In this document: one piece after another, positions 1-64,000 of the stretch
Numbering within the stretch: position 1 is the stretch's first letter
How the letters are laid out: each line of letters starts with the position of its first letter
From: an uncultured Methanosarcinales archaeon
Lineage (GTDB): Archaea; Nanobdellota; Nanobdellia; Woesearchaeales; CAYZNE01
Assembly (NCBI GenBank): GCA_964405295.1
Contig: CAYONI010000002.1
Location: 59,133-123,132, forward strand
Reading direction: 5' to 3'
Length of the DNA stretch: 64,000 bases
The notes under the pieces: model-generated
Database searches by the model: none
What the model saw: the letters and a program-made list of their open reading frames with translations, nothing else
Told to the model about the DNA's origin: nothing
Made by a program: the position numbers and the translations under genes

Positions 1-3
1 AAG

Positions 4-192
4 ATGGGTCAACAAGAGGTTTTTGCTTTTTTACAAACAAATAAGGGTAAATGGTTTACTAGTAGAGATATTGCTGAGGCATTAAGTATATCTATAGGTA
101 GTGTAACTATGAGCTTGAAGAAACTAAGAAAAGCAAATATAATTAAGTTCAAGAATACAGGTGTTAGAAATACCTATAAATATAAGTTGTAG
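4..192 (+). CDS. small winged-helix DNA-binding protein (hypothetical)
   Basis: 62 aa ORF with an HTH-like segment (TSRDIAEALSISIGSV); near the window edge, so the start is uncertain. Confidence 0.35.
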   Translation: MGQQEVFAFLQTNKGKWFTSRDIAEALSISIGSVTMSLKKLRKANIIKFKNTGVRNTYKYKL

Positions 193-300
193 CTTTATTC
201 AATATTGAATAATTGAGTTCTTTTTTTTTTTATTAAATTCTTTTTCTAAAAAATATTTAATTTATAGAAGTAATAAAATTAAAAAAGAAAAATAAAAAAA

Positions 301-1353
301 CTAATAATCTTTAATTATTATTGTTTTGTCAATGAATTGCCCAAAAGAATATTCTAAGTCAACATATAATGCTGTGACATAATCTTGTGTTGCATCATCT
401 GATTCTAGTGTACATGTAATTGGTCTTGGTTGTCCGCCAGAATTAATTGATATGTACCCTTCATTGTTGCCGCCGAATTCAGCACATTGTATTTCTTCTC
501 CGCCTTCTGGAAGTTCTACTATAACATATACTTTGTCTTTTTCTTGACTTGCAGGTGAGTCATCACAAACCTTGTCATTATTGGTTATAAGATCAGGATT
601 TATTTTCCTAAAAACTGTTCCTTCTTCATTAACTCTTGCTATATTAATAGTTAAAGAAAGTTTTCCATTTCCTATTGCGGTTTGGCCAATACTAATTACA
701 TGAACTGGGGCTGCACTGTTGCTTGTCTCCTTTACCCCATATGGCTCGCAAATCTTTTTCTTACTTTGTACATCTGCAATAACACAAATATTTGTAGAAG
801 ATTTTGTTTTGTAATTGTAACACATCTCAACTCCTAATGTTAATTCTGTATTTCCTTGTGCGTCATGCATATACGTTAATGTTGGAAACTGGGTACTTGC
901 AATTCCTCCTTGTAATTCTGTTCCATCAGCAGGATTTTTCTTGTAAGGCATTAAAGTTATTCCTTCTGCTTCAAAATCAATGATTGTTTCATCTGTAGTT
1001 AGTCCATAAGAACTTGCTTTTATTCCTCTTAAAGTTAATCTTCCAAAGTCTTCAAAGTCATCATTTGGTTCGTAGGTTTCATCAAATACTCCATGTTCAC
1101 CTTTATTTTTTAGCATTAGTCCTACTGCAAAGGGCATTGTTCCTTGATCAAAAATTTCCATAGGAGGTTGTCCCTCTTGGAACTCCATTGTTAATCCTTC
1201 TGTTCCTCCAATATATGGGTTTTTAGTTATACTTGTTTGATTTCCACAACCAGATAATAATAGTGCAGCAATAACAATCATGATTAAAAATAAGTTTTTG
1301 GTTTTATTCATCTTTAATGAATGATCAAAAAAGTTTTTTTTGGTTTTATTCAT
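301..1353 (-). CDS. secreted lipoprotein-like hypothetical protein
   Basis: N-terminal signal peptide with lipobox LLLSGC. The first 14 codons are a tandem duplicate of the true start region (MNKTK..), so the real start is probably the second Met. Confidence 0.5.
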   Translation of the reverse strand: MNKTKKNFFDHSLKMNKTKNLFLIMIVIAALLLSGCGNQTSITKNPYIGGTEGLTMEFQEGQPPMEIFDQGTMPFAVGLMLKNKGEHGVFDETYEPNDDFEDFGRLTLRGIKASSYGLTTDETIIDFEAEGITLMPYKKNPADGTELQGGIASTQFPTLTYMHDAQGNTELTLGVEMCYNYKTKSSTNICVIADVQSKKKICEPYGVKETSNSAAPVHVISIGQTAIGNGKLSLTINIARVNEEGTVFRKINPDLITNNDKVCDDSPASQEKDKVYVIVELPEGGEEIQCAEFGGNNEGYISINSGGQPRPITCTLESDDATQDYVTALYVDLEYSFGQFIDKTIIIKDY

Positions 1354-1370
1354 TTTATTAAATCCTCCAA

Positions 1371-2720
1371 TTAAATTTTCTTAAATAATATTGAATCAGT
1401 TTCTGTTTCTTGATATCCATACCAGAATTCTATAACTAATGGTGTTTGATAAGCTGTTTGTAGATTTTGGTATTGAACATTATATGTGCATGTAATTATT
1501 CCTTCTCCTGTGTCTTCATCTAGCCTAATAATTCCGTTTGAAGGGCTGCACTCTAATCTTTGGTTTTCAAGATTTACTAAAAATCCTTGAACAACATTCT
1601 CGTGATTTTGCATCAATGGTCCTGTATAGTAAGGGCTGCATCTTGCAATGTGCCCCCAATCTATTACTGTTCCATCACCAATGTTTTTCACGTGAATTGT
1701 AAACCTTACTCTTCTTTTGTCTCCTTCTTGTTCAATTTTTGTGACTGCAACAGGTGCTCCTTGACTAGTTAGTCGTATTGTTCCAGGTGTACAAGTTTTT
1801 CTTTGCTGACTTTCAGGCATTGGATCAATACATACCATTGGTGCAGTATATGTCGCATAACCATAGCAGTTTGTTAACATTAATGGTAGCTTATATTCTT
1901 CTCCTCCTGGTGGCCAGTATTTCATATCAACATGATAATCAATATATTCCATTCCTCCTCCTGGGAAGTATGAGTTGTCTGCAGGTAGTAAGTATTCTTT
2001 TCCAAAGTAAGTTTCAAAGTTAATTGATTCGGCCATTGCAATTGATAGTCCTGCTCCATGATATAATAAGTTAAGATCTAATCCTGTTAGGTTGTCAAAG
2101 TTAAATCCAAATCCTAATATATTATTATTTTCACCACCTAAACTTAAGTCTAAATTGTCAACCCAAGTTGGTGCATCCCAGATTCCCAATTGTCCTAGTA
2201 AGCTTCCTATATTGTTTATATTTGTCGTCCAGAAACCTTCATCTCTAGTGTATTCAAATGAAGAACCATTCATGAATGCACATGATAACAAGCCATTCCA
2301 AGTGTGTAATTCATTGAAGTTGCCAAAACTTGTTATGTCAACTACGCAGTCTCCGCCGGTTTGCCTTTGAAGATCTTGTCCGCTTACTTGTAAAAAACTT
2401 GGCCCGTACCCTGAGATAAATGTTGCACCTCTTGATAGACTTGTTCCTCTATTGTGAACTTTTACAGTAAAGTCAAAAACATTTTCACTTGCACTTCCAC
2501 CTTCGCTGTACCAAACTGTTTTTGGAAGGTTGCTAAATTCTGCTTCAACTCCAACTTTTCCTGTGTAGTATTTTGAACTTGTTCCTTGAACACCAGAATT
2601 TTCTTCTTGATTTGGCAAAAAGCATCCTGATAACATAAAAGAAACCGCTATAAAAAGAATGATGATTAATGTTAGTTTTTTTGAATTCATAATTATCCAC
2701 CTATTATAAGTGATATTCAT
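1371..2720 (-). CDS. secreted lipoprotein-like hypothetical protein
   Basis: Signal peptide ending in lipobox FMLSGC; Gly/Asn-rich. Adjacent to and co-oriented with the previous lipoprotein gene. Confidence 0.5.
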   Translation of the reverse strand: MNITYNRWIIMNSKKLTLIIILFIAVSFMLSGCFLPNQEENSGVQGTSSKYYTGKVGVEAEFSNLPKTVWYSEGGSASENVFDFTVKVHNRGTSLSRGATFISGYGPSFLQVSGQDLQRQTGGDCVVDITSFGNFNELHTWNGLLSCAFMNGSSFEYTRDEGFWTTNINNIGSLLGQLGIWDAPTWVDNLDLSLGGENNNILGFGFNFDNLTGLDLNLLYHGAGLSIAMAESINFETYFGKEYLLPADNSYFPGGGMEYIDYHVDMKYWPPGGEEYKLPLMLTNCYGYATYTAPMVCIDPMPESQQRKTCTPGTIRLTSQGAPVAVTKIEQEGDKRRVRFTIHVKNIGDGTVIDWGHIARCSPYYTGPLMQNHENVVQGFLVNLENQRLECSPSNGIIRLDEDTGEGIITCTYNVQYQNLQTAYQTPLVIEFWYGYQETETDSILFKKI

Positions 2721-2860
2721 CTTTATATTTTATAAACTTTACTAATGATTTTAGCTTTGAAACTTTTTCCTTGATTTTATTAATATTTGTCACTTTCTAG
2801 TAGTTAATAAACGAAAGATTTATAAATTAGTAGTATTTTTTACTACTTTATGGTGATACT

Positions 2861-2998
2861 TTGAAGCATAAGTTAAGTATTTCAGTGGATGAAGAAACAG
2901 TAATTTCTATAATGGAAGCCATGCGAAAAGGTAAATTTCGTAATAAATCACATGCATTCGAGTATGCAGTAAAACAAGTTCTGCGAGGTGATTTATAG
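2861..2998 (+). CDS. ribbon-helix-helix (CopG/Arc-like) small DNA-binding protein
   Basis: 45-aa ORF not in the supplied track (TTG start at 2861 or GTG at 2885). Sequence MKHKLSISVDEETVISIMEAMRKGKFRNKSHAFEYAVKQVLRGDL has a beta-strand plus two helices typical of RHH. Its stop TAG overlaps the GTG start of the kinase ORF (TAGTG). Confidence 0.45.
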   Translation: MKHKLSISVDEETVISIMEAMRKGKFRNKSHAFEYAVKQVLRGDL

Positions 2999-5028
2999 TG
3001 AGTCCGCCAGCTGAACCTGCAAGAAAACTTGAAGAAAGGGTTAATTTTAATGTGTCTGAAGATTTTCAATCTGATAAAATTTTAACTGCTGAAGAGGTTG
3101 CTTTAATTGAGAAAGAAAAGTATATTCTTGGTGAATATGTTAATTCAGGTAATACAAGGGATGTTTTTAGAGCTATTTTTGTGAAAAACGGATTACGTTT
3201 ACCAAGAGTTATTAAAATTGCTAAAAGAAAAAAGGATATTAATCTTGATTCTGTTTGCACTTTGATGAATCTTTCACGACTACCCGAAGGCAATCCTAAT
3301 GTTAACGAATTAGAGGCGCAAAACTCTATTGGTGATCATCCACATATTGCTTCTGTTACTGATAGTTTTTATGTTAATGAAAGGCATGTTGTTGTAGAAG
3401 AGTATGGTGATGGGCCGGATATACAAAGGGATGTTGAAAAAAGGCTAAAAGTTAATGATCTTTATTCTAAAGAAAAATTTATGGATATTTTTAACCAATG
3501 TCTTGATTTAATGAAGGATATGTATTCTGGTCAGGACTATAGATTACATAGAGATATTAAGCCAAGTAATATTATTATTAACAAACTTGGAAGAGTTGTG
3601 TTTACTGATTTTCAAAATGCTAAAAAAGGAGATAATATTGAATTCCAACTTTGGCCTACTAGAGGGGGAACACCTTATACTTCGCCTGATTTACTTAACT
3701 CTTTGTTTACTGGTGAAGAAGCTCATGCTTCAAGGCAAACAGAATTTTACGCTTTAGCTAATACTATGTATTTTGCTTTAACAGGTAAAGAAGCATTTAA
3801 TTATAAAATTAAATTTGATCCTGCTAATGGTAATCCTTTGGAAATAGGTGATAAAACATTTAAGGTCTCTCTTTTTGATGGTGAGAATAAGGTTGATGAA
3901 ATAACATCTGAGATACATCGATCTAATAAGAAGAAAGCTCTTAAAAAATTATCTAAGTATTATCAAAAGTTATTTTCTAAGGCACTTTCATTTGATGATA
4001 CTTTTTTGGATGTTGATGAATTTAGAGAAGAGTTGAAGCAAACTGATAAGCGTTATAAATTTAATTTAGCTGTAAAAAAATATACTAAACCTGCACTTTG
4101 GATTTTGGGTTTGGGGATACCTTTATATTTGGTTCTTAAATTTGCAACGCCTGTTGAATTAAAAGAATATGATTATTCTCCAACACTTAATGATTTGTTA
4201 AGAACTAAAACAAGGATTGTTAGTGAAGTTAATGTTGGTCCACAGGTAATTGCAGGGGGGATCCATATTCCTCTTGATATGGCTACTGATTTAAAACCAT
4301 ATTTAGAAGATGTAAAAAAAGCTTTGATTGATCCTAAATTCATTGAATATTCTAAATTATCTGATTTTATTTCCTCTAGGTCTATCCCAAATGTTAATAT
4401 TGGAAATGAGTTGAATGCAATAATATTTTCTGCTTATAATTTTAGTCAGAAAAAGAAAGTTAATTTGTTTGGTTTTAAAAGAAGTAAAAATTTTTTAGTT
4501 CCTATTGATTTTGTTAAGGCTCGTTTATACAGGGAAAATAATGGAGATAACATGCACTTAAATATGCAATTATATAAGGAACTTAATGATAATAGAATGG
4601 AAATTGTAAATGTAAAAGATTATTTGGTTATGTCTACAAACTTTATAGATTTAAAAGATGGATTTTTAAGGGTTGAAGATGTTTTTGCGAAATATTTTTG
4701 TAGTGATGAAGAAATAATGTTCGCAAAACAAAGATCAGATAATCAAAATTATTTTCCTGTTTTTAAAGAAAACGAAGATGATAAAACTACCAGTCGTTAT
4801 GATGGTTATTCAACTCATCTTCCTTCAAAGAAAAAAGAATTAATTAACCGTGCTCTTGCTTTTTATCTTACTGTTGATGATGAGGGGAATTATAAACAAC
4901 TTATTGAACCTGATTCAACAAAGGTTTATGATTATACTGTTAAAGAAACTCAGAAAAAATCTATGGATGCACAATTTTATGCAGCGGATAATAATCTCAG
5001 AAGAAAGCTGGGAATAAGAAAATTTTAA
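2998..5028 (+). CDS. membrane-anchored Hanks-type Ser/Thr protein kinase-like protein with C-terminal extracytoplasmic domain
   Basis: Gly-rich loop LGEYVNSGNTRDVF, catalytic loop HRDIKPSNIIIN, DFQ in place of DFG, and TPYTSPD (APE-like). A single TM helix (PALWILGLGIPLYLVLKF) around residue 365 is followed by a ~290 aa domain. GTG start. Confidence 0.6.
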   Translation: MSPPAEPARKLEERVNFNVSEDFQSDKILTAEEVALIEKEKYILGEYVNSGNTRDVFRAIFVKNGLRLPRVIKIAKRKKDINLDSVCTLMNLSRLPEGNPNVNELEAQNSIGDHPHIASVTDSFYVNERHVVVEEYGDGPDIQRDVEKRLKVNDLYSKEKFMDIFNQCLDLMKDMYSGQDYRLHRDIKPSNIIINKLGRVVFTDFQNAKKGDNIEFQLWPTRGGTPYTSPDLLNSLFTGEEAHASRQTEFYALANTMYFALTGKEAFNYKIKFDPANGNPLEIGDKTFKVSLFDGENKVDEITSEIHRSNKKKALKKLSKYYQKLFSKALSFDDTFLDVDEFREELKQTDKRYKFNLAVKKYTKPALWILGLGIPLYLVLKFATPVELKEYDYSPTLNDLLRTKTRIVSEVNVGPQVIAGGIHIPLDMATDLKPYLEDVKKALIDPKFIEYSKLSDFISSRSIPNVNIGNELNAIIFSAYNFSQKKKVNLFGFKRSKNFLVPIDFVKARLYRENNGDNMHLNMQLYKELNDNRMEIVNVKDYLVMSTNFIDLKDGFLRVEDVFAKYFCSDEEIMFAKQRSDNQNYFPVFKENEDDKTTSRYDGYSTHLPSKKKELINRALAFYLTVDDEGNYKQLIEPDSTKVYDYTVKETQKKSMDAQFYAADNNLRRKLGIRKF

Positions 5029-5924
5029 ATTAAAATTCCAATTAAGGGGCTAGTTGCAAGATAATATTTTCTTACAGATGAAGCAAGTCTATGTATAATC
5101 ATATAATCTTTTGTTTCTTTAAATAAAGCTTCTGTCTTTTTGTGAATTAAATCTTTTTCTAAAGCGTGTATTTCTTCAAGAATACTAATATCTTTTTTAG
5201 AATATGCTTTAATTATATCTCTAAGTATTTTTTCTACTTCCTCTACAAATAGAATTATTTTTTTGTTTGAAGCAAAGTTGTTTTTATCAAGCCATTTATT
5301 TATCATAAAAAATTCTCTTTGAGCGTGTATCATAAGAGTTAAGAATGTCCAGAACAATTGGCTATTTCTTTGAAATCTTCTCTTTGTTATTGTTCTTCTA
5401 CAGAAATTATCATATTGTTTTATTCTTTCTTCTACTTCATTATAGTCTTCTTCTATTTCTTTTTTGTTTAATCTTTTTTTAGTTATTTTAATAAGTTCTA
5501 AAGAGTTATAAAATACTTTTTGTAGTAGTACATCAAATTGTCCTGATGAAGGTTCTGTAATACTTTCAATTATGCAAGAATTTTTTTCTTTCTTAGTTAT
5601 TTCAAAGCCCAGTAGGTGTCCTCTTACTGTGTTTCTTATCATTTTAAATTGTTTATCATCATTAAAATTAACTTTTACTTTGTCATAACCTAATCTATAT
5701 GCATTTGTGATAATAGTTCTTACTGCTGATTCAGTTGATTTTTTTATATTAAGAGTTGTTTCTGGTTGTTGCAATGATGATTTTTTTGAATATATTACTA
5801 TGTCTTCTCCAAGTTCATCTACTTCGACACAATCAGTCTCTTTTAGACCTTTTTTGTCCAGCCATTTCTTTGGTAGATAAATTGTAAATCCGCCAAGCCC
5901 TTGTTTTATTAATTTACGTTGCAT
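5025..5924 (-). CDS. AbrB/SpoVT-domain regulator with PhoU-like helical domain
   Basis: N-terminus GGFTIYLPKKWLDKKGLKETDCVEVDELGEDIVI matches a swapped-hairpin AbrB/MazE domain. The rest is helical, as in archaeal AbrB-PhoU architectures. Confidence 0.45.
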   Translation of the reverse strand: MQRKLIKQGLGGFTIYLPKKWLDKKGLKETDCVEVDELGEDIVIYSKKSSLQQPETTLNIKKSTESAVRTIITNAYRLGYDKVKVNFNDDKQFKMIRNTVRGHLLGFEITKKEKNSCIIESITEPSSGQFDVLLQKVFYNSLELIKITKKRLNKKEIEEDYNEVEERIKQYDNFCRRTITKRRFQRNSQLFWTFLTLMIHAQREFFMINKWLDKNNFASNKKIILFVEEVEKILRDIIKAYSKKDISILEEIHALEKDLIHKKTEALFKETKDYMIIHRLASSVRKYYLATSPLIGILI

Positions 5925-5971
5925 AAATGATGTAAATCATTATTAATATTTAAATGTTTCGATTCATATTA

Positions 5972-5993
5972 TTAATATTAATAATATCAGTTA
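5972..5993. repeat. 22-bp direct repeat copy 1 (TTAATATTAATAATATCAGTTA)
   Basis: Exact 22-bp match with 6832-6853; lies 35 bp upstream of ORF 6028. Confidence 0.8.
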
Positions 5994-6027
5994 GATATTA
6001 ATACTCTTACTCATTCCTATTTCTTAG

Positions 6028-6819
6028 ATGTTATCACTTAAGAGTGATTTCAAAGAGGTTAAAATGAAAGAAATAAAACAAATAAAACAAACACAAGTTG
6101 AAAATTTGGTTTCAAACACCATGTTTGCTTATACTAGTTTGTTAGATCTAGATGGTGTTCAATATGAAATGTCTGAATCTTCTGAAAAATTTAAAGGAGT
6201 GGCAAAAGCAACTTTAAACACTGCAGCAGAATTAGGAACTATTGTAGATACATTAATTGGTTTAAATTTACAAACACATAGTGTTACTACAAAGTCCATA
6301 AGAAAATCAAAAGTTTATGATGCAAATGTTAGTGACGAACAAGTAGAAGAAGATTTCAAAGCTTATAAGGTTGAAGTAGAAACAGAAAGAACAAATATAA
6401 ATCAATATTTTGATGGTGAAATAAAGCAAAAGAAATCAAGTGTTGACGAATTTAAAACAGTAATGAAAGATCTTAGAGAAGCTTATACTTCACAAGAGGT
6501 TACTAAAGTTGAAGTCGCAGTTGATGCAGTAAGAAAATCTGCAATTTGGTCAAATGAGATCCAAGTTGATTCATTGTTAGGTGCTGTTAAAAGTATGCAA
6601 ACTTTGGCTACTAAAATTTATGACGGTGGTTTTGAAGATGTGGAAGATGTTAAAAATATTTTAACTGATGCAATTGAAGATTCAAAAGTTGTTGAACAAA
6701 ATTATTTCTTGGGACTTTTCAAAGCAGGGTCTAAGATGGTTGAACCGATTGGTCAAACTTACAAGGGGTCAATAGATTCTGGGGTTATTGCAGAAGAACT
6801 TATGCGGATTAACGCATAA
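6028..6819 (+). CDS. hypothetical acidic coiled-coil protein
   Basis: 263 aa, E/K/V-rich, no recognisable motif; flanked by the 22-bp direct repeat. Confidence 0.4.
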   Translation: MLSLKSDFKEVKMKEIKQIKQTQVENLVSNTMFAYTSLLDLDGVQYEMSESSEKFKGVAKATLNTAAELGTIVDTLIGLNLQTHSVTTKSIRKSKVYDANVSDEQVEEDFKAYKVEVETERTNINQYFDGEIKQKKSSVDEFKTVMKDLREAYTSQEVTKVEVAVDAVRKSAIWSNEIQVDSLLGAVKSMQTLATKIYDGGFEDVEDVKNILTDAIEDSKVVEQNYFLGLFKAGSKMVEPIGQTYKGSIDSGVIAEELMRINA

Positions 6820-6831
6820 TTTTTTATTTTT

Positions 6832-6853
6832 TTAATATTAATAATATCAGTTA
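6832..6853. repeat. 22-bp direct repeat copy 2
   Basis: Exact match to 5972-5993; 13 bp after the stop of ORF 6028..6819. Confidence 0.8.
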
Positions 6854-7140
6854 CATCCTTATAGGCGAGAATGTTACTATTATTCAATGCTTGGGGGAGT
6901 ATTAAAAATGAATTGGTTATTAGCAATAATTGTTATACTTGCAATTCCCTTGTCGATGAAATGGAATTTTGGGTTTAAGAAAAAAGGGGAGAATAGTGTG
7001 ATGAAGTTATTAAATTAGAGATTAAAATGAAAACTAAAACACTATTAATATTTATGATTGTAGGAATTATTTTTTTGAAAGCTTTTGATTTACTTAGGCA
7101 ATTTTTTATTAGAATTAAAACTTTTTAGGAGGTTAAAAAA

Positions 7141-8121
7141 ATGAAAAAAGAATTTTTAGCATTTTTAGCATTATTATTAGGAAGTGTTACAACTTCATAT
7201 GCTTTAGAAGGTAACACAGATTTTCAATTTAATAAAGATGATAAAACAACAGAAAGAACTAATTTGAGTTTAGATAACTTTTCAGCGAACTTTACGACAA
7301 TAACTAAAGATAATAAATTAGAGCTTGTTTCATTCAAGCCTAAAATAAATGCGGATCTTTTTACAGGAAAGGCATACTTGACTATGAGATTTGACAAAAA
7401 GCTTAATGCAGATAATTTACTTCACGTTTCTCCAGGATTTGGGAAATCTGGAATATATATTGAACCTGTTTTTACAACTATCGATGAATTAGGTAATATG
7501 AAAGAGGTTGATTCTTATGCAGGTTTTAATGGAAAAATAGGTAATCAAGATTTAGAAATTGCTGGTATTTATTTAAACCCTGTTGAAGGCGATAATTTAT
7601 CTGCAGGTTATGCTGCAATTAACAATGACAAAATAGGTGCTGGTGTTGTAAAAGAGTATGATGATACTGTTGGTGTGCAATTGGCACTTAATAATGGCAA
7701 GTTTACAGAACTTATGATTGCAGATTATAATTCTGAAACAAAAAAATGGCATGGAAGAGTTTATGTTGCAGAAAATGGTTGCGGCGCTTTAACAACTAAA
7801 GGGCCTTCTAAATTTGGGGCATCAAAAATTGGATGGGATCCTAATGGGCATCCTTATTTTACTTCAACTGCAAATAAATCTTCTGATGGTTTTGCTGCAC
7901 AGTTGAAAGCTCATGGAACTTCTAATACTATTGATGGTTTACTTGCAGAGTTTGGTTATAACTTTGGAAAGTTAAGAGCTTTAATTGGTCAGAAGTTTGA
8001 TGTTAACAATGAAACTTCAACTGCATATGCAACTCTAACTTATGATTTCAAGAACGGTCTTGTTGAAGTTAAGGTTGGTGATGAAGGAGTTTTAGGTGCT
8101 TATGTTAATATGAAATATTGA
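7141..8121 (+). CDS. secreted hypothetical protein
   Basis: Signal peptide MKKEFLAFLALLLGSVTTSYA; SD-like TAGGAGGT upstream. Confidence 0.5.
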   Translation: MKKEFLAFLALLLGSVTTSYALEGNTDFQFNKDDKTTERTNLSLDNFSANFTTITKDNKLELVSFKPKINADLFTGKAYLTMRFDKKLNADNLLHVSPGFGKSGIYIEPVFTTIDELGNMKEVDSYAGFNGKIGNQDLEIAGIYLNPVEGDNLSAGYAAINNDKIGAGVVKEYDDTVGVQLALNNGKFTELMIADYNSETKKWHGRVYVAENGCGALTTKGPSKFGASKIGWDPNGHPYFTSTANKSSDGFAAQLKAHGTSNTIDGLLAEFGYNFGKLRALIGQKFDVNNETSTAYATLTYDFKNGLVEVKVGDEGVLGAYVNMKY

Positions 8122-8153
8122 TTTTTTATTTTTTTATTTTAAGGTGAATAAAA

Positions 8154-8831
8154 ATGCCATACTCAAAAAAATTATTTAATAGTTATTTGAAAGCAATTAA
8201 AAATCCTTTACCTGAATTAAAAAAAACTTTTGATTCTGAATTGAGGTTGCTTAAATTTCAAGCTAGTTTTCTTAAGAATTATCATGGTTTCTCAACAATT
8301 AATGTTCTTGATGTTGGTTGTGGTGCAGGAAGACCTACTAGAGAGCTTTCATATTTTGTTGATTCTATTATAGGCATAGATAATGATCAAAGTATTGTCA
8401 ATACTGCGAAAGATAGATGTAAATATAGAAAGAATGTTGAAATTATTAATGCTGATGCATTAGATATGCCTTTTGATGATAATTCTTTTGAGTTTGTTTA
8501 TGCAACTTATAATTTACTTGGTTCTTTAGAAAAAGAAGTTCGTTCAGATTTAGTTAGAGAAATGTTAAGAGTTACTAAACCTAAAGGTTGTATAATCAAT
8601 ATTACTTGGAATAATGATAATTCTACAACCGAATTTTTAAAAAAATACTATTCTTTAATTGGTTTAGAGATTCTAAAAAGTAATAGTAGCAGAACTGTTA
8701 CAAATGAAGGAACCTTTGAAAGATTGTCTATAAAAGAATTATGTAATATTAATATCTCTGTTGGATTAGAATTAAATTATTTAGACATAGTTAGGTCTCT
8801 TTGGCATGCCGTAGTTGGTTTTAAGCTTTAA
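8154..8831 (+). CDS. class I SAM-dependent methyltransferase
   Basis: Motif I VLDVGCGAGRPT followed by an acidic post-I residue pattern. Confidence 0.65.
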   Translation: MPYSKKLFNSYLKAIKNPLPELKKTFDSELRLLKFQASFLKNYHGFSTINVLDVGCGAGRPTRELSYFVDSIIGIDNDQSIVNTAKDRCKYRKNVEIINADALDMPFDDNSFEFVYATYNLLGSLEKEVRSDLVREMLRVTKPKGCIINITWNNDNSTTEFLKKYYSLIGLEILKSNSSRTVTNEGTFERLSIKELCNINISVGLELNYLDIVRSLWHAVVGFKL

Positions 8832-8904
8832 ACCTAAATCTTTATAAATAATATATTTGTGATTCTATTAGTAATAATCGTATATTACATTTAGGGTGTG
8901 TTAA

Positions 8905-11900
8905 TTGACAATTATTAAGAAACTAGAGATGAAGGGCTTTAAGTCGTTTGCCAATAAAGTAGAAATGGACTTTGGAAATGGCTTTAATTGTGTTCTAGGG
9001 CCAAATGGGTCAGGTAAAAGTAATGTTATTGATGCTTTATGTTTTGTTCTTGGAAAATCTGGTGCAAAAGGTCTGAGAGCTGAGAAAACAGGAAATCTTG
9101 TTTATAATGGTGGAAAATCTAAATCACCTGCAAAATTTGCAGAAGTTAGCATATATTTCTCAAATCTAAAAAATGAATTTCCTGCTGAAGGTGATGAAAT
9201 AAAAATTACAAGAGTTCTAAGTCCTAAAGGAAACAGTAAATATAAGATAAATGATAAAACTGTCACAAGAACTCAAATAATTGAGTTGCTAGGAGCTGCA
9301 AGAATTAATCCTGATGGTTATAATATTATCCTGCAAGGTCAAATTACTCAAATGATTGAGATGTCTTCAGATCAAAGAAGAAAGATGATTGAAGAAATTG
9401 CAGGAATTTCTGTTTATGAAGATAAAAAAAGAAAGTCATTAAATGAGTTGGATAGAGTTGAGCAAAGAGTAAATGAAGCAGAAGTTATTCTTGCAGAAAG
9501 AGATACTTATATTAAAGAGTTAAGGAAAGATAGAAATCAAGCATTGAAGTATAAAGAACTTGATGATAAAATAAAAAGAAACAAGTTCACCTTACTTTCA
9601 TATAAAAAAGAAGATAATTCTAAGAATCTAACTAATCTTGAAAAACAATTAACAAAATTTCATGTAGATAATAAAAAGTTTCAAGAAACTATTGGCAAGG
9701 TAAAGAAAACAATTACTGAAAAGAATTCTGAGATTGCAAAAATCAATAAAGAGATTGAGTCTCGAGGAGAAAAAGATCAAGTTGCACTTCACAAACAAGT
9801 TGAAAAACTAAAAGTTGATGTTGCAGTTAATAATCAGAGAATACAAACTTTGGATACTGAAATAGAAAAGATTGCTCTAAGAAAAAAAGAGTTAGAATCA
9901 ACTAAGTCAGAAATAAAATTAAAACTTAATTTAATCGATAAGCAAAAGAAAGATAAGCAAAAGGCGATAAATACAAAAGAGCAAGAGTTAAAAAATATAG
10001 AAAAAGCTATTTCTGATTTTAGAAAAAAGAATTCTCTTGATGGTGTAGCAGGAATAGATAAAGAAATAACTAAATTAGACTCCGACTCTGATAAAATGCA
10101 AGAAGAATTGCATAAACTTCGTGAAGATCAACAAAATGTTATGAGAGAAAAAGATAGAGTCGAAATCATGCTCCAAAGTATTGATGACAAAATAGAAAAA
10201 GTTCTTGAGCTCTCAAAGAAGAATAAGGATGAACTTGAAAATCTTAAGGTGAATAAACAATCTTTCAAAAGAGCAACAAAAGAGTTAAGTACAGCTTTAT
10301 CTGAAAACTCAAGTTTAGCTCTACAATTAAATAATGCGCGTTCAAAATTATTAAGTAAAAAAGAAGAAGAATCAAAACTTAGAGCAAAATCTTCAAACAT
10401 TCGGGAATCTATTGCTGGAGGGATGGCAATACGTGGAATTATGGATAATAAAAGCCAGTTTTCTGGCCAAGTATTCGGAACTGTTTCTGATCTTGGGAAT
10501 GTAAAATCAAAATATGCATTGGCACTTGAAGTTGCAGCAGGCGGAAGGATAAAAAGTATTGTTGTTGACACTGCAAACACTGCTGCAAACTGTATTAAGT
10601 TTCTTAAAGAGAAAAGATTGGGCATTGCAACTTTTTTACCAATGGATAAAATTAATGCACCTTTGATTAAAACAGAATTAAGAACTATGAAGCGAGCAGG
10701 AGTTGAAGGTTTAGCTCTTGATCTAATTGAGTATCAACCACAATTTAAGAAAATATTCTCTTATGTTTTTGGAAATACTCTTGTTGTTGATGATATTGAT
10801 ACTGCTAGAAATATTGGTGTTGGTGGAACAAGAATGGTTACTTTAACAGGTGACTTAGTCGAGACTAGCGGTGCAATGCAAGGTGGACATAGAGTTAAGC
10901 AGAGAGGTCTTGGATTTCAGGAGAAAGAACTTTCTCAAGGTCTAGAAAAACTAGAAAAAGAAATTAATGATATTGAGATTACTATTGGTTCACTGGAAAA
11001 TAAGAGAAGTATTAATGAAGAATTAATACAAAAATTGAGAGTTGAAAAAGCAGAACTTGAAGGGGATATAATAAAATTAGAGAAAACTCTTCACATAGAT
11101 TCAGAAGATCTTGATGCAAGTAATAAAGCTAAGGAAAGGTTAAAGAAAGAGGAATCTGAATTAGAAACAAAACTTGATGCAGCTCAAGATAAGATTTCTG
11201 ACAAGACAAGAGAGTTAACTCAAATAAAAATTAAGAAACAAGAATTAAGAGAAAAAGTAAATCAGTTAAATAATCCTATAAAAATAGCAGAATTAAATAC
11301 CCTTGAAGAGAAAAGAGCAGAGTTTAAGATGTTAATTATTCAGTTGCAGGGTGATATAAAGAATCTTGAATCAGAATCTTCAAGCATTTTTAGACCTGAA
11401 ATTGATAATATAGATAAAATCTTAAAACAACATTCAAGAGAAGATGCCGATTTTACAAAAGAACAAAAAAATCTTATTTCACTTATTAAAACACAAGAAA
11501 AAGAGCTTCTAACAAAAGAAAAAGATGAGAAAAAGTTTTATGCACAGTTTAAAGGATTATTTAATGAAAGATCAAAACTATCTGAAGAAGTTTCTAAATT
11601 TGAGAATAAAGTTTTCAATAATAGTACAACAATAAAAGTTAATGAAGCAAAGATAAATGCAATCAAGCTTGATACTGCAAGAATAAAAGCAGAGATTGCA
11701 GGTCTAAAAGAAGAAATGAAACAATATAAGGATGTCCACCCATTCAAAGACAAGGAAATCTCAAAAATAGAAAGAGAAATAAAACAATTTGAGAGAATGG
11801 CAGATGACCTCGGTGCAGTAAATATGAAAGCACTTGAAATATATGATCGTGCAAAGAATGAACATAAATTATTATCTGATAAGAAGAGATCTCTTGCAAA

Positions 11901-12399
11901 AGAAAAAAAAGATGTCCTAGTTTTAATAAATGAAATTGATTCAAAGAAAAAAGAGTTATTTATGGTTACATATGAAGTTATTAATAAGAATTTTAAAAGA
12001 ATTTTTTCAGCTCTAACTACCAAGGGCGAAGGTGCAATTTATTTAGAGAATCCACAAGATATTTTTGAAGCAGGGTTAAGTATTAAAGTAAGACTAAAGG
12101 GAAAAAGATTCCTTGATATAAGATCCTTATCAGGAGGAGAAAAAACTTTAACTGCACTTTCATTTTTATTTGCAGTTCAAGAACATGAACCAGCATCATT
12201 CTATGTTTTAGACGAAGTAGATGCAGCACTTGATAAAAGAAACTCTGAAAAACTTGCGCAACTTGTTGCAGATTATTCACACAAAGCACAGTATCTTGTG
12301 ATAAGTCACAATGATTCAATAATTACAGATGCAGAGAATCTTTATGGTATTTCTATGAATGAACATGGAATAAGTAAAGTTACAACATTAAAGTTATAA
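8905..12399 (+). CDS. smc: chromosome segregation protein SMC
   Basis: Walker A GPNGSGKSN, long coiled coils, hinge, ABC signature LSGGEKTLTALSFLFA, Walker B FYVLDEVDAALD; TTG start. Confidence 0.9.
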   Translation: MTIIKKLEMKGFKSFANKVEMDFGNGFNCVLGPNGSGKSNVIDALCFVLGKSGAKGLRAEKTGNLVYNGGKSKSPAKFAEVSIYFSNLKNEFPAEGDEIKITRVLSPKGNSKYKINDKTVTRTQIIELLGAARINPDGYNIILQGQITQMIEMSSDQRRKMIEEIAGISVYEDKKRKSLNELDRVEQRVNEAEVILAERDTYIKELRKDRNQALKYKELDDKIKRNKFTLLSYKKEDNSKNLTNLEKQLTKFHVDNKKFQETIGKVKKTITEKNSEIAKINKEIESRGEKDQVALHKQVEKLKVDVAVNNQRIQTLDTEIEKIALRKKELESTKSEIKLKLNLIDKQKKDKQKAINTKEQELKNIEKAISDFRKKNSLDGVAGIDKEITKLDSDSDKMQEELHKLREDQQNVMREKDRVEIMLQSIDDKIEKVLELSKKNKDELENLKVNKQSFKRATKELSTALSENSSLALQLNNARSKLLSKKEEESKLRAKSSNIRESIAGGMAIRGIMDNKSQFSGQVFGTVSDLGNVKSKYALALEVAAGGRIKSIVVDTANTAANCIKFLKEKRLGIATFLPMDKINAPLIKTELRTMKRAGVEGLALDLIEYQPQFKKIFSYVFGNTLVVDDIDTARNIGVGGTRMVTLTGDLVETSGAMQGGHRVKQRGLGFQEKELSQGLEKLEKEINDIEITIGSLENKRSINEELIQKLRVEKAELEGDIIKLEKTLHIDSEDLDASNKAKERLKKEESELETKLDAAQDKISDKTRELTQIKIKKQELREKVNQLNNPIKIAELNTLEEKRAEFKMLIIQLQGDIKNLESESSSIFRPEIDNIDKILKQHSREDADFTKEQKNLISLIKTQEKELLTKEKDEKKFYAQFKGLFNERSKLSEEVSKFENKVFNNSTTIKVNEAKINAIKLDTARIKAEIAGLKEEMKQYKDVHPFKDKEISKIEREIKQFERMADDLGAVNMKALEIYDRAKNEHKLLSDKKRSLAKEKKDVLVLINEIDSKKKELFMVTYEVINKNFKRIFSALTTKGEGAIYLENPQDIFEAGLSIKVRLKGKRFLDIRSLSGGEKTLTALSFLFAVQEHEPASFYVLDEVDAALDKRNSEKLAQLVADYSHKAQYLVISHNDSIITDAENLYGISMNEHGISKVTTLKL

Positions 12400-12420
12400 T
12401 TGTATTGGGGGTTTAATAAA

Positions 12421-13479
12421 ATGCTAGAATTTTTATCAGGATATGTGGTGTGGAATAATAGTTTATTAAACTATATATATTTTATTCTGTTTGTTGCATT
12501 TTCCTTTTTAGTTGCAAAATTTATTGCATTTATATTCAATAAATATTTACATGCTATGGCTAAGAAAACTAAAACACAAATTGATGATATACTTGCTGAT
12601 GCTTTTGAAAAGCCAATACTTTTCACATTGTTTTTCTTAGGTATTTATTTTGCTTTTAAGTATTTGGTTTTGTCGCCTGCATTTGAGAATGTATTAAGTA
12701 AAATTTTTACTGTAATTACAACTATTCTTATCACTTGGGGTGTTACGAAATTATCACATTCTGCTCTTGAAATATATTGGATGCCAAAGGCAAAGAAATC
12801 AAAAAATACTGTTGATGATAATTTAATTCCTGTTGTTAAGTCATTGGTTTCGTGGGTAATATGGGCAATTTCTTTAATATTTATATTAAGTAATCTTGGT
12901 ATCAATGTTACTTCGTTAGTTGCAGGTCTTGGAATTGGAGGTCTTGCAATTGCATTTGCACTGCAAGGAGTATTTGTAGATATTTTTGCGTCTATATCTA
13001 TATATTTAGATAAGCCTTTTCATGTTGGAGACTATATTGTTATCGGTGCTCATTCTGGAACAGTAAAAAAAATTGGCATCAAAACAACAAGAATTGAAAC
13101 TTTACAAGGAGAAGAACTTGTTGTTTCAAATAAAGAACTTACTGAAACAAGAATTCAGAATTATAAAAAGATGAAAAAGAGAAGAGTTGTATTTAAACTA
13201 GGTGTTGAATACGGGACTTCTCCTAAAAAACTTAAAAATATCCCTATTATTATTAAAAAGATTATAGATCGAATTGGTAAAGTTGATTTTGATAGAGCAC
13301 ACTTCACAGGATTTGGTGATTTTTCTTTAGATTTTGAGATAGTTATGTTTATAGACACTCAAGATTATGCAATCTATAAAGATATTCAGCAAAAAGTAAA
13401 TCTAGGTATTGTTGAAGCATTTGCAAAAGATAAAATAGAAATGGCATTTCCTACACAAACAATTTTTGTTAAGAAGTGA
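12421..13479 (+). CDS. MscS-family mechanosensitive channel
   Basis: Pore helix plus beta domain GLGIGGLAIAFALQGVFVDIFASISIYLDKPFHVGDYIVIGAHSGTVKKIGIKTTRIETLQGEELVVSN. ATG at 12421 is preferred over the ORF-track start at 12400. Confidence 0.85.
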   Translation: MLEFLSGYVVWNNSLLNYIYFILFVAFSFLVAKFIAFIFNKYLHAMAKKTKTQIDDILADAFEKPILFTLFFLGIYFAFKYLVLSPAFENVLSKIFTVITTILITWGVTKLSHSALEIYWMPKAKKSKNTVDDNLIPVVKSLVSWVIWAISLIFILSNLGINVTSLVAGLGIGGLAIAFALQGVFVDIFASISIYLDKPFHVGDYIVIGAHSGTVKKIGIKTTRIETLQGEELVVSNKELTETRIQNYKKMKKRRVVFKLGVEYGTSPKKLKNIPIIIKKIIDRIGKVDFDRAHFTGFGDFSLDFEIVMFIDTQDYAIYKDIQQKVNLGIVEAFAKDKIEMAFPTQTIFVKK

Positions 13480-13966
13480 TTAGCTTTTTCTTTTATTTTT
13501 ATTATGAACAAAAAAATAGAAGAATTTGGTTTTTAGGTTTGGTATTAATGCATTCTTTTTTTGGTATACTGAAAATCTTTGATTTTCATTATATTCTTTA
13601 GAACACATAAGTATATAAACTTTTAAAATAAAAATATGATATAGGGGTTATTGTTCTCAAAAAAGCTATTAATCAAAGACAAAATTTTTTTTGGACGCCA
13701 TCCGTTTAAGTGTTAGAAGGATGACATTTTAGAAACTTTAGTAATAAAATTATGCAGGTGTTGCTACAATAGAAAGCGGAAGAACTCTAGAAATTATTTC
13801 TGAATTTGTTTCACCAGATACTAAGTTCGCTTATCCTAAACCAGACTATTTAAGATATTATCCTTCTGAAGTGATTAGAAGTAAGAAATACCCTGAAGGA
13901 TTCTTTAATGGGGTTGATATATGAGGAAGAATAATTTATTATCTTGATAGTGAATTAGGGATTTAT

Positions 13967-14572
13967 GTGTTGCAGAGGAAATACGAAGTAATTTCTTATC
14001 AAATTTGGAAAAGTGTTATGGTTTGTCCTAAAGAAGAATTCTTTGATGAATATAATTTGCAAGAAAAAGATAGAAAAGAAATATTTGAGAAATTTGTTGA
14101 AAATATAGGTGAAGATTATAGTCCTACAGTGAAAGAAGTAAAAAGAAAATTAAAGTTTCTTATAGGTTTTGAAAATATTAAAAATAATCTTGAAAATTAT
14201 GAAACTGTTCCTTTGTTGGAGCTATATGATAAAAAGATTAATCCTTTAAGGGTAGATATTCGGCCTTATTTAGGAGATAACATTGCTTCATTTAAAATTG
14301 CAACTTGGTTGGTATCTAGAATTGCTAAAGAAAATTTTGATGTTGTTAAAGAACAGTTACATATGAGATTGAATATATATAAGTTCATGAAACAGCTAAC
14401 AAATTTAGAATCACAATTAAAGCTTGGAAATGTCTTAAATTCTTTTAATAATATTAATCAGACTGGAAAATATGCTGTGGATCATAATAAGATTATTCCT
14501 AATTATGAAATGAGATTTAGCAATAAACCAAGATCTTTCCCTCTAAACATTCCCAATAAACACATTGCTTAG
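13967..14572 (+). CDS. hypothetical protein
   Basis: GTG-start ORF with no recognisable motif. Confidence 0.3.
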   Translation: MLQRKYEVISYQIWKSVMVCPKEEFFDEYNLQEKDRKEIFEKFVENIGEDYSPTVKEVKRKLKFLIGFENIKNNLENYETVPLLELYDKKINPLRVDIRPYLGDNIASFKIATWLVSRIAKENFDVVKEQLHMRLNIYKFMKQLTNLESQLKLGNVLNSFNNINQTGKYAVDHNKIIPNYEMRFSNKPRSFPLNIPNKHIA

Positions 14573-15460
14573 ATGCCGTTTGCAAACTTCTTGTGCAGAA
14601 TAGAGTGTAGAAATAGGTGTTGGTATTATATCTTGCATTTTATACATGGGAAATGCTCTTGATAGGTGTAGAATTGTTTCTTCACCAAGATTTTCTTTTA
14701 TCCAAATTGCAATCTTCTCAATTTCTTCAAGAGAATTATTCTTTGATTCAAGAATTAAATTAGTAACTTCAATATGAACGTTATTTTCTTTTAAGATTTT
14801 CAGAGATTCAAGAACTGGTTCAAGCTTTGCAGAGCATATTTTTTTATAAAAATCTTTGTTAAAAGATTTTAAATCAATGTTTGCAGCAGAAATATATTTA
14901 CATAATTCTTTTAGTGGTTCTGGATTAATGAACCCATTTGAAACGATTACGCACTCAATATTATTTTGTTTTGCAAGTTTTGCAATATCAATCATATATT
15001 CATAAAATACTGTTGGTTCATTATAGGTAAAGGCAATTAGGTTTAGATTTTTTTCTTTTGTTATCTTAATTACTTCTTCAGGGGCTACTGTTTCTATCTT
15101 TTCAATGAAATCAATAGCCTTACTTTGAGAAATATCATAATTTTGACAAAACTTACATTTTAGATTGCAACCAATTGTTCCAATAGATAAAATCTGTTTT
15201 CCAGAATGAAAATTAAATAATGGTTTTTTTTCAATAGGATCAACAGAGATAGAGCAAGGTTTGCCATAAGTTAAGCTGTATAGTATTCCTTTAATATTAA
15301 TTCTTGTGTTGCAAATACCTGTATTATTTTCTTTTATAATACAATTATGAGGGCATAGAGTACAGTTTACCAGAGAATTTTCGAGTTTCTCGTAAAATTT
15401 ACACTCTTTTAGTTTGTTCGGGTTTAGTTTAACCATCTTATTCATAAACTTTAAAAACAA
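14543..15460 (-). CDS. radical SAM enzyme (AmmeMemoRadiSam-system / PflA-like activase type)
   Basis: N-terminal CTLCPHNCIIKENNTGICNTR followed by CNLKCKFCQNY (CxxxCxxC). Confidence 0.7.
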   Translation of the reverse strand: MFLKFMNKMVKLNPNKLKECKFYEKLENSLVNCTLCPHNCIIKENNTGICNTRINIKGILYSLTYGKPCSISVDPIEKKPLFNFHSGKQILSIGTIGCNLKCKFCQNYDISQSKAIDFIEKIETVAPEEVIKITKEKNLNLIAFTYNEPTVFYEYMIDIAKLAKQNNIECVIVSNGFINPEPLKELCKYISAANIDLKSFNKDFYKKICSAKLEPVLESLKILKENNVHIEVTNLILESKNNSLEEIEKIAIWIKENLGEETILHLSRAFPMYKMQDIIPTPISTLYSAQEVCKRHLSNVFIGNV

Positions 15461-15509
15461 AACTATAATTTGTTATATTACTGATTATATTTATACTTAT
15501 TGATTTAAA

Positions 15510-16226
15510 ATGGCTGAAAAACTTCGAATTCCAAAACATTTGGGTATTATTCTTGATGGAAACAGGCGATTTGCAAAGAAAATATCAAAGCTTTCCTGGG
15601 AAGGCCATGCATATGGGGCTAACACTTTTAGGAATTTTTTAGACTGGTGTAAAGAGCTAGGAATGAAAGAATTAACTATATATACTCTTTCTGCACAAAA
15701 TCTTCAAAGGTCTAAGATTGAAGTTGATACTTTAATAAAGCTTGTAAAAGAGCGATTTTCATATTTTCTAACTGATAAAGGGTTTGTAGAATTAGAACAA
15801 GACCAAGTAAAAATAAATTTTATTGGAAGAACAAATCTGCTTCCTAAAGATATACAAAAAATGATTTTTGAATTAGAAGAAAAAACAAAAGATTTTAATG
15901 TATTTGTTATAAACTTTGCAATGGCTTATGGTGGAAGAGAAGAAATAGTAGATGCAGTAAAGAAAATTGTTGAGGATATTGCATCTGGAAAACTATCTAA
16001 AGAAGATATTAACACAGAATTATTTGGAGGATATTTATATCTTAATTCTGAACCAAACTTAATCATAAGACCTTCAGGCGCAATAAGAACATCTAATTTC
16101 TTACCTTGGCAATCAATATACTCTGAATGGGTATTTATTGATAAGCTTTGGCCAGAGTTCACAAAAGAAGATTTGATCTATTGTTTGCAAGAGTTTTCTT
16201 CTAGAGAACGAAGATTCGGAAAGTAA
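15510..16226 (+). CDS. uppS: tritrans,polycis-undecaprenyl-diphosphate synthase (cis-prenyltransferase)
   Basis: HLGIILDGNRRFAKK, NFAMAYGGREEI, and IRPSGAIRTSNFLPWQSIYSEW. Confidence 0.9.
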   Translation: MAEKLRIPKHLGIILDGNRRFAKKISKLSWEGHAYGANTFRNFLDWCKELGMKELTIYTLSAQNLQRSKIEVDTLIKLVKERFSYFLTDKGFVELEQDQVKINFIGRTNLLPKDIQKMIFELEEKTKDFNVFVINFAMAYGGREEIVDAVKKIVEDIASGKLSKEDINTELFGGYLYLNSEPNLIIRPSGAIRTSNFLPWQSIYSEWVFIDKLWPEFTKEDLIYCLQEFSSRERRFGK

Positions 16227-16259
16227 GCTTTTTAAAACACTGAGCGTTTTCTTATTGCT

Positions 16260-17204
16260 ATGGGAGAATTACCATTTGAGAAAATAAAAAGAGAAAGAAT
16301 TATATTTGAAGGATTCAAGTTCATTAAAGCTGCACCCCTTACTACTGATTATCTTCTACATAATGGAATCATATTAATAGACAAACCTGCAGGCCCAACA
16401 AGTCACCAGGTTAGTGACCAAATTAAGAAAATTTTAAAACTTAAAAAGGCAGGTCATTCTGGAACATTAGACCCCAATGTAACAGGATTATTACCAGTTG
16501 CACTTGACAAAGGAACTAAGGTAATCCAAGCACTTCTGAACGCAGGGAAGGAATATGTTTGTGTAATGCATGTTCATAAAGATATTGAAGAGAAAAAACT
16601 AAGAGAAGTAATAATGTCTTTTGTTGGAAAGATAAGGCAGCTACCCCCAGTAAAGAGTGCAGTTAAGAGGCAAGAAAGAACAAGAGAAGTATATTCTATT
16701 GAGATTCTTGAAATAAAAGATAGAGATGTTTTATTTTTTGTCGATTGTCAGGGCGGAACTTATATTCGAAAACTCTGTTCTGACATTGGAGAAAAATTAG
16801 GTTGTGGAGCTCACATGGCTGAACTTCGTAGAACAAAAGCAGGGCCTTTTAATGAATCTAAAATTATTAATCTTCATGATTTAGCTGATGCATTTCACGA
16901 GCATAAAAATGGCAAGGATACAGAGCTTAGAAAAATAATTTTACCCACAGAGGCAGGGGTTAAACACTTACCTAAGATTTGGGTTAAGAAGACTACAGTT
17001 AAATCCCTATCTCAAGGTGCACAACTAAAAGTTGTTGGGGTTGGAGCTTTTGAGTCAGGAATAAAAAAAGATGACATGGTTGCAGTTATGACACCTGAGA
17101 ATAAATTGTTATTAATAGGTAATTCAAAAGTTACTTCAAAAGAGCTTTCTAATAATAAGCAGGGTATTGTCGTAAAAACACTAAGAGTTTTTCTGAATAA
17201 TTAA
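16260..17204 (+). CDS. cbf5: tRNA pseudouridine synthase / H/ACA RNP catalytic subunit Cbf5
   Basis: TruB motif AGHSGTLDPNVTGLL with catalytic Asp; C-terminal PUA domain. Confidence 0.9.
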   Translation: MGELPFEKIKRERIIFEGFKFIKAAPLTTDYLLHNGIILIDKPAGPTSHQVSDQIKKILKLKKAGHSGTLDPNVTGLLPVALDKGTKVIQALLNAGKEYVCVMHVHKDIEEKKLREVIMSFVGKIRQLPPVKSAVKRQERTREVYSIEILEIKDRDVLFFVDCQGGTYIRKLCSDIGEKLGCGAHMAELRRTKAGPFNESKIINLHDLADAFHEHKNGKDTELRKIILPTEAGVKHLPKIWVKKTTVKSLSQGAQLKVVGVGAFESGIKKDDMVAVMTPENKLLLIGNSKVTSKELSNNKQGIVVKTLRVFLNN

Positions 17205-18079
17205 GCTAATGCCTTTTTTATTCTGTAAATTGTAGAATAAGAAATATTCATTCCATTGCCTTTAACATGTTCTTGAATTTCTTTATACTTCTTTTTTTGT
17301 TTTATCATTAATTGAATTTCTGAAGTTAAGCCCAATTTGCTTGCATATAATTTATCATAACGATTTCTTAATGCAACATTTTGTTTTACACCTATCTTTA
17401 TGTAAGAAATTATTTTTTCTTCAAGAGAATCTTGTTTTTTAGAAAATTCCCTGCACTCATCAATTATTGAATTAAGAGATTTTTTATTATTATAGGAATT
17501 TATTACTTTTTCATACATTTGATCAGGTGGTGTTTGGAGTATTTTCTTTTTTATTGTAGAATAAGCAACTACAGCTAAAGGAATTAAGCTTGCAAGCCCC
17601 AATAAATATTTTTTCTTTGGCTTATTATGAGAAGAAATTATTTTTTTGGGAATAACAGGTTTTCTTGCAATATCAAAAGTATATGTTATATCTGTTACTA
17701 ATTCTTGCCCAGGATGTATGATATCTACTAGTCCATCACTGCCATGAACTTGTTTACCATCAACATATTTTATTGTATCATTTTTTTTAGTCGGGTTTAG
17801 ATTCGAGAGTTCTTGTATTTTTCTAATCTTAGTTGATATGTTTTGATTTGTTGCATCATAACTTAATTTATTTTTCGCAATTTTCCATAAACTATCCCCT
17901 TTTTTTACAAAATATTTTTGTGGTTGTTCTAATTTTTTTATTGTATATTCTAATTTTGATTTTTCAGGTTTAGGAATTGTTTTTGCATTTAATCTTGCAC
18001 AGCCCAGAGTTCCAAAAAATATAGATGATATGGCCACATATGGAATAAGTACTTTTTTTAATTTGCTTAAAAAACCCAT
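17201..18079 (-). CDS. LysM-domain membrane/lipoprotein
   Basis: LysM signature YFVKKGDSLWKIAKNKL; N-terminal signal with lipobox GTLGC; internal TM. Confidence 0.5.
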   Translation of the reverse strand: MGFLSKLKKVLIPYVAISSIFFGTLGCARLNAKTIPKPEKSKLEYTIKKLEQPQKYFVKKGDSLWKIAKNKLSYDATNQNISTKIRKIQELSNLNPTKKNDTIKYVDGKQVHGSDGLVDIIHPGQELVTDITYTFDIARKPVIPKKIISSHNKPKKKYLLGLASLIPLAVVAYSTIKKKILQTPPDQMYEKVINSYNNKKSLNSIIDECREFSKKQDSLEEKIISYIKIGVKQNVALRNRYDKLYASKLGLTSEIQLMIKQKKKYKEIQEHVKGNGMNISYSTIYRIKKALA

Positions 18080-18155
18080 ATTAAAGAAGTAGTAAAATAA
18101 TTTAAAATACTTTTCTAAGAAAAAGATAAGTTATTTACGGCAAAATCCGAAAATC

Positions 18156-18578
18156 TTATTTGTTATTGTTATTTCCCTGCAGAACTTTGTGTAACAATCT
18201 CTCAATTCTTTTAAGATCTTGCTGCATATTCTCAATCTCTCTTTCAGATTTTCTGTTAATATAATAATCTCTTTCAGCTTTAGCTCGGTCTCTTTCGGCT
18301 GCCCTGTTTTGACTCATAAGGATTATAGGGGCTTGCAATGCTGCAAGACAAGATAGTACTAGGTTAAGAAGAATAAAAGGTTTTGGATCCCATGCAAAAA
18401 TAAGAATCATGCTATTTATCAGTACCCATAGAAATAAGAATCCTAAGAATGCAAGTATAAATGTCCAACTTCCTCCAAAAGAAGTTATCTTATCTGAAAT
18501 AATCTGCCCTTTAGTAAGCTTAGGCCTAGACTGTGTAGAATTTGATTTATCCTCTTTTTTAGTTACTCCAATCACCAT
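18156..18578 (-). CDS. DUF1003-family membrane protein
   Basis: Two TMs with DPKPFILLNLVLSCLAALQAPIILMSQNRAAERDR followed by a coiled coil. Confidence 0.55.
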   Translation of the reverse strand: MVIGVTKKEDKSNSTQSRPKLTKGQIISDKITSFGGSWTFILAFLGFLFLWVLINSMILIFAWDPKPFILLNLVLSCLAALQAPIILMSQNRAAERDRAKAERDYYINRKSEREIENMQQDLKRIERLLHKVLQGNNNNK

Positions 18579-18664
18579 CTTTTTACCTATAAATCAGCTT
18601 CATCATTTATATAGTTTGTTGTTAATACAAAAACAATATAAATAGTCCTTTCTTCCTTATTATT

Positions 18665-19870
18665 ATGAATATTGGGTCACAGCCATGGATAAGGAAGTAT
18701 TCTCCAGATAAGATTAAGGATATTGTTGGTCAAGATCCTGCAATAGCAAAAGTCATGAATTTTCTTGAGATTAAACCAAAAGGTAAAGCCTTACTTTTTC
18801 ATGGCCCAACAGGTTCAGGAAAAACTAGCTGTGTGCAAGCAATTGCCAGAGAAAAAGATTACGAACTTCTTGAAATAAATGCAAGTGACTCAAGAAATAA
18901 GAATGCAATTGAATCTCTTTTAGGTATGGCTGTAAAACAAAGAAGTCTTTTTGCAAAAGAAAAATTAATTCTAGTTGACGAGATAGATGGCCTTTCAGGA
19001 AGAAAAGATCGTGGTGCAGTAACTGCAATAAAAAATATTGTGAAAAAAAGTTCTTTTCCTATAATTATGACTGCAAATGATGCTTATGCAGATAAATTAA
19101 AAGTTTTAAGAAAATTATCTGTGATAATCGATTTTTCTCCTCTTGATATGGAGGTAGTGTTTTCTTATTTAAAGAAAATTTGTGATAAAGAAAAAATAAA
19201 ATATGAAGATTCAGATTTGAAAACTCTTGCAAGAAGTTGTAATGGCGATTTAAGAGCTGCAATAAATGATTTGCAAACCTTTTCAAGTGATGGAAAATTT
19301 GATTCTGCATCATTAGATTTTCTTTTGGAAAGAGAACAAAAAGAAACAATTAAAGTTGCGCTCTTTAAAATATATAAAACTCTTAAGCCAGAGATAAGTT
19401 TGGGAGGATTTGATAATGTTGATCTAAATATAGATAAAATAATGGAGTGGGTTGAATATAATACTCCTAAAGAATACACAAAAATAAAAGATTTAGCTAG
19501 AGCTTTTGACAATATAAGTTTAGCAGATGTTTACAAAGGAAGAATAAGAAGATGGCAATACTGGAGATTTCTTGTATATATCTACCAGTTATTGAGTGTA
19601 GGTATTTCTCTATCTAAAAATGAAAAGTATTCTGAAACACCAGATTATAAACGATCGAATAAAGGACTTTCTATCTGGATGTACAACATGAAAAATGCAA
19701 AAAAGAAATCTATTGCAACAAAACTTGCAGAAGTTTCTCATCTAAGTAAAAAACAGGCTTTTAAACATGTTGATACATTAAAATTTATATTGCAAAATGA
19801 TTCTATCAGAGATAAGCTTATTGAAGAATTAGATTTAGAAGATTCTGAGCTTGAATGGTTAGAGAGATAA
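18665..19870 (+). CDS. rfcL: replication factor C large subunit
   Basis: IRKYSPDKIKDIVGQD, Walker A GPTGSGKTS, NASDSR, Walker B LVDEIDG, sensor TAND; acidic C-terminus. Confidence 0.75.
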   Translation: MNIGSQPWIRKYSPDKIKDIVGQDPAIAKVMNFLEIKPKGKALLFHGPTGSGKTSCVQAIAREKDYELLEINASDSRNKNAIESLLGMAVKQRSLFAKEKLILVDEIDGLSGRKDRGAVTAIKNIVKKSSFPIIMTANDAYADKLKVLRKLSVIIDFSPLDMEVVFSYLKKICDKEKIKYEDSDLKTLARSCNGDLRAAINDLQTFSSDGKFDSASLDFLLEREQKETIKVALFKIYKTLKPEISLGGFDNVDLNIDKIMEWVEYNTPKEYTKIKDLARAFDNISLADVYKGRIRRWQYWRFLVYIYQLLSVGISLSKNEKYSETPDYKRSNKGLSIWMYNMKNAKKKSIATKLAEVSHLSKKQAFKHVDTLKFILQNDSIRDKLIEELDLEDSELEWLER

Positions 19871-20103
19871 CTTATTACCTTTCGCTGAACCGATTTATTG
19901 TTTTATTGTGCTGCAGTCCCGTAGTGCGTGAGCATACAGGAAATTTTAATTTCCCGTAGGAGCATTCCCCTGCAACGCACCCGTTATTTAGTTCTAATCA
20001 GTTCACTTGATGGTAAAAAGTTATAATATAAAAAACATTTATATATTATTAGTTCTAGAATTAATATTGTTAACTTTATTTAACTAATTGAAGGTGGTTT
20101 ATA

Positions 20104-22482
20104 ATGAAAAAAGAATTAATTATTATGATCTCATTGCTTATAATTGCAATGTTTATGGTTTCTGCGTGTTCTAGTGGGCAAGCATTTAAGGATGCTGATA
20201 AAAAAGGTTTAGATATGAAGCTTGGTGCTAAAGATGATGGTAAAGAATTTGAAGATGTAAATCCTAATTCTGCCCCTATTGAATCTGGCACTGTCGAAGA
20301 AGCTTGCACAGAAACTGATGATGGTAATGATATTTTTAATTATGGTGTTGTTAGATTCAATGGTGAAGCATACGAAGATGAATGCGGTGATTCTACAGAG
20401 ATAAAAGAGTTTTATTGTGTTAGTGATGAAGAGATGGGTGTAGAAAAACAATACTGTCCTGAAATGACTGAGTGTTATAGGGGTGCGTGTGAACATTATT
20501 GTACTGATTCTGATGGAGGACACAATTATGCTGTTCAAGGAGAAGTAACTGGCTGGAATGTTGGTCTTAATCAATTTGATACTCAAGTTGATGTATGTAA
20601 TAATGGATTTCTTGTTGAAATGTATTGTTCTGATGCAGTTATGAGTTATGAGTTTAATGTTACTTGTCCGAATGGATGTGAAAATGGTGCTTGTCTTAAT
20701 GAGACAACAAATGTTACTTGTGTAGATAGTGATGGTGGAATTAATGTATATGTAAAAGGGGAAGTAATTGCTTCTGGAGATAATTACTATGTTCAAAACT
20801 ATTTAAATTATGGAGGAGAAATTAATGGTTCATATATAATTTTTGAAGATTATTGTAGAGATAATAATATTTATGTTCCTGGTTTAGAAGGTATAGTTGA
20901 ATTTTATTGTGTAGATAATTATGGTGTAATGCCTCGTTTCCAAGATTGTCCATTTAATTGTTTAGATGGTGCTTGTTTAGAAGGTTTTGTCGTTGATATT
21001 GAGTTTGAGAATAGTGTTGATTTGGATGATCCAGGTAATTCAGGAGTAAATATTTATGATTATCAGGATGTTATTGCTTTGAAATTATCTTCTGAGACTG
21101 GTAATGTAGAAGGAGGATTTTTAATAAATAATATTTCTACTAGTAAGATTTATGTTATGTCTGATGATAATAATTTAGCCCTACTTGCATATATGGATGA
21201 TGATGGAGATATTATAGGTGTAGAAGAAATTGCATCTGGTGGTCAAGAGTTTCAAACTACTGTGAAGCTTATTGCTAGTGATGATATTTATCTTATTGAT
21301 TGGGAATATTTTGATTCTTCTAAGTTAAATATGACTTTTTCAGGTTTATTCCCTGGATTTGCACAAGAAAGTTTAATCTTTCCTAATATAGATCTTGTTA
21401 ATCAGTTTTTTGGACTTGAAGATTATCAAACTACTGATTTGCTTGTAAGAGAATATATTGATCCTAATTATCTGGCAATTGGTAGTTATGATAACAGCTA
21501 TTTTACAGGTATGGGAACAGAGATTGTAACACCTGAAGAACATTTTGATGATGAAGAAGCAAGATTAATTATTCCTTTTGAGTATTTTGGTCCAGAAACA
21601 GCAACACCTGGAGATTTAATTATTCCTGTTTTGCAGTGTAATGAAGATTATGAGAAGATTTTATCTGTAGAAATGTATTCTTTTCAAGGAGATAGTTATG
21701 AAGTAACAGAAAAGTTTGTGGCAGAAGATTGTAGATTAGTTAATGCAGGAACTTATCATGATGAAGATTTTGAACCTGGAACTTTAACTACTGGATCAAA
21801 TATTGATTTTCGTATAGAATATGTTTTTGATCCTCCCTTAGAGCATATTCATGGAGATACGATAATTGATTTTTTAGGTGAGACTATAGAGATATTTGAT
21901 ATTGATGTAAATTCAGTAACTGTTTCTGTGGCTGAAGAAAGTACTTTAAGCCCTGGCGAGCATATTAATAAGACTATTGACGGTACTATTTACATTATAA
22001 CCCTTGGTGCAGTTAATCTTAATTCTGCTGCTATAACTGTTAATAATCAAACAGAGTTTGTTAGTTTGGATGAGGTTTATCACTTTGGAGATATTGCGAT
22101 TGAGGTTAGAAACCTTCTTTATCTGCCAGATGATCCTGAAAATTCACTTGCTAAATTGGCTTATGCTCCTTTTCATACAAGGAGGACTAATTCTGATGGT
22201 GATGCAATAGTGGAATTCGGTTATGGTGATGATAATAATGATGCAGAATGGGTTTGGGATATTGAAATAGAAGGCCCTTATTGGAATTATGTTCTTCGAT
22301 CTATAGGTGCAAGATACAATCAAGATAGAGATGATTGGGATGGTAATTTTGTTCCTTTAATAGAAGGAGATCAAATAATGTTGCCTTTGACAGATAACAT
22401 GTTAAATCCAATAGATTATCCATTGTTAACCTATACTGCACTTAACCCAGATGGATCTATAACTATTGACATAACTCGATAG
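20104..22482 (+). CDS. large secreted lipoprotein with three Cys-rich modules and an acidic C-terminal region
   Basis: Signal peptide with lipobox MVSACSSG. Three repeats of C[TV]DSDGG.N..V.GEV...YC...C..GAC; SD GAAGGTGG upstream. Confidence 0.5.
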   Translation: MKKELIIMISLLIIAMFMVSACSSGQAFKDADKKGLDMKLGAKDDGKEFEDVNPNSAPIESGTVEEACTETDDGNDIFNYGVVRFNGEAYEDECGDSTEIKEFYCVSDEEMGVEKQYCPEMTECYRGACEHYCTDSDGGHNYAVQGEVTGWNVGLNQFDTQVDVCNNGFLVEMYCSDAVMSYEFNVTCPNGCENGACLNETTNVTCVDSDGGINVYVKGEVIASGDNYYVQNYLNYGGEINGSYIIFEDYCRDNNIYVPGLEGIVEFYCVDNYGVMPRFQDCPFNCLDGACLEGFVVDIEFENSVDLDDPGNSGVNIYDYQDVIALKLSSETGNVEGGFLINNISTSKIYVMSDDNNLALLAYMDDDGDIIGVEEIASGGQEFQTTVKLIASDDIYLIDWEYFDSSKLNMTFSGLFPGFAQESLIFPNIDLVNQFFGLEDYQTTDLLVREYIDPNYLAIGSYDNSYFTGMGTEIVTPEEHFDDEEARLIIPFEYFGPETATPGDLIIPVLQCNEDYEKILSVEMYSFQGDSYEVTEKFVAEDCRLVNAGTYHDEDFEPGTLTTGSNIDFRIEYVFDPPLEHIHGDTIIDFLGETIEIFDIDVNSVTVSVAEESTLSPGEHINKTIDGTIYIITLGAVNLNSAAITVNNQTEFVSLDEVYHFGDIAIEVRNLLYLPDDPENSLAKLAYAPFHTRRTNSDGDAIVEFGYGDDNNDAEWVWDIEIEGPYWNYVLRSIGARYNQDRDDWDGNFVPLIEGDQIMLPLTDNMLNPIDYPLLTYTALNPDGSITIDITR

Positions 22483-22602
22483 TTTATTTTTTTTATTTCC
22501 GCTTAGCGGTGCCAATAAACCTTTTTTTGTTTATTGAGCATTTCTTTTTCTTTCTCCTTTTTCAACAAAACATTTAAAATACAGCAACACTTATTCTAGT
22601 TT

Positions 22603-24315
22603 ATGGAAGAAAATATCAAGAATGCAATAAGAATAGACGCATTGAAGAATGCAGTGAAGTTTAATGGTAAATGTAATCCTAAAGCACTTGTTGGTGCAGT
22701 TATTAAAGACTTTCCTGAAGTAAAAGATAGTATGCAGGATTTAATGAAAGATATTAATGTTATTGCAAAACAAATTAATGCAATGACTTTAGAAAATCAG
22801 AAGTCAGAATTATTAGCTCTAGATTCTCATGCACTTGATAAAAAACCTAAACAAGAGAAAAAAGATTTATTCAGAGAATTAACTAATGTTGATAAAGATA
22901 AGGGTGTTGTGATGAGATTCGCACCCTCTCCAAGTGGGCCTATGCATATTGGCCATGCGTTTTCCGGAATCCCAACATCTATTTATGTTAAAAGATATGG
23001 TGGGAAGTTTATTCTTCGAATAGAAGACACTAATCCTGATAATATTTATCCTCAAGCCTATGAGTTATTGCCTAAAGATGCTGAATGGATATTTGGTAAT
23101 GTAACAGATGTTATAATCCAATCAGACAGATTAGAAGTTTATTATGATTATGCAAAGAAATTTATTAATGCAGGTGCAGCATATGTCTGTGATTGTGATA
23201 ATGAAGAATTTAAAAAACTTATTTTGGATAAAAAGTCTTGTCCTTGTAGAGCTTTAAGTAAGGAAGATAATTTGAAAAGATGGGAAAAAATGATTGATCC
23301 TTCTGGTTATAAACAAGGAGAAGCAGTTCTTAGATTCAAGGCAGATATAGAAAATAAAAATCCTGCACTCAGAGATTTTCCTCTTGCAAGAATTAATGAA
23401 TCAGAACATCCACGGCAGGGTAAAAAATATCGAGTTTGGCCTCTTATGAATTTATCTGTGGCTACTGATGATATTGAATCTGGAATGACCCATATTATTC
23501 GTTCAAAACACCATCAGACAAATGCAGAAAGACAGAAAATGATGTATGAATCATTGGGCATAAAAGAGTTTCCTGAATTTATGTTTCTAGGAAACTGGCA
23601 TTTTGAAGGTATGGAAATTTCTTGTTCAAAAACAAAAGCAAAAATTGAAGAAGGAAAATTAAATGGTTGGGATGATATTCGAGGACCATTCTTAATGGCT
23701 TTGAGAAGAAGAGGTTTCCAACCCGGGGCACTAAGAGAATTTTCAAGACAAGTTGGAATAACCCCCAATGATAAAAAAATGGATATCAAAGAGTTCTTTA
23801 AAGCATTGGATGCATACAATAAAGAAATTATTGATGCAACATCCAAAAGATTCTTTTTCATTACTGATCCTGTTGAGGTTACAATAAAAAATTCTCCCGG
23901 AGAAATAGTTGAACTGGACTTGCATCCTGATACTATTAAAGGTGGAAGAAAATTTGAAACATCAGATAAGTTTTTGTTAGCAAAAAAAGATGTTGACATA
24001 TTTAAAGATAATGAAACAATAAGGTTAATGGATTGTCTTAATTTTAAGAAACAAGGTACAAATTATATTTTTGATTCTCTTGACTATGATATATTCAAAG
24101 CAAATGGGAAGAAGATTATTCATTGGTTACCTAATTCTAAAGATTTGTTAAATGTAGAAATTCTTATGTCTGATAATACTATTGCAAAAGGTAAGGCTGA
24201 AGTAAATCTTAAACAAATAAAAGTTGGAGATGTTATTCAATTTGAGAGATTTGGTTTCTGTAGATTAGATTCTATTGACAAGAATGTCTATAAATTTTGG
24301 TTTGCGCATAGATAA
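22603..24315 (+). CDS. gltX: glutamyl-tRNA synthetase (archaeal type)
   Basis: HIGH motif PSGPMHIGHA; archaeal N-terminal domain and long C-terminal anticodon-binding region. Confidence 0.9.
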   Translation: MEENIKNAIRIDALKNAVKFNGKCNPKALVGAVIKDFPEVKDSMQDLMKDINVIAKQINAMTLENQKSELLALDSHALDKKPKQEKKDLFRELTNVDKDKGVVMRFAPSPSGPMHIGHAFSGIPTSIYVKRYGGKFILRIEDTNPDNIYPQAYELLPKDAEWIFGNVTDVIIQSDRLEVYYDYAKKFINAGAAYVCDCDNEEFKKLILDKKSCPCRALSKEDNLKRWEKMIDPSGYKQGEAVLRFKADIENKNPALRDFPLARINESEHPRQGKKYRVWPLMNLSVATDDIESGMTHIIRSKHHQTNAERQKMMYESLGIKEFPEFMFLGNWHFEGMEISCSKTKAKIEEGKLNGWDDIRGPFLMALRRRGFQPGALREFSRQVGITPNDKKMDIKEFFKALDAYNKEIIDATSKRFFFITDPVEVTIKNSPGEIVELDLHPDTIKGGRKFETSDKFLLAKKDVDIFKDNETIRLMDCLNFKKQGTNYIFDSLDYDIFKANGKKIIHWLPNSKDLLNVEILMSDNTIAKGKAEVNLKQIKVGDVIQFERFGFCRLDSIDKNVYKFWFAHR

Positions 24316-24316
24316 A

Positions 24317-25276
24317 ATGAAATACATCAAGCAGATTAATCAGATAGTTATTTCTAAAAAAAAGATTCTCGGAATAAAAGAAGATATTAGATCTATTAAA
24401 ATATCAATATTAGGAATAGGGGAGAATAATCAAAATTTTCTTATTAGCGTTAATGATAAGTTTAAGTTTGTATTTAGAATTGCATTGAGATCAAGTTCAA
24501 AAAGTAATACTAGGAAAGAGTTTAATTCTCTAAAAAGGATTCCCAAAGGGGTGGGGCCTGTTCCTATTTATATTGATGATTCACATAAGACAATTGATGA
24601 ACCTTATTCTATACTAAGTTATATTGAAGGAAATCATGTAAAAAAGTGGACTGATAAGAGACTAAAGTTGCATGCAACAAAGCTTGCTAAGTTGCATCAG
24701 AAAAGGTTTACCAGGCATTCCAGAGGAAAAACTTTCAGCTTATATAACCGATTATTAAATGAAATTAAAGGATATACTTCTAAAGAGTTTAATAACAAGA
24801 ACATAAAATTATTAATGCCCTTAGTTAAAGAATTTATTAAATCTAATGATCGTATATTTACTGAATTAAAATCATTTTCACGAGTTCATACAGATTTATG
24901 TTTAACAAATATATTAATCAACAATAATGATTTATTTTATATTGATTGGGAATATTCTATGATTGAAGATAATGCTTATGATATATCAAAATTATATTTC
25001 ACAGATATTGCCGTTTCTCCCTGGTCTATAAAATTGAATAAGATTAAAGAACGTATTTTTATTAATCAATACCTTAAGCAAATAAAGTTTAAGGATAATA
25101 CTCTTAGAAAAAGAGTTCATTTATGGCATATATACATTTTATTTACTGATTCTTTGTATTGTAAATGGAAACTTAATAATTATAGTAATGAGAAAGCAGC
25201 TTTTCCTAAAAAGGTTTATCAAAAGAGTTTAGATTTTATGATTGGTTCTTTAAAAAAGAAATTAATAAAGAATTAA
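24317..25276 (+). CDS. APH/choline-kinase-family phosphotransferase
   Basis: Brenner motif HTDLCLTNILI and IDWEYS; ATG at 24317 is preferred over the overlapping upstream start. Confidence 0.65.
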   Translation: MKYIKQINQIVISKKKILGIKEDIRSIKISILGIGENNQNFLISVNDKFKFVFRIALRSSSKSNTRKEFNSLKRIPKGVGPVPIYIDDSHKTIDEPYSILSYIEGNHVKKWTDKRLKLHATKLAKLHQKRFTRHSRGKTFSLYNRLLNEIKGYTSKEFNNKNIKLLMPLVKEFIKSNDRIFTELKSFSRVHTDLCLTNILINNNDLFYIDWEYSMIEDNAYDISKLYFTDIAVSPWSIKLNKIKERIFINQYLKQIKFKDNTLRKRVHLWHIYILFTDSLYCKWKLNNYSNEKAAFPKKVYQKSLDFMIGSLKKKLIKN

Positions 25277-25345
25277 AATAAAAGAAAAAATAAACTAATA
25301 TGCTCAATATTAAATAAATATTGGCATTTTAAAAATCAAAGATTT

Positions 25346-25948
25346 TTAATATTTCTTTGCTAGGTCATGAAATAATACTGCTTGAATAACTGTAGTTGCA
25401 ATCACAAGTGCAGGTGTTAATACCAGTAATACTAAAGATGCACTGAATGCTCCTGAAATTATAAACAGTATTCCTAATGCTTTAACTAAGTTACCTGCTC
25501 TTTTTTTAAGATGCATTATTCCAATTCCAAACATAACAAATACAACTCCTGTTAGCCAACTTAGGATCATAGCTAATAAGTTAGTGTTAATATTAACAAA
25601 TACTGTAGTTATATTATTTATTCCAATCATAATTGCTAGAATAATCATTGCTTTAGTCATAATTTGTACAAATTTAAATTTCCATTTTTTTGTTAATTTA
25701 CAGAATGATTGCATTACGCAAATGAATAACATTGTTGTTACTGTAATTAAAACTACCGTTATAATTTTTAACCAAGTTGTTTGAGTTGCAATTGGTGCAA
25801 CCATTAAAATAGGAAGAATTAATGTAGCATAAATAATTGCAGCGATGCTTGATCTTTTAAGTTGTTTGTGTAAATCACTAGGTTCGTCGTTTTTTATTAC
25901 TTTTGCAGGCTTTTTAGCTTTTATTTTTGATTTTGATTTTTTTACCAT
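25346..25948 (-). CDS. hypothetical polytopic membrane protein
   Basis: About 5 predicted TM helices; basic N-terminus. Confidence 0.4.
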   Translation of the reverse strand: MVKKSKSKIKAKKPAKVIKNDEPSDLHKQLKRSSIAAIIYATLILPILMVAPIATQTTWLKIITVVLITVTTMLFICVMQSFCKLTKKWKFKFVQIMTKAMIILAIMIGINNITTVFVNINTNLLAMILSWLTGVVFVMFGIGIMHLKKRAGNLVKALGILFIISGAFSASLVLLVLTPALVIATTVIQAVLFHDLAKKY

Positions 25949-26086
25949 GGTAGTTTAAATATTACTATCTTAATTTAAAAAACTTATCTTAATAATAGGT
26001 TATTCTGGCTTTAAAGTGGATTTTTTTGAGAATATTTTTAAATTAGATTTTGTCTCTATAATAAAAAGAATCACTTAGGTGTTATC

Positions 26087-27712
26087 ATGGGAAAAGAAAA
26101 CAGTAAAATAAATGAAAAATATGGTGAAATAGAAGATTTTAATAATTTGATAGCTGAGAGGCTAAAGAAACTTGAAACACTAAAGGAAAAAGAGATTGAG
26201 CCATATCCTTATTCATTTAAGAAGACTAGTGATAATAAAAGCATAAAGGAAAAGTATGCTAAATTAGAAAAAGAAGAATCAACTGAAGATAAATTTAGTG
26301 TTGCAGGAAGAATTGTTGCACTAAGAAAAATGGGTAAAGCTTCTTTCCTTGTAATATCTGATGGTGTTGATAGATTACAATTATACCTTAGACAAGACAA
26401 TGTCGGTGAAGAAAAATATGGATTACTTAAATTGATTGATCTAGGAGATTTTCTGGGTGCAACTGGAAAAGTTTTCAAAACTAAAACAGGAGAGATCACA
26501 ATTAAAGTTGAAGAGTTTGAATTGTTATGTAAATCAATAAGACCTTTACCTGAAAAATATCATGGAATTCAAGATAAAGAATTGAGATATAGAAAAAGAT
26601 ATCTCGATCTAATTATGAATCCTGAAGTGAGAGAAATTTTCAAAAAAAGAACTGCAATTATTAAGGCTGTTAGAGAATTTTTTGATAGTAGAAATTTTAT
26701 GGAAGTTGAAACTCCATTATTACAAACACTCTATGGTGGTGCAAAAGCAAAACCGTTTGTTACACACATAAATGCTTGGGATATGAAAATGTTTCTTTCA
26801 ATTAGTCCTGAACTTTACCTAAAGAGATTGCTTGTTGGAGGATTTGAAAAAGTTTACACTATTTGTAAGAATTTTCGAAATGAAGGTGTAGATAAGTCTC
26901 ATAATCCTGAGTTTACAATGTTGGAGTCTTATGAAGCATATGCAGATTACGATGCTGTAATGAAGGTTATGGAAGAATGCTGGGAATATGCTTGTAAAAA
27001 AGTTAACGGCACAACAAAAGTTAAACACAACTTAAAATCTGCAGATGGAACAGAGAAAGAAGTTGAATTAGATTTCAAAGCTCCTTGGGAAAGATTAAGT
27101 GTTACTGATGCAATAAAGAAATTTGTTGGAATTGATGTTCTTGATATGGACGATAAACAAGTAATGAATTATGTTCATGAAAAAGGTATTGAATATGAAG
27201 GTGAGCTTAATTGGGGTTATGCAGTTGAGTTAATTTTTGAAGAATATTGTGAAGATCATCTTGTTCAACCTGTACACATAATCAATCATCCAAGAGGTTC
27301 AACTCCTCTATGTAAAAAAAATAGAAATAATAATCGTCTATTAGAAAGATTTGAATCATACTGTGCAGGCATAGAGTTATGTAATGCTTATTCAGAATTA
27401 AATAATCCGATTGTGCAGAGAAGACTTCTTGAAGATCAATCCCGTGATCAAGTTAATTTTGGTGATATGCAAAAGCAAGTTGACACAGATTTTATAGAAG
27501 CAATAGAAACAGGAATGCCTCCAGCAGGTGGTCTTGGATTTGGTGTTGACAGAATGATTATGTTCCTGACTGGTGCAGAAACTTTGAGAGATGTTATTCT
27601 TTTTCCAACTATGAAGCCAGAAAAGAAGGAAGAAGAGTATAAGGTTTTGGAGCCAGGGGATAGTGAGGTTCATTCTGACGAAGCAAAATCTTCTAATAAG
27701 GCTAAAAAGTAG
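26087..27712 (+). CDS. lysS: lysyl-tRNA synthetase, class II
   Basis: OB-fold anticodon-binding domain followed by class II motifs (FRNEG, ESYCAGIELCNAYSELNNP, GLGFGVDR); K/E-rich C-terminal tail. Confidence 0.9.
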   Translation: MGKENSKINEKYGEIEDFNNLIAERLKKLETLKEKEIEPYPYSFKKTSDNKSIKEKYAKLEKEESTEDKFSVAGRIVALRKMGKASFLVISDGVDRLQLYLRQDNVGEEKYGLLKLIDLGDFLGATGKVFKTKTGEITIKVEEFELLCKSIRPLPEKYHGIQDKELRYRKRYLDLIMNPEVREIFKKRTAIIKAVREFFDSRNFMEVETPLLQTLYGGAKAKPFVTHINAWDMKMFLSISPELYLKRLLVGGFEKVYTICKNFRNEGVDKSHNPEFTMLESYEAYADYDAVMKVMEECWEYACKKVNGTTKVKHNLKSADGTEKEVELDFKAPWERLSVTDAIKKFVGIDVLDMDDKQVMNYVHEKGIEYEGELNWGYAVELIFEEYCEDHLVQPVHIINHPRGSTPLCKKNRNNNRLLERFESYCAGIELCNAYSELNNPIVQRRLLEDQSRDQVNFGDMQKQVDTDFIEAIETGMPPAGGLGFGVDRMIMFLTGAETLRDVILFPTMKPEKKEEEYKVLEPGDSEVHSDEAKSSNKAKK

Positions 27713-27814
27713 TTATTTTTTTCTTTTATTGTTTTTTTGTTTTCAAATAAATTTATAAATTAGTATTCTAGTATATTACTTTAGTTAATTATGGTATATT
27801 GAGAGGTAATATTT

Positions 27815-28333
27815 ATGGATGTAAAAAATGATAAGTATGCACTAGTTTCGGTTGTTGCTATTATTGCTATTGTTGGGATTGTTGCGATTCTTGTAGGTAG
27901 TAATAAGGTTTCTGTTGTTTCTTCTCCTGAAGAATTAGGTTATGCTAATACTGGTGGGCAAGTAATTAGAATTAGTGTGGTTGATAAGTCTGTTGAATCT
28001 GATTTTGAAGAATCTGATTTAACAAAATATTTGTTATCTGAAAATATTGTGAAGAAAGTTATGTTAAATGGTTGTGATACTCTTGAAATTTTAAATCATG
28101 ATAGATTAGTTGAAACAGGGCCTGGTGTATTTACTGTATTTGATTCTAATGGTGAACCTCTTAGTGACGAATCACATGGCTATTGGCAGTGTAGTTGTTA
28201 TATATATAATAATGCTGGGCCGTTTGGTTGTGATCCTGTTGGACCGCAGGAATGTGAAATGTGGGGTACTTGCACTGAATGTCGTGGAAGATTTGTTGGT
28301 GGTGCAAGTTCATTTGGTATTTCTCATAGATAA
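27815..28333 (+). CDS. membrane-anchored Cys-rich secreted protein
   Basis: N-terminal TM/signal; C-terminal WQCSCYIYNNAGPFGCDPVGPQECEMWGTCTEC. Confidence 0.4.
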   Translation: MDVKNDKYALVSVVAIIAIVGIVAILVGSNKVSVVSSPEELGYANTGGQVIRISVVDKSVESDFEESDLTKYLLSENIVKKVMLNGCDTLEILNHDRLVETGPGVFTVFDSNGEPLSDESHGYWQCSCYIYNNAGPFGCDPVGPQECEMWGTCTECRGRFVGGASSFGISHR

Positions 28334-28485
28334 GGCTATTTTTTAATTTTTAATTAATCTTAAAGAATAGTTGTTTTTCTTTATAGGCAAAATAGTGTTA
28401 ATAAGTTTTGTTTGGTGAGTATTTCCTTCTTTAAATCTACCAAAATTAACAAAGTTTAAATATTTCTTTATTTATATTTATTTTA

Positions 28486-28743
28486 ATGGGCAGATTAATT
28501 GATATAGTAATCGGTGCAGTTGTTTTATTTGAAGTAAACTTCTTTTCCAATATTGGAGTATATAATTATCAGATTAATTATGCTGAAACCCAAGCAGAAC
28601 TTTGGGGTAAAACCGAAATTGCTTTTTCTTCTGGTTGGGAAGAGTATGCAGAAAAGCTAAAACAAGATAAAAGATATTTTATTGCTTATTTCAGACATTC
28701 TAATATCCCAAAAGAGCATAATTCTCCCCCTTATCTGATGTAG
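28486..28743 (+). CDS. hypothetical protein
   Basis: 85-aa ORF without motifs. Confidence 0.25.
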   Translation: MGRLIDIVIGAVVLFEVNFFSNIGVYNYQINYAETQAELWGKTEIAFSSGWEEYAEKLKQDKRYFIAYFRHSNIPKEHNSPPYLM

Positions 28744-28839
28744 ATTCTTCTTAAAAGCTACCAAAAGGCTTAAATACTAAAAGAGATTAACGTTTAATAG
28801 TGAATATAATATTGATCTATATAATATAAGGGGTATAAA

Positions 28840-29472
28840 ATGCATTTAACAACAGAGGTAATATTCAGCTTTAACTTCATAATTAATATTTTAGTTTCTT
28901 TTATGGCACTGACTGTTGCATACTACAGTTATAGAGCGCATAAGATTGCAGGAACATACGATTTTGGTTATTTCTCTTTAGGGTTCCTTTCATTGTCTAC
29001 TGCATTTATTGTTAATGCTTTTTCAATGATTATTTGGGCGATGACTGCTTCGCACATACCTGGTACATTAACAGGGTATACTTATTTTGCATCTACACTA
29101 TTATTTAGATTCTTTATGATGTTAGGGTTAATTTTAATTTTATTTGCAACAAAGAATTTATCTCAAGATTTGAAAGGAAGATTAACAATTTACTTATTTA
29201 TGCTTGTTATCGTTTTATCTCTTACTTCAGGATTTTTATTTTATATAACTTCAGTAATTCTATTGTTGGTTATTGCTGAGCATTATTTTGTTAGAACTTT
29301 GAAGAAAAAGAATAATATGTCTTTATATTTGTTGATTGCAATGATTCTGCTTCTATTTGGAATAGTTCGTTTCTTTTTTATAATTCCTTACTTTTGCATG
29401 ATACAACCAATGCTATTCTTTATATCGTTCTTAATAGTGGGAATAGTTGTTATTAAATCTTATAAACAATAA
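28840..29472 (+). CDS. hypothetical polytopic membrane protein
   Basis: About 7 hydrophobic helices. Confidence 0.4.
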   Translation: MHLTTEVIFSFNFIINILVSFMALTVAYYSYRAHKIAGTYDFGYFSLGFLSLSTAFIVNAFSMIIWAMTASHIPGTLTGYTYFASTLLFRFFMMLGLILILFATKNLSQDLKGRLTIYLFMLVIVLSLTSGFLFYITSVILLLVIAEHYFVRTLKKKNNMSLYLLIAMILLLFGIVRFFFIIPYFCMIQPMLFFISFLIVGIVVIKSYKQ

Positions 29473-29474
29473 AA

Positions 29475-29747
29475 ATGGTTAGACGATCCAAGACAGATAT
29501 TATTTGGGATATGCTTGTAGCAATTCAATTAGCTGGTGGATCAATAAAGCCAACAAGACTTCTTTATAAGTCCAATTTAAGTTATAATAAGATGAAAGAA
29601 TATCTTGCAGAGTTAGATGAAAGTGATTTAATAAACATTCAGATAAAAGATGAGAGAAAACATATTTCTATAACTGATAAAGGTCATTTTTATGTTTCTG
29701 AATTAAGAAAAGCAAGAAATTTTGCAAGAACTGTCGGTTTAAGATAG
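29475..29747 (+). CDS. winged-helix (HTH_45-like) DNA-binding protein
   Basis: IIWDMLVAIQLAGGSIKPTRLLYKSNLSYNKMKEYLAEL pattern. Confidence 0.5.
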   Translation: MVRRSKTDIIWDMLVAIQLAGGSIKPTRLLYKSNLSYNKMKEYLAELDESDLINIQIKDERKHISITDKGHFYVSELRKARNFARTVGLR

Positions 29748-29752
29748 TTATT

Positions 29753-29944
29753 TCATTCTTTAATTTCTATACAAGTTACTGGGCAACTTTCTGCAGCTTC
29801 TTTTGTGCATTCTTCTAATTCTTTTGGAACACTAGAATTTTTTACAATAGCTTTATTCTCATCATCCATTTCAAAGATATCTGGGCAAGTTGCAACACAG
29901 GCGTTACAGCCAATACATGCATCTCTGTTAATAGTTACATTCAT
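29753..29944 (-). CDS. 4Fe-4S ferredoxin
   Basis: CIGCNACVATCP and C-terminal ESCPVTCI. Confidence 0.8.
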   Translation of the reverse strand: MNVTINRDACIGCNACVATCPDIFEMDDENKAIVKNSSVPKELEECTKEAAESCPVTCIEIKE

Positions 29945-30047
29945 TAATAATCACCTTATTTTAGGTGTTCATATTATTTCGTTTTTAAAGTTTGTTGTTT
30001 ACAGGTATCAATTAAATTTTTAAAGAAACTTCTATTTCATAATTTTT

Positions 30048-32261
30048 ATGGCAAAAGCAATAAAGGGTTATGAACTAATAATCGCTGAGAAGCCAAGTGC
30101 AGCAAAAAAGATTGCTGAAGCTTTGTCAACATCGAAAATCATAACAAATAAAGCTCAAGGAGTTACTGACTATTCTATTTCTCATGGTGATAAAGATATT
30201 GTTGTTGTCAATGCAGTAGGTCACCTTTATGGTTTAAAACAAATTGATGGAGCTAAAAAAGATTATCCGGTATTCAATATTGAATGGGCTCCTTCATCTC
30301 AAGTTAATAAGAATAGTACTTACACAACAAAATATCTTGCAAGAATAAAAAAACTTGCAAAAGACGCTAAAGATTTTACTGTTGCAACAGACTATGATGT
30401 AGAAGGTGAAGTTATTGGTATGAATATCATAAGGTATGCATGTAAAAAGAAAGATGCAAACAGAATGAAATTTTCTACAACAACAAAAGCAGATCTTGTT
30501 AAAGCATATGAAGGTAAATTTAAAACTCTTGATTGGGGTCAAGCTTTTGCCGGAGAAACAAGACATAAACTTGATTGGTTTTATGGAATCAACATTTCAA
30601 GAGCTTTAACTCAAGCAATAAGTGAGCAAGGAAGATTTAAGTTAATGTCTACTGGTAGAGTGCAGGGACCATTATTAAAGCTTCTTGTTGATAAAGAAAA
30701 ATCAATAAGTGCATTTATACCTGTTCCTTATTGGGAATTAAGCATTGAAGTTAATAAAAATAAAGATAAACTAATTGCTCTCCATAAAAAGGATAAGTTC
30801 TTTGATAAAGCTGAATTTACTAAAATAAAAATTAAGTTGAAGGGTGTTACAGAGGCTGTTGTTGATAAAATAGACCAGAGAGAGGTTAAACAAGTTCCCC
30901 CAAATCCGTTTGATCTTACATCTTTACAGATTGAGGCATTTAGGTGTTTTAGGATTTCACCGAAAGAAACACTTTCAATTGCACAAGAGCTCTACACAAA
31001 TTCTTATATTTCTTATCCAAGAACAAGTTCTAATCAGTTACCTAAGGAAATAGGTTATAAAAAAGTTCTTAATGCACTTGCAAAGAATATTGAATATAAG
31101 AAATTAGTTTCTGAATTATTAGCTTCACAAAAAACACTTTTGCCAAACAATGGGAAAAAGAATGATCCTGCCCATCCTGCAATTTATCCAACAGGTGAGC
31201 TTCCAAGGACTATTAAAGATAGAGAGAAAAAAGTTTACGATCTTATTGTTAAAAGATTTATTGCAACATTTTCTGATACTGCAATTAGAAAAAGTCTAAA
31301 AATTACTTTTAATGCAAAAGAAGAAAACTTCTTTTTGAAAGGAACAACTACTAAGGTTAAGGCTTGGCATAACTTCTATGCACCTTATGTTAATGTTAAA
31401 GATAAAGAGCTTCCTGTATTTAAGAAAGCAGAAGTTGTCAAGGTTTCAAAACTAATCGATGAGCAGAAGGATACTCTTCCTCCAAAAAGGTATACTCAGG
31501 CAAGTATAATTAAGGAGTTAGAGAAAAGAAATCTTGGAACAAAGGCAACAAGGGCGTCTATTATTGATACTCTTTTTCAAAGGCGATATCTTGAAGGAAA
31601 ACCAATTGCAGTTACAGAAGTGGGAATGCAAACAGCTGATATTCTTGAAAAATTTTGTCCAGAAATACTTGATGAAGAATTAACTAGAAAATTCGAAGAA
31701 GAAATGGAAGAAATACGTAGTAAAAAGAAAACTGAAGATCAAGTATTAGATAAAGCAAAAATAATTATAAAAAAAACTGTTTCTCATTTTGATGCCAAAA
31801 AAGCAAAAGTTGGAGACGCATTGATAAGTGCAGATGATGCTCAAAGAAAAGCTGAAAGTTATTATGGGCCTTGCCCTGAATGTAAAAAAGGTAATTTAAC
31901 AACAAAAAGAGGAAGATTTGGTTTGTTCTTGGGTTGTTCTACATATCCTGATTGTAAAAAAACAATGGCTTTTCCAAAAGGTGCATTAGTCAAGTATGCA
32001 GGAAGGCAATGTGAGTTATGCAATCACCCAGTTGTTATGATTATAAGAAAAGGTAAGCGCCCAATGGAAGCATGTATTAATCCCGATTGCCCTTCAAGAA
32101 AAGAAGAGCAAGATAAATTAAAAGAGCACGAGGGAGAAAAATGTCCTAAGTGTGATAAGGGAAAATTAATTCTTAGAAAAGGGGCTTTTGGTTCTTTCTT
32201 AGCTTGTGATCAATTTCCTAAGTGTAAATATATAAAGAATGATATTAAAAAGAAAGAGTAA
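30048..32261 (+). CDS. topA: DNA topoisomerase I (type IA) with C-terminal zinc ribbons
   Basis: Toprim domain at the N-terminus, active-site region with Tyr, and three C4 zinc-ribbon repeats (CPECKKG..C..C, etc.). Confidence 0.9.
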   Translation: MAKAIKGYELIIAEKPSAAKKIAEALSTSKIITNKAQGVTDYSISHGDKDIVVVNAVGHLYGLKQIDGAKKDYPVFNIEWAPSSQVNKNSTYTTKYLARIKKLAKDAKDFTVATDYDVEGEVIGMNIIRYACKKKDANRMKFSTTTKADLVKAYEGKFKTLDWGQAFAGETRHKLDWFYGINISRALTQAISEQGRFKLMSTGRVQGPLLKLLVDKEKSISAFIPVPYWELSIEVNKNKDKLIALHKKDKFFDKAEFTKIKIKLKGVTEAVVDKIDQREVKQVPPNPFDLTSLQIEAFRCFRISPKETLSIAQELYTNSYISYPRTSSNQLPKEIGYKKVLNALAKNIEYKKLVSELLASQKTLLPNNGKKNDPAHPAIYPTGELPRTIKDREKKVYDLIVKRFIATFSDTAIRKSLKITFNAKEENFFLKGTTTKVKAWHNFYAPYVNVKDKELPVFKKAEVVKVSKLIDEQKDTLPPKRYTQASIIKELEKRNLGTKATRASIIDTLFQRRYLEGKPIAVTEVGMQTADILEKFCPEILDEELTRKFEEEMEEIRSKKKTEDQVLDKAKIIIKKTVSHFDAKKAKVGDALISADDAQRKAESYYGPCPECKKGNLTTKRGRFGLFLGCSTYPDCKKTMAFPKGALVKYAGRQCELCNHPVVMIIRKGKRPMEACINPDCPSRKEEQDKLKEHEGEKCPKCDKGKLILRKGAFGSFLACDQFPKCKYIKNDIKKKE

Positions 32262-32271
32262 TCCTGTTTTA

Positions 32272-33900
32272 TCATATTAGAAAATCATCGTTGTCTTCTT
32301 TTCCTTCTTTTTCAGAAGATTCTTTTTTTTGCTCTGGTTCTTCATCCCAGAGAATATTTTTTTCTTTTGTTTCTGGTTCATCAAGTAAGCTTATCGGCTC
32401 TGAATTTGTAATATTTGACTCTTCTTGTATACTAGGTTGCTCATTTGCATTCTCTTTATGATTTTCTGTTTTTTGCTCAAATGATTGTTCTTTTTGGGGC
32501 ACAAGTTCTTCTTTGCTATTAAGTTGCTCGCTTGTATTCTCTGTTGTTTCCATTAGTTCGTTTAGAGGTTTGTTTGAATCTAATATATTTGTGTAATCTT
32601 TCTTTTCTTCTTTTCGTTGAGAAGTCGTTTCGTGTAATGTTTCTTTTTCTTCTTCAACTGCAAACTCTTTAGTTTTTTCTTCTTGATTTTCTTGTTCTAC
32701 AACCGAATTTTCTGTATTAGGATCATCTTGATTTTCTTGTTCTAATTCATTATTCAACTTTTTTGTTTCAGTCTCTATAGGGGTATTTATTATATCTACA
32801 TTTGGTTCTACTCTATCAAATTCTTCTTTTTCTTCTTCATAGTCTTCTTTCAATATTGTTTCTTCTGGTTCTTCATCTATTTCATTTGTTTCTTCTGTTT
32901 CCCCACTAAGAAAATTTATTTTTATTTTTATTTTATCAAAATAGTCTTTTTGAAGATCAATTGTGTTTGAAACGTGCATTGCTTTTATTTGACCATCTGT
33001 TATTGTAAATATCATTTGAACTTTTTTCTCTAATAAAACTCCTGCTTTTTTAGTTAATCTTGCAATTTCACCAATAATTGCGTCATTAAGAATAAAGTCA
33101 TTTATTTGGCATTCAACTCTTTTATTTTCTCCGTTTTCAGAAATATTTTTGAACTTTTGTTTGCCTGCAACACTTGAAATTAATTTTAATGTATCCCTAT
33201 CGATTATGTATTGATCTGGTTTTACTTCTTCGTCTGGATTTTCAATATCCTTTATATTAATTGTTCCAGGAAATGTAAAAACTTTTAGAGAGCTCTCTTT
33301 CTGTTGGGTTTTATTTACACAGCATAGTGCAGTTGCAGATACAGATTCTTCTTTTTGTATTATTATTGCAATTGAGAATTTTTTGTCTATATTTGAATTC
33401 AACCTATAGCTTATTTCTTCAATAGAGAAATAGTGCGCATAAATTTCTTTTATTTTTTCTTCTATAGAGCTTTTCTCTATTCCTAAGATTATTACCGGAG
33501 CAGTTACATAGTTTGTACTACCTATAAGGTTTACTTTGTGTCCTGGATTATCAAGTAAGTCATTTGCTCTAACATTTGATTTCCATGGAAGTGTTTCATA
33601 AGCATCATTTAAATTTTCTTTAAGTTTCTCAGAAAAATCGCAACTCTTTATTGCATTGGTTATTGTTTCAGAAATTTCTTTTACTTGAGTGGTATCTATT
33701 TTTTCATTTATATTTTGTAATAAAGAATCAATTCTGTTCTTGACAGTATTATCTTTAAGTAGTTCTTCATAGAAGCTGTTAAGAATAACAATTCCAAAGT
33801 TTGTATTAAATTCAAAGTTATAAATACTAGATAAATCTTTTGCAATAAAACCTACTTCTGTTGTAGGATAAGAGTTTGCTAACTTAATTGATTTAATCAT
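32272..33900 (-). CDS. PPDK_N / PEP-utilising-enzyme N-terminal (ATP-grasp-like) domain protein with long acidic low-complexity tail
   Basis: Segments IAIIIQKEESVSATALCCVNK, YIIDRDTLKLI and RLTKKAGVLLEKKVQMIFTITDGQIKAM resemble the PEP synthase/PPDK N-domain. The last ~200 aa are E/K/N/Q-rich. Confidence 0.45.
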   Translation of the reverse strand: MIKSIKLANSYPTTEVGFIAKDLSSIYNFEFNTNFGIVILNSFYEELLKDNTVKNRIDSLLQNINEKIDTTQVKEISETITNAIKSCDFSEKLKENLNDAYETLPWKSNVRANDLLDNPGHKVNLIGSTNYVTAPVIILGIEKSSIEEKIKEIYAHYFSIEEISYRLNSNIDKKFSIAIIIQKEESVSATALCCVNKTQQKESSLKVFTFPGTINIKDIENPDEEVKPDQYIIDRDTLKLISSVAGKQKFKNISENGENKRVECQINDFILNDAIIGEIARLTKKAGVLLEKKVQMIFTITDGQIKAMHVSNTIDLQKDYFDKIKIKINFLSGETEETNEIDEEPEETILKEDYEEEKEEFDRVEPNVDIINTPIETETKKLNNELEQENQDDPNTENSVVEQENQEEKTKEFAVEEEKETLHETTSQRKEEKKDYTNILDSNKPLNELMETTENTSEQLNSKEELVPQKEQSFEQKTENHKENANEQPSIQEESNITNSEPISLLDEPETKEKNILWDEEPEQKKESSEKEGKEDNDDFLI

Positions 33901-33986
33901 AATATAGAATATGTAGTTTAAGTATATAAGTTTTGTGGATTTTTAGAAGAAATTATAATAAAAAATAAAAAAAAAGAAATAAGTTA

Positions 33987-35942
33987 CTATTTCTTTGCAG
34001 GTATTAAAATAACTACGATAACTCCAATCATTACAACTATTAAAATAATCAATAGTACCAATACCGAAGTGTCACTTCCAAAGAAGCCTGACTTGATTGG
34101 TTCACCATATGCTGCATCATTTGGTAGAGGCGCAATTGGGCTTGTATTGATAGTAGTTGTTGGTGTGTTTGGAATAGTAGGTGTAGTTGTTGTAGTTGTA
34201 CCTTCAGTAACTGTTAATAAAATTGATTCAATGTCACTTTCATCATCAGTATCTGTGTAAGTTGTAACTTGTATTAAATATTCACCTGTTTCTGCATCTG
34301 AGGGAATACTTAAACTTACAGTTCTAGTAAGATCATCTCCTTCTTCAACATCAAATGGTCCAATTAATTTGACATAGTCAAGTGCATCACTTTCTATTTT
34401 GATGTAGATTTCGTCTTCATCATTTGAACCAACATTTTCAATATCAATTTCAAGTTCAGCACTTCTTCCTGCTTTAACCGAGCTAGATAAAAATACTAGA
34501 TCTTGGATTTTGATAAGATGGTTTGGTCTATCAACATTTAGTGTGAACTCAAATATGATTTCGTGTTCTGCACCATTTTCATCTTCACCAGTAACAGTGA
34601 TTACTGCATCAACTATACCATCATCTTCATCTGAAGGGATATCAAATTCAAATTCAATATCACTACCAGTATCATCTCCGTCTTCTAGGTCTTCATCATA
34701 ATCCATATCGTCTTCGATGTCAAGATCGTCAATTAATATTTCAACATTTATGTCCCCATCATCAAATTGATATTCATTACCAACATTTTCAATTTCAATT
34801 GTTAAAGTTATTTCATCTTCAACATCAACGTCAATTTCTTCTCCTTCACTAACTGTTTCATCATCACCAGAAACATCAATTTCAACTTCATTGATTTCTA
34901 AAAGTGATTCAGTTATTAAATAAATTGTTTCAGTTGTTTGTGAAACAGAGTTATAGTTGATATTTAGAGTTCCAATATCTTCATTACCTGAGTTTTGATC
35001 TTCAGGAATATAGACTCTTGCTCTAAAGCTTGTTGAAGCTCCGGGTAAAAGGCTAGATGCGGGTGTAACTTCTATTGTGAAATTATAATCACCACTGATA
35101 CCAACTGCTTCAATATTCAAACCTGTAATTGGGTCGCTTCCTGTATTAGTTATTGTAAATTGTTCTGAAGTAACTGTTTCTCTTTCTTGAGAATTACTTC
35201 CAAACTCAACATCTTCAACAGCGATATGTAACCCTTCTTGGATTGCGCTAGCTTCGAAATTTTGACTAACAGTATCAATTCCATCACTAAGACTAAAAGT
35301 TACACTTCTAGATGCAGCAGCCACAATTGGGCTCCAAGTAATATTTACAATGCTTAGGCTTGCAAGTGTTGCTGTCATTCCAGCAGGTTGATTAGTTAAA
35401 TCAAATGTTAATTCATCACCTTCAAAGTCATTAATTGTAATTAATTCTGTTTGAGTTTCTCCAACAAATAATTCAAAATCAGATATTTGTGTCATAGTTG
35501 GAACAATATTTGCAATAACATTAATTGTTACATCATGTATAACTCTAGTTGTTGAAGCACCGCCGATTGCAGGAGTTTCGTTAACTTCTACATCTGCAGT
35601 ATATGCGCCTAATGGGGCATCACTACTAACAGTGAAAGTTAAATTTGTTTGAACACTTGAGCTAACTGCTACGTTGTCTATAGATACAGGATCAAAAACA
35701 AAAGTGATTTCTCCATCTCTATCGTTGCTAGCGTAAGAGCTAGTTCCAGGTGTAACATAATTTACTATTTGAAATGTTACATTCATTGTTTGAGTATTAC
35801 TATTGCTATAAGTTAATGCTTGAACATCTGATTCTCCATTTCTTAAACTAAATTCATAAGAATCTGCACTAACAATGCTTATCATACTAAGGATAAGTAT
35901 GCTAATAAATATTCCAAGCAAAACTTTGGTTGTTTTTATCAT
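33987..35942 (-). CDS. surface protein with Thr-rich linker and C-terminal membrane anchor
   Basis: Signal peptide, highly acidic repeat modules, a TTTTTTPTIPNTPTTT linker, then a TM plus KK at the C-terminus. Confidence 0.55.
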   Translation of the reverse strand: MIKTTKVLLGIFISILILSMISIVSADSYEFSLRNGESDVQALTYSNSNTQTMNVTFQIVNYVTPGTSSYASNDRDGEITFVFDPVSIDNVAVSSSVQTNLTFTVSSDAPLGAYTADVEVNETPAIGGASTTRVIHDVTINVIANIVPTMTQISDFELFVGETQTELITINDFEGDELTFDLTNQPAGMTATLASLSIVNITWSPIVAAASRSVTFSLSDGIDTVSQNFEASAIQEGLHIAVEDVEFGSNSQERETVTSEQFTITNTGSDPITGLNIEAVGISGDYNFTIEVTPASSLLPGASTSFRARVYIPEDQNSGNEDIGTLNINYNSVSQTTETIYLITESLLEINEVEIDVSGDDETVSEGEEIDVDVEDEITLTIEIENVGNEYQFDDGDINVEILIDDLDIEDDMDYDEDLEDGDDTGSDIEFEFDIPSDEDDGIVDAVITVTGEDENGAEHEIIFEFTLNVDRPNHLIKIQDLVFLSSSVKAGRSAELEIDIENVGSNDEDEIYIKIESDALDYVKLIGPFDVEEGDDLTRTVSLSIPSDAETGEYLIQVTTYTDTDDESDIESILLTVTEGTTTTTTPTIPNTPTTTINTSPIAPLPNDAAYGEPIKSGFFGSDTSVLVLLIILIVVMIGVIVVILIPAKK

Positions 35943-36266
35943 TATTTTCCCCCCTAATTTTAATTTTAATTAATATAAAATTTAATTAAGTAATTAAAAG
36001 AATGTAGTAATATATTCTTTATAAGTTTTTCCCTTTAGAGTGGTAATAACCTTCTTTTGTTTATAAGTATTTGTATGGTGTAGTATATACTTTTTTAGTC
36101 AATTTTTGCTATTTTTTTAGGTATTGAAGAGACTTGTTTATGATTGTAGCCTTGTTTGTCCTCTAAATTGTCATAAAATAATAACAAAAATTTTATAAAC
36201 AACCTTGCTCTAGTTCTATTATATTTAAGAGGTGTTATTTAAACTTGATTAGTTGGGGGCATATTT

Positions 36267-37709
36267 ATGAAGGTTAGTTCAAAATTATTAATATTTTCAT
36301 TATTGTTTACATTAGTTCTATTTACACCTGTTTTTGCAGCAAGCACATTTGATGTAACTATAGATCCAATTAATAAAGATATTTACCCTGATGAATATGC
36401 TGAATTTTCAATTACAATTAATAATACTCTTGATTCAAGAGAAACTTTCACAGTAACTTCAACAAACACTTGGATTTACAATCTTGATGAGAAATTTGTT
36501 AATTTAGAAGTTAATGAATCAGTTACATCTACTTTTTACATAAAACCAAAAGGGGTCATTCCTGCAGGAAAGGGATATAATTTACCTTTGGAAATTGGTG
36601 CGGTTTTAAAAGGAACATCTAAAAATTTTTATTTACCAGTATATTTGAAATCTTATGATGTTGAATATAAAGAATATGTTCCATCTTTGAACCTTTATTC
36701 TGAATATATTGAAAATGTTGATCCAAATGAAGGATTTAAACTAAAATTAAGGTTAAGAAATAGAAATGCACTTGATATAACAAATATGAAAGTTGTTGTT
36801 GATGGAGAGATATTCTATAAAGAATTTCAAGAAACATTATTGCCACAACAAGAAAAATCCATTCAGGTTAATTTTGATCTAGACCCTTATCAAGAGCCAG
36901 GGCAACACCCATTAGATGTCAAATTAATCATTAATAATAGAACTTATGCTTCTTTGACAGAATCTTATAATATTAAACAAGTAAGTAATGTGCAAGTTTC
37001 ACAAGAAAAATCAAGAGAATTCCTTAGAACATTATATGCTATTAATGTAGTAAATAATGGTAATATACGTTCTACAAAGTCAATTGAAATGCAGAAAAAT
37101 TGGATTGAAAGGATATTTCTGAGAGCAGATAGTGAATATGAAGTATCTAGTAGTGATGGAAAAGCAGTTGTTAAATGGACTGTAGAATTAGATCCTAAAG
37201 AGGAATTAACAATTACAATTTCAAATAATTATAGGGTTTTATTTGCAATAATCCTTGTTATAATTATAATCATCTATCTTTATTATAATTTAAGAAGTGA
37301 GGTTGTTGTTAAGAAAAAAGCAACTGTTCTTCATAAAAAAAGTATTGAAGGTGTATCTAGGATAAAGATAAAACTGTTCATAAAAAATAGAACTTCAAAA
37401 AAACTTCATGATGTTGAAGTTCGTGAAAAGGTTTCTAAACTAACTGATTTAGTTGAAGAAAAGCATTCTCTTGGTTCATTAAGACCTTCTAAAGTAATAA
37501 AAGGGAAGAAAGCTACACTGGTAAAATGGAATCTTGAGCACCTTGAGCCTTATGAAGAAAGAATAATAACTTATAAGCTTGAATCAAAACTTAAACTTGT
37601 TGGAAGTGTCCAATTTCCAAGAACGATTATTAAGTTTAAGAATCTTGATGGAAAGATTTGTAGAACTGGGTCTAATAAGCCAACTCTTTCTTTGTCAAAG
37701 AAGTTATAG
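36267..37709 (+). CDS. type I membrane surface protein (hypothetical)
   Basis: Signal peptide, a ~330 aa ectodomain, a TM (ILVIIIIIYLYY), and a basic cytoplasmic tail. Confidence 0.45.
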   Translation: MKVSSKLLIFSLLFTLVLFTPVFAASTFDVTIDPINKDIYPDEYAEFSITINNTLDSRETFTVTSTNTWIYNLDEKFVNLEVNESVTSTFYIKPKGVIPAGKGYNLPLEIGAVLKGTSKNFYLPVYLKSYDVEYKEYVPSLNLYSEYIENVDPNEGFKLKLRLRNRNALDITNMKVVVDGEIFYKEFQETLLPQQEKSIQVNFDLDPYQEPGQHPLDVKLIINNRTYASLTESYNIKQVSNVQVSQEKSREFLRTLYAINVVNNGNIRSTKSIEMQKNWIERIFLRADSEYEVSSSDGKAVVKWTVELDPKEELTITISNNYRVLFAIILVIIIIIYLYYNLRSEVVVKKKATVLHKKSIEGVSRIKIKLFIKNRTSKKLHDVEVREKVSKLTDLVEEKHSLGSLRPSKVIKGKKATLVKWNLEHLEPYEERIITYKLESKLKLVGSVQFPRTIIKFKNLDGKICRTGSNKPTLSLSKKL

Positions 37710-37761
37710 TTTGGTTTATGGTGGATAGTAATCACGATAAAAATAGAAGATTTTTATTTTT

Positions 37762-38244
37762 CTAGTTTATTTCTTGTATTTCCCAAATGGCACTGCTTAT
37801 ACATTTAATGGGTTCTACTTCAGTAATGTTTATATTAAAGTATTTAGTTCTTACTTCTTTTAATTGTAATGCCTCATTTTTATAACCATTATTTTCTAAT
37901 TCTTGAATTAAATAGTTAAATAAAAGAGGATTTTTAATTGGGAATTTTGTAGTGCAAATCAATTGTTCGATCGGGTTGTTTCCTGATACTGCATCCATAA
38001 CATGAAAATAGAATTTTTCTAAATATTCTGTTTCTCCATTAGATAGGTTATGAAAGTTTTTAATATTCGGTACTATTTTTTTTAGCTTTTCCGGTAATCT
38101 GTTTGTTTGATTAGTTACAATAGCATAATCTATCAAACATTTGAAACATTTTGAAGTATTAGAATTTGCTTCATCTATTTTAATACCTTCAAATGTTAAA
38201 TTATTTAATGATTTTCTTTCTGTTATTATTTTTTTATTCGACAT
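37762..38244 (-). CDS. hypothetical protein
   Basis: 160 aa ORF without motifs. Confidence 0.3.
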   Translation of the reverse strand: MSNKKIITERKSLNNLTFEGIKIDEANSNTSKCFKCLIDYAIVTNQTNRLPEKLKKIVPNIKNFHNLSNGETEYLEKFYFHVMDAVSGNNPIEQLICTTKFPIKNPLLFNYLIQELENNGYKNEALQLKEVRTKYFNINITEVEPIKCISSAIWEIQEIN

Positions 38245-38337
38245 TGCAAATAATTAGATTTTAGTTTGCTATTTAAATCTTTGGTTTCTGGTTTTAACCT
38301 AATAACTTTTATAAAGCAGTTCTGTTTGGTAATTTAT

Positions 38338-39393
38338 ATGGGATTATTTGATGACATGTTGAATTCTGATGAATCTTTAATAATAGATGATAATCCTTTA
38401 GACTATGAATTTGTTCCAAAGATGATACAATATAGGGAGGACGAGCAATTTCATGTTGCAAACTCTTTTAAGCCTTTGTTTCACGGAAGATCTGGAAGAA
38501 ATCTTTTGGTTTATGGTCCGCCAGGAATTGGAAAATCTGTTGCGATAAGAAATGTTCTTAATGAATTAGAATCAGAGACAGATAACGTAAATGTTTTTTT
38601 TATTAATTGTTGGCAACATAATACCACATATAAAATCTTAATTGAAATTAGTAATCTTTTCGGGTATCATTTTACCCAGAATAAAAAAACAATTGATTTG
38701 TATAAATTATTAGAAATTAAACTTAACACTAAACCATGCATTTTTGTATTTGATGAAATTGATAGAACAACAGATATTGATTTTCTGTATTTTATTCTAG
38801 AAAAGATTTTACACAAAAGTATTGTCTTAATAACAAATTATCCTTCTTGGTTGAATGATCTTGATGAAAGAATTAAGTCAAGGCTTATGGCAGGTCTTCT
38901 CGAATTTAAAGAATATGATTTTAAAGAAACAGAAGGTATTTTACAAGATAGAATGGGCCATGCATTTTCTGTTGGTTCTTGGGAAGAGGATGCGTTTAAA
39001 TTAGTTGCAAAAAAAACCTCTGAAATAAATGATATAAGAACAGGATTATTTTTGTTAAAAGAATCTGGATTGAATGCAGAAGAAAAAGGTTCTAGAAAAA
39101 TAACTTCTTTAAATGTAGCTTCTGCATTAAATAAACTTGAAAATTTCACAATAAAAAAAGCAGATTCTCTTGATGAAGAAACAAGAAAGGTTTTTGAAAT
39201 AGTTAGAGCTAATTCTGGTTCAAAGATTGGTGATTTATTTAAGTTATACACTGATGATGGTGGTTCTTCATCTTACAAAACTTTTCAAAGAAGGATTTCA
39301 AAGCTCGGTGAAGGAAAATTTGCTTCTTTAACCAAGCAAACTGGTAAAGGTGGTAATACCACAATTGTTGAGCTTGTTGGTAAAAAACAGTAG
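38338..39393 (+). CDS. orc1: Orc1/Cdc6 replication initiator
   Basis: Walker A GPPGIGKS, Walker B FVFDEIDR, and a C-terminal winged helix; ATG at 38338. Confidence 0.85.
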   Translation: MGLFDDMLNSDESLIIDDNPLDYEFVPKMIQYREDEQFHVANSFKPLFHGRSGRNLLVYGPPGIGKSVAIRNVLNELESETDNVNVFFINCWQHNTTYKILIEISNLFGYHFTQNKKTIDLYKLLEIKLNTKPCIFVFDEIDRTTDIDFLYFILEKILHKSIVLITNYPSWLNDLDERIKSRLMAGLLEFKEYDFKETEGILQDRMGHAFSVGSWEEDAFKLVAKKTSEINDIRTGLFLLKESGLNAEEKGSRKITSLNVASALNKLENFTIKKADSLDEETRKVFEIVRANSGSKIGDLFKLYTDDGGSSSYKTFQRRISKLGEGKFASLTKQTGKGGNTTIVELVGKKQ

Positions 39394-39492
39394 TTCTTAG
39401 TCAGTATACGTTTATCGGCCATAACTCCATAGTTTTTTTAAATAATAGGGTATTGATATACAAATAGGGGAACTACTTTACACTAATATAGA

Positions 39493-39765
39493 ATGGATGG
39501 CGGATTAGATTTTAATGAAATTATGCGTATTCAGAATCTTATGGCAACTAGCATTGCTGATGAGTCTGAGGTAAACGATAAATTAAAGATAATTGATATA
39601 ATTAATCAGTTAACTGGTAAAAAGAAGTTTGTACAAGTAGAAGAAGTCATAGTTGAAGCGAATTATCAATCTATTTCTGAGAGTTCCACACTGCATTTTC
39701 TTGATGAATTAAACAGTGATAATGTTATAATTATTGTTGATGGCCGAGTTAAGATGAATTACTAA
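39493..39765 (+). CDS. hypothetical protein
   Basis: 90 aa acidic ORF. Confidence 0.3.
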   Translation: MDGGLDFNEIMRIQNLMATSIADESEVNDKLKIIDIINQLTGKKKFVQVEEVIVEANYQSISESSTLHFLDELNSDNVIIIVDGRVKMNY

Positions 39766-39806
39766 CCATTAGATTTATAAATAAATCGAGGTTCTCTGAC
39801 TATATT

Positions 39807-40082
39807 ATGGTAGCAGGCAAATTTAAATCAAGAACCTTCAGAAGAGTAAAGATTACTACTCCTGGTGGCGAGAATAAGATCTCCTATAGGCATAGAAAGC
39901 CAGCAACTCCTAAATGTGGTAGTTGTGGTGCAGTCCTAAAGGGTGTGCCGAGGGCAAGAAAGTCAGAAATAGTTAATATGCCTAAAACTGCTAAAAGACC
40001 TGAAAGGCCTTATGGTGGTGTTTTATGCAGTAAATGTATGAGGGCTAAAATTAAAGATCAAGCAAGACAAACTAAAATTTAA
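39807..40082 (+). CDS. rpl34e: 50S ribosomal protein L34e
   Basis: C4 zinc ribbon CGSCG...CSKC and conserved RTFRRVKITTPGG. Confidence 0.85.
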   Translation: MVAGKFKSRTFRRVKITTPGGENKISYRHRKPATPKCGSCGAVLKGVPRARKSEIVNMPKTAKRPERPYGGVLCSKCMRAKIKDQARQTKI

Positions 40083-40159
40083 GTCTTATAATTAGTTTGT
40101 TTCTCAGATGTGTTTGGCAACAAGCATCATTCTCATGAGAAACAAGGAGGTAAATTAAA

Positions 40160-40618
40160 ATGTTTGAACCTGGAAGATTATGCGTAAAAATTGCAGGAAG
40201 AGACGCAGGTAAAACTTGTGTTATAGTTAAAAGAGTTGATGATTTAATTGTTTTAATCGACGGTGAAACAAGAAGAAGAAAGTGTAACATTCGACATCTT
40301 GAACCATTAGAAAAAACTGTTAACTTAAATGAAGATGCTTCTCATGATGAAGTAAAAGCGGTTTTTGAAAAACTTGGCTTAGTTGCAAGAGATACAAAAC
40401 CAAAAAAAGTAACTGAAAGAGCTAAGAAACAGCATAAGAAAAAAGTTAAGCCTGTTAAAACATCTAAGGTGGAAAAGAAGAAGGCAGTGAAAAAGGTTGC
40501 TGCTAAAAAAACTGAAGCTCCTGTTGTTGAAAAAGCTCCTAAAATTGAAGAGAAAGTTGAAGCAAAAACTTCCTCAGATGCAGCTGCAGCTTATGTTAAA
40601 GACGAAGCTAAGAAGTAA
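40160..40618 (+). CDS. rpl14e: 50S ribosomal protein L14e with Lys/Ala-rich C-terminal extension
   Basis: KOW-like GRLCVKIAGRDAGKTCVIV core. About 70 extra residues of KKVKPVKTSKVEKKKAVKKVAAKK; strong SD AAGGAGGT upstream. Confidence 0.8.
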   Translation: MFEPGRLCVKIAGRDAGKTCVIVKRVDDLIVLIDGETRRRKCNIRHLEPLEKTVNLNEDASHDEVKAVFEKLGLVARDTKPKKVTERAKKQHKKKVKPVKTSKVEKKKAVKKVAAKKTEAPVVEKAPKIEEKVEAKTSSDAAAAYVKDEAKK

Positions 40619-40767
40619 TAGTTCTTTTTTTATTTTCTCTTTATTTAATTTTATTGAATAACTAAAATGTTTAATTTCATTTTTCGGCGCCAATAATAGT
40701 TGTGGATTATTGAACATTTATTTTATTTTCAATAATCTTTTTAAACTCTTATTCTAAATTCTAATGT

Positions 40768-41652
40768 ATGGTCTTAGAACATCTTGTTTCAGAGAAGATT
40801 TTAGAGAAAAAGCTTAGTTATGTGTTTTTCCTAGGAGTAATATATTCTGTTATAGGAATCTTTATTGCATCTATCTTATTTCCTGCAGATCCTTCTCTGG
40901 TGGCTGTTGCATTCACTGCAATTCTTCTTATTCCTAGTATTAGAAAAATATATCGGATTGAAGAGAAACAAGCGAAGCAAGAAAAGAAATTTTCATTCAA
41001 GGCCATATGGCGAGATGAGAATGATTTTATTAAAGTATATCTGCTTTTGATGTTGGGAATATTTTTAGTTTACTCAATTTCTGCTTTGATTCTGCCTAGT
41101 TTTCAAATTAATTCATTGTTTCGAGATCAATTAGAACTTCGGGGTGCAGGTGCTATTGATAATCTTGCAGGAAATGCGTTTTCATTTTCAAATTCTTTGT
41201 TTACGTCATTATTATTAAATAATGTTTTAGTTTTAATTGCCTGTGTAATTCTGGCTTTTTTGACAGGTGATGGCGCAATATTTCTGTTAACTTGGAACGC
41301 CAGTTTATGGGGTACCATATTTGGTGTTACTGCCAGGAATGCCAGTCTTGTTTCTAGCATAAATCCAATTGTATTATTGCTATTAATTTTAGTTATTGTT
41401 TTACCTCACGCGATTTTAGAGATGTTGGGTTATATTCTCGGTGCAATAGGTGGTGGATTAATTTCTAGCGATATAGAAGTTGACATTGGAGAGAGGAAAC
41501 GGGATAGATTTAAGAAAACTTATTGGAAGATGGCAATGTGGATCCTGATTATTGCTGTAGTTGTGATAGTTGCAGGTGTCCTTGTGGAAACTTTTGTTCT
41601 TGAGAATGTCAGTATTTATGCAAAGATAATTCAGCAGAGTTATTTAGTTTAA
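40768..41652 (+). CDS. SpoIIM/DUF95-family membrane protein
   Basis: LPHAILEMLGYILGAIGGG motif; multiple TMs. Confidence 0.5.
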   Translation: MVLEHLVSEKILEKKLSYVFFLGVIYSVIGIFIASILFPADPSLVAVAFTAILLIPSIRKIYRIEEKQAKQEKKFSFKAIWRDENDFIKVYLLLMLGIFLVYSISALILPSFQINSLFRDQLELRGAGAIDNLAGNAFSFSNSLFTSLLLNNVLVLIACVILAFLTGDGAIFLLTWNASLWGTIFGVTARNASLVSSINPIVLLLLILVIVLPHAILEMLGYILGAIGGGLISSDIEVDIGERKRDRFKKTYWKMAMWILIIAVVVIVAGVLVETFVLENVSIYAKIIQQSYLV

Positions 41653-41655
41653 TTA

Positions 41656-41952
41656 TTATCTCTTTTTTTCTGCTTTACTTACTAAACCTAGAACTGTGGA
41701 TATAAGTGTAATCCAAATTATTCCTGTAAGTATTTGTTGGAGAAAAGCATACCACCCATTAAAATGGATGTAGAATGCTGCAGCGATTATTCCAACAGTA
41801 AGTGTAAGTGGTATTAGTCTTTTAATTAGTTTTAACACAGGAGTTTTTGCTGGTTTTTTTGGTCCTAATTTATCTATTATATCTTGAAGCACTCTCTCTT
41901 TTTGTAATCTTAACTCCTTCTCTTCTGCTAATTTTTTCTTTGATTTTTTCAT
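41656..41952 (-). CDS. small membrane protein (hypothetical)
   Basis: Basic N-terminus, then two TM helices. Confidence 0.35.
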   Translation of the reverse strand: MKKSKKKLAEEKELRLQKERVLQDIIDKLGPKKPAKTPVLKLIKRLIPLTLTVGIIAAAFYIHFNGWYAFLQQILTGIIWITLISTVLGLVSKAEKKR

Positions 41953-41973
41953 TTTCTAAAATAGATAGAACAG

Positions 41974-42013
41974 TTATCTGTATGAAAGTAAAATATCCCT
42001 CCCCCCAGACTTG
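41974..42013. repeat. 40-bp direct repeat, distal copy of the tRNA-Tyr 3' end plus flank
   Basis: 39/40 identical to 42073-42112; contains the last 18 nt of tRNA-Tyr but lacks the rest of the gene. Confidence 0.8.
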
Positions 42014-42072
42014 CACTCAAACTTTGTTTGGTGCCTCGCTTTGCTTCGGAACAAGTTCCAGTCTGCGTTGGA

Positions 42073-42112
42073 TTATCTGTATGGAAGTAAAATATCCCTC
42101 CCCCCAGACTTG
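42073..42112. repeat. 40-bp direct repeat, tRNA-proximal copy
   Basis: Spans the tRNA-Tyr T-loop to the discriminator base plus 22 nt of 3' flank. Confidence 0.8.
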
Positions 42113-42220
42113 AACCGGGGACCTTTCGGTTACGGCTGGTTATGTTTCATTTCTGTCCTTTCGGGTTAAGATCGCATAACTTCTACAGCCGAACGCTCTA
42201 GCCAACTGAGCTAGGGAGGG
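42095..42220 (-). tRNA. tRNA-Tyr(GTA) with 52-nt bulge-helix-bulge intron at 37/38
   Basis: Minus-strand cloverleaf read by eye. Acceptor CCCTCCC/GGGAGGG gives C1-G72, the archaeal Tyr identity element. D arm TAGCTCAGTTGGCTAGAGCG; anticodon loop CTGTAGA. The intron 3' end CAGCCG pairs with CGGCTG of the anticodon stem-loop. T arm CCCGGTTCAAGTCTGGG; CCA is not encoded. Confidence 0.8.
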
Positions 42221-42340
42221 ATACTTCTAAGAATCTATATTTTCTTTATAAAGTTTTTTGCACTGGCACTGGACATTTGTCTGTGAGCTATATAAAGAAT
42301 TTATACTATAAAGATATTGTAATCAAAAGAGGTGATTTAG

Positions 42341-42463
42341 ATGATATCAGTACAAGCATATGGTAGAGCAAACGTTTTTAGGGCATTGTTTAGGTCAAGG
42401 AGAGGGTGGATAAGAATGTATATTCCTTTCAATAATATGGACACACATGAGGAGGAATGCTAA
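42341..42463 (+). CDS. sORF1, 40-aa Arg-rich peptide
   Basis: SD AGAGGTGA 7 nt upstream. Sequence MISVQAYGRANVFRALFRSRRGWIRMYIPFNNMDTHEEEC; a TATA-like GCTATATAAAG lies ~45 bp upstream. Confidence 0.35.
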   Translation: MISVQAYGRANVFRALFRSRRGWIRMYIPFNNMDTHEEEC

Positions 42464-42464
42464 T

Positions 42465-42527
42465 ATGGGAAAACAATTAAAAATGATTGTTTTTGCGCAT
42501 TATAATTTTGGAGGAAAATTAGAATGA
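42465..42527 (+). CDS. sORF2, 20-aa peptide
   Basis: MGKQLKMIVFAHYNFGGKLE; starts 1 nt after the sORF1 stop and contains a GGAGG SD for sORF3. Confidence 0.3.
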   Translation: MGKQLKMIVFAHYNFGGKLE

Positions 42528-42643
42528 ATACTAAGGAAACATTAAATGCAAACGTTACAGAAATAAATTCGTTATTTTTCAATCAAGTAAAAGTTATGAC
42601 ATCAAGAAATCTGAGATCTTTTGATTCTCAGTTTGTAGCATGA
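42524..42643 (+). CDS. sORF3, 39-aa peptide
   Basis: GGAGGAAAATTAGA precedes the ATG; ATGA overlap with the sORF2 stop. Confidence 0.35.
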   Translation: MNTKETLNANVTEINSLFFNQVKVMTSRNLRSFDSQFVA

Positions 42644-42652
42644 GGTGATAAA

Positions 42653-42781
42653 ATGAAGAAATATGCATCAAAAAAAGAAATTTATTCAGATGAAGTATCA
42701 AAATTATTAGTAGATTCAAACTTGATTTCAGTAGAAGAATCAAAATCTTTTAGAAATTATATTCTCAGTGCCGCGATTTAA
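42653..42781 (+). CDS. sORF4, 42-aa acidic peptide
   Basis: GAGGTGATAAA precedes the ATG. Sequence MKKYASKKEIYSDEVSKLLVDSNLISVEESKSFRNYILSAAI. Confidence 0.35.
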   Translation: MKKYASKKEIYSDEVSKLLVDSNLISVEESKSFRNYILSAAI

Positions 42782-42783
42782 AC

Positions 42784-42819
42784 ACCCCTCTCCTCTCTTT
42801 ATTGAGGGGTTAATTTTTT
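42784..42819 (+). terminator. hairpin plus oligo-T terminator after the sORF cluster
   Basis: ACCCCTC ... GAGGGGT 7-bp stem with a 13-nt loop, followed by TAATTTTTT. Confidence 0.55.
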
Positions 42820-42823
42820 AAAT

Positions 42824-42842
42824 AACGACATATGTCGCTATA
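42824..42842. promoter_or_regulatory. palindromic operator-like site CGACATATGTCG within AACGACATATGTCGCTATA
   Basis: Perfect 12-bp palindrome between a TTTAAATA TATA-like box and the ATG of the HTH_10 regulator. A second, degenerate copy lies at 43499-43517. Confidence 0.45.
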
Positions 42843-42844
42843 GT

Positions 42845-43495
42845 ATGTGGGTTGCAAAGATTCAAGCATCTAGAAGTTCAAGTATTTTTGAACCAGTTGC
42901 AAAAAAATATAATTTAACAATAACTGCTTATCCTATTACTTCTTTTAAGAAAAATAATAAACGTTATTTTATTGCTACTGCAACAGTGTTAGGTGATGAA
43001 AATTCAATTAAAAAATGTCTTATTGGTATTAGGAAGAATAAAAGAGTTAAGAAAATTGAAAGAAAAAAAGATTTTTTTATGGTTCTTTATGAACGAGATA
43101 ATTTTCTTAAAGAGCTTTATAACCCTGAATTTATAAAAGTGAAGCCAATAGTTATAAACAATAAGGGTGATGAAACTTGGGAAATAGGTTGCTTTGAGAA
43201 GAATCCGCTAATGAAATTAATCTCTTTTCTTAAAAAACAGCCAATTAAATTTAAACTCCTTAAATTAAAACAAGAAGTTCTCGAAAATATTGCAATTGTA
43301 AATGTAATTCCGGATATAACTAAAAAACAAAAAAAAGCTTTGCAGTTAGCAGTGAATAATGGTTATTATAATTACCCTAAAAAAGTGGAGTTAAAAGAAC
43401 TTGCAAAACTTATGAATATTTCTTATTCTACATATCAAGCACACCTAAAAAAGGCTGAAGGTAAACTTATACCTTTTATGTCAAAGAATATCTAA
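42845..43495 (+). CDS. HTH_10 (Bat-type) family transcriptional regulator
   Basis: C-terminal KKQKKALQLAVNNGYYNYPKKVELKELAKLMNISYSTYQAHLKKAEGKL matches the HTH_10 signature. Confidence 0.6.
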   Translation: MWVAKIQASRSSSIFEPVAKKYNLTITAYPITSFKKNNKRYFIATATVLGDENSIKKCLIGIRKNKRVKKIERKKDFFMVLYERDNFLKELYNPEFIKVKPIVINNKGDETWEIGCFEKNPLMKLISFLKKQPIKFKLLKLKQEVLENIAIVNVIPDITKKQKKALQLAVNNGYYNYPKKVELKELAKLMNISYSTYQAHLKKAEGKLIPFMSKNI

Positions 43496-43498
43496 AAG

Positions 43499-43517
43499 AA
43501 CGATATGTGTCGCTATA
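43499..43517. promoter_or_regulatory. second copy of operator-like motif (AACGATATGTGTCGCTATA)
   Basis: 16/19 identical to 42824-42842; directly downstream of the regulator gene and upstream of ORF 43526. Confidence 0.4.
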
Positions 43518-43525
43518 AAGCTTAA

Positions 43526-44278
43526 ATGCTCTTTTTGTTTTCTCTTATTTGTGATGAAAGAATGAATATCTATAAATTAATCGCAAAACGTGATTATTAT
43601 ATAACCTTAATAAGTGAAATATATACTTTACCAAATGATAAAATAGAAAAGTATCTTGCTTTTCATAAAGAAAAAGTAGTAAATTTTAGAAAAAAACCTT
43701 TTTTTAAATCGATATTTGACCCTTGTTTTTATGGAAATAAACTTTCTAATTATACTTTAAGAGAATATTTTTTCCATGAAAAAAAATTAGTTAAACAAGA
43801 CAATATTTCTGATTTGGTTTCTAAAGAAGTAACAAATGAAATAGTTTCTTCTTATAAACCTAACTTTAGGTATCTATTAACAGCAAAAATTATGGAATCT
43901 TATGCAGAAGGATTATTCTATATTAAGGATTCTAATTCTTATATCTATGATAAATTAGAACACGTAACTTTATCTCAAATGAATATGTGTTTATCTCAAT
44001 TAGCATATGTTACAGCTTATAATTGGATAAAAAATAATAAAATAAAAAACATAAATAAAACTTCTTTAGATGAATTTAAATATTTAATGAGAAAAAATAT
44101 GCTCTTTATAGAATCAAACATAAGATTTAATAAATCTATCCCATCAAATTCTTATTTTATTGCTAGAATAGACTTAAATTCCATAAAAACAATTAAAAAT
44201 TTAACATTATCTTATTTTGATTCTTCTTTTTCTGATAAAAAAGGTAATGCAAAAATAGAATTAGCTTTAACTACATAA
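43526..44278 (+). CDS. hypothetical protein
   Basis: 250 aa, N/K/Y-rich, no motif; start possibly at the internal Met (MNIYK). Confidence 0.3.
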   Translation: MLFLFSLICDERMNIYKLIAKRDYYITLISEIYTLPNDKIEKYLAFHKEKVVNFRKKPFFKSIFDPCFYGNKLSNYTLREYFFHEKKLVKQDNISDLVSKEVTNEIVSSYKPNFRYLLTAKIMESYAEGLFYIKDSNSYIYDKLEHVTLSQMNMCLSQLAYVTAYNWIKNNKIKNINKTSLDEFKYLMRKNMLFIESNIRFNKSIPSNSYFIARIDLNSIKTIKNLTLSYFDSSFSDKKGNAKIELALTT

Positions 44279-45467
44279 ATAAATAAACTTGATCATTTTT
44301 CCTACACATTTTAGTGGTTTTAATACCGATAACTTGACCTTTCTTTGCAGACTTAACAATCTTCTTTTTGTCTATTTCTATGTCTCCAATTTTTTGTTCG
44401 TGAACTCCTGTTGTTGCACCAATTATTAAAATATTATCTCCGACATTTATTTTACCTGTATCAATTCTTATTTCTGCAACACTTATTTTCTTGAAGAAAT
44501 TAGTTATTTTACCTAGGTAGACTTTCTTTTTAGTTGCTTGACTACCATAATCTTTTGTCCATTCATTGATTGGTTTTCCCAGGAAAAAACCTGAACTAAA
44601 TCCTCTATTATAAACTGTTTTTAGTTTTTCTACTAATCTCTTTTTAAGAGTTGCATTTAGTTTTTTAGAATAATATGCATCAATTGCTCGTCTATAAGCT
44701 TCAGTTGTAACTTTAACATATTCAGGACTTCTTGCTCTACCTTCAATCTTTAAACATTTAATATTTGTCTTAATTAACTTATCAATAAAAGGTAGTGTGC
44801 ATAAATCTTTTGGGCTCATAATATAATTATTTTCTAATTTTAATTCTTTATTTGTTTCCGGATCTTTGACAATATAACTTCTTCTGCATGGTTGAATACA
44901 TTTTCCTCTATTTGCAGAAGTCTTATCTCCATAAAGGAATTGTGATAAAAAACATCTACCGCTAACTGAAACACACATTGCTCCGTGTGCAAAAACTTCA
45001 ATGTCTGCAATTTTAGTTAATCCTTTAATTTGCTCCAGAGAACATTCTCTTGCAAGAACAAATCTTTTTACACCTAATTTTTTATATAATTTTATTGATT
45101 GAGAATTTGATGTTGAACCCTGAGTACTAAGATGAATTTCTAGTCCCAATTTTTTACACATAGATATAACTGCCATATCCCAGCAAATTATTGCATCGAT
45201 CTTTGCCTTCTTAGCTGCACTTAGAACGTTTTTTATTATTTTAAGTTCTTCATCAAAAATAATCGTGTTAACAGTCAGGTATACTTTAACTTTATTTTTA
45301 TGGGTGTAATCTGTAATTTTTTTAAGATCTTCAATGGAGAAGTTATTGGCTCTTTCTCTCATATTTAGGCCTTTTATGCCCAAATAAACTGCATTTGCTC
45401 CTGCCTCAACAGCTGCAACCAGCATTTCCCAGTTACCTACAGGTGCTAATAATTCAATTTTTTTCAT
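44271..45467 (-). CDS. U32-family peptidase-like protein (RlhA/TrhP-type)
   Basis: N-terminus ELLAPVGNWEMLVAAVEAGANAVYLG and Cys-rich middle region typical of peptidase U32. Confidence 0.8.
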   Translation of the reverse strand: MKKIELLAPVGNWEMLVAAVEAGANAVYLGIKGLNMRERANNFSIEDLKKITDYTHKNKVKVYLTVNTIIFDEELKIIKNVLSAAKKAKIDAIICWDMAVISMCKKLGLEIHLSTQGSTSNSQSIKLYKKLGVKRFVLARECSLEQIKGLTKIADIEVFAHGAMCVSVSGRCFLSQFLYGDKTSANRGKCIQPCRRSYIVKDPETNKELKLENNYIMSPKDLCTLPFIDKLIKTNIKCLKIEGRARSPEYVKVTTEAYRRAIDAYYSKKLNATLKKRLVEKLKTVYNRGFSSGFFLGKPINEWTKDYGSQATKKKVYLGKITNFFKKISVAEIRIDTGKINVGDNILIIGATTGVHEQKIGDIEIDKKKIVKSAKKGQVIGIKTTKMCRKNDQVYLFM

Positions 45468-45550
45468 TTTTTATAGGATATGAATATTCTTTAAAAATCT
45501 TTATTCTTACAATACCTTTAAAAAGGATTATTCAACTCTTATACTTAAAT

Positions 45551-45625
45551 GGGCCCGTGGCCTAGCTTGGATATGGCGACGGCCTTCTAAGCCGTAGATC
45601 GAGGGTTCGAATCCCCCCGGGCTCA
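45551..45625 (+). tRNA. tRNA-Arg(TCT)
   Basis: 75-nt cloverleaf: acceptor GGGCCCG/CGGGCTC, anticodon stem ACGGC/GCCGT with loop CTTCTAA, T loop TTCGAAT, discriminator A; oligo-T follows. Confidence 0.85.
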
Positions 45626-45702
45626 TTTATTTTTTTATTTTATTTGGGATTTGACAAGAGTTCCAAATACCTTTTTAAACATAATATTACTTCTGTTGAA
45701 TT

Positions 45703-45957
45703 ATGCAATATGATTTAGAGATTCCTAGGATTATAGAAGAAATCAAGAGTAATGATGCAAAGAATGTTCTTTTGCAGTTACCTGATGGTTTGAAACCTAA
45801 AGCAAAGGAAATAGTTGATTCTGTAAGAAAAGAGTTAGATGTAAATTTATTTATTTGGTCTGGTACTAATTTTGGTGCTTGTGATATCCCCTTACATTTA
45901 GAAAAGTTAGGAATTGATTTAATATTGCATTTTGGGCATTCAGAGTTTAAACGATGA
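45703..45957 (+). CDS. dph2: diphthamide synthase Dph2, N-terminal fragment (domain 1) of a split gene
   Basis: NVLLQLPDGLKPKAKEI and NFGACDIPLHLEKLGIDLILHFGHS match the Dph2 N-domain including the first cluster Cys. The stop overlaps the next start (ATGA). Confidence 0.7.
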   Translation: MQYDLEIPRIIEEIKSNDAKNVLLQLPDGLKPKAKEIVDSVRKELDVNLFIWSGTNFGACDIPLHLEKLGIDLILHFGHSEFKR

Positions 45958-46616
45958 AAATAAAATATTTTGAAACAAGATCAAGTATAAGTTTACCTAA
46001 AATAACCCAGGAGTTAATTGATTTAGTTAAAGGTAAATCTGTTGCACTCTTTACAACAGTTCAATTTCTAGAACAAAGAAATAACTTAGCTGTCGATTTA
46101 TTAAAATATTGTAAGATTATTAATATGAAACTTGCTCACTGTAAATATCCTGATCAAATTCTAGGCTGTAGTGCTTTTGATTCTGAAATTCCTGAAAAAC
46201 CTGATTTATTTATCTATCTGGGTGATGGGGTTTTTCATCCAAAATCTCTTGTATTAAAAGATGTCGTAGATGAAGTTTATTGTCTATCACCAATTGATTT
46301 TTCAATTAAGAAGATTATCAAAGAAGATGTTTCAAGTTTAATCAAAAAGAGAAATGGTGCACTAAGTGGATTTGCCATTGCAAAGAATGTTGGTGTTTTA
46401 ATAACAACAAAACCAGGGCAAAACAATTTAAAGAAAGCTTTAGAGTTAAAAACTGATAAGAATATTTATTATTTCTTAGATGATACCATTAATTTTGCAG
46501 AACTTGAAAACTTTAATTTCATAGATTGCTGGGTTAACACTGCTTGTCCAAGAATTGCATATGATGATTTTATTAAGATAGGTAAACCAATTGTTAATTT
46601 AGGTGACTTGCAATGA
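45954..46616 (+). CDS. dph2: diphthamide synthase Dph2, C-terminal fragment (domains 2-3)
   Basis: Contains the remaining conserved Cys residues (LGCSAFD, NTACPRIA). Confidence 0.7.
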   Translation: MKIKYFETRSSISLPKITQELIDLVKGKSVALFTTVQFLEQRNNLAVDLLKYCKIINMKLAHCKYPDQILGCSAFDSEIPEKPDLFIYLGDGVFHPKSLVLKDVVDEVYCLSPIDFSIKKIIKEDVSSLIKKRNGALSGFAIAKNVGVLITTKPGQNNLKKALELKTDKNIYYFLDDTINFAELENFNFIDCWVNTACPRIAYDDFIKIGKPIVNLGDLQ

Positions 46617-47578
46617 ATTTCCTAACTAAAAAGCAAATAATTGAACTTGAGAAGAAGTCTTACGGAATTGTAGGACATTCCTCAGTCCAAATTTGTGAAT
46701 GGAACAAAAAAGCAATTCTTGGTAAAGGAGTTTGCTATAAAGAGAAGTTCTATGATGCACACTGTCATAAGTGTATGCAGTTTACTCCAATAACTATGTG
46801 GTGTGATAATAATTGTATTTTTTGTTGGAGACCAATGGAGTATATGGATTTTGCTTCAGTAAAAGATGTTAAATGGCAGTTGCCTGAAGAATATGTTGAA
46901 CAATTAATAGAAAAAAGAATAAAATTATTGTCTGGGTTTGGCGGAAATGATAAAGCAGACAAAGAAAAATGGAAAGATGCATTAGAGCCAGATCACTATG
47001 CAATTTCCCTAAGTGGTGAGCCAACACTCTACCCTTATCTCCCAGAGCTTGTTAAGTATCTAAAAGAAAAGAAAAAAGCAAGAACTATTTTTATTGTTTC
47101 AAATGGTAATAATCCTGATATGATTCTAAAATTAAAAAAGGAAGATGCTTTGCCTAATCAATTTTATATTTCTGTTAATGGGCCTAATAAAGATTTATTT
47201 AATCAAATAGTTCATTCACACAGAAAAGATGCATGGGAAAGATTTCAGAGATCATTATCTCTGCTAAAAGATTTAAATTGTAGAACCGTTCTAAGAGTTA
47301 CATTAATTAAAGGAATGTCTATGGATGATAAATTAGTAGAACAATATGCTAAACTAATTGAGAATTCTCAAGCAGATTTTATAGAGGTAAAAGCTTATAT
47401 GCACATAGGAATGTCTAGACAAAGGCTTAACATGGATGCAATGCCCTATCATGAAGAAATCAGGGAATATTCAGAAAAGTTACTTAAACTACTTCCCTCA
47501 TATAAATTTGAAGACGAACAGATTGAGTCAAGAATTGTTTTGTTAATGAGAAAAGATTTTAAGACGAGGTATTTCTAA
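46613..47578 (+). CDS. taw1: tRNA 4-demethylwyosine synthase Taw1/TYW1 (radical SAM)
   Basis: GHSSVQICEWNKKAILGKGVCYKEKFY and CDNNCIFCWRP; ATGA overlap with the upstream gene. Confidence 0.8.
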   Translation: MNFLTKKQIIELEKKSYGIVGHSSVQICEWNKKAILGKGVCYKEKFYDAHCHKCMQFTPITMWCDNNCIFCWRPMEYMDFASVKDVKWQLPEEYVEQLIEKRIKLLSGFGGNDKADKEKWKDALEPDHYAISLSGEPTLYPYLPELVKYLKEKKKARTIFIVSNGNNPDMILKLKKEDALPNQFYISVNGPNKDLFNQIVHSHRKDAWERFQRSLSLLKDLNCRTVLRVTLIKGMSMDDKLVEQYAKLIENSQADFIEVKAYMHIGMSRQRLNMDAMPYHEEIREYSEKLLKLLPSYKFEDEQIESRIVLLMRKDFKTRYF

Positions 47579-47602
47579 TGTATCCATATTTTAAGAACAA
47601 AT

Positions 47603-48958
47603 TTAATTAATTTTATTTGTGATCAATCTATTTAATTTTCTTCTAACAATATATGATAAAACGAATGCTGCAATAAATGTCCCTAGCATTAGTCCAAGCC
47701 ATATCCCTATAATTCCTAGATTTAAAATTTTAATAAATAGAAAGAAAAAAGAAATAGGTATGATAAATTGTTTAAATAAAGCTAAAAACATTGGAATAAG
47801 TGGTTTTTTTAGTCCTTGCAATGTTGTTGAATTAATTTGAAATAACATGTGTCCAAAAATTGTTATTGCGCTTATTCTTAATGCAATTATTCCTATTGCT
47901 ATTACTTGAGGGTCTGCAGTAAAAAAAGTTATTAATTGTTTTGCAAAAATAATAATTAGTATTGCACCAGTTAGGATCATATATAACCCATATTTTAATG
48001 ACGTATTTAGTGCTTGTTTTATTCTAGTGTATTTTTTAGCGCCATTATTTTGTCCGCTTATGGCAAGCATTGCCATTCCTAATCCTATTGCCGGTAAACC
48101 TATTATTTGTTCAATTCTTGAGGCAACTCCCCAGGCAGCTATTGCAGCATCTCCAAATGCTTTGAGAAAATACATTAATATTATCATTCCAACTGACATG
48201 ATAATCATGTTAAGACTTGCAGGAAAACCTTGCTTTGCAATATTCTTATAAAATTTAAGGTTAGGTATAACATTTTTTATTTTATCAAAAGAAATTATTT
48301 TAGATTTTATAACTTTAATAAATAAATATATCATTGATAAAAATTGAATAATCACAGTGCATAATGCAATTCCTTTGATGCCCATTGCAGGGAAACCTAA
48401 CCATCCATACATAAAAAAAGGATCTAAAATTAAGTTTAAGAAAAATCCTATAACCAAAGCATTTCTTAAAGATTTAGTATCCCCTATTGACATTAAACCT
48501 GCATTTAAAGTATGGACTAATATGAATAAAGGAGCTCCATATAAAATAATTAATGCATAATCTTTTGCAAGAGCGATTGTTATTACTGTTGCGCCCATAA
48601 ATTTAAGTAAAGGATCAATGAAAGTGAGACCCAATATCATTAAAATAGCTGATATTATTATTGAGAATCCTATTGCTTGCCAAGCATATTTTTTTGCAAT
48701 TTCTTTTTTGTTTTCACCAAGAAAGTTGGATATGAGTGCTGCACTACCAACACTAATGCCATTACCTAAACCTATTATTAACATAAAAATAGGAAATGCC
48801 ATAGTCATTGCAGCTAGTGCTTCAGTAGAAATTAATCCTACATAAAAAGTATCTGTAACATTGAACATTGTTTGAAAGAACATCCCTATGGCTGCAGGTA
48901 TAGCCATGCTTAATATTAATTTAGAAATATTACCTTTTGTAAGATTTTTACCTTTCAT
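47603..48958 (-). CDS. MATE-family efflux transporter
   Basis: 12 TMs; N-terminus LTKGNISKLILSMAIPAAIGMFFQTMFNVTDTFYVG. Confidence 0.85.
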   Translation of the reverse strand: MKGKNLTKGNISKLILSMAIPAAIGMFFQTMFNVTDTFYVGLISTEALAAMTMAFPIFMLIIGLGNGISVGSAALISNFLGENKKEIAKKYAWQAIGFSIIISAILMILGLTFIDPLLKFMGATVITIALAKDYALIILYGAPLFILVHTLNAGLMSIGDTKSLRNALVIGFFLNLILDPFFMYGWLGFPAMGIKGIALCTVIIQFLSMIYLFIKVIKSKIISFDKIKNVIPNLKFYKNIAKQGFPASLNMIIMSVGMIILMYFLKAFGDAAIAAWGVASRIEQIIGLPAIGLGMAMLAISGQNNGAKKYTRIKQALNTSLKYGLYMILTGAILIIIFAKQLITFFTADPQVIAIGIIALRISAITIFGHMLFQINSTTLQGLKKPLIPMFLALFKQFIIPISFFFLFIKILNLGIIGIWLGLMLGTFIAAFVLSYIVRRKLNRLITNKIN

Positions 48959-49015
48959 TATTAGATTTTAGAGTGATTTATTTAAAAAGCTTATAGATTT
49001 TTGTTATGTTAAATT

Positions 49016-49202
49016 TAACATCAGGATTAAGAGAAGTTTCTGGAGCGAATTTGGGAAATTTCAGCAGGAAATTTCCTCTTAATTGCTGTTATGTGTTTTT
49101 TCTGCAAGAAAAAAAGCCGAAGGCTCAGTTATTTTCATGTTAATTAATTTCGTCTGAAGAGAGTCTATATATCCGAAGGACGAGGGGGAGTCCAGATTTT
49201 TT
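49016..49202 (+). repeat. structured intergenic repeat unit A (attC-like imperfect hairpin plus GC-rich 3' module)
   Basis: TTAACATCAGGATTAAGAGAAG ... CTCTTAATTGCTGTTATGT, then CCGAAGGACGAGGGGGAGTCC and an oligo-T; homologous to units B-F. Confidence 0.65.
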
Positions 49203-49240
49203 GTTTCTTTTATTAAAAAAAGAAAGTTTACACTAAGATA

Positions 49241-49320
49241 TTAGGGAGGGATTCGAACCCTCGAACCCACTAAGGGAGCAGATTGGTAATCTGCCGAGTT
49301 TGACCACTTCTCTACCCTCA
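49241..49320 (-). pseudogene. tRNA-like fragment (no valid acceptor stem)
   Basis: Minus strand has a D-arm-like segment and stem-loop GCAGA-TTACCAA-TCTGC. Its T arm GAGGGTTCGAATCCCTC shares a 17-mer TCGAGGGTTCGAATCCC with tRNA-Arg and an 11-mer ATCCCTCCCTA with tRNA-Tyr. The 5' and 3' ends cannot pair. Confidence 0.3.
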
Positions 49321-49348
49321 TATAAAATGTATGAGAATTAACTTGAGG

Positions 49349-49819
49349 TTATATTTTTTCTTCAAATAGTTCAATTAATAAATCATATACAGATTTGAAT
49401 TTTTTAAATCTTTTAGGTTCTTTAATTGATTTTTTTATAAACTCAATGTCCATTTCTTTTATTTTATTAATCATATCTCTACTTAAATTTGGTTTTTTAT
49501 CTTTGTATATTGGCCTGACTTTATGACATCCTAAGAAATCTTCAATTTCTTCTTCATTAAAATAAATAAATTTTTTAAGACCTTCCATTTCTGAGGTTAT
49601 AGTTTTCTCTTTTTTAAAAACATCTGAATCGAAAATAAATATAGTTTCGCTATCGATTCCCTTTAATTGTTGAAATTTTTCATCCATCTTTTGAGATTTA
49701 GTTATGGCATTATTTAAATCTCCTATTGCTTTAGGATGAAATTTTAATGTGTAATTACTGGATACAAATTTATTACCTTTTAAAGCCTTTAAAATAATTT
49801 TTTTCAGAAGGACCTTCAT
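49349..49819 (-). CDS. small partner protein of the AAA_21 ATPase (hypothetical)
   Basis: 156 aa, 20 bp downstream of the ATPase on the same strand; contains ETIFIFDSD acidic motif. Confidence 0.35.
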   Translation of the reverse strand: MKVLLKKIILKALKGNKFVSSNYTLKFHPKAIGDLNNAITKSQKMDEKFQQLKGIDSETIFIFDSDVFKKEKTITSEMEGLKKFIYFNEEEIEDFLGCHKVRPIYKDKKPNLSRDMINKIKEMDIEFIKKSIKEPKRFKKFKSVYDLLIELFEEKI

Positions 49820-49839
49820 AGAAAATGTAAATTACTTTT

Positions 49840-51045
49840 TTAATCTTCTTTATAGACATTTGGGAATCCTCCTAATACACCCTCTCTATAATAATCACCA
49901 TAGTTTTTGTTAATTTTGGGGTTATTCTTGACTATATTATGAAGATTAATTATTTTACTAACAGAATCTTCTTTTTCAATTATATTTATTTGATCACTTC
50001 TTAAATAATTAAGGATTTCTGGTTGATGAGTTGTAAATAATAATTGAGATTTATTGTCTTTTTTTGTAAAGTAATTTATAATAAATTCAACTATTTCAAT
50101 ATTAAAAGATGTTTCAATTTCATCATAAAGTATAATGGAATCCTTATTCAATTTGAATAGTGTGAAAAATAGTAATATGAACTTTTTAGTTCCACTTGAT
50201 TCTCCATTGAAATTTATTTTTAAATCTGCTTTATTGTGTTTATGTATTAAAATTAAATCTGTTACTGGCACTTTTTTTGTGGGTTGTTTTATAATTTCTT
50301 CATTATTTATTTTATATTCAATTTCTTCTCTAACTGATTTAACTAATTCTAAATCTTTTATCGAAAAATCAGCATATGTTAGAACATCTAATAATTCTTC
50401 CTTTAATCCTGAATCTTTTAACAAAGAGAAATCGGGGGGTTGATTAAATAAATTATTCGCTACAAATAGTTTAGTAAAAAAATCATATATTGGTTTTAAT
50501 GTGGCTGAGTTTAATTGCACCGCTCTTGATAACATTAAAGTTTGAGGAATGACACTTTTAGATAATATTTTTAATTCTTTTTCATATTTTCGATTGCTGA
50601 ATTCGAATTTTTTATTAGTTTTATTTTCGTTTCTTAAAAAAATTTCAGTCGGTTTTTGTGTTTGATAAACTACTGCATACTCTTTTATAATTTTTTTATT
50701 AGTATACGAGAATCCATAAATGTATTTTTTATTGTTTGAAAAAAATGTAATCTCAAATTCTGTTGGTTTATCTGGCGTGCTAATAAATGGTGAATATTTT
50801 ATATTTGTATCTATATTATGTTTTTGGGAATTTAAAACCATTTCTTTCATAAAATTTAATGCTGAAAGTAGAGATGTCTTTCCAGATCCATTAACTCCTA
50901 CGAGTCCAGATATTTTTAAAGTATCTATATTATTTTGCTGATTAATAAATTGTTCTCCTCTACTTTCTTTTGATTTTTTTTCAAATTTCAAAATTTCTTC
51001 ATTTTTATATGAATTAAAGTTTTTTAGTTTAAATTCGATTATCAT
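49840..51045 (-). CDS. AAA_21/AAA_15-type ABC-like ATPase (defence-associated family)
   Basis: Walker A GLVGVNGSGKTS, signature-like NGESSGTKKF, Walker B ILYDEIETS, H-loop LLFTTHQPE. Confidence 0.7.
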   Translation of the reverse strand: MIIEFKLKNFNSYKNEEILKFEKKSKESRGEQFINQQNNIDTLKISGLVGVNGSGKTSLLSALNFMKEMVLNSQKHNIDTNIKYSPFISTPDKPTEFEITFFSNNKKYIYGFSYTNKKIIKEYAVVYQTQKPTEIFLRNENKTNKKFEFSNRKYEKELKILSKSVIPQTLMLSRAVQLNSATLKPIYDFFTKLFVANNLFNQPPDFSLLKDSGLKEELLDVLTYADFSIKDLELVKSVREEIEYKINNEEIIKQPTKKVPVTDLILIHKHNKADLKINFNGESSGTKKFILLFFTLFKLNKDSIILYDEIETSFNIEIVEFIINYFTKKDNKSQLLFTTHQPEILNYLRSDQINIIEKEDSVSKIINLHNIVKNNPKINKNYGDYYREGVLGGFPNVYKED

Positions 51046-51261
51046 ATGGTTAAGAAATCAATCAATATATATAAATGTTGTTGTTTTTTACACTAATTTT
51101 GCTTTATCTTTTAGATATTGGCAGTAAATGAGAAAATATTGCAATTTTGTTGTGTTTCATAATTGATTTCGAATAAATTTATTGTGAGCCTAAATGTGTG
51201 TAGCACGGACTCTCCCTCTTTTGGTTCTTTTTCTAAAAGAACATAAAGTGAAAATTCGATT

Positions 51262-51433
51262 GAGTATAACATCGCGATTAAGAGAAGTTTTTGCGAAGCA
51301 AAAATTTGGATGGAAGAAACTGCAAGTTTCTGGAATCTCTTAATCGCTGTTATGTCTGTCGAAACTTGTTTCGACCAAGGGTTAGTGCAACGGTCGGCGA
51401 AGCCGAAACCCGCAGAGTTTTTCTTGAGTCCCG
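51262..51433 (+). repeat. structured intergenic repeat unit B
   Basis: GAGTATAACATCGCGATTAAGAGAAG pairs with TCTCTTAATCGCTGTTATGT (2-nt bulge). Internal hairpin TTTTTGCGAAGCAAAAA, then GTGCAACGG..GCGAAGCCGAAACCC, ending in TTTTTCTTGAGTCCC. Confidence 0.7.
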
Positions 51434-51468
51434 TTAAATATTTAAACTATTAAACTATATAGAGTTAT

Positions 51469-52251
51469 ATGGCAGATATATTATTAACAAATGATGATGG
51501 TTTCTCTTCCCAAGGATTTCTTGTTTTATTAAATGAATTAAAGAAAGAACATAAAGTAATAGGAGTTGCTCCTAAAAATGAACGAAGTTGGATTGGAAAA
51601 TCAATTAGTGCTCATAATGAAGTAATTTTAGAAAAAGTAAAGAGTAATCTTTATTCATTAACAGGAACTCCAGCAGATTGTACTCAGGTAGGAATCTATG
51701 ATGTTTTGAAGAGGAAACCTGATTTGGTTGTTTCAGGAATAAATTTAGGTTTAAATGCTGGACATGGTAGAATTTTAAGTTCAGGAACAATTGGTGCTGC
51801 AATGGAAGCTTCAATTGATGGAGTTAAATCAGTTTCAACTTCTATACATATTCCAATTGAATTGAAAAAAAGTTTAGATTTACATGATAAAAAAAATAGA
51901 AAAATATTCATTAATGCTGCAAAAATAACTTGTAAAGTGATTAAGATTTTTATGAATGCTGATTATGGAACTAGTACTGATCTTTTATCATTAAATATTC
52001 CTTTTGATGCAACAATCGATAGTCCAATTGAAATAACTGTTCCAGATAGACAACCATTAGGGCAGTTATTTTTCAAGAAAGGGAAATTTCACAAACTGAA
52101 GATTCCACCATTATTATTTGAATCTTCTTCAAAGGGAACAGATTTAAGAGCATTATATGAAAATAAAATATCCCTAACTCCTATTAGTTTAGAACTTGTA
52201 TCTAGAAATTCTTTAAAAAACCTTAAAACCATCATTAAAAAGAAGTGGTAG
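51469..52251 (+). CDS. surE: 5'/3'-nucleotidase SurE
   Basis: ILLTNDDGFSSQG N-terminus and overall SurE fold signature. Confidence 0.85.
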   Translation: MADILLTNDDGFSSQGFLVLLNELKKEHKVIGVAPKNERSWIGKSISAHNEVILEKVKSNLYSLTGTPADCTQVGIYDVLKRKPDLVVSGINLGLNAGHGRILSSGTIGAAMEASIDGVKSVSTSIHIPIELKKSLDLHDKKNRKIFINAAKITCKVIKIFMNADYGTSTDLLSLNIPFDATIDSPIEITVPDRQPLGQLFFKKGKFHKLKIPPLLFESSSKGTDLRALYENKISLTPISLELVSRNSLKNLKTIIKKKW

Positions 52252-52260
52252 GGACTCAAG

Positions 52261-52507
52261 AAAAATTAGACATAACATCAGGATTTGGAGAAGTCGTGCG
52301 TAGCACGATTTGGGTGGAGAAGTCTGCAAGACTTTGTAACCTCATAATCCTTGTTAAATCCTTCCGATAGGAACGAGGGATAACTGCAAGTGGTTTTTTG
52401 CGAAGCAAAAAAATCCTGAAGAGTAATATTTTCATTTCTATATCAATATTGAACAAAGCGAGTCTAAATGTCCTTTGGGACTGGGGCTGTTTGTTTTTTA
52501 TCAAAAT
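52261..52507 (+). repeat. structured intergenic repeat unit C
   Basis: Starts GGGACTCAAGAAAAA (inverted copy of unit B's end). CATAACATCAGGATT ... AATCCTTGTTAAAT stem, CTGCAAG boxes, hairpin TTTTTTGCGAAGCAAAAAAA; ends GGGGCTGTTTGTTTT. Confidence 0.7.
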
Positions 52508-52538
52508 CTTTTTATATATTAGATAACTCTTCAAGTTT

Positions 52539-53123
52539 ATGGTTGAATTTACAACAGAAAATCTTGGAAGAATACTTATTAATCGACTTAGAGAAAATAA
52601 TAATTTTGACGAAATATTATCAATAGTGAAAAGCAATTCCAGAGGGAATATTTATCTCGTTGGGGGAACTGTTAGTCGAACTTTAGCTAGTGAGTTATAT
52701 GGTGGAGAACAGAAAAATCAAGATTTTGATTTTGTTGTTGATGTATTAAATAGTGATTTAAAGATTCCAAAAGGTTGGGTGGTTACACACCATAAATTTG
52801 ACAATCCAACATTCAAGAAAGATGATCTTGAAATAGATCTATTTCCGTTATCTGACCACCAATATATCAAAAATAATAAACTGAAACCAACTATTGAAAA
52901 CTTTTTGGCAGGAGTTCCATTTTCAATTCAATCACTCGTTTTTGATATAAAAAATGAAAGATTAATTGGAGATGATGGAATTCAAGCTTTAAAGAATCGT
53001 AAATTCAAAGTTCATAACATAGATTCTGCAAAAGATGTTGCAAAACGTAAAGGAATTTCAATAAATGAACGAATGTTGCAAAAAGCTAAAAGTATGAACT
53101 TTGATATAATTCCATTCGATTAA
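52539..53123 (+). CDS. nucleotidyltransferase-fold (Pol beta superfamily) protein
   Basis: IYLVGGTVSR ... DFDFVVD resembles the hG[GS] ... DxD NTase motif. Confidence 0.4.
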   Translation: MVEFTTENLGRILINRLRENNNFDEILSIVKSNSRGNIYLVGGTVSRTLASELYGGEQKNQDFDFVVDVLNSDLKIPKGWVVTHHKFDNPTFKKDDLEIDLFPLSDHQYIKNNKLKPTIENFLAGVPFSIQSLVFDIKNERLIGDDGIQALKNRKFKVHNIDSAKDVAKRKGISINERMLQKAKSMNFDIIPFD

Positions 53124-53352
53124 AACAAACAGCCCCTTTTTCTAGAAATGAAAATTTTATTGTATATAACATCAGGATTAAGAGAAGTTTTTGCGTAGCA
53201 AAAATTTGGATGGAGCCTGCAAGGAGGAATCTCTAAATCCTTGTTAGTTGGGAAGACTGCAAGTCGACCGACCGAAGGGACAGTTTTTTAATTACTTAAC
53301 TTATATCAATTTCGAACGTAGTGAGTCTATTGTTTAGAAAAAGAGGGGTTTT
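53122..53352 (+). repeat. structured intergenic repeat unit D
   Basis: Starts AAAACAAACAGCCCC (inverted copy of unit C's end). TATAACATCAGGATTAAGAGAAG, hairpin TTTTTGCGTAGCAAAAA, AATCCTTGTTAGTT; ends AAAAAGAGGGGTTTT. Confidence 0.7.
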
Positions 53353-54067
53353 AATTTTTGCCTATATTCCACAACATTTTGAAATATTTTCTGAAAGTAT
53401 CTGCAAATTCTTTTCCATTAATCATTATTGAGATTATTTCGTTCTCATCAAGTTTTCCTATTATTAATTTGTTTTCATAAATTATAAATCCTACTGATGA
53501 AGAGAAATTTTCAGGAAGAAATTTATAATCAATCTTTGTGAAAAAATTTATTCGTTTAGATATTTCTTTTGTTTTTGGTTGAAGTAATTTTATATTCAAT
53601 TTTGAAAATTTATCCTGAATATATTTTGAAAATTTAAAACTTTCAACAAGATGTAAGCCACCACCAATCCAGTAAACTGTTTTATTGGTTTCGATTGCAT
53701 CTTCGAGAATTGTTTTTATTCCTTGTTTTCCCATTATAATATCAACTTTTGTATTATTGAAATTTGTATTTTGAAGGTTTTTGAGTGTGGGCATAATATT
53801 TTCTAAAGTAAATAATTTTTCATCAATTAATTGCCTTAAAGTTTTTACATTATTCGCATTAAAAAATTTAGTTCCCTTAATTATATTATATGTAACTAAT
53901 CCTTTAGTTATTAGAAGTTCTAAGTTATCATAAATAGTTCTTCTATTTATTCCTGTATTTTTTGAAAGTTTTACTGTGCTTTGTTGTGGAACTTTAAGTA
54001 ATGAGATATATATTTTTGATTCTATTTCTCTGAGACCAAGTTTTTTTAATTCGTTTTCTAGTTCCAT
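53351..54067 (-). CDS. TrmB-family transcriptional regulator
   Basis: N-terminal wHTH LGLREIESKIYISLLKVPQQSTVKLSKNTGINRRTIYDNLELLITKGLV. Confidence 0.7.
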   Translation of the reverse strand: MELENELKKLGLREIESKIYISLLKVPQQSTVKLSKNTGINRRTIYDNLELLITKGLVTYNIIKGTKFFNANNVKTLRQLIDEKLFTLENIMPTLKNLQNTNFNNTKVDIIMGKQGIKTILEDAIETNKTVYWIGGGLHLVESFKFSKYIQDKFSKLNIKLLQPKTKEISKRINFFTKIDYKFLPENFSSSVGFIIYENKLIIGKLDENEIISIMINGKEFADTFRKYFKMLWNIGKN

Positions 54068-54155
54068 GTTTATTTAGAATAGCTTTAAATATATAAAGTT
54101 TACGGGGGAATCCCCACACATTGATTTAAATTTGGTTATTAATTGCTACTTTTTA

Positions 54156-54818
54156 ATGGAAAAACATATATTATTTATGCCTGATGGAAATCGAAGATAT
54201 GCGACAAGAGAAAATATTTCTCCGGAAAAAACTTATCAAAAAGGAGCTAAATCATTAGAATTATTTAGCAATTTCTTTCTACTGGAAAATGATTGGACTC
54301 AATTAACCATGCATTTTATGTCAAAATATACCCATGAAAGAGATGATGGAAGTTTAAATCCAATCTATGGTGCTATGATAAAAGAATTTACTTATTTGCA
54401 CGATAGTAGTTATTTTGATAAAAATAAGATTAAATTTCAATGGATTGATCATTCAAGTAAATTGCCTGCTGAGGTTGTGGAAATTTGTCAATCATTAGAA
54501 GAAAAGACAAAAACCGGAGTTAAATTATCTTTAAATTTATTAGGCTATGATTTAGAAACTGACGAAAGAAATGCTTTTGAACAATCAAAGAATTATGATG
54601 AGTTTAAAGCTATTAGACTAATTTCAGATATAGATTTAGTAATTAGAACTACTGAAATGAGACCTTCAAAAGGCCCAGTTTATGCAATGGCTCAATCTCA
54701 AATGTTACTTCTTCAAAAATTAAATCCTGAATTAGAACGTACTGATTTAGAGAAGATATTGCAAGAATATAATAGTTTAGTGGAATATAGGCAAACCACA
54801 AATCCAATTCATAAATAA
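54156..54818 (+). CDS. divergent cis-prenyltransferase (UppS-like) paralog
   Basis: FMPDGNRRYATRE matches the cis-IPTase DGNRR(Y/W)A motif and an IRTT segment is retained, but the C-terminal substrate motifs are degenerate. ATG at 54156 preferred. Confidence 0.5.
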   Translation: MEKHILFMPDGNRRYATRENISPEKTYQKGAKSLELFSNFFLLENDWTQLTMHFMSKYTHERDDGSLNPIYGAMIKEFTYLHDSSYFDKNKIKFQWIDHSSKLPAEVVEICQSLEEKTKTGVKLSLNLLGYDLETDERNAFEQSKNYDEFKAIRLISDIDLVIRTTEMRPSKGPVYAMAQSQMLLLQKLNPELERTDLEKILQEYNSLVEYRQTTNPIHK

Positions 54819-55080
54819 AACCTCTCTTTTTCTTTTGTTAAGTAATTAAGAAATTGCAACTAACATCGGGCTTAAGGGAAGTTCAATTTCCTCGGAAAAA
54901 TTCTCCTCGTGAAACAGAGCTGAGAATTTTTTCAGAGCTGAAATTGAATTTGGGTGTAGTGAGGTGCAACCGAACGAAACCCTTTAAGCCCTATTAGTTT
55001 CGTCCGAATACTTGGAGGACTTGATTTTTAGTGCAACGATGCCGAAGGCAAAAAATCAAAGTCGTGTAGGGGCAAAATTA
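54817..55080 (+). repeat. structured intergenic repeat unit E
   Basis: CTAACATCGGGCTTAAGGGAAG pairs with CCTTTAAGCCCTATTAG (compensatory GGGCTT/AAGCCC relative to AGGATT/AATCCT in other units). GTGCAACCGAACG and GTGCAACGATGCCGAAGG modules; ends GGGGCAAAATTA. Confidence 0.65.
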
Positions 55081-55116
55081 GGAAGGTTTATAAAATACCT
55101 TTAATTCCACTAAATT

Positions 55117-55425
55117 ATGAGAATAGATTATCAACATAACTTGACACAAGAAGAAGCATACGGAAAAATAAATAATCTTTTAACAGATTTACAGAAACAG
55201 TATGCTGATAAAATAAGTAACCCTCAAACAAGTTGGAATTCCGAACATACAAGAATGGATTATAGTATGGAAATTATGGGATTCAAAACTAAAGGACAGG
55301 TTACTTTAAATGATAGTCAAGTTAGTTTAGAAGGAAAACTTCCATTCATGGCTAAAATGTTTAGTGGAAAAATTGAAGCAATGGTTAAAACACAACTAGA
55401 TGATTTACTTGCTTGTGATTTCTGA
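55117..55425 (+). CDS. PHA_gran_rgn-like small protein (polyhydroxyalkanoic-acid-system family)
   Basis: C-terminal VSLEGKLPFMAKMFSGKIEAMVKTQLDDLL resembles the family's conserved tail. Confidence 0.4.
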   Translation: MRIDYQHNLTQEEAYGKINNLLTDLQKQYADKISNPQTSWNSEHTRMDYSMEIMGFKTKGQVTLNDSQVSLEGKLPFMAKMFSGKIEAMVKTQLDDLLACDF

Positions 55426-55433
55426 ATATAATT

Positions 55434-55490
55434 TAATTTTGCCCCGTAACGATTGAGTATAACATATATTAGGCCTAGTTTGTTAGTGCC
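55434..55490 (+). repeat. mini repeat unit F
   Basis: TAATTTTGCCCC (inverted copy of unit E's end), then GAGTATAACAT ... TAGGCCTA ... TTGTTAG hairpin. Confidence 0.5.
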
Positions 55491-55512
55491 TAATTATAGT
55501 TAATATATGCTA

Positions 55513-55531
55513 ATTCGGAAGAATTCCGAAT
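55513..55531. promoter_or_regulatory. hairpin ATTCGGAA-GAA-TTCCGAAT 45 bp upstream of the recombinase gene
   Basis: 8-bp perfect inverted arms with a 3-nt spacer. Confidence 0.35.
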
Positions 55532-55575
55532 GGCTAGGGCTTAATATTATTAAGATTAAGTAGATAACTTCTTAT

Positions 55576-56412
55576 ATGGATTATATGTTAGATGAAGCTA
55601 AAAAACAGGATTATCTGCAGAGAATTGCTGATGAGTGTAAATTAAGGGGTTTTAGCAGGCAAACTTTGAAAGCTTATTCTTATTGGATTGCAAAATATTT
55701 GGATTTTATTATTAAAAATAGGTTTAATTTGGGAAATTCTAGTGTTAGGTATTATTTCCTAAGTTTAGATTTGAGTGTGAATTCTTCAAGATTATGCTAT
55801 GCAGCTCTAAGATTTTTCTTCGCTAATATTCTGAACAGACCTTTTACAACCGATGAAATTCCTATTAAGAAGAAAGAAAAAACTTTGCCTAAAGTATTAT
55901 CTAAGCAACAAATTAAATTAATATTAAATGAAACCAAAAATCTTAAACATAAACTAGTTATTGAGGTGCTTTATTCAACTGGGTTGAGATTGCAAGAATT
56001 AATTAATCTTAAAAGAGCTGATATTGATTTTGATAATAATACTTTGTTTGTTAGAAAAGGCAAAGGTAAGAAGGATAGACTCACAATTATTTCTGAAAAT
56101 ATTAAATTAGATTTATTAAAATATTATAGTCAATACGAATTTAAAACAAATTATGTGTTTGAAGGTAGAAAGGGTAAATATTCTAAAAAGTCTGTTCAAT
56201 TAATTCTACACAATACAAGTAAAAAACTTAAATTTAGAATTCATCCTCATATGTTAAGACACTCTTTTGCAACTCATTTATTAGAGCAGGGAACTGACAT
56301 AAGAATTATACAGAAGCTTCTTGGCCATTCTGATCTTAACACAACAGAAATTTACACAAGAGTTGCAAATAAGAATTTAAAGAAAATCAAGAATCCTCTA
56401 GATAGTATTTAA
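55576..56412 (+). CDS. tyrosine recombinase (XerA/XerC/D family)
   Basis: C-terminal catalytic region HPHMLRHSFATHLLEQGTDIRIIQKLLGHSDLNTTEIYTRV (R..H..R..Y); N-terminal core-binding domain. Confidence 0.85.
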   Translation: MDYMLDEAKKQDYLQRIADECKLRGFSRQTLKAYSYWIAKYLDFIIKNRFNLGNSSVRYYFLSLDLSVNSSRLCYAALRFFFANILNRPFTTDEIPIKKKEKTLPKVLSKQQIKLILNETKNLKHKLVIEVLYSTGLRLQELINLKRADIDFDNNTLFVRKGKGKKDRLTIISENIKLDLLKYYSQYEFKTNYVFEGRKGKYSKKSVQLILHNTSKKLKFRIHPHMLRHSFATHLLEQGTDIRIIQKLLGHSDLNTTEIYTRVANKNLKKIKNPLDSI

Positions 56413-57365
56413 TTAACTCTATCTTCAACATCTTTACCATCTACGAAAAGATTAATATTTTTGATTGTAACATCAAATAAAGAATTAACTGCTTCAACTG
56501 TGTTGAAAGCTGAGTGAGGTGTTGCAACAACTTTCTTATGAGTCATTAGCTTTCTTGATACAGAATCAGGATTTGCACAATCAAATTTTTCTTTTTCAAA
56601 TACATCTAATCCTGCAAAATCTATTTTTCCTGAATCAAGGGCTTCAAGTAAATTTTCAGAGTTGATTAATCCCCCTCTTGAAGTATTAATAATAACAACC
56701 CCTTGTTTCATAATGTTAAATTGTTCTTTATTTAAAATATATTTAGTATGTTCATTTAGCGGGATGTGCAAAGATATAATGTCGCTTTGTTTGAATAAAT
56801 CATTTAATTCAACATATTCAAAACCAACTGTCTCTGCAACATCTTCGTTCTTTTTAATATCGAAAGCAATAACTTTCATGCCAACACCTTTTGATAGACG
56901 AGCTAGGTGTAATCCTATTGAGCCAGTTCCAATTAAACCAATTGTTTTCCCTTTTAATTCAAACCCCATTAATTCTGGCATGTTCACATTGCAGTTTTCC
57001 ATTTCCTGATTACAGATATGAATTCTCTTACTTATTGTAAATAATAGTGCGAGTGCATGTTCTGCAACACTCTCGTTTGAATATGATGGGACATTTGTAA
57101 CAATAATATTTCTATTTTTGCATTCTTCTAAGTCAATGTGATCAAACCCTGTTGTCATGGTTGCAATTAATTTTAGATTAGGAAGCTTATCTAAGATTTC
57201 TTTACTTATTTTAGAAAAAACATTTGTGCAGATTATTTCCGCGGATTCATATTGAGAAGTATTGTCTAAAGTTAATGAATCTTTAACAAAAATTGCATCA
57301 GGGTATTTTATTTTATCTTTTATAATACTCTCTGGCATTAATTTTGTGTCGAAAAATACTTTCAT
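56409..57365 (-). CDS. D-isomer-specific 2-hydroxyacid dehydrogenase (NAD-dependent)
   Basis: GKTIGLIGTGSIGLHLARL Rossmann motif; catalytic His/Glu region. Confidence 0.8.
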   Translation of the reverse strand: MKVFFDTKLMPESIIKDKIKYPDAIFVKDSLTLDNTSQYESAEIICTNVFSKISKEILDKLPNLKLIATMTTGFDHIDLEECKNRNIIVTNVPSYSNESVAEHALALLFTISKRIHICNQEMENCNVNMPELMGFELKGKTIGLIGTGSIGLHLARLSKGVGMKVIAFDIKKNEDVAETVGFEYVELNDLFKQSDIISLHIPLNEHTKYILNKEQFNIMKQGVVIINTSRGGLINSENLLEALDSGKIDFAGLDVFEKEKFDCANPDSVSRKLMTHKKVVATPHSAFNTVEAVNSLFDVTIKNINLFVDGKDVEDRVN

Positions 57366-57739
57366 TTTAATTCATACTCCTTGATAGCTTTTTTTAGTGT
57401 TTCAACTGCAAGAATAGAACAATGTTCTTTTATCTGAGGTAACCCACCTAAACTTTCAGAAACATCTTTCCATTTTATTTTTTTAGCCTCTTCTATGGTT
57501 TTATCTTTTGCAATCTCTGTAATTGCTGAAGCAGTCGCAATGTTCGATGCACAGCCAAAAGATTTGAATTTAATATCCTCTATAACTTTTGTTTCAGGAT
57601 TAACTTTTAATTGCATCTGTATCTGGTCTCCGCATTGGATATTACCTTCGATCACTTCAACATCTGCATTCTTTATGTCTCCTAAATTTCTTGGATGCAA
57701 AAAGTGATCCATAACTTTATCTGAATATTTTAGTGCCAT
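57362..57739 (-). CDS. iscU: Fe-S cluster scaffold IscU/NifU-like
   Basis: GCGDQIQMQLKV, FKSFGCASNIATAS and HCSILAVETL conserved Cys motifs. Confidence 0.85.
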   Translation of the reverse strand: MALKYSDKVMDHFLHPRNLGDIKNADVEVIEGNIQCGDQIQMQLKVNPETKVIEDIKFKSFGCASNIATASAITEIAKDKTIEEAKKIKWKDVSESLGGLPQIKEHCSILAVETLKKAIKEYELK

Positions 57740-57740
57740 T

Positions 57741-58901
57741 TTAACCTAGATGACTAATTTTTCTTAGTACTTTCACTGCTTCCTTTAATTGTTCTATTGT
57801 ATAATCTAATTCTTCTTTTGTTGTAAATTTTGATAGTGAGAATCTTATTGTTCCATGTGCGTCTTCATATTTTTTTCCGAGTGCAAGAATAACGTGGCTT
57901 GCCTCTAATACTTTTGATGAACAGGCAGAACCTGTTGAAACACAAATGTTTTTTTCATTAAGCATCATCAATAATGCTTCTCCTTCAATAAAGCTAAAAG
58001 TGATATTTATATTGTTACATAATCTATCTTTAGGCCCGTTTAGTTTTGTATTGGTTATTTCGTTTAAAACTTTGTCAATAAAATATTTTTGTAGGTTTTT
58101 CATTAATTGAATGTTTTTATCTTTTTCATTCATGGCGATTTCAACTGCTTTTGCAAATCCAGCTATTGCAGGAAGGTTTTCTGTTCCAGGTCTTTTATTA
58201 AATTCTTGATGCCCGCCCTGTTCTATTTGTGTTAATAACTTTTTATTTTTTACAAATAGTGCACCAATACCTTTTGGTCCATGAATTTTGTGTGAATTAA
58301 TACTCACCAGGTCTATTCCTTCAATGGTTAAATCTGTTTTAGTGAAACTTTGGCAGGCATCAATATGAAATAGTGTTTTTGGATTTTTTTGTTTTATTAT
58401 TTCAGAAATTTCTTCTATTAACTGTATTGTTCCTATTTCATTGTTAGCATGAATAATAGAAACAATTATCGTATTTTCATCTACTTCTTTTTTTAATTGT
58501 TCTAAATCAACAAACCCTTGTTCATTAACATCAAGATAAACTATTTCTTGGTTATTTTCTAAAGATTTAAATGTATTTAGTATACTTGGATGCTCAATTT
58601 TTGTTGTAATTACTTTACCTTTTTTTCTGATAGTAGAACCTTTAATTGCTAGATTGTTGCTTTCAGTTCCCCCTGAAGTAAAAATTATTTGATCTTCATT
58701 TGCACCGATAGATTCAGCAATCAATTTTCTTGCATTGGATAATAAGTTATCTGCTTGAATTCCTAGTAAATGTAAACTAGAAGGGTTGCCATAATTATTT
58801 TCTTGAGCTTCTTTAATAGTATCAACTACTTCTTGCAAGGGTTTCGTAGTTGCTGCATTATCTAAATAAATTATCTCATTCATTTTCTTTGCATAATCCA
58901 C
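57741..58901 (-). CDS. iscS: cysteine desulfurase IscS/NifS
   Basis: PLP-Lys motif SINSHKIHGPKGIGALFV; C-terminal SACSS active-site Cys. Confidence 0.9.
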   Translation of the reverse strand: MDYAKKMNEIIYLDNAATTKPLQEVVDTIKEAQENNYGNPSSLHLLGIQADNLLSNARKLIAESIGANEDQIIFTSGGTESNNLAIKGSTIRKKGKVITTKIEHPSILNTFKSLENNQEIVYLDVNEQGFVDLEQLKKEVDENTIIVSIIHANNEIGTIQLIEEISEIIKQKNPKTLFHIDACQSFTKTDLTIEGIDLVSINSHKIHGPKGIGALFVKNKKLLTQIEQGGHQEFNKRPGTENLPAIAGFAKAVEIAMNEKDKNIQLMKNLQKYFIDKVLNEITNTKLNGPKDRLCNNINITFSFIEGEALLMMLNEKNICVSTGSACSSKVLEASHVILALGKKYEDAHGTIRFSLSKFTTKEELDYTIEQLKEAVKVLRKISHLG

Positions 58902-59226
58902 AGCAGGCGTGGATTTTTTCTATTTTTTTGTGAATTTTGCATACAAGCTTATGCATTTTTTTAAGAGTTTCCTGTAATATTTCATAATATTTTTTTGGAT
59001 CTTTCTGAATTTCACTAACTGCATTACTTATGGCGTCTTTGTCAATTTCTATATCTAGTTTCTTTGCTCTCTTATTGTGTATGTATTGTGATACTGCAGC
59101 AGGAGTTATATCCATAATCTTAGCAATATCTTTTTGACTATAACTTTCTGACTTAAGCTTCATTGCAATTTCACGTCTTATTGCAGGAAGTAAATACCAT
59201 ACTTCAATTTCTTGTGGAGTTAACAT
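58876..59226 (-). CDS. small HTH regulator with C-terminal Cys cluster (candidate Fe-S-sensing regulator of iscSU)
   Basis: HTH segment YSQKDIAKIMDITPAAVSQYI; C-terminal CKIHKKIEKIHACCGLC; overlaps the iscS start, so they are co-transcribed. Confidence 0.4.
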   Translation of the reverse strand: MLTPQEIEVWYLLPAIRREIAMKLKSESYSQKDIAKIMDITPAAVSQYIHNKRAKKLDIEIDKDAISNAVSEIQKDPKKYYEILQETLKKMHKLVCKIHKKIEKIHACCGLCKENE

Positions 59227-59417
59227 AATAATAGTTAACTATCGTTAATTTATATATTTTATGGATTTTAAGGAAAGGATGTCTTTTTAACCTTCAAAGC
59301 TAAATTATTAGAAGCATTTAAAAAGGAATGTTGTTTCTCTTATAAAATCAGAGCTTTTTGATATGTTTGTTAGATTGTTTCTGTAATGAGTAAAATAGTA
59401 AACGAGGAATTAAATAA

Positions 59418-59610
59418 AATGAATGGAACAGTAAAGTTTTTTAACGAAATGAAAGGATTTGGATTCATTTCAGCTGAAGATGGAAAAGAAATCTTTGTTC
59501 ATCAATCAGCATTAGATCAAGGCGTTGTTTTACGTGAGAATGATTCAGTTACATTTGATGTAGAAGAAGGCGACAGAGGTCTAAAAGCAGTTAACGTTAA
59601 GAAAGAATAA
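59418..59610 (+). CDS. csp: cold-shock protein CspA family
   Basis: [35 protein letters not shown]1/RNP2 motifs. Confidence 0.8.
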
Positions 59611-59711
59611 TTAATCATACTTCTCTTAAATTAAACGTATATTTTTTTATTTTTTTATTTTTTATTACTTCTAACGAAAGAAATTTAAATACCCTATTCT
59701 ATTTCTAGATT

Positions 59712-60155
59712 ATGGAAGAAAAAAAGAAGAAAATAGGTGTAGGGTTTGGGGTGATGCTTCTAAAAGATAATAAGATCCTATTAGGAAAGCGTCATGAAGA
59801 TCCTGAAAAAGCATCAAGTCTATTGGGTGGTGCAGGGACCTGGACAATGCCTGGTGGTAAACTAGAATTTGGAGAAACTTTTGAGCAAGGTGCAAAAAGA
59901 GAAGTTCTAGAAGAAGCAGGAATAATTCTGAATAAAATTGATGTTCTATGTGTTAATAATGATCAAGTTGAAACAGCACATTTCGTTACAGTCGGTATTT
60001 TTTGTGATGATTTTGAAGGAGAACCACAGGTTTTAGAACCAGATGAGATAACAGAATGGCAATGGTTCAGCTTAGATGATTTGCCTACTCCATTATATTT
60101 TCCGAGTGCAAAGTTTTTAGAGAATTATAAACAGAAAAAGTTTTATATCCCTTAG
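59712..60155 (+). CDS. NUDIX hydrolase
   Basis: Nudix box GGKLEFGETFEQGAKREVLEEAGI. Confidence 0.8.
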   Translation: MEEKKKKIGVGFGVMLLKDNKILLGKRHEDPEKASSLLGGAGTWTMPGGKLEFGETFEQGAKREVLEEAGIILNKIDVLCVNNDQVETAHFVTVGIFCDDFEGEPQVLEPDEITEWQWFSLDDLPTPLYFPSAKFLENYKQKKFYIP

Positions 60156-60156
60156 T

Positions 60157-60768
60157 TTACTTCTTCACATCTGCTTTAATCATTCTGACAAGTTCTGGGA
60201 ACCTAGAGATGTTAAAGTGTCCATTCTTGCTTTTATAAACAATTATGTTTGCATTAGGCAATTTTTTCCTATATTTCTTTGCATGTGAAATTGGGACAGC
60301 ATTGTCATCTTCAGAAAATAACAGATTAAGATTCTTAGAGTTTTTCTGCATTAATGAAAGGTCTGATTTAAGTTTGAATCCTCCAACTAAATCCTCACCA
60401 GTACAAGTATTATCAAACGGGGGTGCAATTAAGTAAGTTGCAAGTATTTTTTTTGGAAATTTGTGTTCAGAAAGGTATTTTGCAAGAAAGATTGCACCCA
60501 GAGAGCTTCCAATTAGAATTACTTTATTTTTTAAAAGAGGAATATGCCTTTCAAAATGAATCTTCCATTCGGAATACTTTGCATTGTCTTGCAAAGGCAT
60601 CCTTGGTTTGATTATGTGAAAGTTTTTGCCTATTTTTTCTTTGAAGTATGTACCATGCCACTTGTTTTTTTCTTTAATAGAAACTTTTCTCTTCTTTAAA
60701 TATTGCAGATAATCTTTTTTGTTCTTGAAGGTCATCCCTCCATGTATCATTAGTATTTGTGTTTTCAT
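60157..60768 (-). CDS. alpha/beta-fold serine hydrolase (RBBP9/YdeN-like)
   Basis: Nucleophile elbow GSSLGA; small ~200 aa fold. Confidence 0.5.
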   Translation of the reverse strand: MKTQILMIHGGMTFKNKKDYLQYLKKRKVSIKEKNKWHGTYFKEKIGKNFHIIKPRMPLQDNAKYSEWKIHFERHIPLLKNKVILIGSSLGAIFLAKYLSEHKFPKKILATYLIAPPFDNTCTGEDLVGGFKLKSDLSLMQKNSKNLNLLFSEDDNAVPISHAKKYRKKLPNANIIVYKSKNGHFNISRFPELVRMIKADVKK

Positions 60769-60770
60769 TT

Positions 60771-61748
60771 TTAATGCTCCAAAATTTTCAATTCTACTTT
60801 GTCATCAACTTTCAGACTTACAGTTCCTCCAATGGGAAATGTCATTATAGGGTTTGCATGACCAAAATTAACATTTGCAATCACAGGAATATCTGCTAAC
60901 TCTTTTTTTGTTGCAATGATTTTTTCGATTTTTTCTTCAGTCATTTCAGAATTCTTTTGAAACATTCCAATAATAATAGCTTTAACATCTTTAAAGTCAG
61001 GAAGGTGAATTAAAGATTGTAAATTTCTATCAAAATCTGGTGCTTTTGATTCATCATCATCTTCAACAAACAAAATCTTGTCTTTTAATGAAGGCATAAA
61101 TTCAGTTCCCTGTAATAAGTTCAGAGTACAAAGGTTTCCTCCAACAATTTCTCCTTGGGCTTCTCCTTTGTTAATTATTAAATAACCTTTATTTGGAATA
61201 AGATTTCTATTTTCTTGATTCATATACCACGCATCATCACTCCAAGTTGGAGAAGGTTTAATAACAAATTCTTCTTTGCTTGTTAAACATTTTTTGAAAT
61301 ATTCTAGTGTATATTCAAACTCCCTTTTCATTCCCCAGGTAGAGAAATGTGGCCCATAATATGTAATTAGGCCTGTCTTTGCTGTAATAGCATTTGTGAG
61401 TGCAGTTATATCTGAGTAACCACAGATAATTTTAGGGTTATTTTTTATTAATTTATAATCTAAGTATTTTAATACTTGATTTACATTAAATCCTCCGATA
61501 ACAGTTAGAATTGCTTTAACATTTTTATCTCTAAATGCTTCATGTAGATCATCAACTCTAGATTGAATAGATGAAGACATAAACATGTCAGACTCTTTGC
61601 AGTTTTTTGAGAATGTAACTTTGAAACCTTCTGCTTCAAGTTTATCTACTGCTAATTTAATATTTTCTTCAGAAAGCAAAGCTAAACTTCTAGATGGGGC
61701 AATAATTCTGATTTCATCTCCTGGTTGTAGTTTTGGTGGAATTATCAT
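60771..61748 (-). CDS. LD-carboxypeptidase (peptidase S66, LdcA/MccF-like)
   Basis: N-terminus LQPGDEIRIIAPSRS and overall S66 architecture. Confidence 0.7.
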   Translation of the reverse strand: MIIPPKLQPGDEIRIIAPSRSLALLSEENIKLAVDKLEAEGFKVTFSKNCKESDMFMSSSIQSRVDDLHEAFRDKNVKAILTVIGGFNVNQVLKYLDYKLIKNNPKIICGYSDITALTNAITAKTGLITYYGPHFSTWGMKREFEYTLEYFKKCLTSKEEFVIKPSPTWSDDAWYMNQENRNLIPNKGYLIINKGEAQGEIVGGNLCTLNLLQGTEFMPSLKDKILFVEDDDESKAPDFDRNLQSLIHLPDFKDVKAIIIGMFQKNSEMTEEKIEKIIATKKELADIPVIANVNFGHANPIMTFPIGGTVSLKVDDKVELKILEH

Positions 61749-61839
61749 TTTGTAAACCTTTTATGTAAAAAATAAAATATCCAATAAACACAATAATTAA
61801 AACCTAATATCTATTGGTACTGCCAAAGCGAAATAAAAT

Positions 61840-62829
61840 TTAATTAAATCTTTCTAAACATTCTGCTTTTACAGTTGCATCACTAATTTCGTTACAATAT
61901 CTTTTGTGATCTTGTGAAAATGCAATCTTCATATAACATTCATCTTTATCCTCACTCTTTGTAAGTCTTTCATCACATATATCTGTGTCTGCATTCTGTT
62001 CAGCAACTCTAAGTAAACACTTAGTTCTTTTACCTTCATCTTTTACTGCTGAACAAGCTGAAGCTTTATTTTGGTAATATCCTACCATATAATAACATTC
62101 ATCAATCTCATCTGGTATGGTTTTTGCTTGAGGCTCTTCTAATTTTTCACAAACTGAATGATCCCCTGTTTTTTCTGCAACTTCTGCTACACATCTATGA
62201 TAATAGTTTCCAGTTTTGTCTGTTATTTCATCACAAATATTTGCATCCTCTTCAGTTTGGGCAACACCCATTAAACAAGCGTTTTTTTCTTTCTCTGTTT
62301 TAAGTTTTTTACAAACCCAAGTATCTCCAACTGCAATGGCATAGTTACTTAGACATTTATCTTGGTCGTCTTCAAACTCAAGTTGTTTACATATGAATTG
62401 ATCTACTTTTTCTATTGCAATTTTTTCAAAACAATTACTTTTAGTGTATCCATCTGATTCTATTTGTTTACAAATGTTTTCATCATTTTTTGCAATTGCA
62501 ATTTTACCATAACAATCATCTGCTTCATGTCCTGCTTTAGCACACAACTTTTCATCTTCAGTTGCAACTGCAATATCTCCATAACAAGGGCCAGAATAAT
62601 CTTTATTTTCAATTTGATCACAAATACCTGTATCTTCTTGATTTACTGCGATTTTTGAGTAGCAGTTATCAATTCTATCCTGATCTACACTTCCATCTTG
62701 ATTTGTTAGTTTATCACAGTTTTTAGTATTGCCTGTTTTGACAGCTGCGTTTAATTCTTCGTCCATAAATAAGCAGCCGGATAATAGTATCATAGAAATT
62801 ATAAATATTACAATTAAAATCTTTTTCAT
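61840..62829 (-). CDS. Cys-rich repeat lipoprotein
   Basis: Signal peptide with lipobox ILLSGC; about eight ~36-aa repeats of C[YF].KIA....D...C..[IL]. Confidence 0.45.
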   Translation of the reverse strand: MKKILIVIFIISMILLSGCLFMDEELNAAVKTGNTKNCDKLTNQDGSVDQDRIDNCYSKIAVNQEDTGICDQIENKDYSGPCYGDIAVATEDEKLCAKAGHEADDCYGKIAIAKNDENICKQIESDGYTKSNCFEKIAIEKVDQFICKQLEFEDDQDKCLSNYAIAVGDTWVCKKLKTEKEKNACLMGVAQTEEDANICDEITDKTGNYYHRCVAEVAEKTGDHSVCEKLEEPQAKTIPDEIDECYYMVGYYQNKASACSAVKDEGKRTKCLLRVAEQNADTDICDERLTKSEDKDECYMKIAFSQDHKRYCNEISDATVKAECLERFN

Positions 62830-62970
62830 AATTAAAACCCCCTATGAGTTTATTCTAAGAAGTATTCTTTTTAAATATTGCTGTTTTAAAGAAATAGTTA
62901 AACTCAATAAAATTAATAATAAAAAAATATTTAAACAATAGTTATTATATCTAAATATAGAGGTAAAAAA

Positions 62971-63180
62971 ATGGGACTTATTATATTGGCAAAAAATTAT
63001 GTAAAAAAGCTTAAGTGGTATGATGTTAAACTAGCTCAGATTGCGGCGATTTTTGCAACTCTTACATTAATAACTGCATGGCCAGCATTTTTAGAAGCAG
63101 TGCAAAAGCTTGACTGGTATTGGTATTTAATTTTAGCATTTATATTTGGAATTACTTTGGTGAAAAGAATTTTTGATTAA
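62971..63180 (+). CDS. small membrane protein (hypothetical)
   Basis: 69 aa with two hydrophobic helices. Confidence 0.3.
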   Translation: MGLIILAKNYVKKLKWYDVKLAQIAAIFATLTLITAWPAFLEAVQKLDWYWYLILAFIFGITLVKRIFD

Positions 63181-63242
63181 ATGATTTTTTTCTTATAACT
63201 TAATAGAATAGTATTATATACAAAATTTTCTTTAGATAATTT

Positions 63243-63974
63243 TTAAATTAACTTAACTATAAACATCAATGCAATTCCAATAAGAAATATTAAGAAATTT
63301 ATAATTGCTTTTACGATATTAACTTCTTTTCGCAGTTCAGGTAAAAGATCTGATGCAGAAATATAAATAAATCCTCCTGCTGCGAATGGTAATAGGTACA
63401 TCATAGCATTCTCAGTGAAAGTTATTAAGAAATATCCCAGTATTCCTCCAAGAACTGCGGTTAAGGCAGTTAAGAAGTTTGCAAGAAGAGCTTTCTTTAT
63501 TGAGAACCCCCCATGAACAAGAACTGCAAAATCTCCTAATTCTTGTGGTATTTCATGTAATATTATTGCTATTGTCGAAGCAACACCTAAAGAAGTGTCA
63601 ACAACAAAGGTTACCCCAATTATAAGTCCGTCAATTAGATTATGAATTGCATCTCCCAATAAGCTCATATACGCAAAACTGTGAATTTTACAATCAACTT
63701 CATGGCAATGTCTCCAATGTAATATTTTCTCAACTAAAAAGAATACTGTGAACCCTATTAATACATATATTAGAATATTGCTGCCAAATTCTTCAATTGA
63801 TTCAGGTATTAAGTGTAGGAATGCTCCTCCCATAAGAGCACCTGCTGAAAGTGCAACAAGTCCCATCATCAATTTTTTCATTAGATTCTTCTTAATAGCT
63901 AAGGTTATAGCCCCTAATAGAGAAATTAAGCTAACTATTAGTGTTGCTAATATTATTGTTAATAAGATTGCCAT
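63243..63974 (-). CDS. zupT: ZIP-family zinc/iron permease
   Basis: HNLIDGLIIGVTF and HEIPQELGDFAVL motifs. Confidence 0.85.
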   Translation of the reverse strand: MAILLTIILATLIVSLISLLGAITLAIKKNLMKKLMMGLVALSAGALMGGAFLHLIPESIEEFGSNILIYVLIGFTVFFLVEKILHWRHCHEVDCKIHSFAYMSLLGDAIHNLIDGLIIGVTFVVDTSLGVASTIAIILHEIPQELGDFAVLVHGGFSIKKALLANFLTALTAVLGGILGYFLITFTENAMMYLLPFAAGGFIYISASDLLPELRKEVNIVKAIINFLIFLIGIALMFIVKLI

Positions 63975-64000
63975 TTATAGCCCTAATCCACAATCTTTTT

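What the first reader, a model, noticed from the sequence alone, without database searches (positions are those of the whole stretch)
49241..49320. Chimeric tRNA-like fragment at the array boundary
The minus strand carries a perfect T arm (GAGGG-TTCGAAT-CCCTC), a D-arm-like element with GG, and a 5-bp stem with a 7-nt loop. The 5' and 3' ends cannot form an acceptor stem, and the anticodon would be ACC. Its T arm shares an exact 17-mer with tRNA-Arg(TCT) at 45551, and an 11-mer (ATCCCTCCCTA) with the 5' end of tRNA-Tyr. tRNA fragments at the edges of islands are classic footprints of integrase-mediated insertion. It could also be a split or permuted tRNA half, as seen in some DPANN/nanoarchaeal genomes.
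Basis: seen in the sequence. Interest (0 to 1): 0.5.

Follow-up and report, generated by a model that had tools for sequence, protein, structure and literature searches.

The report
Conserved acceptor-less tRNA-like gene in defence cassette
The flagged sequence is not a chimeric scrap left by an integrase: it is a full-length tRNA look-alike with a broken acceptor stem that has been kept by selection right behind an AbiL-type anti-virus gene pair in several tiny (DPANN-like) archaea, so it is probably a working non-coding RNA rather than a translation tRNA.

Summary
The element is not a fragment. ARAGORN calls it tRNA-Gly(acc), and Rfam's tRNA model matches end to end (38.8 bits, threshold 29). 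It is collinear with a class II tRNA-Leu: Leu-type D loop, 15-nt variable arm and intact tertiary-contact nucleotides. Only the acceptor stem is defective, with 5 Watson-Crick pairs, a G.A mismatch and one missing base.

Homologues lie 26-45 nt after the RloB-like gene of the same AbiL-type (RloA ATPase plus RloB TOPRIM) pair in three other lineages. The anticodon is GCC there. Window versus L037, the tRNA-like is 89% identical. RloB DNA is 59% identical and third codon positions are 51-57%. The anticodon and T stems each carry one compensatory change; acceptor changes are not compensated. The element is absent after the pair in three other lineages and is decaying in one.

No att-type direct repeat was found, and the shared 17-mer and 11-mer are not signs of chimerism. 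The pair plus tRNA-like forms one cassette of an integron-like array of attC-like hairpin repeats ending at a XerA/IntI-like recombinase.

Best reading: a selected, non-decoding, tRNA-derived RNA at the 3' end of the AbiL cassette. Its function is inferred, not shown.

The parts
49239..49321 (-). tRNA-like gene. It has a class II (tRNA-Leu-type) body, anticodon ACC (GCC in relatives) and a defective acceptor stem.
   Evidence: ARAGORN. Rfam RF00005 at 38.8 bits. Collinear with Halococcus tRNA-Leu. Homologues in L029, L037-40 and L031/32. Acceptor energies.
49314..49338 (-). Conserved leader palindrome ATTCTCATA-N7-TATGAGGGT. Its 3' arm is tRNA-like positions 1-8, so it competes with the acceptor pairing.
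   Evidence: Invariant CTCATA...TATG in all four lineages. RNAalifold predicts this hairpin. The G6->A change in L037 breaks the acceptor pair and turns U.G into U-A here. The A4->G change in L029 keeps a U.G pair.
49215..49225 (-). T-rich run (TTTCTTTTTTT) 14 nt after the tRNA-like 3' end. It looks like an archaeal oligo-T terminator and is the 5' arm of a small hairpin with AAAAGAAA.
   Evidence: Read directly from the sequence. Partly conserved in L037.
49113..49238 (-). Non-coding tail of the cassette downstream of the tRNA-like, moderately conserved with L037.
   Evidence: Identity with L037 is 0.75 (first 60 nt) and 0.65 (next 65 nt), falling to 0.27 beyond 49112. It is not shared with L031.
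49349..49859 (-). RloB-like (AbiLii, TOPRIM) gene, frameshifted in this lineage. The N-terminal 28 codons lie at 49859-49776; the rest is the 156-aa ORF at 49819-49349.
   Evidence: Homologues hit Pfam RloB PF13707 above its cut-off. Alignment and frame analysis. Identical in six independent assemblies.
49840..51045 (-). AbiLi/RloA-like ABC ATPase (AAA_21).
   Evidence: Pfam AAA_21 at 1.8e-29. PADLOC AbiLi at 1.5e-62. Homologues at 45-75% identity in DPANN metagenome-assembled genomes.
49004..49100 (+). attC-like imperfect palindromic repeat that bounds the cassette on the tRNA-like side.
   Evidence: Repeat families D1-D4 and D18. Five copies, none expected by chance. Single-stranded DNA hairpin fold. 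Homology between L037 and the window stops at 49113.
51246..51355 (+). attC-like repeat that bounds the cassette on the AbiLi side.
   Evidence: In one search the fold energy is -24 kcal/mol with z = -5.5. The homology block with L031 starts inside it, at 51288.

Best explanation
WHAT IT IS (shown). The element is a complete tRNA-derived gene with a class II, tRNA-Leu-type body. Its D, anticodon, variable and T arms are intact, and the usual tertiary-contact nucleotides are present. Its acceptor stem is degenerate, so it cannot be a normal aminoacylated tRNA. It is the last element, on the same strand, of an AbiL-type defence operon: RloA-like ATPase, RloB-like TOPRIM protein, then 26-45 nt, then the tRNA-like. 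This unit is one cassette of an integron-like array in a ~30% GC DPANN-type archaeon. The unit recurs in at least four lineages with different flanking genes. The tRNA-like is its best-conserved segment, and its internal stems change by compensation.

HOW IT WORKS (inferred). It is probably co-transcribed with the operon and folds into the L-shaped tRNA core. It then serves as a structured 3' module of the transcript, either as a processing or stability element or as a released small RNA, and not as a decoder. A leader hairpin that sequesters positions 1-8 and an oligo-T run 14 nt downstream would delimit it. In the window lineage the RloB gene is frameshifted and the anticodon reads ACC instead of GCC, so this copy may be drifting.
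For: - Full-length tRNA match and collinearity with tRNA-Leu.
- Homologues directly after RloB in L029, in L037-40 from four samples, and in L031/32. The covariance model finds all of them.
- Selection. Window versus L037, the tRNA-like is 0.89 identical. AbiLi DNA is 0.74, RloB DNA 0.59, the spacer 0.58 and third codon positions 0.51-0.57.
- Compensatory changes: C28-G42 to U-A, and A50-U64 to C-G. All D, anticodon and variable-arm pairs are kept.
- The acceptor is not maintained. The G3.A70 mismatch is found in every copy that has its 3' end. G6->A is uncompensated in L037, and A1.C72 appears in L031. Duplex energy is -5.2 kcal/mol in the window and -0.1 in L037, against about -12 to -13.6 for real tRNAs. 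Infernal drops the acceptor in L037.
- The flanks outside the unit differ among lineages.
Against: - There are only four distinct sequences, one of them truncated. Two compensatory pairs are not statistically decisive: 44 of 500 shuffles do as well.
- RNAalifold also finds an alternative fold in which GGUAGA (positions 6-11) pairs with the 3' strand of the anticodon stem. That fold is equally compatible with the C28/G42 change.
- The element is dispensable. It is absent after the pair in L033-35, L030 and L044.
- In L031/32 it is degraded, with a 2-nt deletion in the anticodon loop and T-stem mismatches, although RloA and RloB are intact there.
- There are no expression data, and no promoter can be assigned with confidence.
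Confidence: 0.45

Rival explanations
1. tRNA mimic that engages the defence nuclease. The tRNA-like would be a third, RNA component of the AbiL/RloAB system. It would be a decoy, inhibitor or regulator bound or cleaved by the RloB TOPRIM protein, by analogy with PARIS, whose TOPRIM effector cleaves a host tRNA and is neutralised by a variant tRNA.
For: - Strict adjacency and shared strand with RloB in four lineages.
- Selection on the tRNA core but not on the acceptor.
- AbiL is grouped with PARIS as an ATPase plus TOPRIM system, PARIS AriB degrades tRNA-Lys, and a phage tRNA-Lys rescues infection (PMC11464382, PMC13064643).
Against: - Intact RloA/RloB pairs exist without it (L033-35, L044, probably L030) and with a degraded copy (L031). 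It therefore cannot be an essential antitoxin.
- The anticodon loop, a likely recognition site, varies: A34 in the window and a 2-nt deletion in L031.
- No RNA partner is described for AbiL (PMC13064643).
- The target of RloB is unknown.
Confidence: 0.2
2. Hitch-hiking relic. It would be a tRNA-Leu-like gene captured or truncated when the cassette formed. It would now be a slowly decaying pseudogene with no function, whose conservation reflects recent exchange of the cassette's 3' part.
For: - Broken acceptor stem.
- Anticodon change in the window, and an indel plus mismatches in L031.
- Absence from several related modules.
- The next 60 nt are also fairly conserved with L037 (0.75), which could indicate a younger shared segment.
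- tRNA finders are known to over-call non-canonical tRNA pieces near mobile DNA (PMC9897764).
Against: - The identity peak (0.89) is confined to the tRNA-like. It is flanked by 0.58 upstream and 0.75 falling to 0.65 downstream.
- Synonymous sites in the adjacent genes are near saturation.
- Changes in the stems are compensatory, and the tertiary-contact nucleotides are kept, except that G18 or G19 reads A in L029 and L031.
Confidence: 0.2
3. It would be a chimeric tRNA fragment left by integrase-mediated insertion into a tRNA gene (an att-site footprint).
For: - It lies in a variable 8.8-kb region that ends at a tyrosine recombinase gene.
- Homology between L037 and L031 stops exactly at the tRNA-like 3' end.
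- It shares an 11-mer with the 5' edge of tRNA-Tyr.
Against: - It is full length and collinear with tRNA-Leu.
- No direct repeat of any third of it, at up to 3 mismatches, occurs in the window. Nothing above shuffled background lies upstream of AbiLi in the window, L037 or L031.
- The recombinase is 6.3 kb away, beyond four repeat-bounded cassettes.
- The boundaries of the mobile units are the attC-like repeats, not the tRNA-like.
- The 11-mer is not conserved in homologues.
Confidence: 0.05
4. A genuine decoding tRNA-Gly of unusual build, or a split or permuted tRNA whose acceptor is completed by another RNA or by unusual processing.
For: - ARAGORN and Rfam call it a tRNA.
- The anticodon is GCC or ACC, both Gly, in all copies.
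- DPANN archaea are known for split tRNAs (established knowledge).
Against: - The acceptor is not maintained.
- The class II Leu-type body conflicts with Gly identity.
- A34 is not a usable wobble base in archaea, which lack an A34 deaminase (established knowledge).
- There is a 2-nt anticodon-loop deletion in L031.
- The gene is missing from related modules.
- Both tRNA halves are contiguous, so no partner half is needed.
Confidence: 0.05

Closest known systems
Non-canonical or pseudo-tRNA genes next to mobile DNA, e.g. B. cereus tRNA-Other (PMC3399842) and mis-called tRNA fragments in Thermococcaceae (PMC9897764)
   Same: It is a tRNA-shaped gene that gene finders call a tRNA, that does not look fit for translation, and that lies in horizontally mobile DNA. 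tRNA-Other shows that such genes can have non-translational functions.
   Different: It is not a truncated att remnant. It is full length, lies inside a cassette directly behind a defence operon, is conserved across lineages with compensatory changes, and lacks specifically the acceptor stem.
PARIS (AriA ATPase + AriB TOPRIM) and its interplay with tRNAs (PMC11464382)
   Same: The neighbouring genes belong to the same ATPase plus TOPRIM super-group (AbiL/RloAB), and a tRNA-shaped RNA is genetically linked to the system.
   Different: In PARIS the tRNA is the host target, and the rescuing tRNA is encoded by the phage. No tRNA-like gene is part of PARIS or of described AbiL systems. The target of RloB is unknown.
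tRNA-like processing elements at mRNA ends (plant mitochondrial t-elements; mascRNA at the MALAT1 3' end). Named from established knowledge, not tested here.
   Same: It is a tRNA-shaped fold placed directly after a coding region on the same strand, where it could define or protect the transcript's 3' end.
   Different: Those elements rely on an acceptor/T minihelix for RNase P and RNase Z cleavage. Here the acceptor is the one part that is not maintained. None has been described in archaeal defence cassettes.
Archaeal integron gene cassettes (PMC9668308)
   Same: The context matches: an array of genes separated by similar imperfect-palindrome repeats that fold as single-stranded hairpins with ..TAAC/GTTA.. 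ends, beside a XerA/IntI-like tyrosine recombinase. Defence and toxin cassettes are common in such arrays.
   Different: The recombinase scores below the curated integron-integrase cut-off and lies on the same strand as most cassette ORFs. Cassettes with a tRNA-like gene have not been described, to my knowledge.

Membership tests
Canonical tRNA (Rfam RF00005; decoding tRNA-Gly) | Cloverleaf core with D, anticodon and T arms and conserved tertiary nucleotides (U8, A14, G18/G19, G53-C61, T loop TTCRAAT) | tested here: met
   RF00005 scores 38.8 bits (gathering score 29) in the window and 38.2 bits in L037. ARAGORN calls it in the window and in L037-40.
Canonical tRNA (Rfam RF00005; decoding tRNA-Gly) | Stable 7-bp acceptor stem maintained in evolution | tested here: not met
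   The window has 5 Watson-Crick pairs, a G.A mismatch and one deleted base. Helix cells are 72% paired, with no compensation. Duplex energy is -5.2 kcal/mol in the window and -0.1 in L037, against -11.9 to -13.6 for real tRNAs. Infernal aligns only model positions 7-64 in L037.
Canonical tRNA (Rfam RF00005; decoding tRNA-Gly) | Body consistent with the isotype (archaeal tRNA-Gly is class I with a short variable loop; G34 for GGY codons) | tested here: not met
   The variable arm is 15 nt, and the best archaeal match is tRNA-Leu(UAA). Position 34 is A in the window and G in relatives. The isotype rules come from established knowledge.
Canonical tRNA (Rfam RF00005; decoding tRNA-Gly) | Aminoacylation and use on the ribosome | not testable with these tools
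   Needs tRNA-seq or acylation assays.
Integrase att-site tRNA remnant | Only part of a tRNA is present (usually the 3' portion) | tested here: not met
   It is collinear with tRNA-Leu from position 1 to the discriminator, and the full Rfam model 1-71 is matched.
Integrase att-site tRNA remnant | Direct repeat of the tRNA segment at the other end of the inserted element | tested here: not met
   Each third of the element, at up to 3 mismatches, matches only itself in the 64-kb window. Local alignments to the 600-900 nt upstream of AbiLi in the window, L037 and L031 do not exceed shuffled controls.
Integrase att-site tRNA remnant | Integrase gene adjacent to the tRNA-side junction | tested here: not met
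   The nearest tyrosine recombinase is at 55576-56412, 6.3 kb away and beyond four repeat-bounded cassettes.
Split or permuted archaeal tRNA half | Gene encodes only a 5' or 3' half, with a complementary leader or trailer that forms a bulge-helix-bulge motif with its partner | tested here: not met
   Both halves are contiguous. The conserved leader forms a plain intramolecular hairpin with positions 1-8 and has no bulges. The genome could not be searched for a partner.
AbiL / RloAB ATPase + TOPRIM defence pair (context of the element) | AAA_15/21 ABC ATPase followed by an RloB-like TOPRIM protein | tested here: met
   PADLOC AbiLi at 1.5e-62 and Pfam AAA_21. The partner in L037, L031 and L033 hits Pfam RloB PF13707 above its cut-off. 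The window copy of RloB is frameshifted.
AbiL / RloAB ATPase + TOPRIM defence pair (context of the element) | Protection against viruses | not testable with these tools
   No experimental host. The mechanism of AbiL is itself unknown (PMC13064643).
Integron cassette array (context of the element) | Genes separated by attC sites, i.e. similar imperfect palindromes with R''/R' (..YAAC / GTTR..) ends that fold as single-stranded DNA | tested here: met
   Five same-strand copies lie only between 49.0 and 54.9 kb, with none expected by chance. Four copies have an outer stem TAACA/TGTTA, a 2-nt gap, and then the stem GATTAAGAG/CTCTTAATC; the copy at 54.9 kb keeps only the left (R''/L'') box and folds differently. 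All five have z from -2.5 to -5.5. No dedicated attC model (HattCI or IntegronFinder) could be run.
Integron cassette array (context of the element) | Integron integrase (IntI) with its specific extra domain | tested here: inconclusive
   NCBIfam XerA_Arch ('tyrosine recombinase/integron integrase') scores 217.3 bits against a cut-off of 220. TIGR02249 integron integrase scores 186.4 against 265, in two stretches.
Integron cassette array (context of the element) | Cassettes move as units between genomes | tested here: met
   L025 shares only the SurE unit (51410-52260) with the window. The AbiL unit is shared with L037 up to 49113 and with L031 from 51288, that is, up to or into the flanking repeats. 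L008 has 2.2 kb of other genes in place of 47578-56408.

The most novel reading that the evidence does not exclude
The tRNA-like RNA is a previously unrecognised third (RNA) component of an archaeal AbiL/RloAB ATPase-TOPRIM defence cassette. It would be a tRNA mimic without an acceptor stem that binds, buffers or regulates the RloB nuclease. That would imply that RloB-type effectors act on tRNAs, as PARIS AriB does.
Probability: 0.2. Interest if true: 0.75.

Novelty: new variant of a known kind. Interest (0 to 1): 0.5.

Why it matters
AbiL/RloAB is a widespread ATPase plus TOPRIM defence pair whose mechanism is unknown. A tRNA-shaped RNA that travels with it and is kept by selection gives a concrete, testable lead: either these nucleases deal with tRNAs, or tRNA folds are reused as transcript-end modules in archaeal mobile cassettes.

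It is also a practical warning. Gene finders will annotate this element as tRNA-Gly in DPANN genomes, which would distort tRNA-set and codon-usage inferences for organisms with very small genomes.

The surrounding integron-like array, which carries even housekeeping-type genes (SurE, UppS) as cassettes, adds to the still small record of archaeal integrons.

Tried and rejected
- One metagenome-contig scan with a loops-fixed pattern (GGTCAAA-N9-TTACCAA-N20-30-TTCGAAT) returned five chance hits in coding sequence. It did not return the source organism's own contig, so it says little.
- Three viral contigs DNA patterns found nothing.
- A viral contigs protein scan with the single AbiLi sequence failed. 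With an alignment it found one locus, L044, which has no tRNA-like.
- The genome-contig scan with Taw1 found the nearest relatives, at 72-84% amino-acid identity. Synteny breaks right after Taw1, so they were uninformative for the element itself.
- Lookups of SurE orthologues gave no tRNA-like. They did reveal cassette-wise mobility.
- blastn against the phage collection gave no match.
- The minimum-free-energy fold of the element alone is not a cloverleaf and is no better than shuffled sequences (z = -0.88). This is common for tRNAs and was not used as evidence.
- The Rfam hits to Plastid-psbI-rps4 and PVT1_3 are sub-threshold noise caused by the T arm.
- The P0131 lookup found no record.
- The covariance model R1 found no further copies in 328 kb of held loci.

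Full report
OBSERVATION

ARAGORN calls an 86-nt tRNA-Gly(acc) at 49237-49322. Infernal matches Rfam's tRNA model over all 71 positions at 38.8 bits, against a gathering score of 29. The only defects are in the acceptor stem:
- a G3.A70 mismatch;
- one 3'-strand base missing, so either the acceptor has 6 positions or the T stem has 4 pairs.

The acceptor adds only -1.5 kcal/mol to the cloverleaf. As a duplex it is worth -5.2 kcal/mol, against -11.9 to -13.6 for the window's tRNA-Arg and tRNA-Tyr and for a Halococcus tRNA-Leu.

The shared 17-mer (tRNA-Arg T arm) and 11-mer (5' edge of tRNA-Tyr) exist. The first is the near-universal T arm. The second is not conserved in homologues.

ORGANISM AND NEIGHBOURS

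The window has ~30% GC. It encodes archaeal markers: Dph2, the wyosine enzyme Taw1, SurE and an HTH_10 regulator. It also holds a tRNA-Tyr with a 55-nt intron. Named relatives of its proteins are Nanoarchaeota, Woesearchaeota, Diapherotrites and Aenigmarchaeota metagenome-assembled genomes, so a DPANN-type archaeon is likely.

On the same strand, upstream of the tRNA-like, lie two genes:
- A 401-aa AAA_21 ATPase. It matches PADLOC AbiLi at 1.5e-62 and also the AriA, PtuA and GajA ATPase models.
- A small ORF whose homologues hit Pfam RloB above its cut-off.

Together these form an AbiL/RloAB-type ATPase plus TOPRIM pair.

In the window the RloB gene carries a +1 frameshift. The N-terminal 28 codons are MSIKKIKKVIYIFYEGPSEKNYF|KGFKR*, and the remainder lies in another frame. 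The sequence is identical in six independent assemblies.

HOMOLOGUES

Looking up contigs that encode relatives of RloB and AbiLi gave the key result. A homologous tRNA-like follows the RloB stop codon by 26-45 nt in three further lineages:
- L029: RloB 70% amino-acid identity; the contig ends inside the T stem.
- L037-L040: four samples; AbiLi 74%, RloB about 50%; ARAGORN calls tRNA-Gly(gcc).
- L031/L032: a Woesearchaeota metagenome-assembled genome on a 620-kb contig.

A covariance model built from these sequences recovers all of them and nothing else in 328 kb of held loci.

The element is absent after the pair in:
- L033-35, Aenigmarchaeota, where the pair is inserted in a NAD-biosynthesis cluster;
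- L030;
- L044, an IMG/VR contig.

SELECTION

| Segment (window vs L037) | Nucleotide identity |
|---|---|
| AbiLi | 0.74 |
| RloB | 0.59 |
| Spacer | 0.58 |
| tRNA-like | 0.89 |
| Next 60 nt | 0.75 |
| Next 65 nt | 0.65 |
| Beyond 49112 | 0.27 |

Third codon positions are only 0.51-0.57 identical. The tRNA-like is therefore the best-conserved stretch of the unit, at a divergence where silent sites are near saturation.

Evidence from the stems:
- The anticodon stem has C28-G42 changed to U-A, and the T stem has A50-U64 changed to C-G.
- All D, anticodon and variable-arm cells remain paired.
- In the acceptor, G3.A70 is mismatched in every copy that has its 3' end. G6->A (L037) and U72->C (L031) are uncompensated. 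Infernal drops the acceptor from its L037 alignment.
- The anticodon is GCC in three lineages and ACC only in the window.

The L031 copy has a 2-nt deletion in the anticodon loop and T-stem mismatches. Against L037 it evolves no more slowly than the neighbouring genes (0.86 versus 0.86-0.91), so it appears to be decaying there.

Two cautions apply. There are only four distinct sequences, and 44 of 500 shuffles reach the observed covariation. An alternative pairing, of GGUAGA at positions 6-11 with the 3' strand of the anticodon stem, also fits the data.

ORIGIN

The best archaeal match in the plasmid collection is a Halococcus tRNA-Leu(UAA). The alignment is collinear from end to end. GCGAGGG aligns with AUGAGGG, the variable arm UCCCGUAGGGGUUC aligns with UCCCUUAGUGGGUUC, and CCCCUCGCA aligns with -CCCUAAUA.

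The element is therefore a whole tRNA-Leu-type gene that acquired a Gly anticodon and lost acceptor integrity. It is not a mosaic of tRNA-Arg and tRNA-Tyr pieces.

A conserved leader palindrome, ATTCTCATA(T)-N4-7-(A)TATGAGGGT, overlaps positions 1-8. The substitutions that damage the acceptor (G6->A in L037) or alter it (A4->G in L029) keep or improve this hairpin. This fits an RNA whose 5' strand is not used as an acceptor.

An oligo-T run lies 14 nt downstream.

MOBILE CONTEXT

No direct repeat of any part of the element occurs elsewhere in the window. Nothing above shuffled background lies upstream of AbiLi in three lineages. The att-footprint reading therefore fails.

Instead, a ~100-nt imperfect palindrome occurs five times, on one strand, only between 49.0 and 54.9 kb. 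One copy lies between each gene or gene group:
- Four of the five copies fold as single-stranded DNA into a TAACA/TGTTA outer stem, a 2-nt gap and a GATTAAGAG/CTCTTAATC inner stem around a variable tip. This resembles integron attC sites. The copy at 54.9 kb keeps only the left box.
- The array ends at a 278-aa tyrosine recombinase at 55576-56412. It scores just under NCBIfam's archaeal 'XerA/integron integrase' cut-off (217 against 220). It is below the bacterial IntI cut-off.

Comparisons with relatives support cassette-wise mobility:
- The nearest relative, L008, is collinear with the window up to 47577 and again from 56408. It has 2.2 kb of other genes in place of these 8.8 kb.
- L025 shares only the SurE unit.
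- Homology between the window and L037 stops at 49113, next to the repeat at 49004-49100. Homology with L031 starts inside the repeat at 51288.

The AbiLi-RloB-tRNA-like unit therefore behaves as one cassette of an integron-like array. Archaeal integrons, including some in Nanoarchaeota and often carrying toxin or defence cassettes, have been described (PMC9668308).

The break in homology between L037 and L031 exactly at the tRNA-like 3' end is the one observation that still hints at recombination at this element.

INTERPRETATION

Shown: a full-length, acceptor-defective, tRNA-Leu-derived gene. It is linked to and co-oriented with an AbiL-type pair inside a mobile cassette. It is conserved more strongly than its protein-coding neighbours, and its internal stems are preserved.

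Inferred: it is co-transcribed with the operon and works as a folded RNA. It could be a 3' processing or stability module, or less probably a tRNA mimic that interacts with the RloB nuclease.

The second idea draws on PARIS, a related ATPase plus TOPRIM system. PARIS cleaves tRNA-Lys and is neutralised by a phage tRNA (PMC11464382). AbiL's own mechanism is unknown, and it is described as a two-protein system (PMC13064643).

That the element is missing or degraded next to intact pairs argues against an essential antitoxin role. A neutral relic remains possible but fits the identity profile poorly.

Decoding tRNA-Gly, split-tRNA half and integrase footprint are each contradicted by tested features.

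VERDICT

It is wrong on chimerism, fragment status, att footprint and split tRNA.

Novelty: a new variant of a known kind (non-canonical tRNA-like genes in mobile DNA). Interest is moderate, 0.5. It would be higher if the RNA proves to be a functional partner of the defence pair.

Noticed in passing
window 49004-49100, 51246-51355, 52265-52356, 53146-53246, 54853-54960; recombinase 55576-56412 (+): This looks like an integron-like cassette array. Five same-strand ~100-nt imperfect palindromes have attC-like ..TAAC/GTTA.. ends and a conserved inner stem, and they separate these units: MatE; AbiL plus the tRNA-like; SurE; a 194-aa ORF; TrmB plus UppS; and a PHA-granule-like ORF. A XerA/IntI-like tyrosine recombinase sits at the end. 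Housekeeping-type genes (SurE, UppS) appear to be cassettes. Similar repeats occur in L036.
   Followed up: partly
window 49776-49859 and 49349-49819 (-): The RloB-like TOPRIM gene carries a +1 frameshift (an extra G in ...TATTTTAAAGGCTTT...) after its catalytic EG..SE motif. The frameshift is identical in six independent assemblies, so the AbiL pair is probably inactive in this lineage.
   Followed up: yes
window 47578-56408 versus L008 8074-10245: The nearest relative (83% amino-acid identity) is collinear on both sides but has 2.2 kb of unrelated genes in place of this 8.8-kb stretch. The right breakpoint coincides with the stop codon of the recombinase gene.
   Followed up: partly
window 42095-42220 (-): A tRNA-Tyr with a 55-nt intron is found by Rfam (47.4 bits) but missed by ARAGORN. 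L008 has the same gene.
   Followed up: no
window 45703-45957 and 45954-46616 (+); L008 6133-7112: The diphthamide synthase Dph2 is encoded as two overlapping ORFs (84 aa and 220 aa) in the window. L008 shows a similar split (106-aa and 220-aa ORFs), so this may be a natural split gene. L008 also has a tRNA-Cys(GCA) between tRNA-Arg and Dph2 that the window lacks.
   Followed up: no
window 49113-49238 (-); L037 2430-2555: The non-coding stretch after the tRNA-like is conserved with L037 (AAAAAATCTGGACTCCC, TTCAGAC, ATATAGAC, and a CTTCGG hairpin followed by a T run at 49114-49126). This could be a second small RNA or a regulatory region.
   Followed up: no
L033/L034/L035 5001-6657: In Aenigmarchaeota metagenome-assembled genomes the same AbiLi-RloB pair, without the tRNA-like, is inserted inside a NAD-biosynthesis gene cluster (nadA, nadC ... 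aspartate dehydrogenase, nadE, NMNAT). This shows that the pair moves on its own.
   Followed up: no
L044 (IMGVR_UViG_3300037851_000436) 4001-5694: An AbiLi homologue (61% identity) lies on a contig classed as viral. It is followed by two short ORFs where RloB would be expected (not checked for homology to RloB), and there is no tRNA-like.
   Followed up: no

Follow-up and report, generated by a model that had tools for sequence, protein, structure and literature searches.

A likely archaeal AbiL/RloAB gene pair with a frameshifted nuclease gene in an integron-like cassette, and its tRNA-like companion

Does the pair of co-oriented genes at one end of a cassette array in this DNA constitute a defence module, to which family would it belong, and is it still functional? 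A preliminary description of the window (the whole stretch of 64,000 nucleotides analysed) had paired a 401-aa ATPase with a 156-aa partner as a candidate two-gene anti-phage system, and named Septu, PARIS, Gabija-like and AbiL-like systems as possible identities. We consider it likely that the pair is an archaeal member of AbiL/RloAB, in the OLD-like branch that combines an ABC ATPase with a Toprim nuclease, and that it forms a self-contained mobile cassette that is disabled in this copy. An ATPase and an adjacent, co-oriented AbiLii/RloB-type partner are both present at the locus (Table 1); the two genes are not both intact, abiLii being split.

The window has about 30% G+C. It contains archaeal markers, with an intron-containing tRNA at 42095-42220, and, in our own reading of the translations, Dph2- and TYW1-like ORFs. 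Given the archaeal markers and the nearest named relatives of the studied genes, which are MAGs of Nanoarchaeota, Woesearchaeota and Aenigmarchaeota, the sequence identifies the host as a DPANN-type archaeon.

Table 1. Features of the AbiL cassette, in window coordinates
Feature	Position	Strand	Basis or remark
attC-like site 1, cassette left boundary	49011..49098	+	CM 75.6 bits; crossover predicted between G and TT, 49088/49089
Whole cassette, about 2.26 kb, cargo reversed relative to array top strand	49089..51349	+	Hairpin folds and CM
T-rich palindromic hairpin CTTTCTTTTTTT..AAAAGAAAC, 3' of tRNA-like element	49203..49226	-	Kept in L005, L013, L014
Gene for a tRNA-like RNA with a full cloverleaf and a long variable arm; anticodon ACC; acceptor stem AU-rich and defective	49237..49322	-	ARAGORN, Rfam
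abiLii / RloB-type Toprim nuclease gene, 1-nt frameshift	49349..49859	-	5' segment + 3' segment
3' segment of abiLii (156-aa ORF), DSD motif (ETIFIFDSD)	49349-49819	-	20 nt downstream of ATPase ORF
5' segment of abiLii, 28 codons, EGxSE motif	49773-49859	-	Encodes MSIKKIKKVIYIFYEGPSEKNYFKGFKR, then stop
Frameshift site CTTTAAAAGG, one extra base in T or A run	49776..49785	-	Codon comparison
abiLi-type ABC (Rad50/SMC-like, AAA_21) ATPase gene, 401 aa, intact	49840..51045	-	ORF, Pfam, PADLOC, AF2 model
TATA-like box TTTATATATA	51066..51075	-	21-30 nt upstream of ATPase ATG
Matching palindromic hairpin GTTCTTTTAGAAAAAGAACCAAAA, between attC-like site 2 and ATPase promoter	51219..51242	-	Sequence
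attC-like site 2, the cassette's own site	51262..51359	+	CM 107.9 bits; GTTATGT at 51349-51355

The ATPase and its interrupted partner

The ATPase ORF was confirmed with all the motifs that had been quoted for it, namely GSGKTS (Walker A), ESSGTKKF (signature), ILYDEIETS (Walker B) and THQPE (H-loop), so that the nucleotide-binding set is complete. It matched Pfam AAA_21 (1.8e-29, 104 bits, cut-off 27) and the PADLOC AbiLi model PDLC02335 at 1.5e-62. For other systems, the best AriA model reached 1.3e-30, and the PtuA and GajA models 1.6e-11 or weaker; the matches to the three are of generic level. The homologues divided into a close-knit DPANN group, 45-75% identical, and bacterial proteins at about 30% identity, some of which carry the name RloA. 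The AF2 model (pLDDT 91.8) predicts a Rad50/SMC-type head: the top Foldseek matches were Rad50 heads and the PtuA of Septu and Retron-Eco7/Ec78 (about 1e-10 for PtuA). A profile of the ATPase family searched against PDB sequences found AriA first, at 3.6e-5, followed by Smc and PtuA.

Searches of Pfam, NCBIfam and PADLOC with the 156-aa ORF as annotated gave nothing meaningful, and we therefore examined the upstream frame. The homologues of the partner are uninterrupted proteins of 160-175 aa that begin like the 28-codon ORF and run on in the frame of the 156-aa ORF. One of them, P0002 (169 aa), aligned over its full length at 70% identity, and 20 of the 27 N-terminal residues of the window partner are identical to it; MSIKKIKKVIYIFYEGPSEKNYFKGFKR is the conserved N-terminus of the family. 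The real start of abiLii is at 49859, within the last ATPase codons, giving an overlap of 20 nt with the ATPase stop, and this upstream frame ends at the stop codons TAA TAA just past the frameshift. In a codon comparison with L005, L009, L013, L014 and L026, the homologues read TTA AAA GGT AAT where the window reads CTTTAAAAGGTAAT. The ORF earlier taken for the partner, 20 nt downstream of the ATPase ORF and with the motif ETIFIFDSD, is real, but it is only the back part of a frameshifted abiLii. Likewise, the statement that the partner has no other match holds for the truncated ORF, but the repaired protein of 169 aa matches PADLOC AbiLii at 3e-08.

Neither the repaired partner nor P0002 matched Pfam RloB, and membership was therefore established through the family, in which PADLOC AbiLii was found in 35/36 members and Pfam RloB (PF13707) in 19/36; at NCBI, some homologues are named "RloB domain-containing protein". 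E15, D77 and D79 are invariant or nearly so across the family. Its sequences mark it as an RloB/AbiLii family with candidate Toprim Glu (EGxSE) and DxD (DSD) motifs, for which an OLD-nuclease-like fold is predicted. The partner profile had no match among PDB sequences. Of the checks that the preliminary description had proposed, PADLOC matched both AbiLi and AbiLii (the latter with the repaired partner), while Foldseek linked the ATPase to Rad50 and PtuA heads but returned nothing at E <= 0.001 for the partner model against PDB.

These searches also bear on the other identities that had been considered. Membership in PARIS, Septu or Gabija would account for the weaker PADLOC matches to AriA, PtuA and GajA and for Rad50 and PtuA as top Foldseek matches; yet the partner matched AbiLii only, with no AriB (DUF4435), PtuB (HNH) or GajB match in PADLOC or Pfam, and no fused Toprim domain was found in the ATPase. 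A housekeeping ABC/RecF-type ATPase beside an unrelated neighbour, the outcome that the preliminary description had set against its own proposal, fares no better: the NCBIfam models for RecF, SufC and ABC transporters scored far under their cut-offs, mostly over the Walker A region, to which the RecF and transporter matches were confined. Such identities are contradicted by the PADLOC and NCBIfam results, and we regard them as exceedingly improbable. The earlier reading of an AAA_15/21 ATPase and a Toprim-like partner as a two-gene defence module, with AbiL among the candidates, is thereby borne out, and the PARIS, Septu and Gabija candidates give way to AbiL/RloAB.

The comparative evidence indicates that both ORFs are real genes with many homologues. 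An intact partner homologue lies 3' of the ATPase gene in 13 of the 15 fetched relatives, and a partner follows the ATPase gene with an overlap of 17-23 nt in L005-L010, L013-L019, L022-L024 and L026. The exceptions without a partner are L011, which has a 43%-identical ATPase on a contig of Paceibacter, a CPR bacterium, and L012, a truncated copy. A scan of viral contigs for the ATPase found one locus (L020), at which no attC-like site reached E 0.1. From their layout, abiLi and abiLii form an overlapping operon with its own TATA-like box. The box is kept as AACATTTATATA at equal distance from the ATG in L009, L013 and L014, and probably serves as an archaeal promoter belonging to the cassette itself, from which the mRNA would start with a short leader or none. 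A 53-aa ORF at 51111-51272 is probably spurious, with no convincing conservation beyond identical assemblies.

The frameshift parts the N-terminus, with its putative catalytic Glu, from the remainder of the nuclease, in which the DxD motif lies. The effector is therefore unlikely to be produced here, and this copy is most likely a recently disabled cassette. The extra base is present identically in four other assemblies of the same sequence (L001-L004), which are perhaps not independent; as the four may come from the same reads, the frameshift could also be a shared assembly or consensus error, in which case the intact form at 49776-49785 would read TTAAAAGG / CTTAAAAGG. We find it very unlikely that the nuclease is still made, either through +1 slippage of the ribosome at UUU-AAA-AGG-UAA or in the form of two fragments that complement each other. 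Neither segment has further stops, the N-terminal 27 residues are as close to P0002 as stated above, and at the shift site AGG and a stop codon come directly after a homopolymer run; however, any one-base insertion in the run would produce the same sequence, and the extra base is missing in all five homologues compared at the codon level, making programmed frameshifting unlikely. Moreover, none of the partner homologues found is interrupted, each being one ORF; the site is therefore not a conserved recoding site.

A reversed cassette in an integron-like array

The repeat TAACATCAGGATTAAGAGAAGT occurs in the window in five copies at <=3 mismatches, where none is expected, and sites lie at 49011, 51262, 52268, 53162, 54856 and 55455 (five strong, one weak). 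All six fold as a long imperfect hairpin closed by TAAC...GTTA with a 2-nt GA bulge on the minus-strand 3' arm, site 1 among them, with its TAAC/GTTA ends and 2-nt bulge. Five sites score 76-108 bits with a covariance model (CM) that we built from these window sites themselves and that is not a curated attC model; the same model found no further sites elsewhere in the window.

In attC sites, the extrahelical bases are carried by the R''-L'' arm of the bottom strand, which is the strand that recombines. By this rule the plus strand is the top strand of the array, which fits with the plus-strand ORFs (SurE, a 194-aa ORF, a prenyltransferase-like ORF and PHA_gran_rgn) ending 14-36 nt before a site. 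The opposite arrangement, with the minus strand as the array top and a divergent recombinase in the style of canonical integrons, was rejected on the same ORF ends and on the position of the extra bases, on the left arm of the plus strand. The only nearby recombinase, of 278 aa (55576-56412), is at the far end of the array and co-oriented with its top strand. It scored 186 bits against TIGR02249 (cut-off 265), with the alignment broken at the IntI-specific insert, and 217 bits against XerA NF040815 (cut-off 220); by these scores it is best classed as XerA-type without the IntI insert. The AbiL cassette is the farthest from this gene. It had been called the first cargo of the array, which is correct in window coordinates, but it is the most distant cassette from the only recombinase gene.

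The description of the pair as cassette cargo was corroborated by the attC-like sites on both sides of the module, which are present in relatives as well. Other Nanoarchaeota/Woesearchaeota genomes carry this cassette too, and the attC-flanked, reversed layout is repeated in L014, L009, L005, L021 and L022; the array of L021 has five or six sites and carries Fic and transposase cargo. The AbiL cassette appears to be mobile, since its neighbours differ from genome to genome. Inside the cassette, the T-rich hairpin 3' of the tRNA-like element is likely a terminator, judging from its sequence. The frameshift in the partner and its overlap with the ATPase gene, the reversed orientation of the module and the full cloverleaf of the tRNA-like element had not been noticed in the preliminary description.

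The tRNA-like element

A tRNA-like fragment had been reported next to the pair. The element is indeed there, but it is a full, conserved cloverleaf and not a fragment. It scored 38.8 bits with the Rfam tRNA model (gathering score 29), and has a canonical D loop and T loop and a 13-nt variable arm. The acceptor stem is rich in AU and contains a fixed G-A mismatch; its 3' strand is short by one nucleotide, and 79% of its cells are paired. The genuine tRNAs of the window have GC-rich 7-bp acceptor stems instead. The element comes right after the partner gene in six cassettes (the window, L005, L009, L013, L014 and L026), 26-45 nt past the partner stop. Among the relatives, the copies in L014, L026 and L013 reached 38-40 bits with the same model, and those in L005 and L009 were under threshold. 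The element is missing at L022, L016-L019, L006-L008 and L010 and in the deeper branches; L022, whose ATPase groups with that of L013 in the ATPase tree, has a membrane-protein ORF instead. A scan of viral contigs for the tRNA-like core gave no match.

At the nucleotide level the element is 78-90% identical among copies, whereas the ATPase gene reaches 74-76% and the partner gene 63-67%. Its stems have 89.5% of cells paired overall, and three pairs show compensatory change: two of these are in the anticodon stem, where pairing is 100%, and the third is in the T stem. The changes run from GCAGA/TCTGC through GTAGA/TCTAC to ATAGA/TCTAT, and from GAGGG/CCCTC to GCGGG/CCCGC. The D-loop GG and the T-loop UUCGAAU are retained across the copies; the anticodon is ACC, GCC, GTC or deleted. 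The reading as an ordinary tRNA-Gly was rejected because of the acceptor stem, the long variable arm and the changing anticodon. On comparative grounds, the element would be a selected but dispensable accessory.

What it does can be approached from related systems. The effectors of PARIS (PMC11464382), P2 OLD (PMC12445682) and Retron-Eco7, namely PtuAB (PMC12673091), cut tRNA, and viral tRNAs neutralise tRNA-cutting effectors of this class (PMC11464382; PMC12673091; PMC12445682). By this analogy a functional link between the tRNA-like element and the AbiL pair is plausible. Chances are about even that the element is instead a passive relic, such as the remnant of an integration-site tRNA or a hitch-hiking pseudo-tRNA, or a signal for processing or terminating the 3' end of the operon. 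The defective acceptor stem, the differing or deleted anticodon, the repeated loss of the element and the oligo-T hairpin 3' of it all agree with such an origin. Conservation above that of the neighbouring coding genes and compensatory stem changes are not expected of a relic, however, and a role as a processing signal would itself be a function.

The tRNA-like RNA might also be a working component of this AbiL subclade, making it a three-part system, which we put forward tentatively and think rather unlikely. As a mimic of the substrate, a decoy or an antitoxin, it could keep a tRNA-cutting Toprim effector busy; as a bait for viral enzymes directed at tRNA, it could set off the system once a virus has altered it; or it could be a spare tRNA, resistant to cleavage, that limits self-damage. 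Its constant place just past the partner stop in six cassettes, its standing as the best-conserved segment of the cassette, the compensated pairs in the anticodon and T stems and the retained loop motifs favour such a role, as do the tRNA cutting by relatives of the effector class with its neutralisation by viral tRNAs, and the precedent of Retron-Septu, in which an ABC ATPase and its nuclease are held in check by a structured nucleic acid. Against it, the element is patchy, being missing in the nine loci named above, the sub-threshold copies in L005 and L009 suggest decay, and the comparison includes six sequences. If true, a working tRNA-like component would make this the first OLD-like defence system with a tRNA mimic encoded by the host among its parts, and would point directly to tRNA as the target of AbiL.

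Proposed mechanism and comparison with known systems

AbiL has been grouped with the systems that combine an ABC ATPase with a TOPRIM protein (PMC11464382; PMC13064643), and its mechanism is still unsolved, in Lactococcus as well (PMC13064643). By analogy with PARIS, P2 OLD and Retron-Eco7/Septu, an oligomer of the ATPase would keep the nuclease inactive and sense infection. On a trigger, the Toprim nuclease would be released or activated and would cut nucleic acid, purely by analogy most likely tRNA; cleavage would then halt translation, and the infection would be aborted.

The pair might instead act mainly as an addiction module, toxin-antitoxin-like, that stabilises the array and is not antiviral. 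The pair is reversed in the array and has an apparent promoter of its own, PARIS acts as a toxin-antitoxin pair (PMC13064643), and integrons of archaea and bacteria commonly carry TA cassettes (PMC9668308). On the other side, the founding members of AbiL were identified through phage resistance (PMC13064643), though the two roles are compatible. The gene broken here is the presumed toxin, a loss that such a module would easily tolerate. We judge a mainly addictive role to be quite unlikely, and keep to the reading of the pair as an AbiL/RloAB defence module.

These cassettes extend AbiL/RloAB, an OLD-like ATPase-Toprim system, to DPANN archaea, where it apparently moves among integron-like arrays with only a XerA-type recombinase nearby, in the form of a reversed cassette with an apparent promoter of its own. 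The natural variants, with and without the tRNA-like gene and one of them frameshifted, could be used to test tRNA targeting by RloB-type Toprim effectors. The novelty is modest: an archaeal, cassette-borne addition to the known AbiL/RloAB, in which the pair itself is an ordinary defence module, here probably broken. The tRNA-like companion is the sole part that could be new biology.

Archaeal cassette arrays, mostly without IntI, have already been described, with phage-resistance and TA cargo included (PMC9668308), and such cargo is reported in bacterial integrons too. As in integron cassettes and archaeal integrons (Ghaly et al. 2022), the array has tandem cassettes between imperfect TAAC...GTTA hairpins with a 2-nt bulge on one strand. 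It differs in that the only nearby recombinase is XerA-type, lacks the IntI-specific insert and is at the far array end, its recombination activity being putative.

The closest layout is that of AbiL (AbiLi/AbiLii) of Lactococcus lactis and RloA/RloB of Campylobacter jejuni, where a two-gene operon likewise encodes first an AAA_15/21 ABC ATPase and then an RloB-type Toprim protein. In contrast to these, the host is here a DPANN archaeon, and the partner is short (160-175 aa) and divergent, with about half of its family reaching Pfam RloB; the pair is carried by an attC-bounded cassette instead of a plasmid or type I R-M locus, one subclade has a tRNA-like gene alongside it, and the window copy is frameshifted. 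PARIS (AriA/AriB) also joins an ABC ATPase sensor or scaffold to a separate Toprim effector; among PDB sequences the ATPase profile matches AriA best, and PARIS is the source of the logic proposed here, with a sequestered nuclease and a tRNA target. The partner is, however, RloB-type and not DUF4435, and the ATPase, at 401 residues, falls about 60 short of the 464 of AriA. In P2 OLD and the class 1 and 2 OLD nucleases the ATPase and Toprim are fused, whereas they are two proteins here. Septu and Retron-Eco7 (PtuA-PtuB with msDNA) have an HNH nuclease, PtuB, as effector, and the pair described here comes without a reverse transcriptase; Foldseek shows a resemblance between the ATPase head and PtuA, and these systems provide the precedent of a structured nucleic acid that restrains a tRNA-degrading ATPase-nuclease pair (PMC12673091).

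Cassette array and recombinase

Six attC-like hairpin sites, between positions 49011 and 55559 of the window, bound the cassettes of the array, at the far end of which lies a gene for a XerA-type recombinase without the IntI insert. Besides the AbiL module (abiLi-type ATPase gene and frameshifted abiLii/RloB-type Toprim gene), the array carries housekeeping-looking cargo, namely SurE, a prenyltransferase-like ORF, TrmB and PHA_gran_rgn. Another cassette ORF, with no match in Pfam or NCBIfam, has a GGxxSR...DFDF pattern that, by eye, recalls a minimal nucleotidyltransferase.

Features of the array, the AbiL module flanks and the tRNA-related elements in the window
Feature	Position	Strand	Remarks
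Intron-containing tRNA (genuine)	42095-42220	-	Rfam 47.4 bits; intron ~52-55 nt
12-mer after hairpin	49182-49193
Palindromic hairpin	49203-49226		brackets AbiL module
Anticodon stem of tRNA-like element	49274-49290	-	GCAGA/UCUGC
12-mer after hairpin	51207-51218
Palindromic hairpin	51219-51242		brackets AbiL module
Cassette ORF	52539-53123	+	194 aa
Sixth attC-like site	55455-55559		17.7 bits; short palindrome immediately upstream of recombinase gene
XerA-type recombinase	55576-56412	as array top strand	278 aa

Hairpins flanking the AbiL module

The two hairpins that bracket the AbiL module are similar to each other (TTCTTTT..AAAAAGAA, then CAAAA), and each is followed by a 12-mer, the two 12-mers being near reverse complements of one another (GAGGGAGAGTCC and GGACTCCCCCTC). 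The bracketing hairpins are kept in three relatives that carry a homologous ATPase (L005, L009 and L014). One possibility is that they serve as insulating terminators, another that they mark where an older insertion ended on either side.

Relatives and neighbouring defence cargo

In one of these relatives (L014), the AbiL cassette adjoins a cassette (2534-4105) encoding a 523-aa protein that looks by eye like a DUF262/DUF1524 (GmrSD-type) nuclease, which suggests that defence cargo may cluster in these arrays. A single 3.6-kb contig (L024) holds two AAA_21 plus RloB pairs back to back (30-1605 and 2061-3627), one from the AbiL-type family of the window and the other consisting of a divergent 431-aa ATPase and a RloB gene.

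A contig of 42 kb that IMG/VR classes as viral (L020, IMGVR_UViG_3300037851_000436) encodes, at 6001-7197, an ATPase 61% identical to that of the window; our search for a tRNA-like element on this contig found none. The ORF immediately upstream of this ATPase resembles, by eye, a Cas4-like nuclease (cysteine-cluster motif). We also found a 43% identical ATPase in a MAG of a CPR bacterium, Candidatus Paceibacter (L011, 6001-7158), with no RloB partner detected downstream. This occurrence is a hint of spread between domains within the ultra-small episymbionts.

tRNA and tRNA-like element

The genuine tRNA in the window was not detected by ARAGORN, though it was found by Rfam. Other copies of the tRNA-like element have the anticodon stem GUAGA/UCUAC, without a CNG/CNG pseudo-palindrome. 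The anticodon stem of the window element holds this pseudo-palindrome in paired form, and thereby matches, perhaps by coincidence, the reported cleavage site of P2 OLD in tRNA anticodon stems (PMC12445682).

Follow-up and report, generated by a model that had tools for sequence, protein, structure and literature searches.

A gene encoding a XerA-type tyrosine recombinase of 278 aa (55576..56412, + strand) was identified in the window, which is the whole stretch of 64,000 nucleotides that was analyzed. The protein scored 217.3 bits against the archaeal XerA model (NF040815 XerA_Arch; cutoff 220), and its best PDB match was XerA of Pyrococcus abyssi (4A8E, 1.2e-47), with which it was collinear. 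The IntI model TIGR02249 gave only a two-piece match below cutoff. The recombinase lacks the IntI-specific insertion, with 44 aa where IntI4 (2A3V) has 89. Five hairpin units (A to E) were found between 49016 and 54996, all on the + strand and in the same orientation, and the repeats of the original prediction proved real at their coordinates in the sequence and in a covariance-model search. The units share an outer stem (P1) composed of TAACA/TGTTA (5 bp), a 2-nt bulge, and an 11-bp stem, and each site is a three-way junction with the invariant motifs GAAGT and ATTTGG. DNA folding z-scores of the window units ranged from -2.7 to -7.8.

Unit A (49016..49091, +; R1 model 79.7 bits, supported by folding) closes the array at its distal end. 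Part of its stem has decayed, leaving eight Watson-Crick pairs and one G.T among 11 positions, and the left flank, GTTAAATTTAA (49008-49018), makes a poor half-site. Unit B (51267..51352, +; R1 79.8 bits) has Watson-Crick pairs at 11/11 positions; its P1 consists of TAACA, a TC bulge, and GCGATTAAGAG pairing with CTCTTAATCGC and TGTTA, with P2 being TTTTTGC-GAA-GCAAAAA and P3 AGAAACT-GCA-AGTTTCT (DNA fold -21.5 kcal/mol, z -7.8). Unit C (52273..52356, +) has 9/11 Watson-Crick pairs and CGTGC-GTA-GCACG as P2, and unit D (53167..53246, +; R1 82.2 bits) has 10/11; both were supported by folding, and unit C also by an R1 match. Unit E (54861..54996, +; fold z -5.3) was absent from the R1 seed and falls outside the retrieval pattern, and R1 still found it (41.8 bits, E 4e-6). 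In its P1, GGGCTTAAGGG pairs with CCTTTAAGCCC (10 Watson-Crick pairs and one G.T); P2 carries a long insertion, and the tip closes with TATTA rather than TGTTA, which produces a C.A mismatch.

The units bound a series of cassettes, all given here on the + strand. The distal segment between units A and B (49019..51269) contains a tRNA gene (49237-49322, -), a 156-aa ORF (-), and an AAA_21 ATPase gene (49840-51045, -), and ends on the right with a XerA-type half-site, ATTGAGTATAA (51259..51269), recognized by motif conservation; this segment may not be a simple cassette, since its ends are poorly complementary. Cassette B (51270..52275) comprises the unit B core, a surE gene (51469-52251, +; Pfam SurE match 3.9e-45), and the half-site ATTAGACATAA (52265-52275). 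Its ends are complementary at 5/5 positions (TGTTA|TGTCT and AGACA|TAACA), and folding of its circular junction lengthened P1 (-27.0 vs. -24.9 kcal/mol). Cassette C (52276..53169) contains the unit C core, a 194-aa ORF without a family match (52539-53123, +), and the half-site ATTGTATATAA (53159-53169). Cassette D (53170..54863; end complementarity 4/5) contains the unit D core, genes for a TrmB-family regulator (53351-54067, -) and a UPP-synthase-like protein (54132-54818, +), and the half-site ATTGCAACTAA (54853-54863). The recombinase-proximal cassette E (54864..55462) contains the unit E core, a PHA_gran_rgn gene (55117-55425, +), and a further copy of ATTGAGTATAA (55452-55462).

Complementarity of cassette ends was also found across relatives. 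The 5 nt 3' of one unit and the 5 nt 5' of the next paired at a mean of 3.91/5 positions, perfectly in 35/77 cases, as compared with 1.98/5 for random pairs (2.6% perfect) and 2.26/5 for a unit's own flanks; the rule is broken by unit E and the A-B segment. A circularized cassette with complementary ends would therefore lengthen the stem by 5 bp. Cassette ORFs pointed away from the recombinase, the canonical integron orientation, in 54/70 segments; 23% of cassettes were inverted, and in the window most were. The cassettes appear to carry their own promoters.

Strong covariation of the stem was seen in a set of 129-189 distinct relatives, which derive from >120 species-level genomes mostly labelled as DPANN archaea. 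Most of these sequences come from metagenome assemblies, and the labels assign some bins to bacteria. When 129 distinct relatives were aligned by fixed anchors only, without structure fitting, the 11-bp stem had 9.56 Watson-Crick pairs, as against 6.97 +/- 0.13 with shuffled partners and 2.1-4.4 in shifted register. In a MAFFT alignment of 102 sequences (A1), 94.7% of cells were paired and 9/11 variable pairs had changed on both sides; double-sided cells numbered 191 against 60 +/- 6 in shuffled alignments (0/500 shuffles), and the covariation score was 0.355 against 0.133 shuffled and <=0.10 slid. P2 covaried as well (4.35/5 pairs vs. 2.16 +/- 0.08 shuffled), and the near-invariant motifs showed rare compensatory changes (GAACT with AGTTGG three times, GGAGT with ATTCGG once). 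The same architecture was kept in 56 distinct units outside the retrieval pattern. The conserved stem with compensatory changes that had been proposed for the window thus holds with more copies and in shuffle tests. Within the array, GGGCTT/AAGCCC in unit E replaces AGGATT/AATCCT, as had been noticed. Units A, C, and D carry AGGATT/AATCCT, while the AGGATT ascribed to the unit at 51267 (B) was a misreading: the pair is GCGATT/AATCGC, a further double compensatory change that had been missed. The 2-nt bulge of the 5' arm was also upheld, with its identity corrected from GA to TC on the + strand (GA being its complement); among relatives it was TC in 110/129 and TT in 19/129.

The stems were asymmetric between strands, with G.T outnumbering A.C by 100 to 42 (p = 1e-6), and by 45 to 5 in near-perfect stems. 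TAACG variants produced G.T on the + strand. The triloops were GCA (76), GAA (52), and GTA (20), all of them GNA on the + strand only. Together, the G.T excess and the GNA triloops point to single-stranded folding of the + strand. Unit orientation was invariant and followed the recombinase, not the genes. Among loci examined as contigs rather than whole genomes, the recombinase homologue was adjacent to and co-oriented with the array in 23/23 loci holding it (~19 independent genomes); units were detected in 22 of these 23, always upstream of the recombinase and on the same strand, and units on both strands of one locus were never seen (241 matches). A locus retrieved via its protein alone (L128) had the same layout. 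Ten array-adjacent recombinases from other genomes (259-275 aa) had XerA_Arch as their best model (201-250 bits, 6/10 above cutoff), and the IntI model matched only separate N- and C-terminal pieces of them, below cutoff.

Upstream of the units, ATTKnnnnTAA was conserved, with A(-8) in 115, T(-7) in 117, and T(-6) in 114 of 129 units, and ATTKnnnnTAACAT occurred nine times in the window against 1.7 expected. At the sequence level, this motif resembles an arm of the dif site of P. abyssi XerA, in which the arms ATTGGATATAA and TTTAGATATAA are cut at the arm/spacer boundary (PMC2958812, PMC8371274). Cleavage by XerA would fall at TAA|CAT, which at the left edge of cassette B is after 51269.

Just upstream of the recombinase gene lies site F (55452..55494, +; ATTGAGTATAA-CATATA-TTAGGCCTAGT), with a hairpin ATTAGGC...GCCTAAT at 55468-55494. 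It had been counted as a sixth unit, but shares only ATTGAGTATAACAT with the others, continues into a simple hairpin without a closing GTTA, and was not detected by the covariance model. Site F is of a different kind from units A to E, namely an attI-like insertion site: the sequence to the right of TAACAT was constant and that to the left variable in the population. The window and two related loci (L002, L003) have 100% identical recombinases and differ directly left of TAACAT in F, with L002 and L003 carrying other sequence in place of cassette E, so that three samples carry three different first cassettes. In addition, L005, from a related species, corresponds to L004 with 4.07 kb of additional sequence between the last cassette and F; the L005/L004 junctions share TATAACAT, with the left flank retained and the core swapped. 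Insertion at F is thus seen in natural populations. The variants part from one another precisely at the TAAC edge of the site, which places the crossover inside the shared TATAACAT, at the 5' boundary of the unit. About 15% of units were hybrids, in which the 5' arm and P2 of one type are joined to the P3 and 3' arm of another; a single TAA|CAT crossover does not account for these. A scan for F-like sites, which overlooked F of the window itself, found them in 12/19 loci, ~84-151 nt (in one case ~294 nt) ahead of the start of the recombinase gene. Only in some genomes is the right arm of F a recognizable half-site; elsewhere it is just a variable palindrome, so recognition may depend on structure and not on a dif-like sequence.

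The reading of the units as recombination sites is well supported, since they bound cassettes, are co-oriented upstream of a recombinase gene, and mark at their TAAC edge where variants diverge. We consider units A to E to be attC-like sites of an integron-like mobile-cassette array that starts at F, upstream of a XerA-type gene, in a DPANN (Woesearchaeota-type) archaeon, with a probability of roughly 0.68. As far as could be found in the literature, such an integron-like gene-capture system without an integron integrase has not been described before. In the proposed mechanism, XerA would be the catalyst and single-stranded DNA the substrate. A cassette would consist of the unit core, from CAT to TGTTA, with its 5-nt flank, the gene or genes, and the complementary 5-nt flank inside ATTKnnnnTAA, and new cassettes would enter at F via the TAA|CAT crossover, on the strand that has the 11-nt XerA half-site 5' to the cut. 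Folding of the unit's + strand would give a three-way junction, with P1 gaining its additional 5 bp in the circularized cassette, pairing of the invariant AAGT with ATTT closing P2, and P3 branching off the opposite strand. Stacking of P1 on P2 would create two XerA half-sites, ATTKnnnnTAA and ATTT^CnnnTAA, the latter assembled from the ATTTGG motif and the 3' arm of P1. The center between them would measure 6 nt on one strand and, with the bulge added, 8 nt on the other, making the modelled fold a possible dif mimic, like attC bottom strands and the attP(+) hairpin of CTX phage. Counting against the proposal, the left half-site in a pure hairpin would be duplex for 8/11 bp only, and a generic 11-6-11 dif pattern did not exceed chance in the AT-rich window.

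Alternatively, the cassettes could be duplex elements of the IMEX type that enter a dif-like F by ordinary Xer recombination through the ATTKnnnnTAA arm alone, with the hairpins serving as terminators, insulators, or replication or packaging signals. The likeness of the half-site to a dif arm, the 11-6-11 appearance of F in several genomes, the T-runs and additional mini-hairpins beside the units, and a switch in GC skew and gene direction around 56 kb, such as a replication terminus would show, are in line with this. We regard this explanation as unlikely, because end complementarity that lengthens a stem only after circularization, strand-specific tolerance of G.T, and the compensatory changes in GAAGT/ATTTGG would have no role in a duplex, and because the stem starts at a constant 2 nt from the crossover box in all units.

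Considerably less probable is a CALIN, in which a true IntI encoded elsewhere in the genome would act on the units as divergent attC sites, with the XerA gene a bystander. The TAAC...GTTA tips, the imperfect hairpin, and insertion beside a divergent recombinase gene do fit integron logic, and attC clusters without IntI have been reported in Nanoarchaeota, including Woesearchaeales (Ghaly et al., 2022; PMC9668308). However, the adjacency and co-orientation of the XerA-type gene at every locus with the homologue, the protein-retrieved one included, and a conserved left flank that fits a XerA arm speak against a bystander. Moreover, the archaeal attC constructs printed in that study are simple hairpins without GAAGT or ATTTGG, and only a handful of Nanoarchaeota were among its 75 attC-bearing genomes, whereas >120 species-level genomes carry the present unit type. 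The recombination sites (attC) of the original prediction are upheld, but not as canonical attC sites of a canonical integron, on account of the neighboring enzyme without the IntI insertion, the unpaired bases on the arm opposite to the extrahelical bases of attC, and the three-way junction with GAAGT/ATTTGG.

The second reading of the original prediction, that of structured RNAs encoded between genes, whether small RNAs, terminators, or cis-regulatory elements, is disfavored and appears very improbable. Multiple covarying stems, strand-specific pairs compatible with G.U, and intergenic placement would suit an RNA, but the units gave no match to an Rfam family at E values as high as 1, 54/70 neighboring ORFs run antisense to the folding strand, unit orientation tracks the recombinase instead, and strain variation starts exactly at the unit edge. 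GNA triloops are typical of stable DNA mini-hairpins, and no GNRA or UNCG tetraloops were present in the units. A MITE or other transposon remnant is barely conceivable and was set aside along with RNA genes: the units are short, non-coding, and present in many copies per genome with inverted termini (TAACA...TGTTA), but target-site duplications were absent (0/185; own-flank identity 1.16 vs. 1.11 random), arms differ among copies of one array while covarying inside each copy, and copies are strictly co-oriented and clustered beside the recombinase gene.

Among known systems, the closest are integrons (IntI/attI/attC), including those of archaea (Ghaly et al., 2022; PMC9668308), which share the arrayed cassettes, most of them with a single gene and each terminated by an imperfect hairpin with AAC/GTT tips, and insertion beside a recombinase gene divergent from the cassette top strand. 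Also shared are a crossover at the GTT/AAC box that leaves the outer part of the box to the neighboring cassette, complementary cassette ends, structure kept under sequence drift, and strand-specific folding. Unlike integrons, the present system has a XerA-type enzyme without the insertion specific to IntI around patch III, three-way-junction sites with the invariant GAAGT and ATTTGG motifs, an unpaired dinucleotide on the crossover arm rather than the other arm, an 11-nt XerA-like half-site instead of TTRRRY as the conserved flank, and cassettes that appear to have their own promoters and are inverted in 23% of cases. The archaeal Xer/dif system (Cortez et al., 2010; PMC2958812) is similar in its collinear protein, its arm, and a crossover at the arm/spacer boundary, where XerA would cut. 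In contrast, the dif of Thermococcales is a single 11-6-11 site away from xerA without a cassette array, whereas here a site shortly upstream of the gene leads into a series of hairpin-bounded cassettes. The single-stranded attP(+) hairpin of CTX phage is reportedly integrated by host XerCD at dif, a result attributed to Val et al. in 2005. Such IMEX of the CTX-phage type (reviewed in PMC5357621) likewise use a Xer-family recombinase of the host without a dedicated integrase and accumulate in tandem at one chromosomal site, and under the model proposed here a folded single strand would similarly mimic dif with two arms and an imperfectly paired center. They differ from the present small gene cassettes in being phages and in using XerC/XerD instead of a single archaeal XerA, and the site here is a three-way junction, in which one half-site would be built from two helices. 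In the pdif modules of Acinetobacter, plasmid genes are flanked by XerC/XerD sites. These, too, are small modules with Xer-type sites at their borders, and the housekeeping Xer system presumably moves them, but pdif sites are 28-bp duplexes in alternating orientation on plasmids, without a conserved hairpin, whereas the sites described here are all co-oriented, structured, and chromosomal. Under the proposed model, the system can be viewed as a new variation on the theme of integrons and Xer-exploiting elements.

Five hairpin repeats (units A to E) were located in intergenic regions on the + strand of the window, at 49016-49091 (A), 51267-51352 (B), 52273-52356 (C), 53167-53246 (D), and 54861-54996 (E). 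Site F (55452-55494), which differed in type from these units, lay a short way upstream of the gene for a tyrosine recombinase (55576-56412, + strand; 278 aa). The genes between the units were of accessory type, including those for a tRNA, a 156-aa ORF, and an AAA_21 ATPase; SurE; a 194-aa ORF without an assigned family; a TrmB regulator and a UPP-synthase-like protein; and a PHA_gran_rgn protein. In the distal segment between units A and B, the ATPase (401 aa, AbiEii/OLD-like) and its unassigned 156-aa partner were encoded on the - strand (49349-51045), and looked like a defence-type gene pair carried by the array. This segment also contained a tRNA-Gly gene of 86 nt with the unusual anticodon ACC (49237-49322, - strand), identified by ARAGORN and matched in Rfam with 38.8 bits. 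Another tRNA match of 126 nt (42095-42220, - strand), obtained with Rfam only, was consistent with an archaeal intron-containing tRNA. On the basis of an intron-bearing tRNA and of the names carried by homologues, the window was assigned to a DPANN archaeon of the Woesearchaeota/Nanoarchaeota type.

Units A to E folded as DNA into a three-way junction (z-scores -2.7 to -7.8), in which helix P1, composed of TAACA/TGTTA, a 2-nt bulge, and a further 11-12 bp, encloses the hairpins P2 and P3. The original prediction had described, among six units, one stem sequence for units B, C, and D, a compensatory exchange in unit E, and a GA bulge in every unit. The exchange to GGGCTT/AAGCCC in unit E was real, and the unit at 51267 had a further compensatory change (GCGATT/AATCGC). 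The bulge was present in the units, but its bases read TC on the + strand and not GA. The sixth site (F) was of a different kind.

The conserved stem itself was confirmed by comparison with other genomes, nearly all of these data being derived from metagenome assemblies. A pattern scan of species-representative genomes, in which TAACATY, GAAGT, RATTTGGR, and TGTTA were fixed and the stem was left free, retrieved at least 120 loci, mostly from metagenome-assembled genomes of Woesearchaeota, Pacearchaeota, Nanoarchaeota, and Aenigmatarchaeota. In an anchors-only alignment of 129 distinct units among the matches listed, the 11-bp stem contained 9.56 Watson-Crick pairs, compared with 6.97 ± 0.13 after shuffling of partners and 2.1-4.4 after shifting of the register; the 5' arm occurred in 52 different versions in these units and the 3' arm in 42. 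When 102 units among the matches listed were aligned with MAFFT, 9 of 11 variable pairs changed on both sides, with 191 double-sided cells versus 60 ± 6 in shuffled data (0/500), and the covariation score was 0.355 versus 0.133 when shuffled and at most 0.10 when slid. P2 covaried too (4.35 of 5 pairs versus 2.16 when shuffled). Units were detected with nhmmer and with the covariance model built from the 102-unit alignment, which recovered exactly units A to E from the window, each of them on the + strand; unit E was found at 41.8 bits though it lay outside both the seed and the retrieval pattern. The architecture was kept, with covarying arms, in 56 distinct nhmmer-detected units outside the retrieval pattern. 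A match of the stem scanner at 37998 of the window was a false positive.

Approximately 15% of units had 7 or fewer Watson-Crick pairs out of 11. About this share were hybrid units, in which the 5' arm and P2 belonged to one sequence type and P3 and the 3' arm to another, so that P1 was mismatched; they occurred in loci L012, L014, L015, L016 (847), L026, L039, L047 (5809), L048, L053, L065, L078, L109, L126, and L127 from other assemblies. Their breakpoints were close to ATTTGG or within the P3 loop (the latter in L078), and they are unexplained by a single crossover at TAA|CAT.

Beyond the unit enclosed by P1, each cassette carried extra conserved mini-hairpin modules with GNA triloops, such as TTTTTTCT-GCA-AGAAAAAA and GCC-GAA-GGC. 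They were located at 49092-49200, 51353-51440, 52357-52530, 53247-53350, and 54997-55100 in the window, and elsewhere at 1-160 of L002, 1-130 of L003, and 1290-1420 of L007. A recurring block, AATTTCG..GAGTCTA..GGGG..TTTTTGTTTCTTTT, was also present, and a few module types were common to different genomes; tacgttttttctgca, for instance, followed TGTTA in at least 8 loci. The modules may act as terminators or insulators, or may be accessory protein sites.

The arrangement of units relative to the recombinase gene was constant. None of the loci represented by 241 nhmmer unit hits had units on both strands, and in 23 loci with a recombinase homologue (approximately 19 independent genomes) the units, seen in 22, were always upstream on the strand of the gene. 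Locus L128, fetched via a 62%-identical protein and not via the DNA pattern, had three units upstream of the gene, together with an F-like site. Samples of a species whose recombinase was 88% identical agreed in the flank downstream of the gene and differed on the upstream side. Locus L005 corresponded to L004 with an additional segment of 4.07 kb, which separated the last cassette from F. The sequence TATAACAT was read at each junction of this insertion, the resolution being limited to its 8 shared nt; to the left the sequence stayed with the old cassette, and to the right the unit core and the F core were swapped. In the window's own species, two other samples (L002 and L003) matched the window in F and, with 100% identity, in the recombinase, and diverged totally from the window immediately left of the TAACAT of F, so that three different first cassettes were found in one species. 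These junctions and this divergence map the crossover to the shared TATAACAT, at the 5' edge of the site on the + strand, and identify F as the entry point of new cassettes.

Hairpin-type F was found in the window, L004, L128, L022, L058, and L089; in a second F-like class without a palindrome, which preceded the recombinase gene in L120, L045, L116, L090, and L091, ATTnnnnnTAAC was followed by a sequence resembling TCGTTTCTATGCGAA. The newest cassette of L005 carried an Eco57I-like restriction-modification gene. Several independent assemblies (L002, L003, and L130) broke at a distance of 240-280 nt before the recombinase gene, in the first cassette or shortly beyond it, and these breaks could result from assembly-graph forks caused by cassette polymorphism.

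The two ends of cassettes were related to each other. The 5 nt following TGTTA of one unit and the 5 nt preceding TAAC of the next formed a mean of 3.91 of 5 pairs (35/77 perfect), compared with 1.98 of 5 for random pairs (2.6% perfect) and 2.26 of 5 for the two flanks of the same unit; for unit B, ATTAGACATAA was the cassette's own left flank. This complementarity would lengthen P1 by 5 bp in a circularised cassette, and the rule was broken by unit E and the A-B segment. Of 70 cassette segments, 54 had ORFs directed away from the recombinase; the cassettes of this window, mostly inverted, were atypical. The search for the same cassette in different genomes returned only same-species duplicates. 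Viral contigs gave only 3 pattern hits, and thus no evidence of a viral vehicle was obtained.

The original prediction that the units are attC-like sites was borne out with respect to function, since they bound cassettes, have a mapped crossover, and are served by an attI-like entry site. The crossover fell in the GTT/AAC box, entry was at a site beside the recombinase gene, and the tips agreed with the RYYYAAC inverse core and GTTRRRY core of attC, nTAACA...TGTTAn being invariant in the 102 aligned units with covarying pairs between. Membership of the attC family was not upheld. The extrahelical bases of attC reportedly lie on the R''-L'' arm, which is the 3' arm of the bottom strand that undergoes recombination and is remote from the R' box where cleavage occurs (geometry after MacDonald 2006 and the attC constructs of Ghaly et al. 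2022), whereas the only conserved unpaired bases here (TC or TT) directly followed TAACA on the crossover arm.

The family of the recombinase was examined with model scores and structural matches. The best family for the 278-aa protein was NF040815 (archaeal XerA equivalog; 217.3 bits, marginally under the cutoff of 220), and its best PDB match was XerA of P. abyssi (4A8E; 1.2e-47), collinear over residues 7-271. The integron integrase model TIGR02249 scored 186 bits against a cutoff of 265, and in two separate pieces. Against IntI4 of V. cholerae (2A3V), residues 13-176 of the query corresponded to 5-173 and residues 221-276 to 263-318, leaving 44 aa in the query versus 89 in IntI4; therefore, the IntI-specific insertion, the additional domain around patch III, is absent. 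Ten array-adjacent homologues from other genomes had the same pattern, with XerA as the best model and IntI in pieces, and 6 of 10 were above the XerA cutoff. A canonical IntI as the adjacent gene was thereby ruled out for the window protein and the ten homologues by the model scores and the missing insertion.

The original prediction had also allowed for structured RNAs, and this reading is disfavoured. Among non-Watson-Crick stem cells read on the + strand, G.T outnumbered A.C by 100 to 42 (p = 1e-6), and by 45 to 5 in near-perfect stems; TAACG variants also gave G.T on the + strand. The interior loops on this strand were overwhelmingly GNA triloops (GCA 76, GAA 52, GTA 20), and no GNRA tetraloops were found among them. 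GNA triloops of the d(GCGAAGC) type form exceptionally stable DNA mini-hairpins. Further, the folding strand was antisense to most cassette genes, and Rfam 15 at gathering thresholds gave only tRNAs in the window, with nothing other than irrelevant chance hits at E up to 1 in 48900-55700. Together, these features suggest that the + strand folds as single-stranded DNA. A MITE or TIR transposon was rejected because target-site duplications were lacking, with 5-nt direct repeats in 0 of 185 units and a flank identity of 1.16 versus 1.11 for random sequence.

Upstream of the units, ATT at positions -8 to -6 and G or T at -5 were conserved among 129 units of the matches listed, giving ATTKnnnnTAA|CAT, which occurred 9 times in the window versus 1.7 expected. 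The experimentally used dif of P. abyssi is ATTGGATATAA-TCGGCC-TTATATCTAAA, cut at the arm/spacer boundaries (PMC2958812, PMC8371274). Because of its likeness to the arm of this dif, the conserved flank is regarded as a putative XerA-type half-site, and its predicted XerA cleavage point is the mapped crossover position. Archaeal dif comprises two inverted arms of 11 bp around a 6-bp spacer, occurs once per chromosome, and sits at the replication terminus. The left arm was strongly conserved here; the right arm of F was half-site-like in some genomes only, and was a variable palindrome in several others. The generic dif pattern ATTKN4TAAN6TTAN4MAAT had 17 matches in the window versus 18.8 expected, which is not above chance, and it was thus uninformative. 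In the window profile, GC skew was positive and genes were mostly on the + strand up to approximately 56 kb, and beyond this point skew was about zero or negative and genes were mostly on the - strand. Such a switch is the pattern of a replication terminus, where dif would sit; since just 8 kb lies to the right of the array, this test of F as dif is only suggestive.

The invariant AAGT right after P1 was complementary to the invariant ATTT of ATTTGG, with a conserved G.T wobble, and rare compensatory variants were found (three units combined GAACT with AGTTGG, and one combined GGAGT with ATTCGG). This pairing would close P2. If P1 is stacked on P2, the strand opposite TTAnnnGAAGT would read ATTT^CnnnTAA, a second half-site of exactly 11 nt. 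After this half-site would come a 6-nt spacer and the complement of the first half-site; in the spacer, the top strand would have 8 nt, i.e., 6 plus the bulge. With two half-sites around a spacer, the fold would mimic dif, and a single strand exchange after TAA would recombine it with F. We infer this single-stranded geometry from the invariant motifs, spacing, and covariation, and XerA would be the catalyst of cassette recombination. The variable palindrome of F, the hybrid units, and the breaks of the end rule at unit E and the A-B segment are at odds with such a mechanism. We tentatively propose, with a probability of about 0.4, that DPANN archaea, and possibly some CPR bacteria, possess integron-like capture without an integron integrase, in which the ordinary chromosome-dimer resolvase XerA inserts and excises cassettes at, or next to, a dif-like site of its own, and the sites are single-stranded DNA three-way junctions rebuilding dif from two stacked helices. 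Such a system would have arisen either by a separate invention of the integron principle or as a relic of the transition from Xer to IntI.

With regard to bacteria, a contig labelled Candidatus Paceibacteria (L062, 4560-5700) contained bacterial GroEL (685 bits), HtpX, one unit, and one cassette. Its unit-type junction, ..ATATGTCGCTTAAC|TGCTCGAAAACGG.., adjoined only the final ~41 codons of a gene for a tyrosine recombinase, beside a tRNA. The left flank of this junction, GAGTAATATGTCGCY, was likewise found before the most distal L004 unit and before units of L016 and L123. This contig may represent the element in CPR bacteria, or a site inside a recombinase gene.

Integron integrases are thought to be derived from Xer-like recombinases through the gain of a domain for recognition of the extrahelical bases in folded attC DNA. 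A widespread cassette system beside an unmodified XerA-type enzyme bears directly on this origin. If the proposed system is real, structure-specific cassette capture would be possible without the IntI innovation, as a testable intermediate or convergent form, and would be a major route of gene flux in the genome-reduced DPANN archaea; it would also account for the recurrent assembly breaks beside xerA. Units were found in at least 120 species-level genomes, and cassettes carried restriction-modification, acetyltransferase, kinase, regulator, and metabolic genes. Arrays of this type may be under-reported by tools based on canonical IntI and attC models.

Ghaly et al. (2022) reported six IntIs with the extra domain and 539 attCs in 75 archaeal genomes, most of them being clusters that lacked IntI, among them a few in Nanoarchaeota (PMC9668308). 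Their attC constructs, including the Nanoarchaeota one tested, were canonical simple hairpins without GAAGT or ATTTGG (PMC9668308), and no contig, compared by prefix, was common to their supplements and our loci. No description of XerA-linked hairpin cassette arrays was found in the literature searched on XerA, archaeal integrons, and IMEX. The system is integron-like in function and lies outside the integron family. It is like integrons in its cassette array, AAC/GTT tips, crossover box, and entry beside the recombinase gene, in the canonical orientation of ORFs away from the recombinase, and in the complementarity of cassette ends, which is the relation between inverse core and core of integron cassettes; it differs in two defining features, the IntI domain and the placement of extrahelical bases. 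The proposed one-strand exchange would resemble both attC x attI recombination of integrons and CTX-phage integration, in which folded single-stranded DNA mimicking dif is recombined by the host Xer, and the use of a housekeeping Xer would be common to this system, IMEX elements, and the pdif modules of Acinetobacter.
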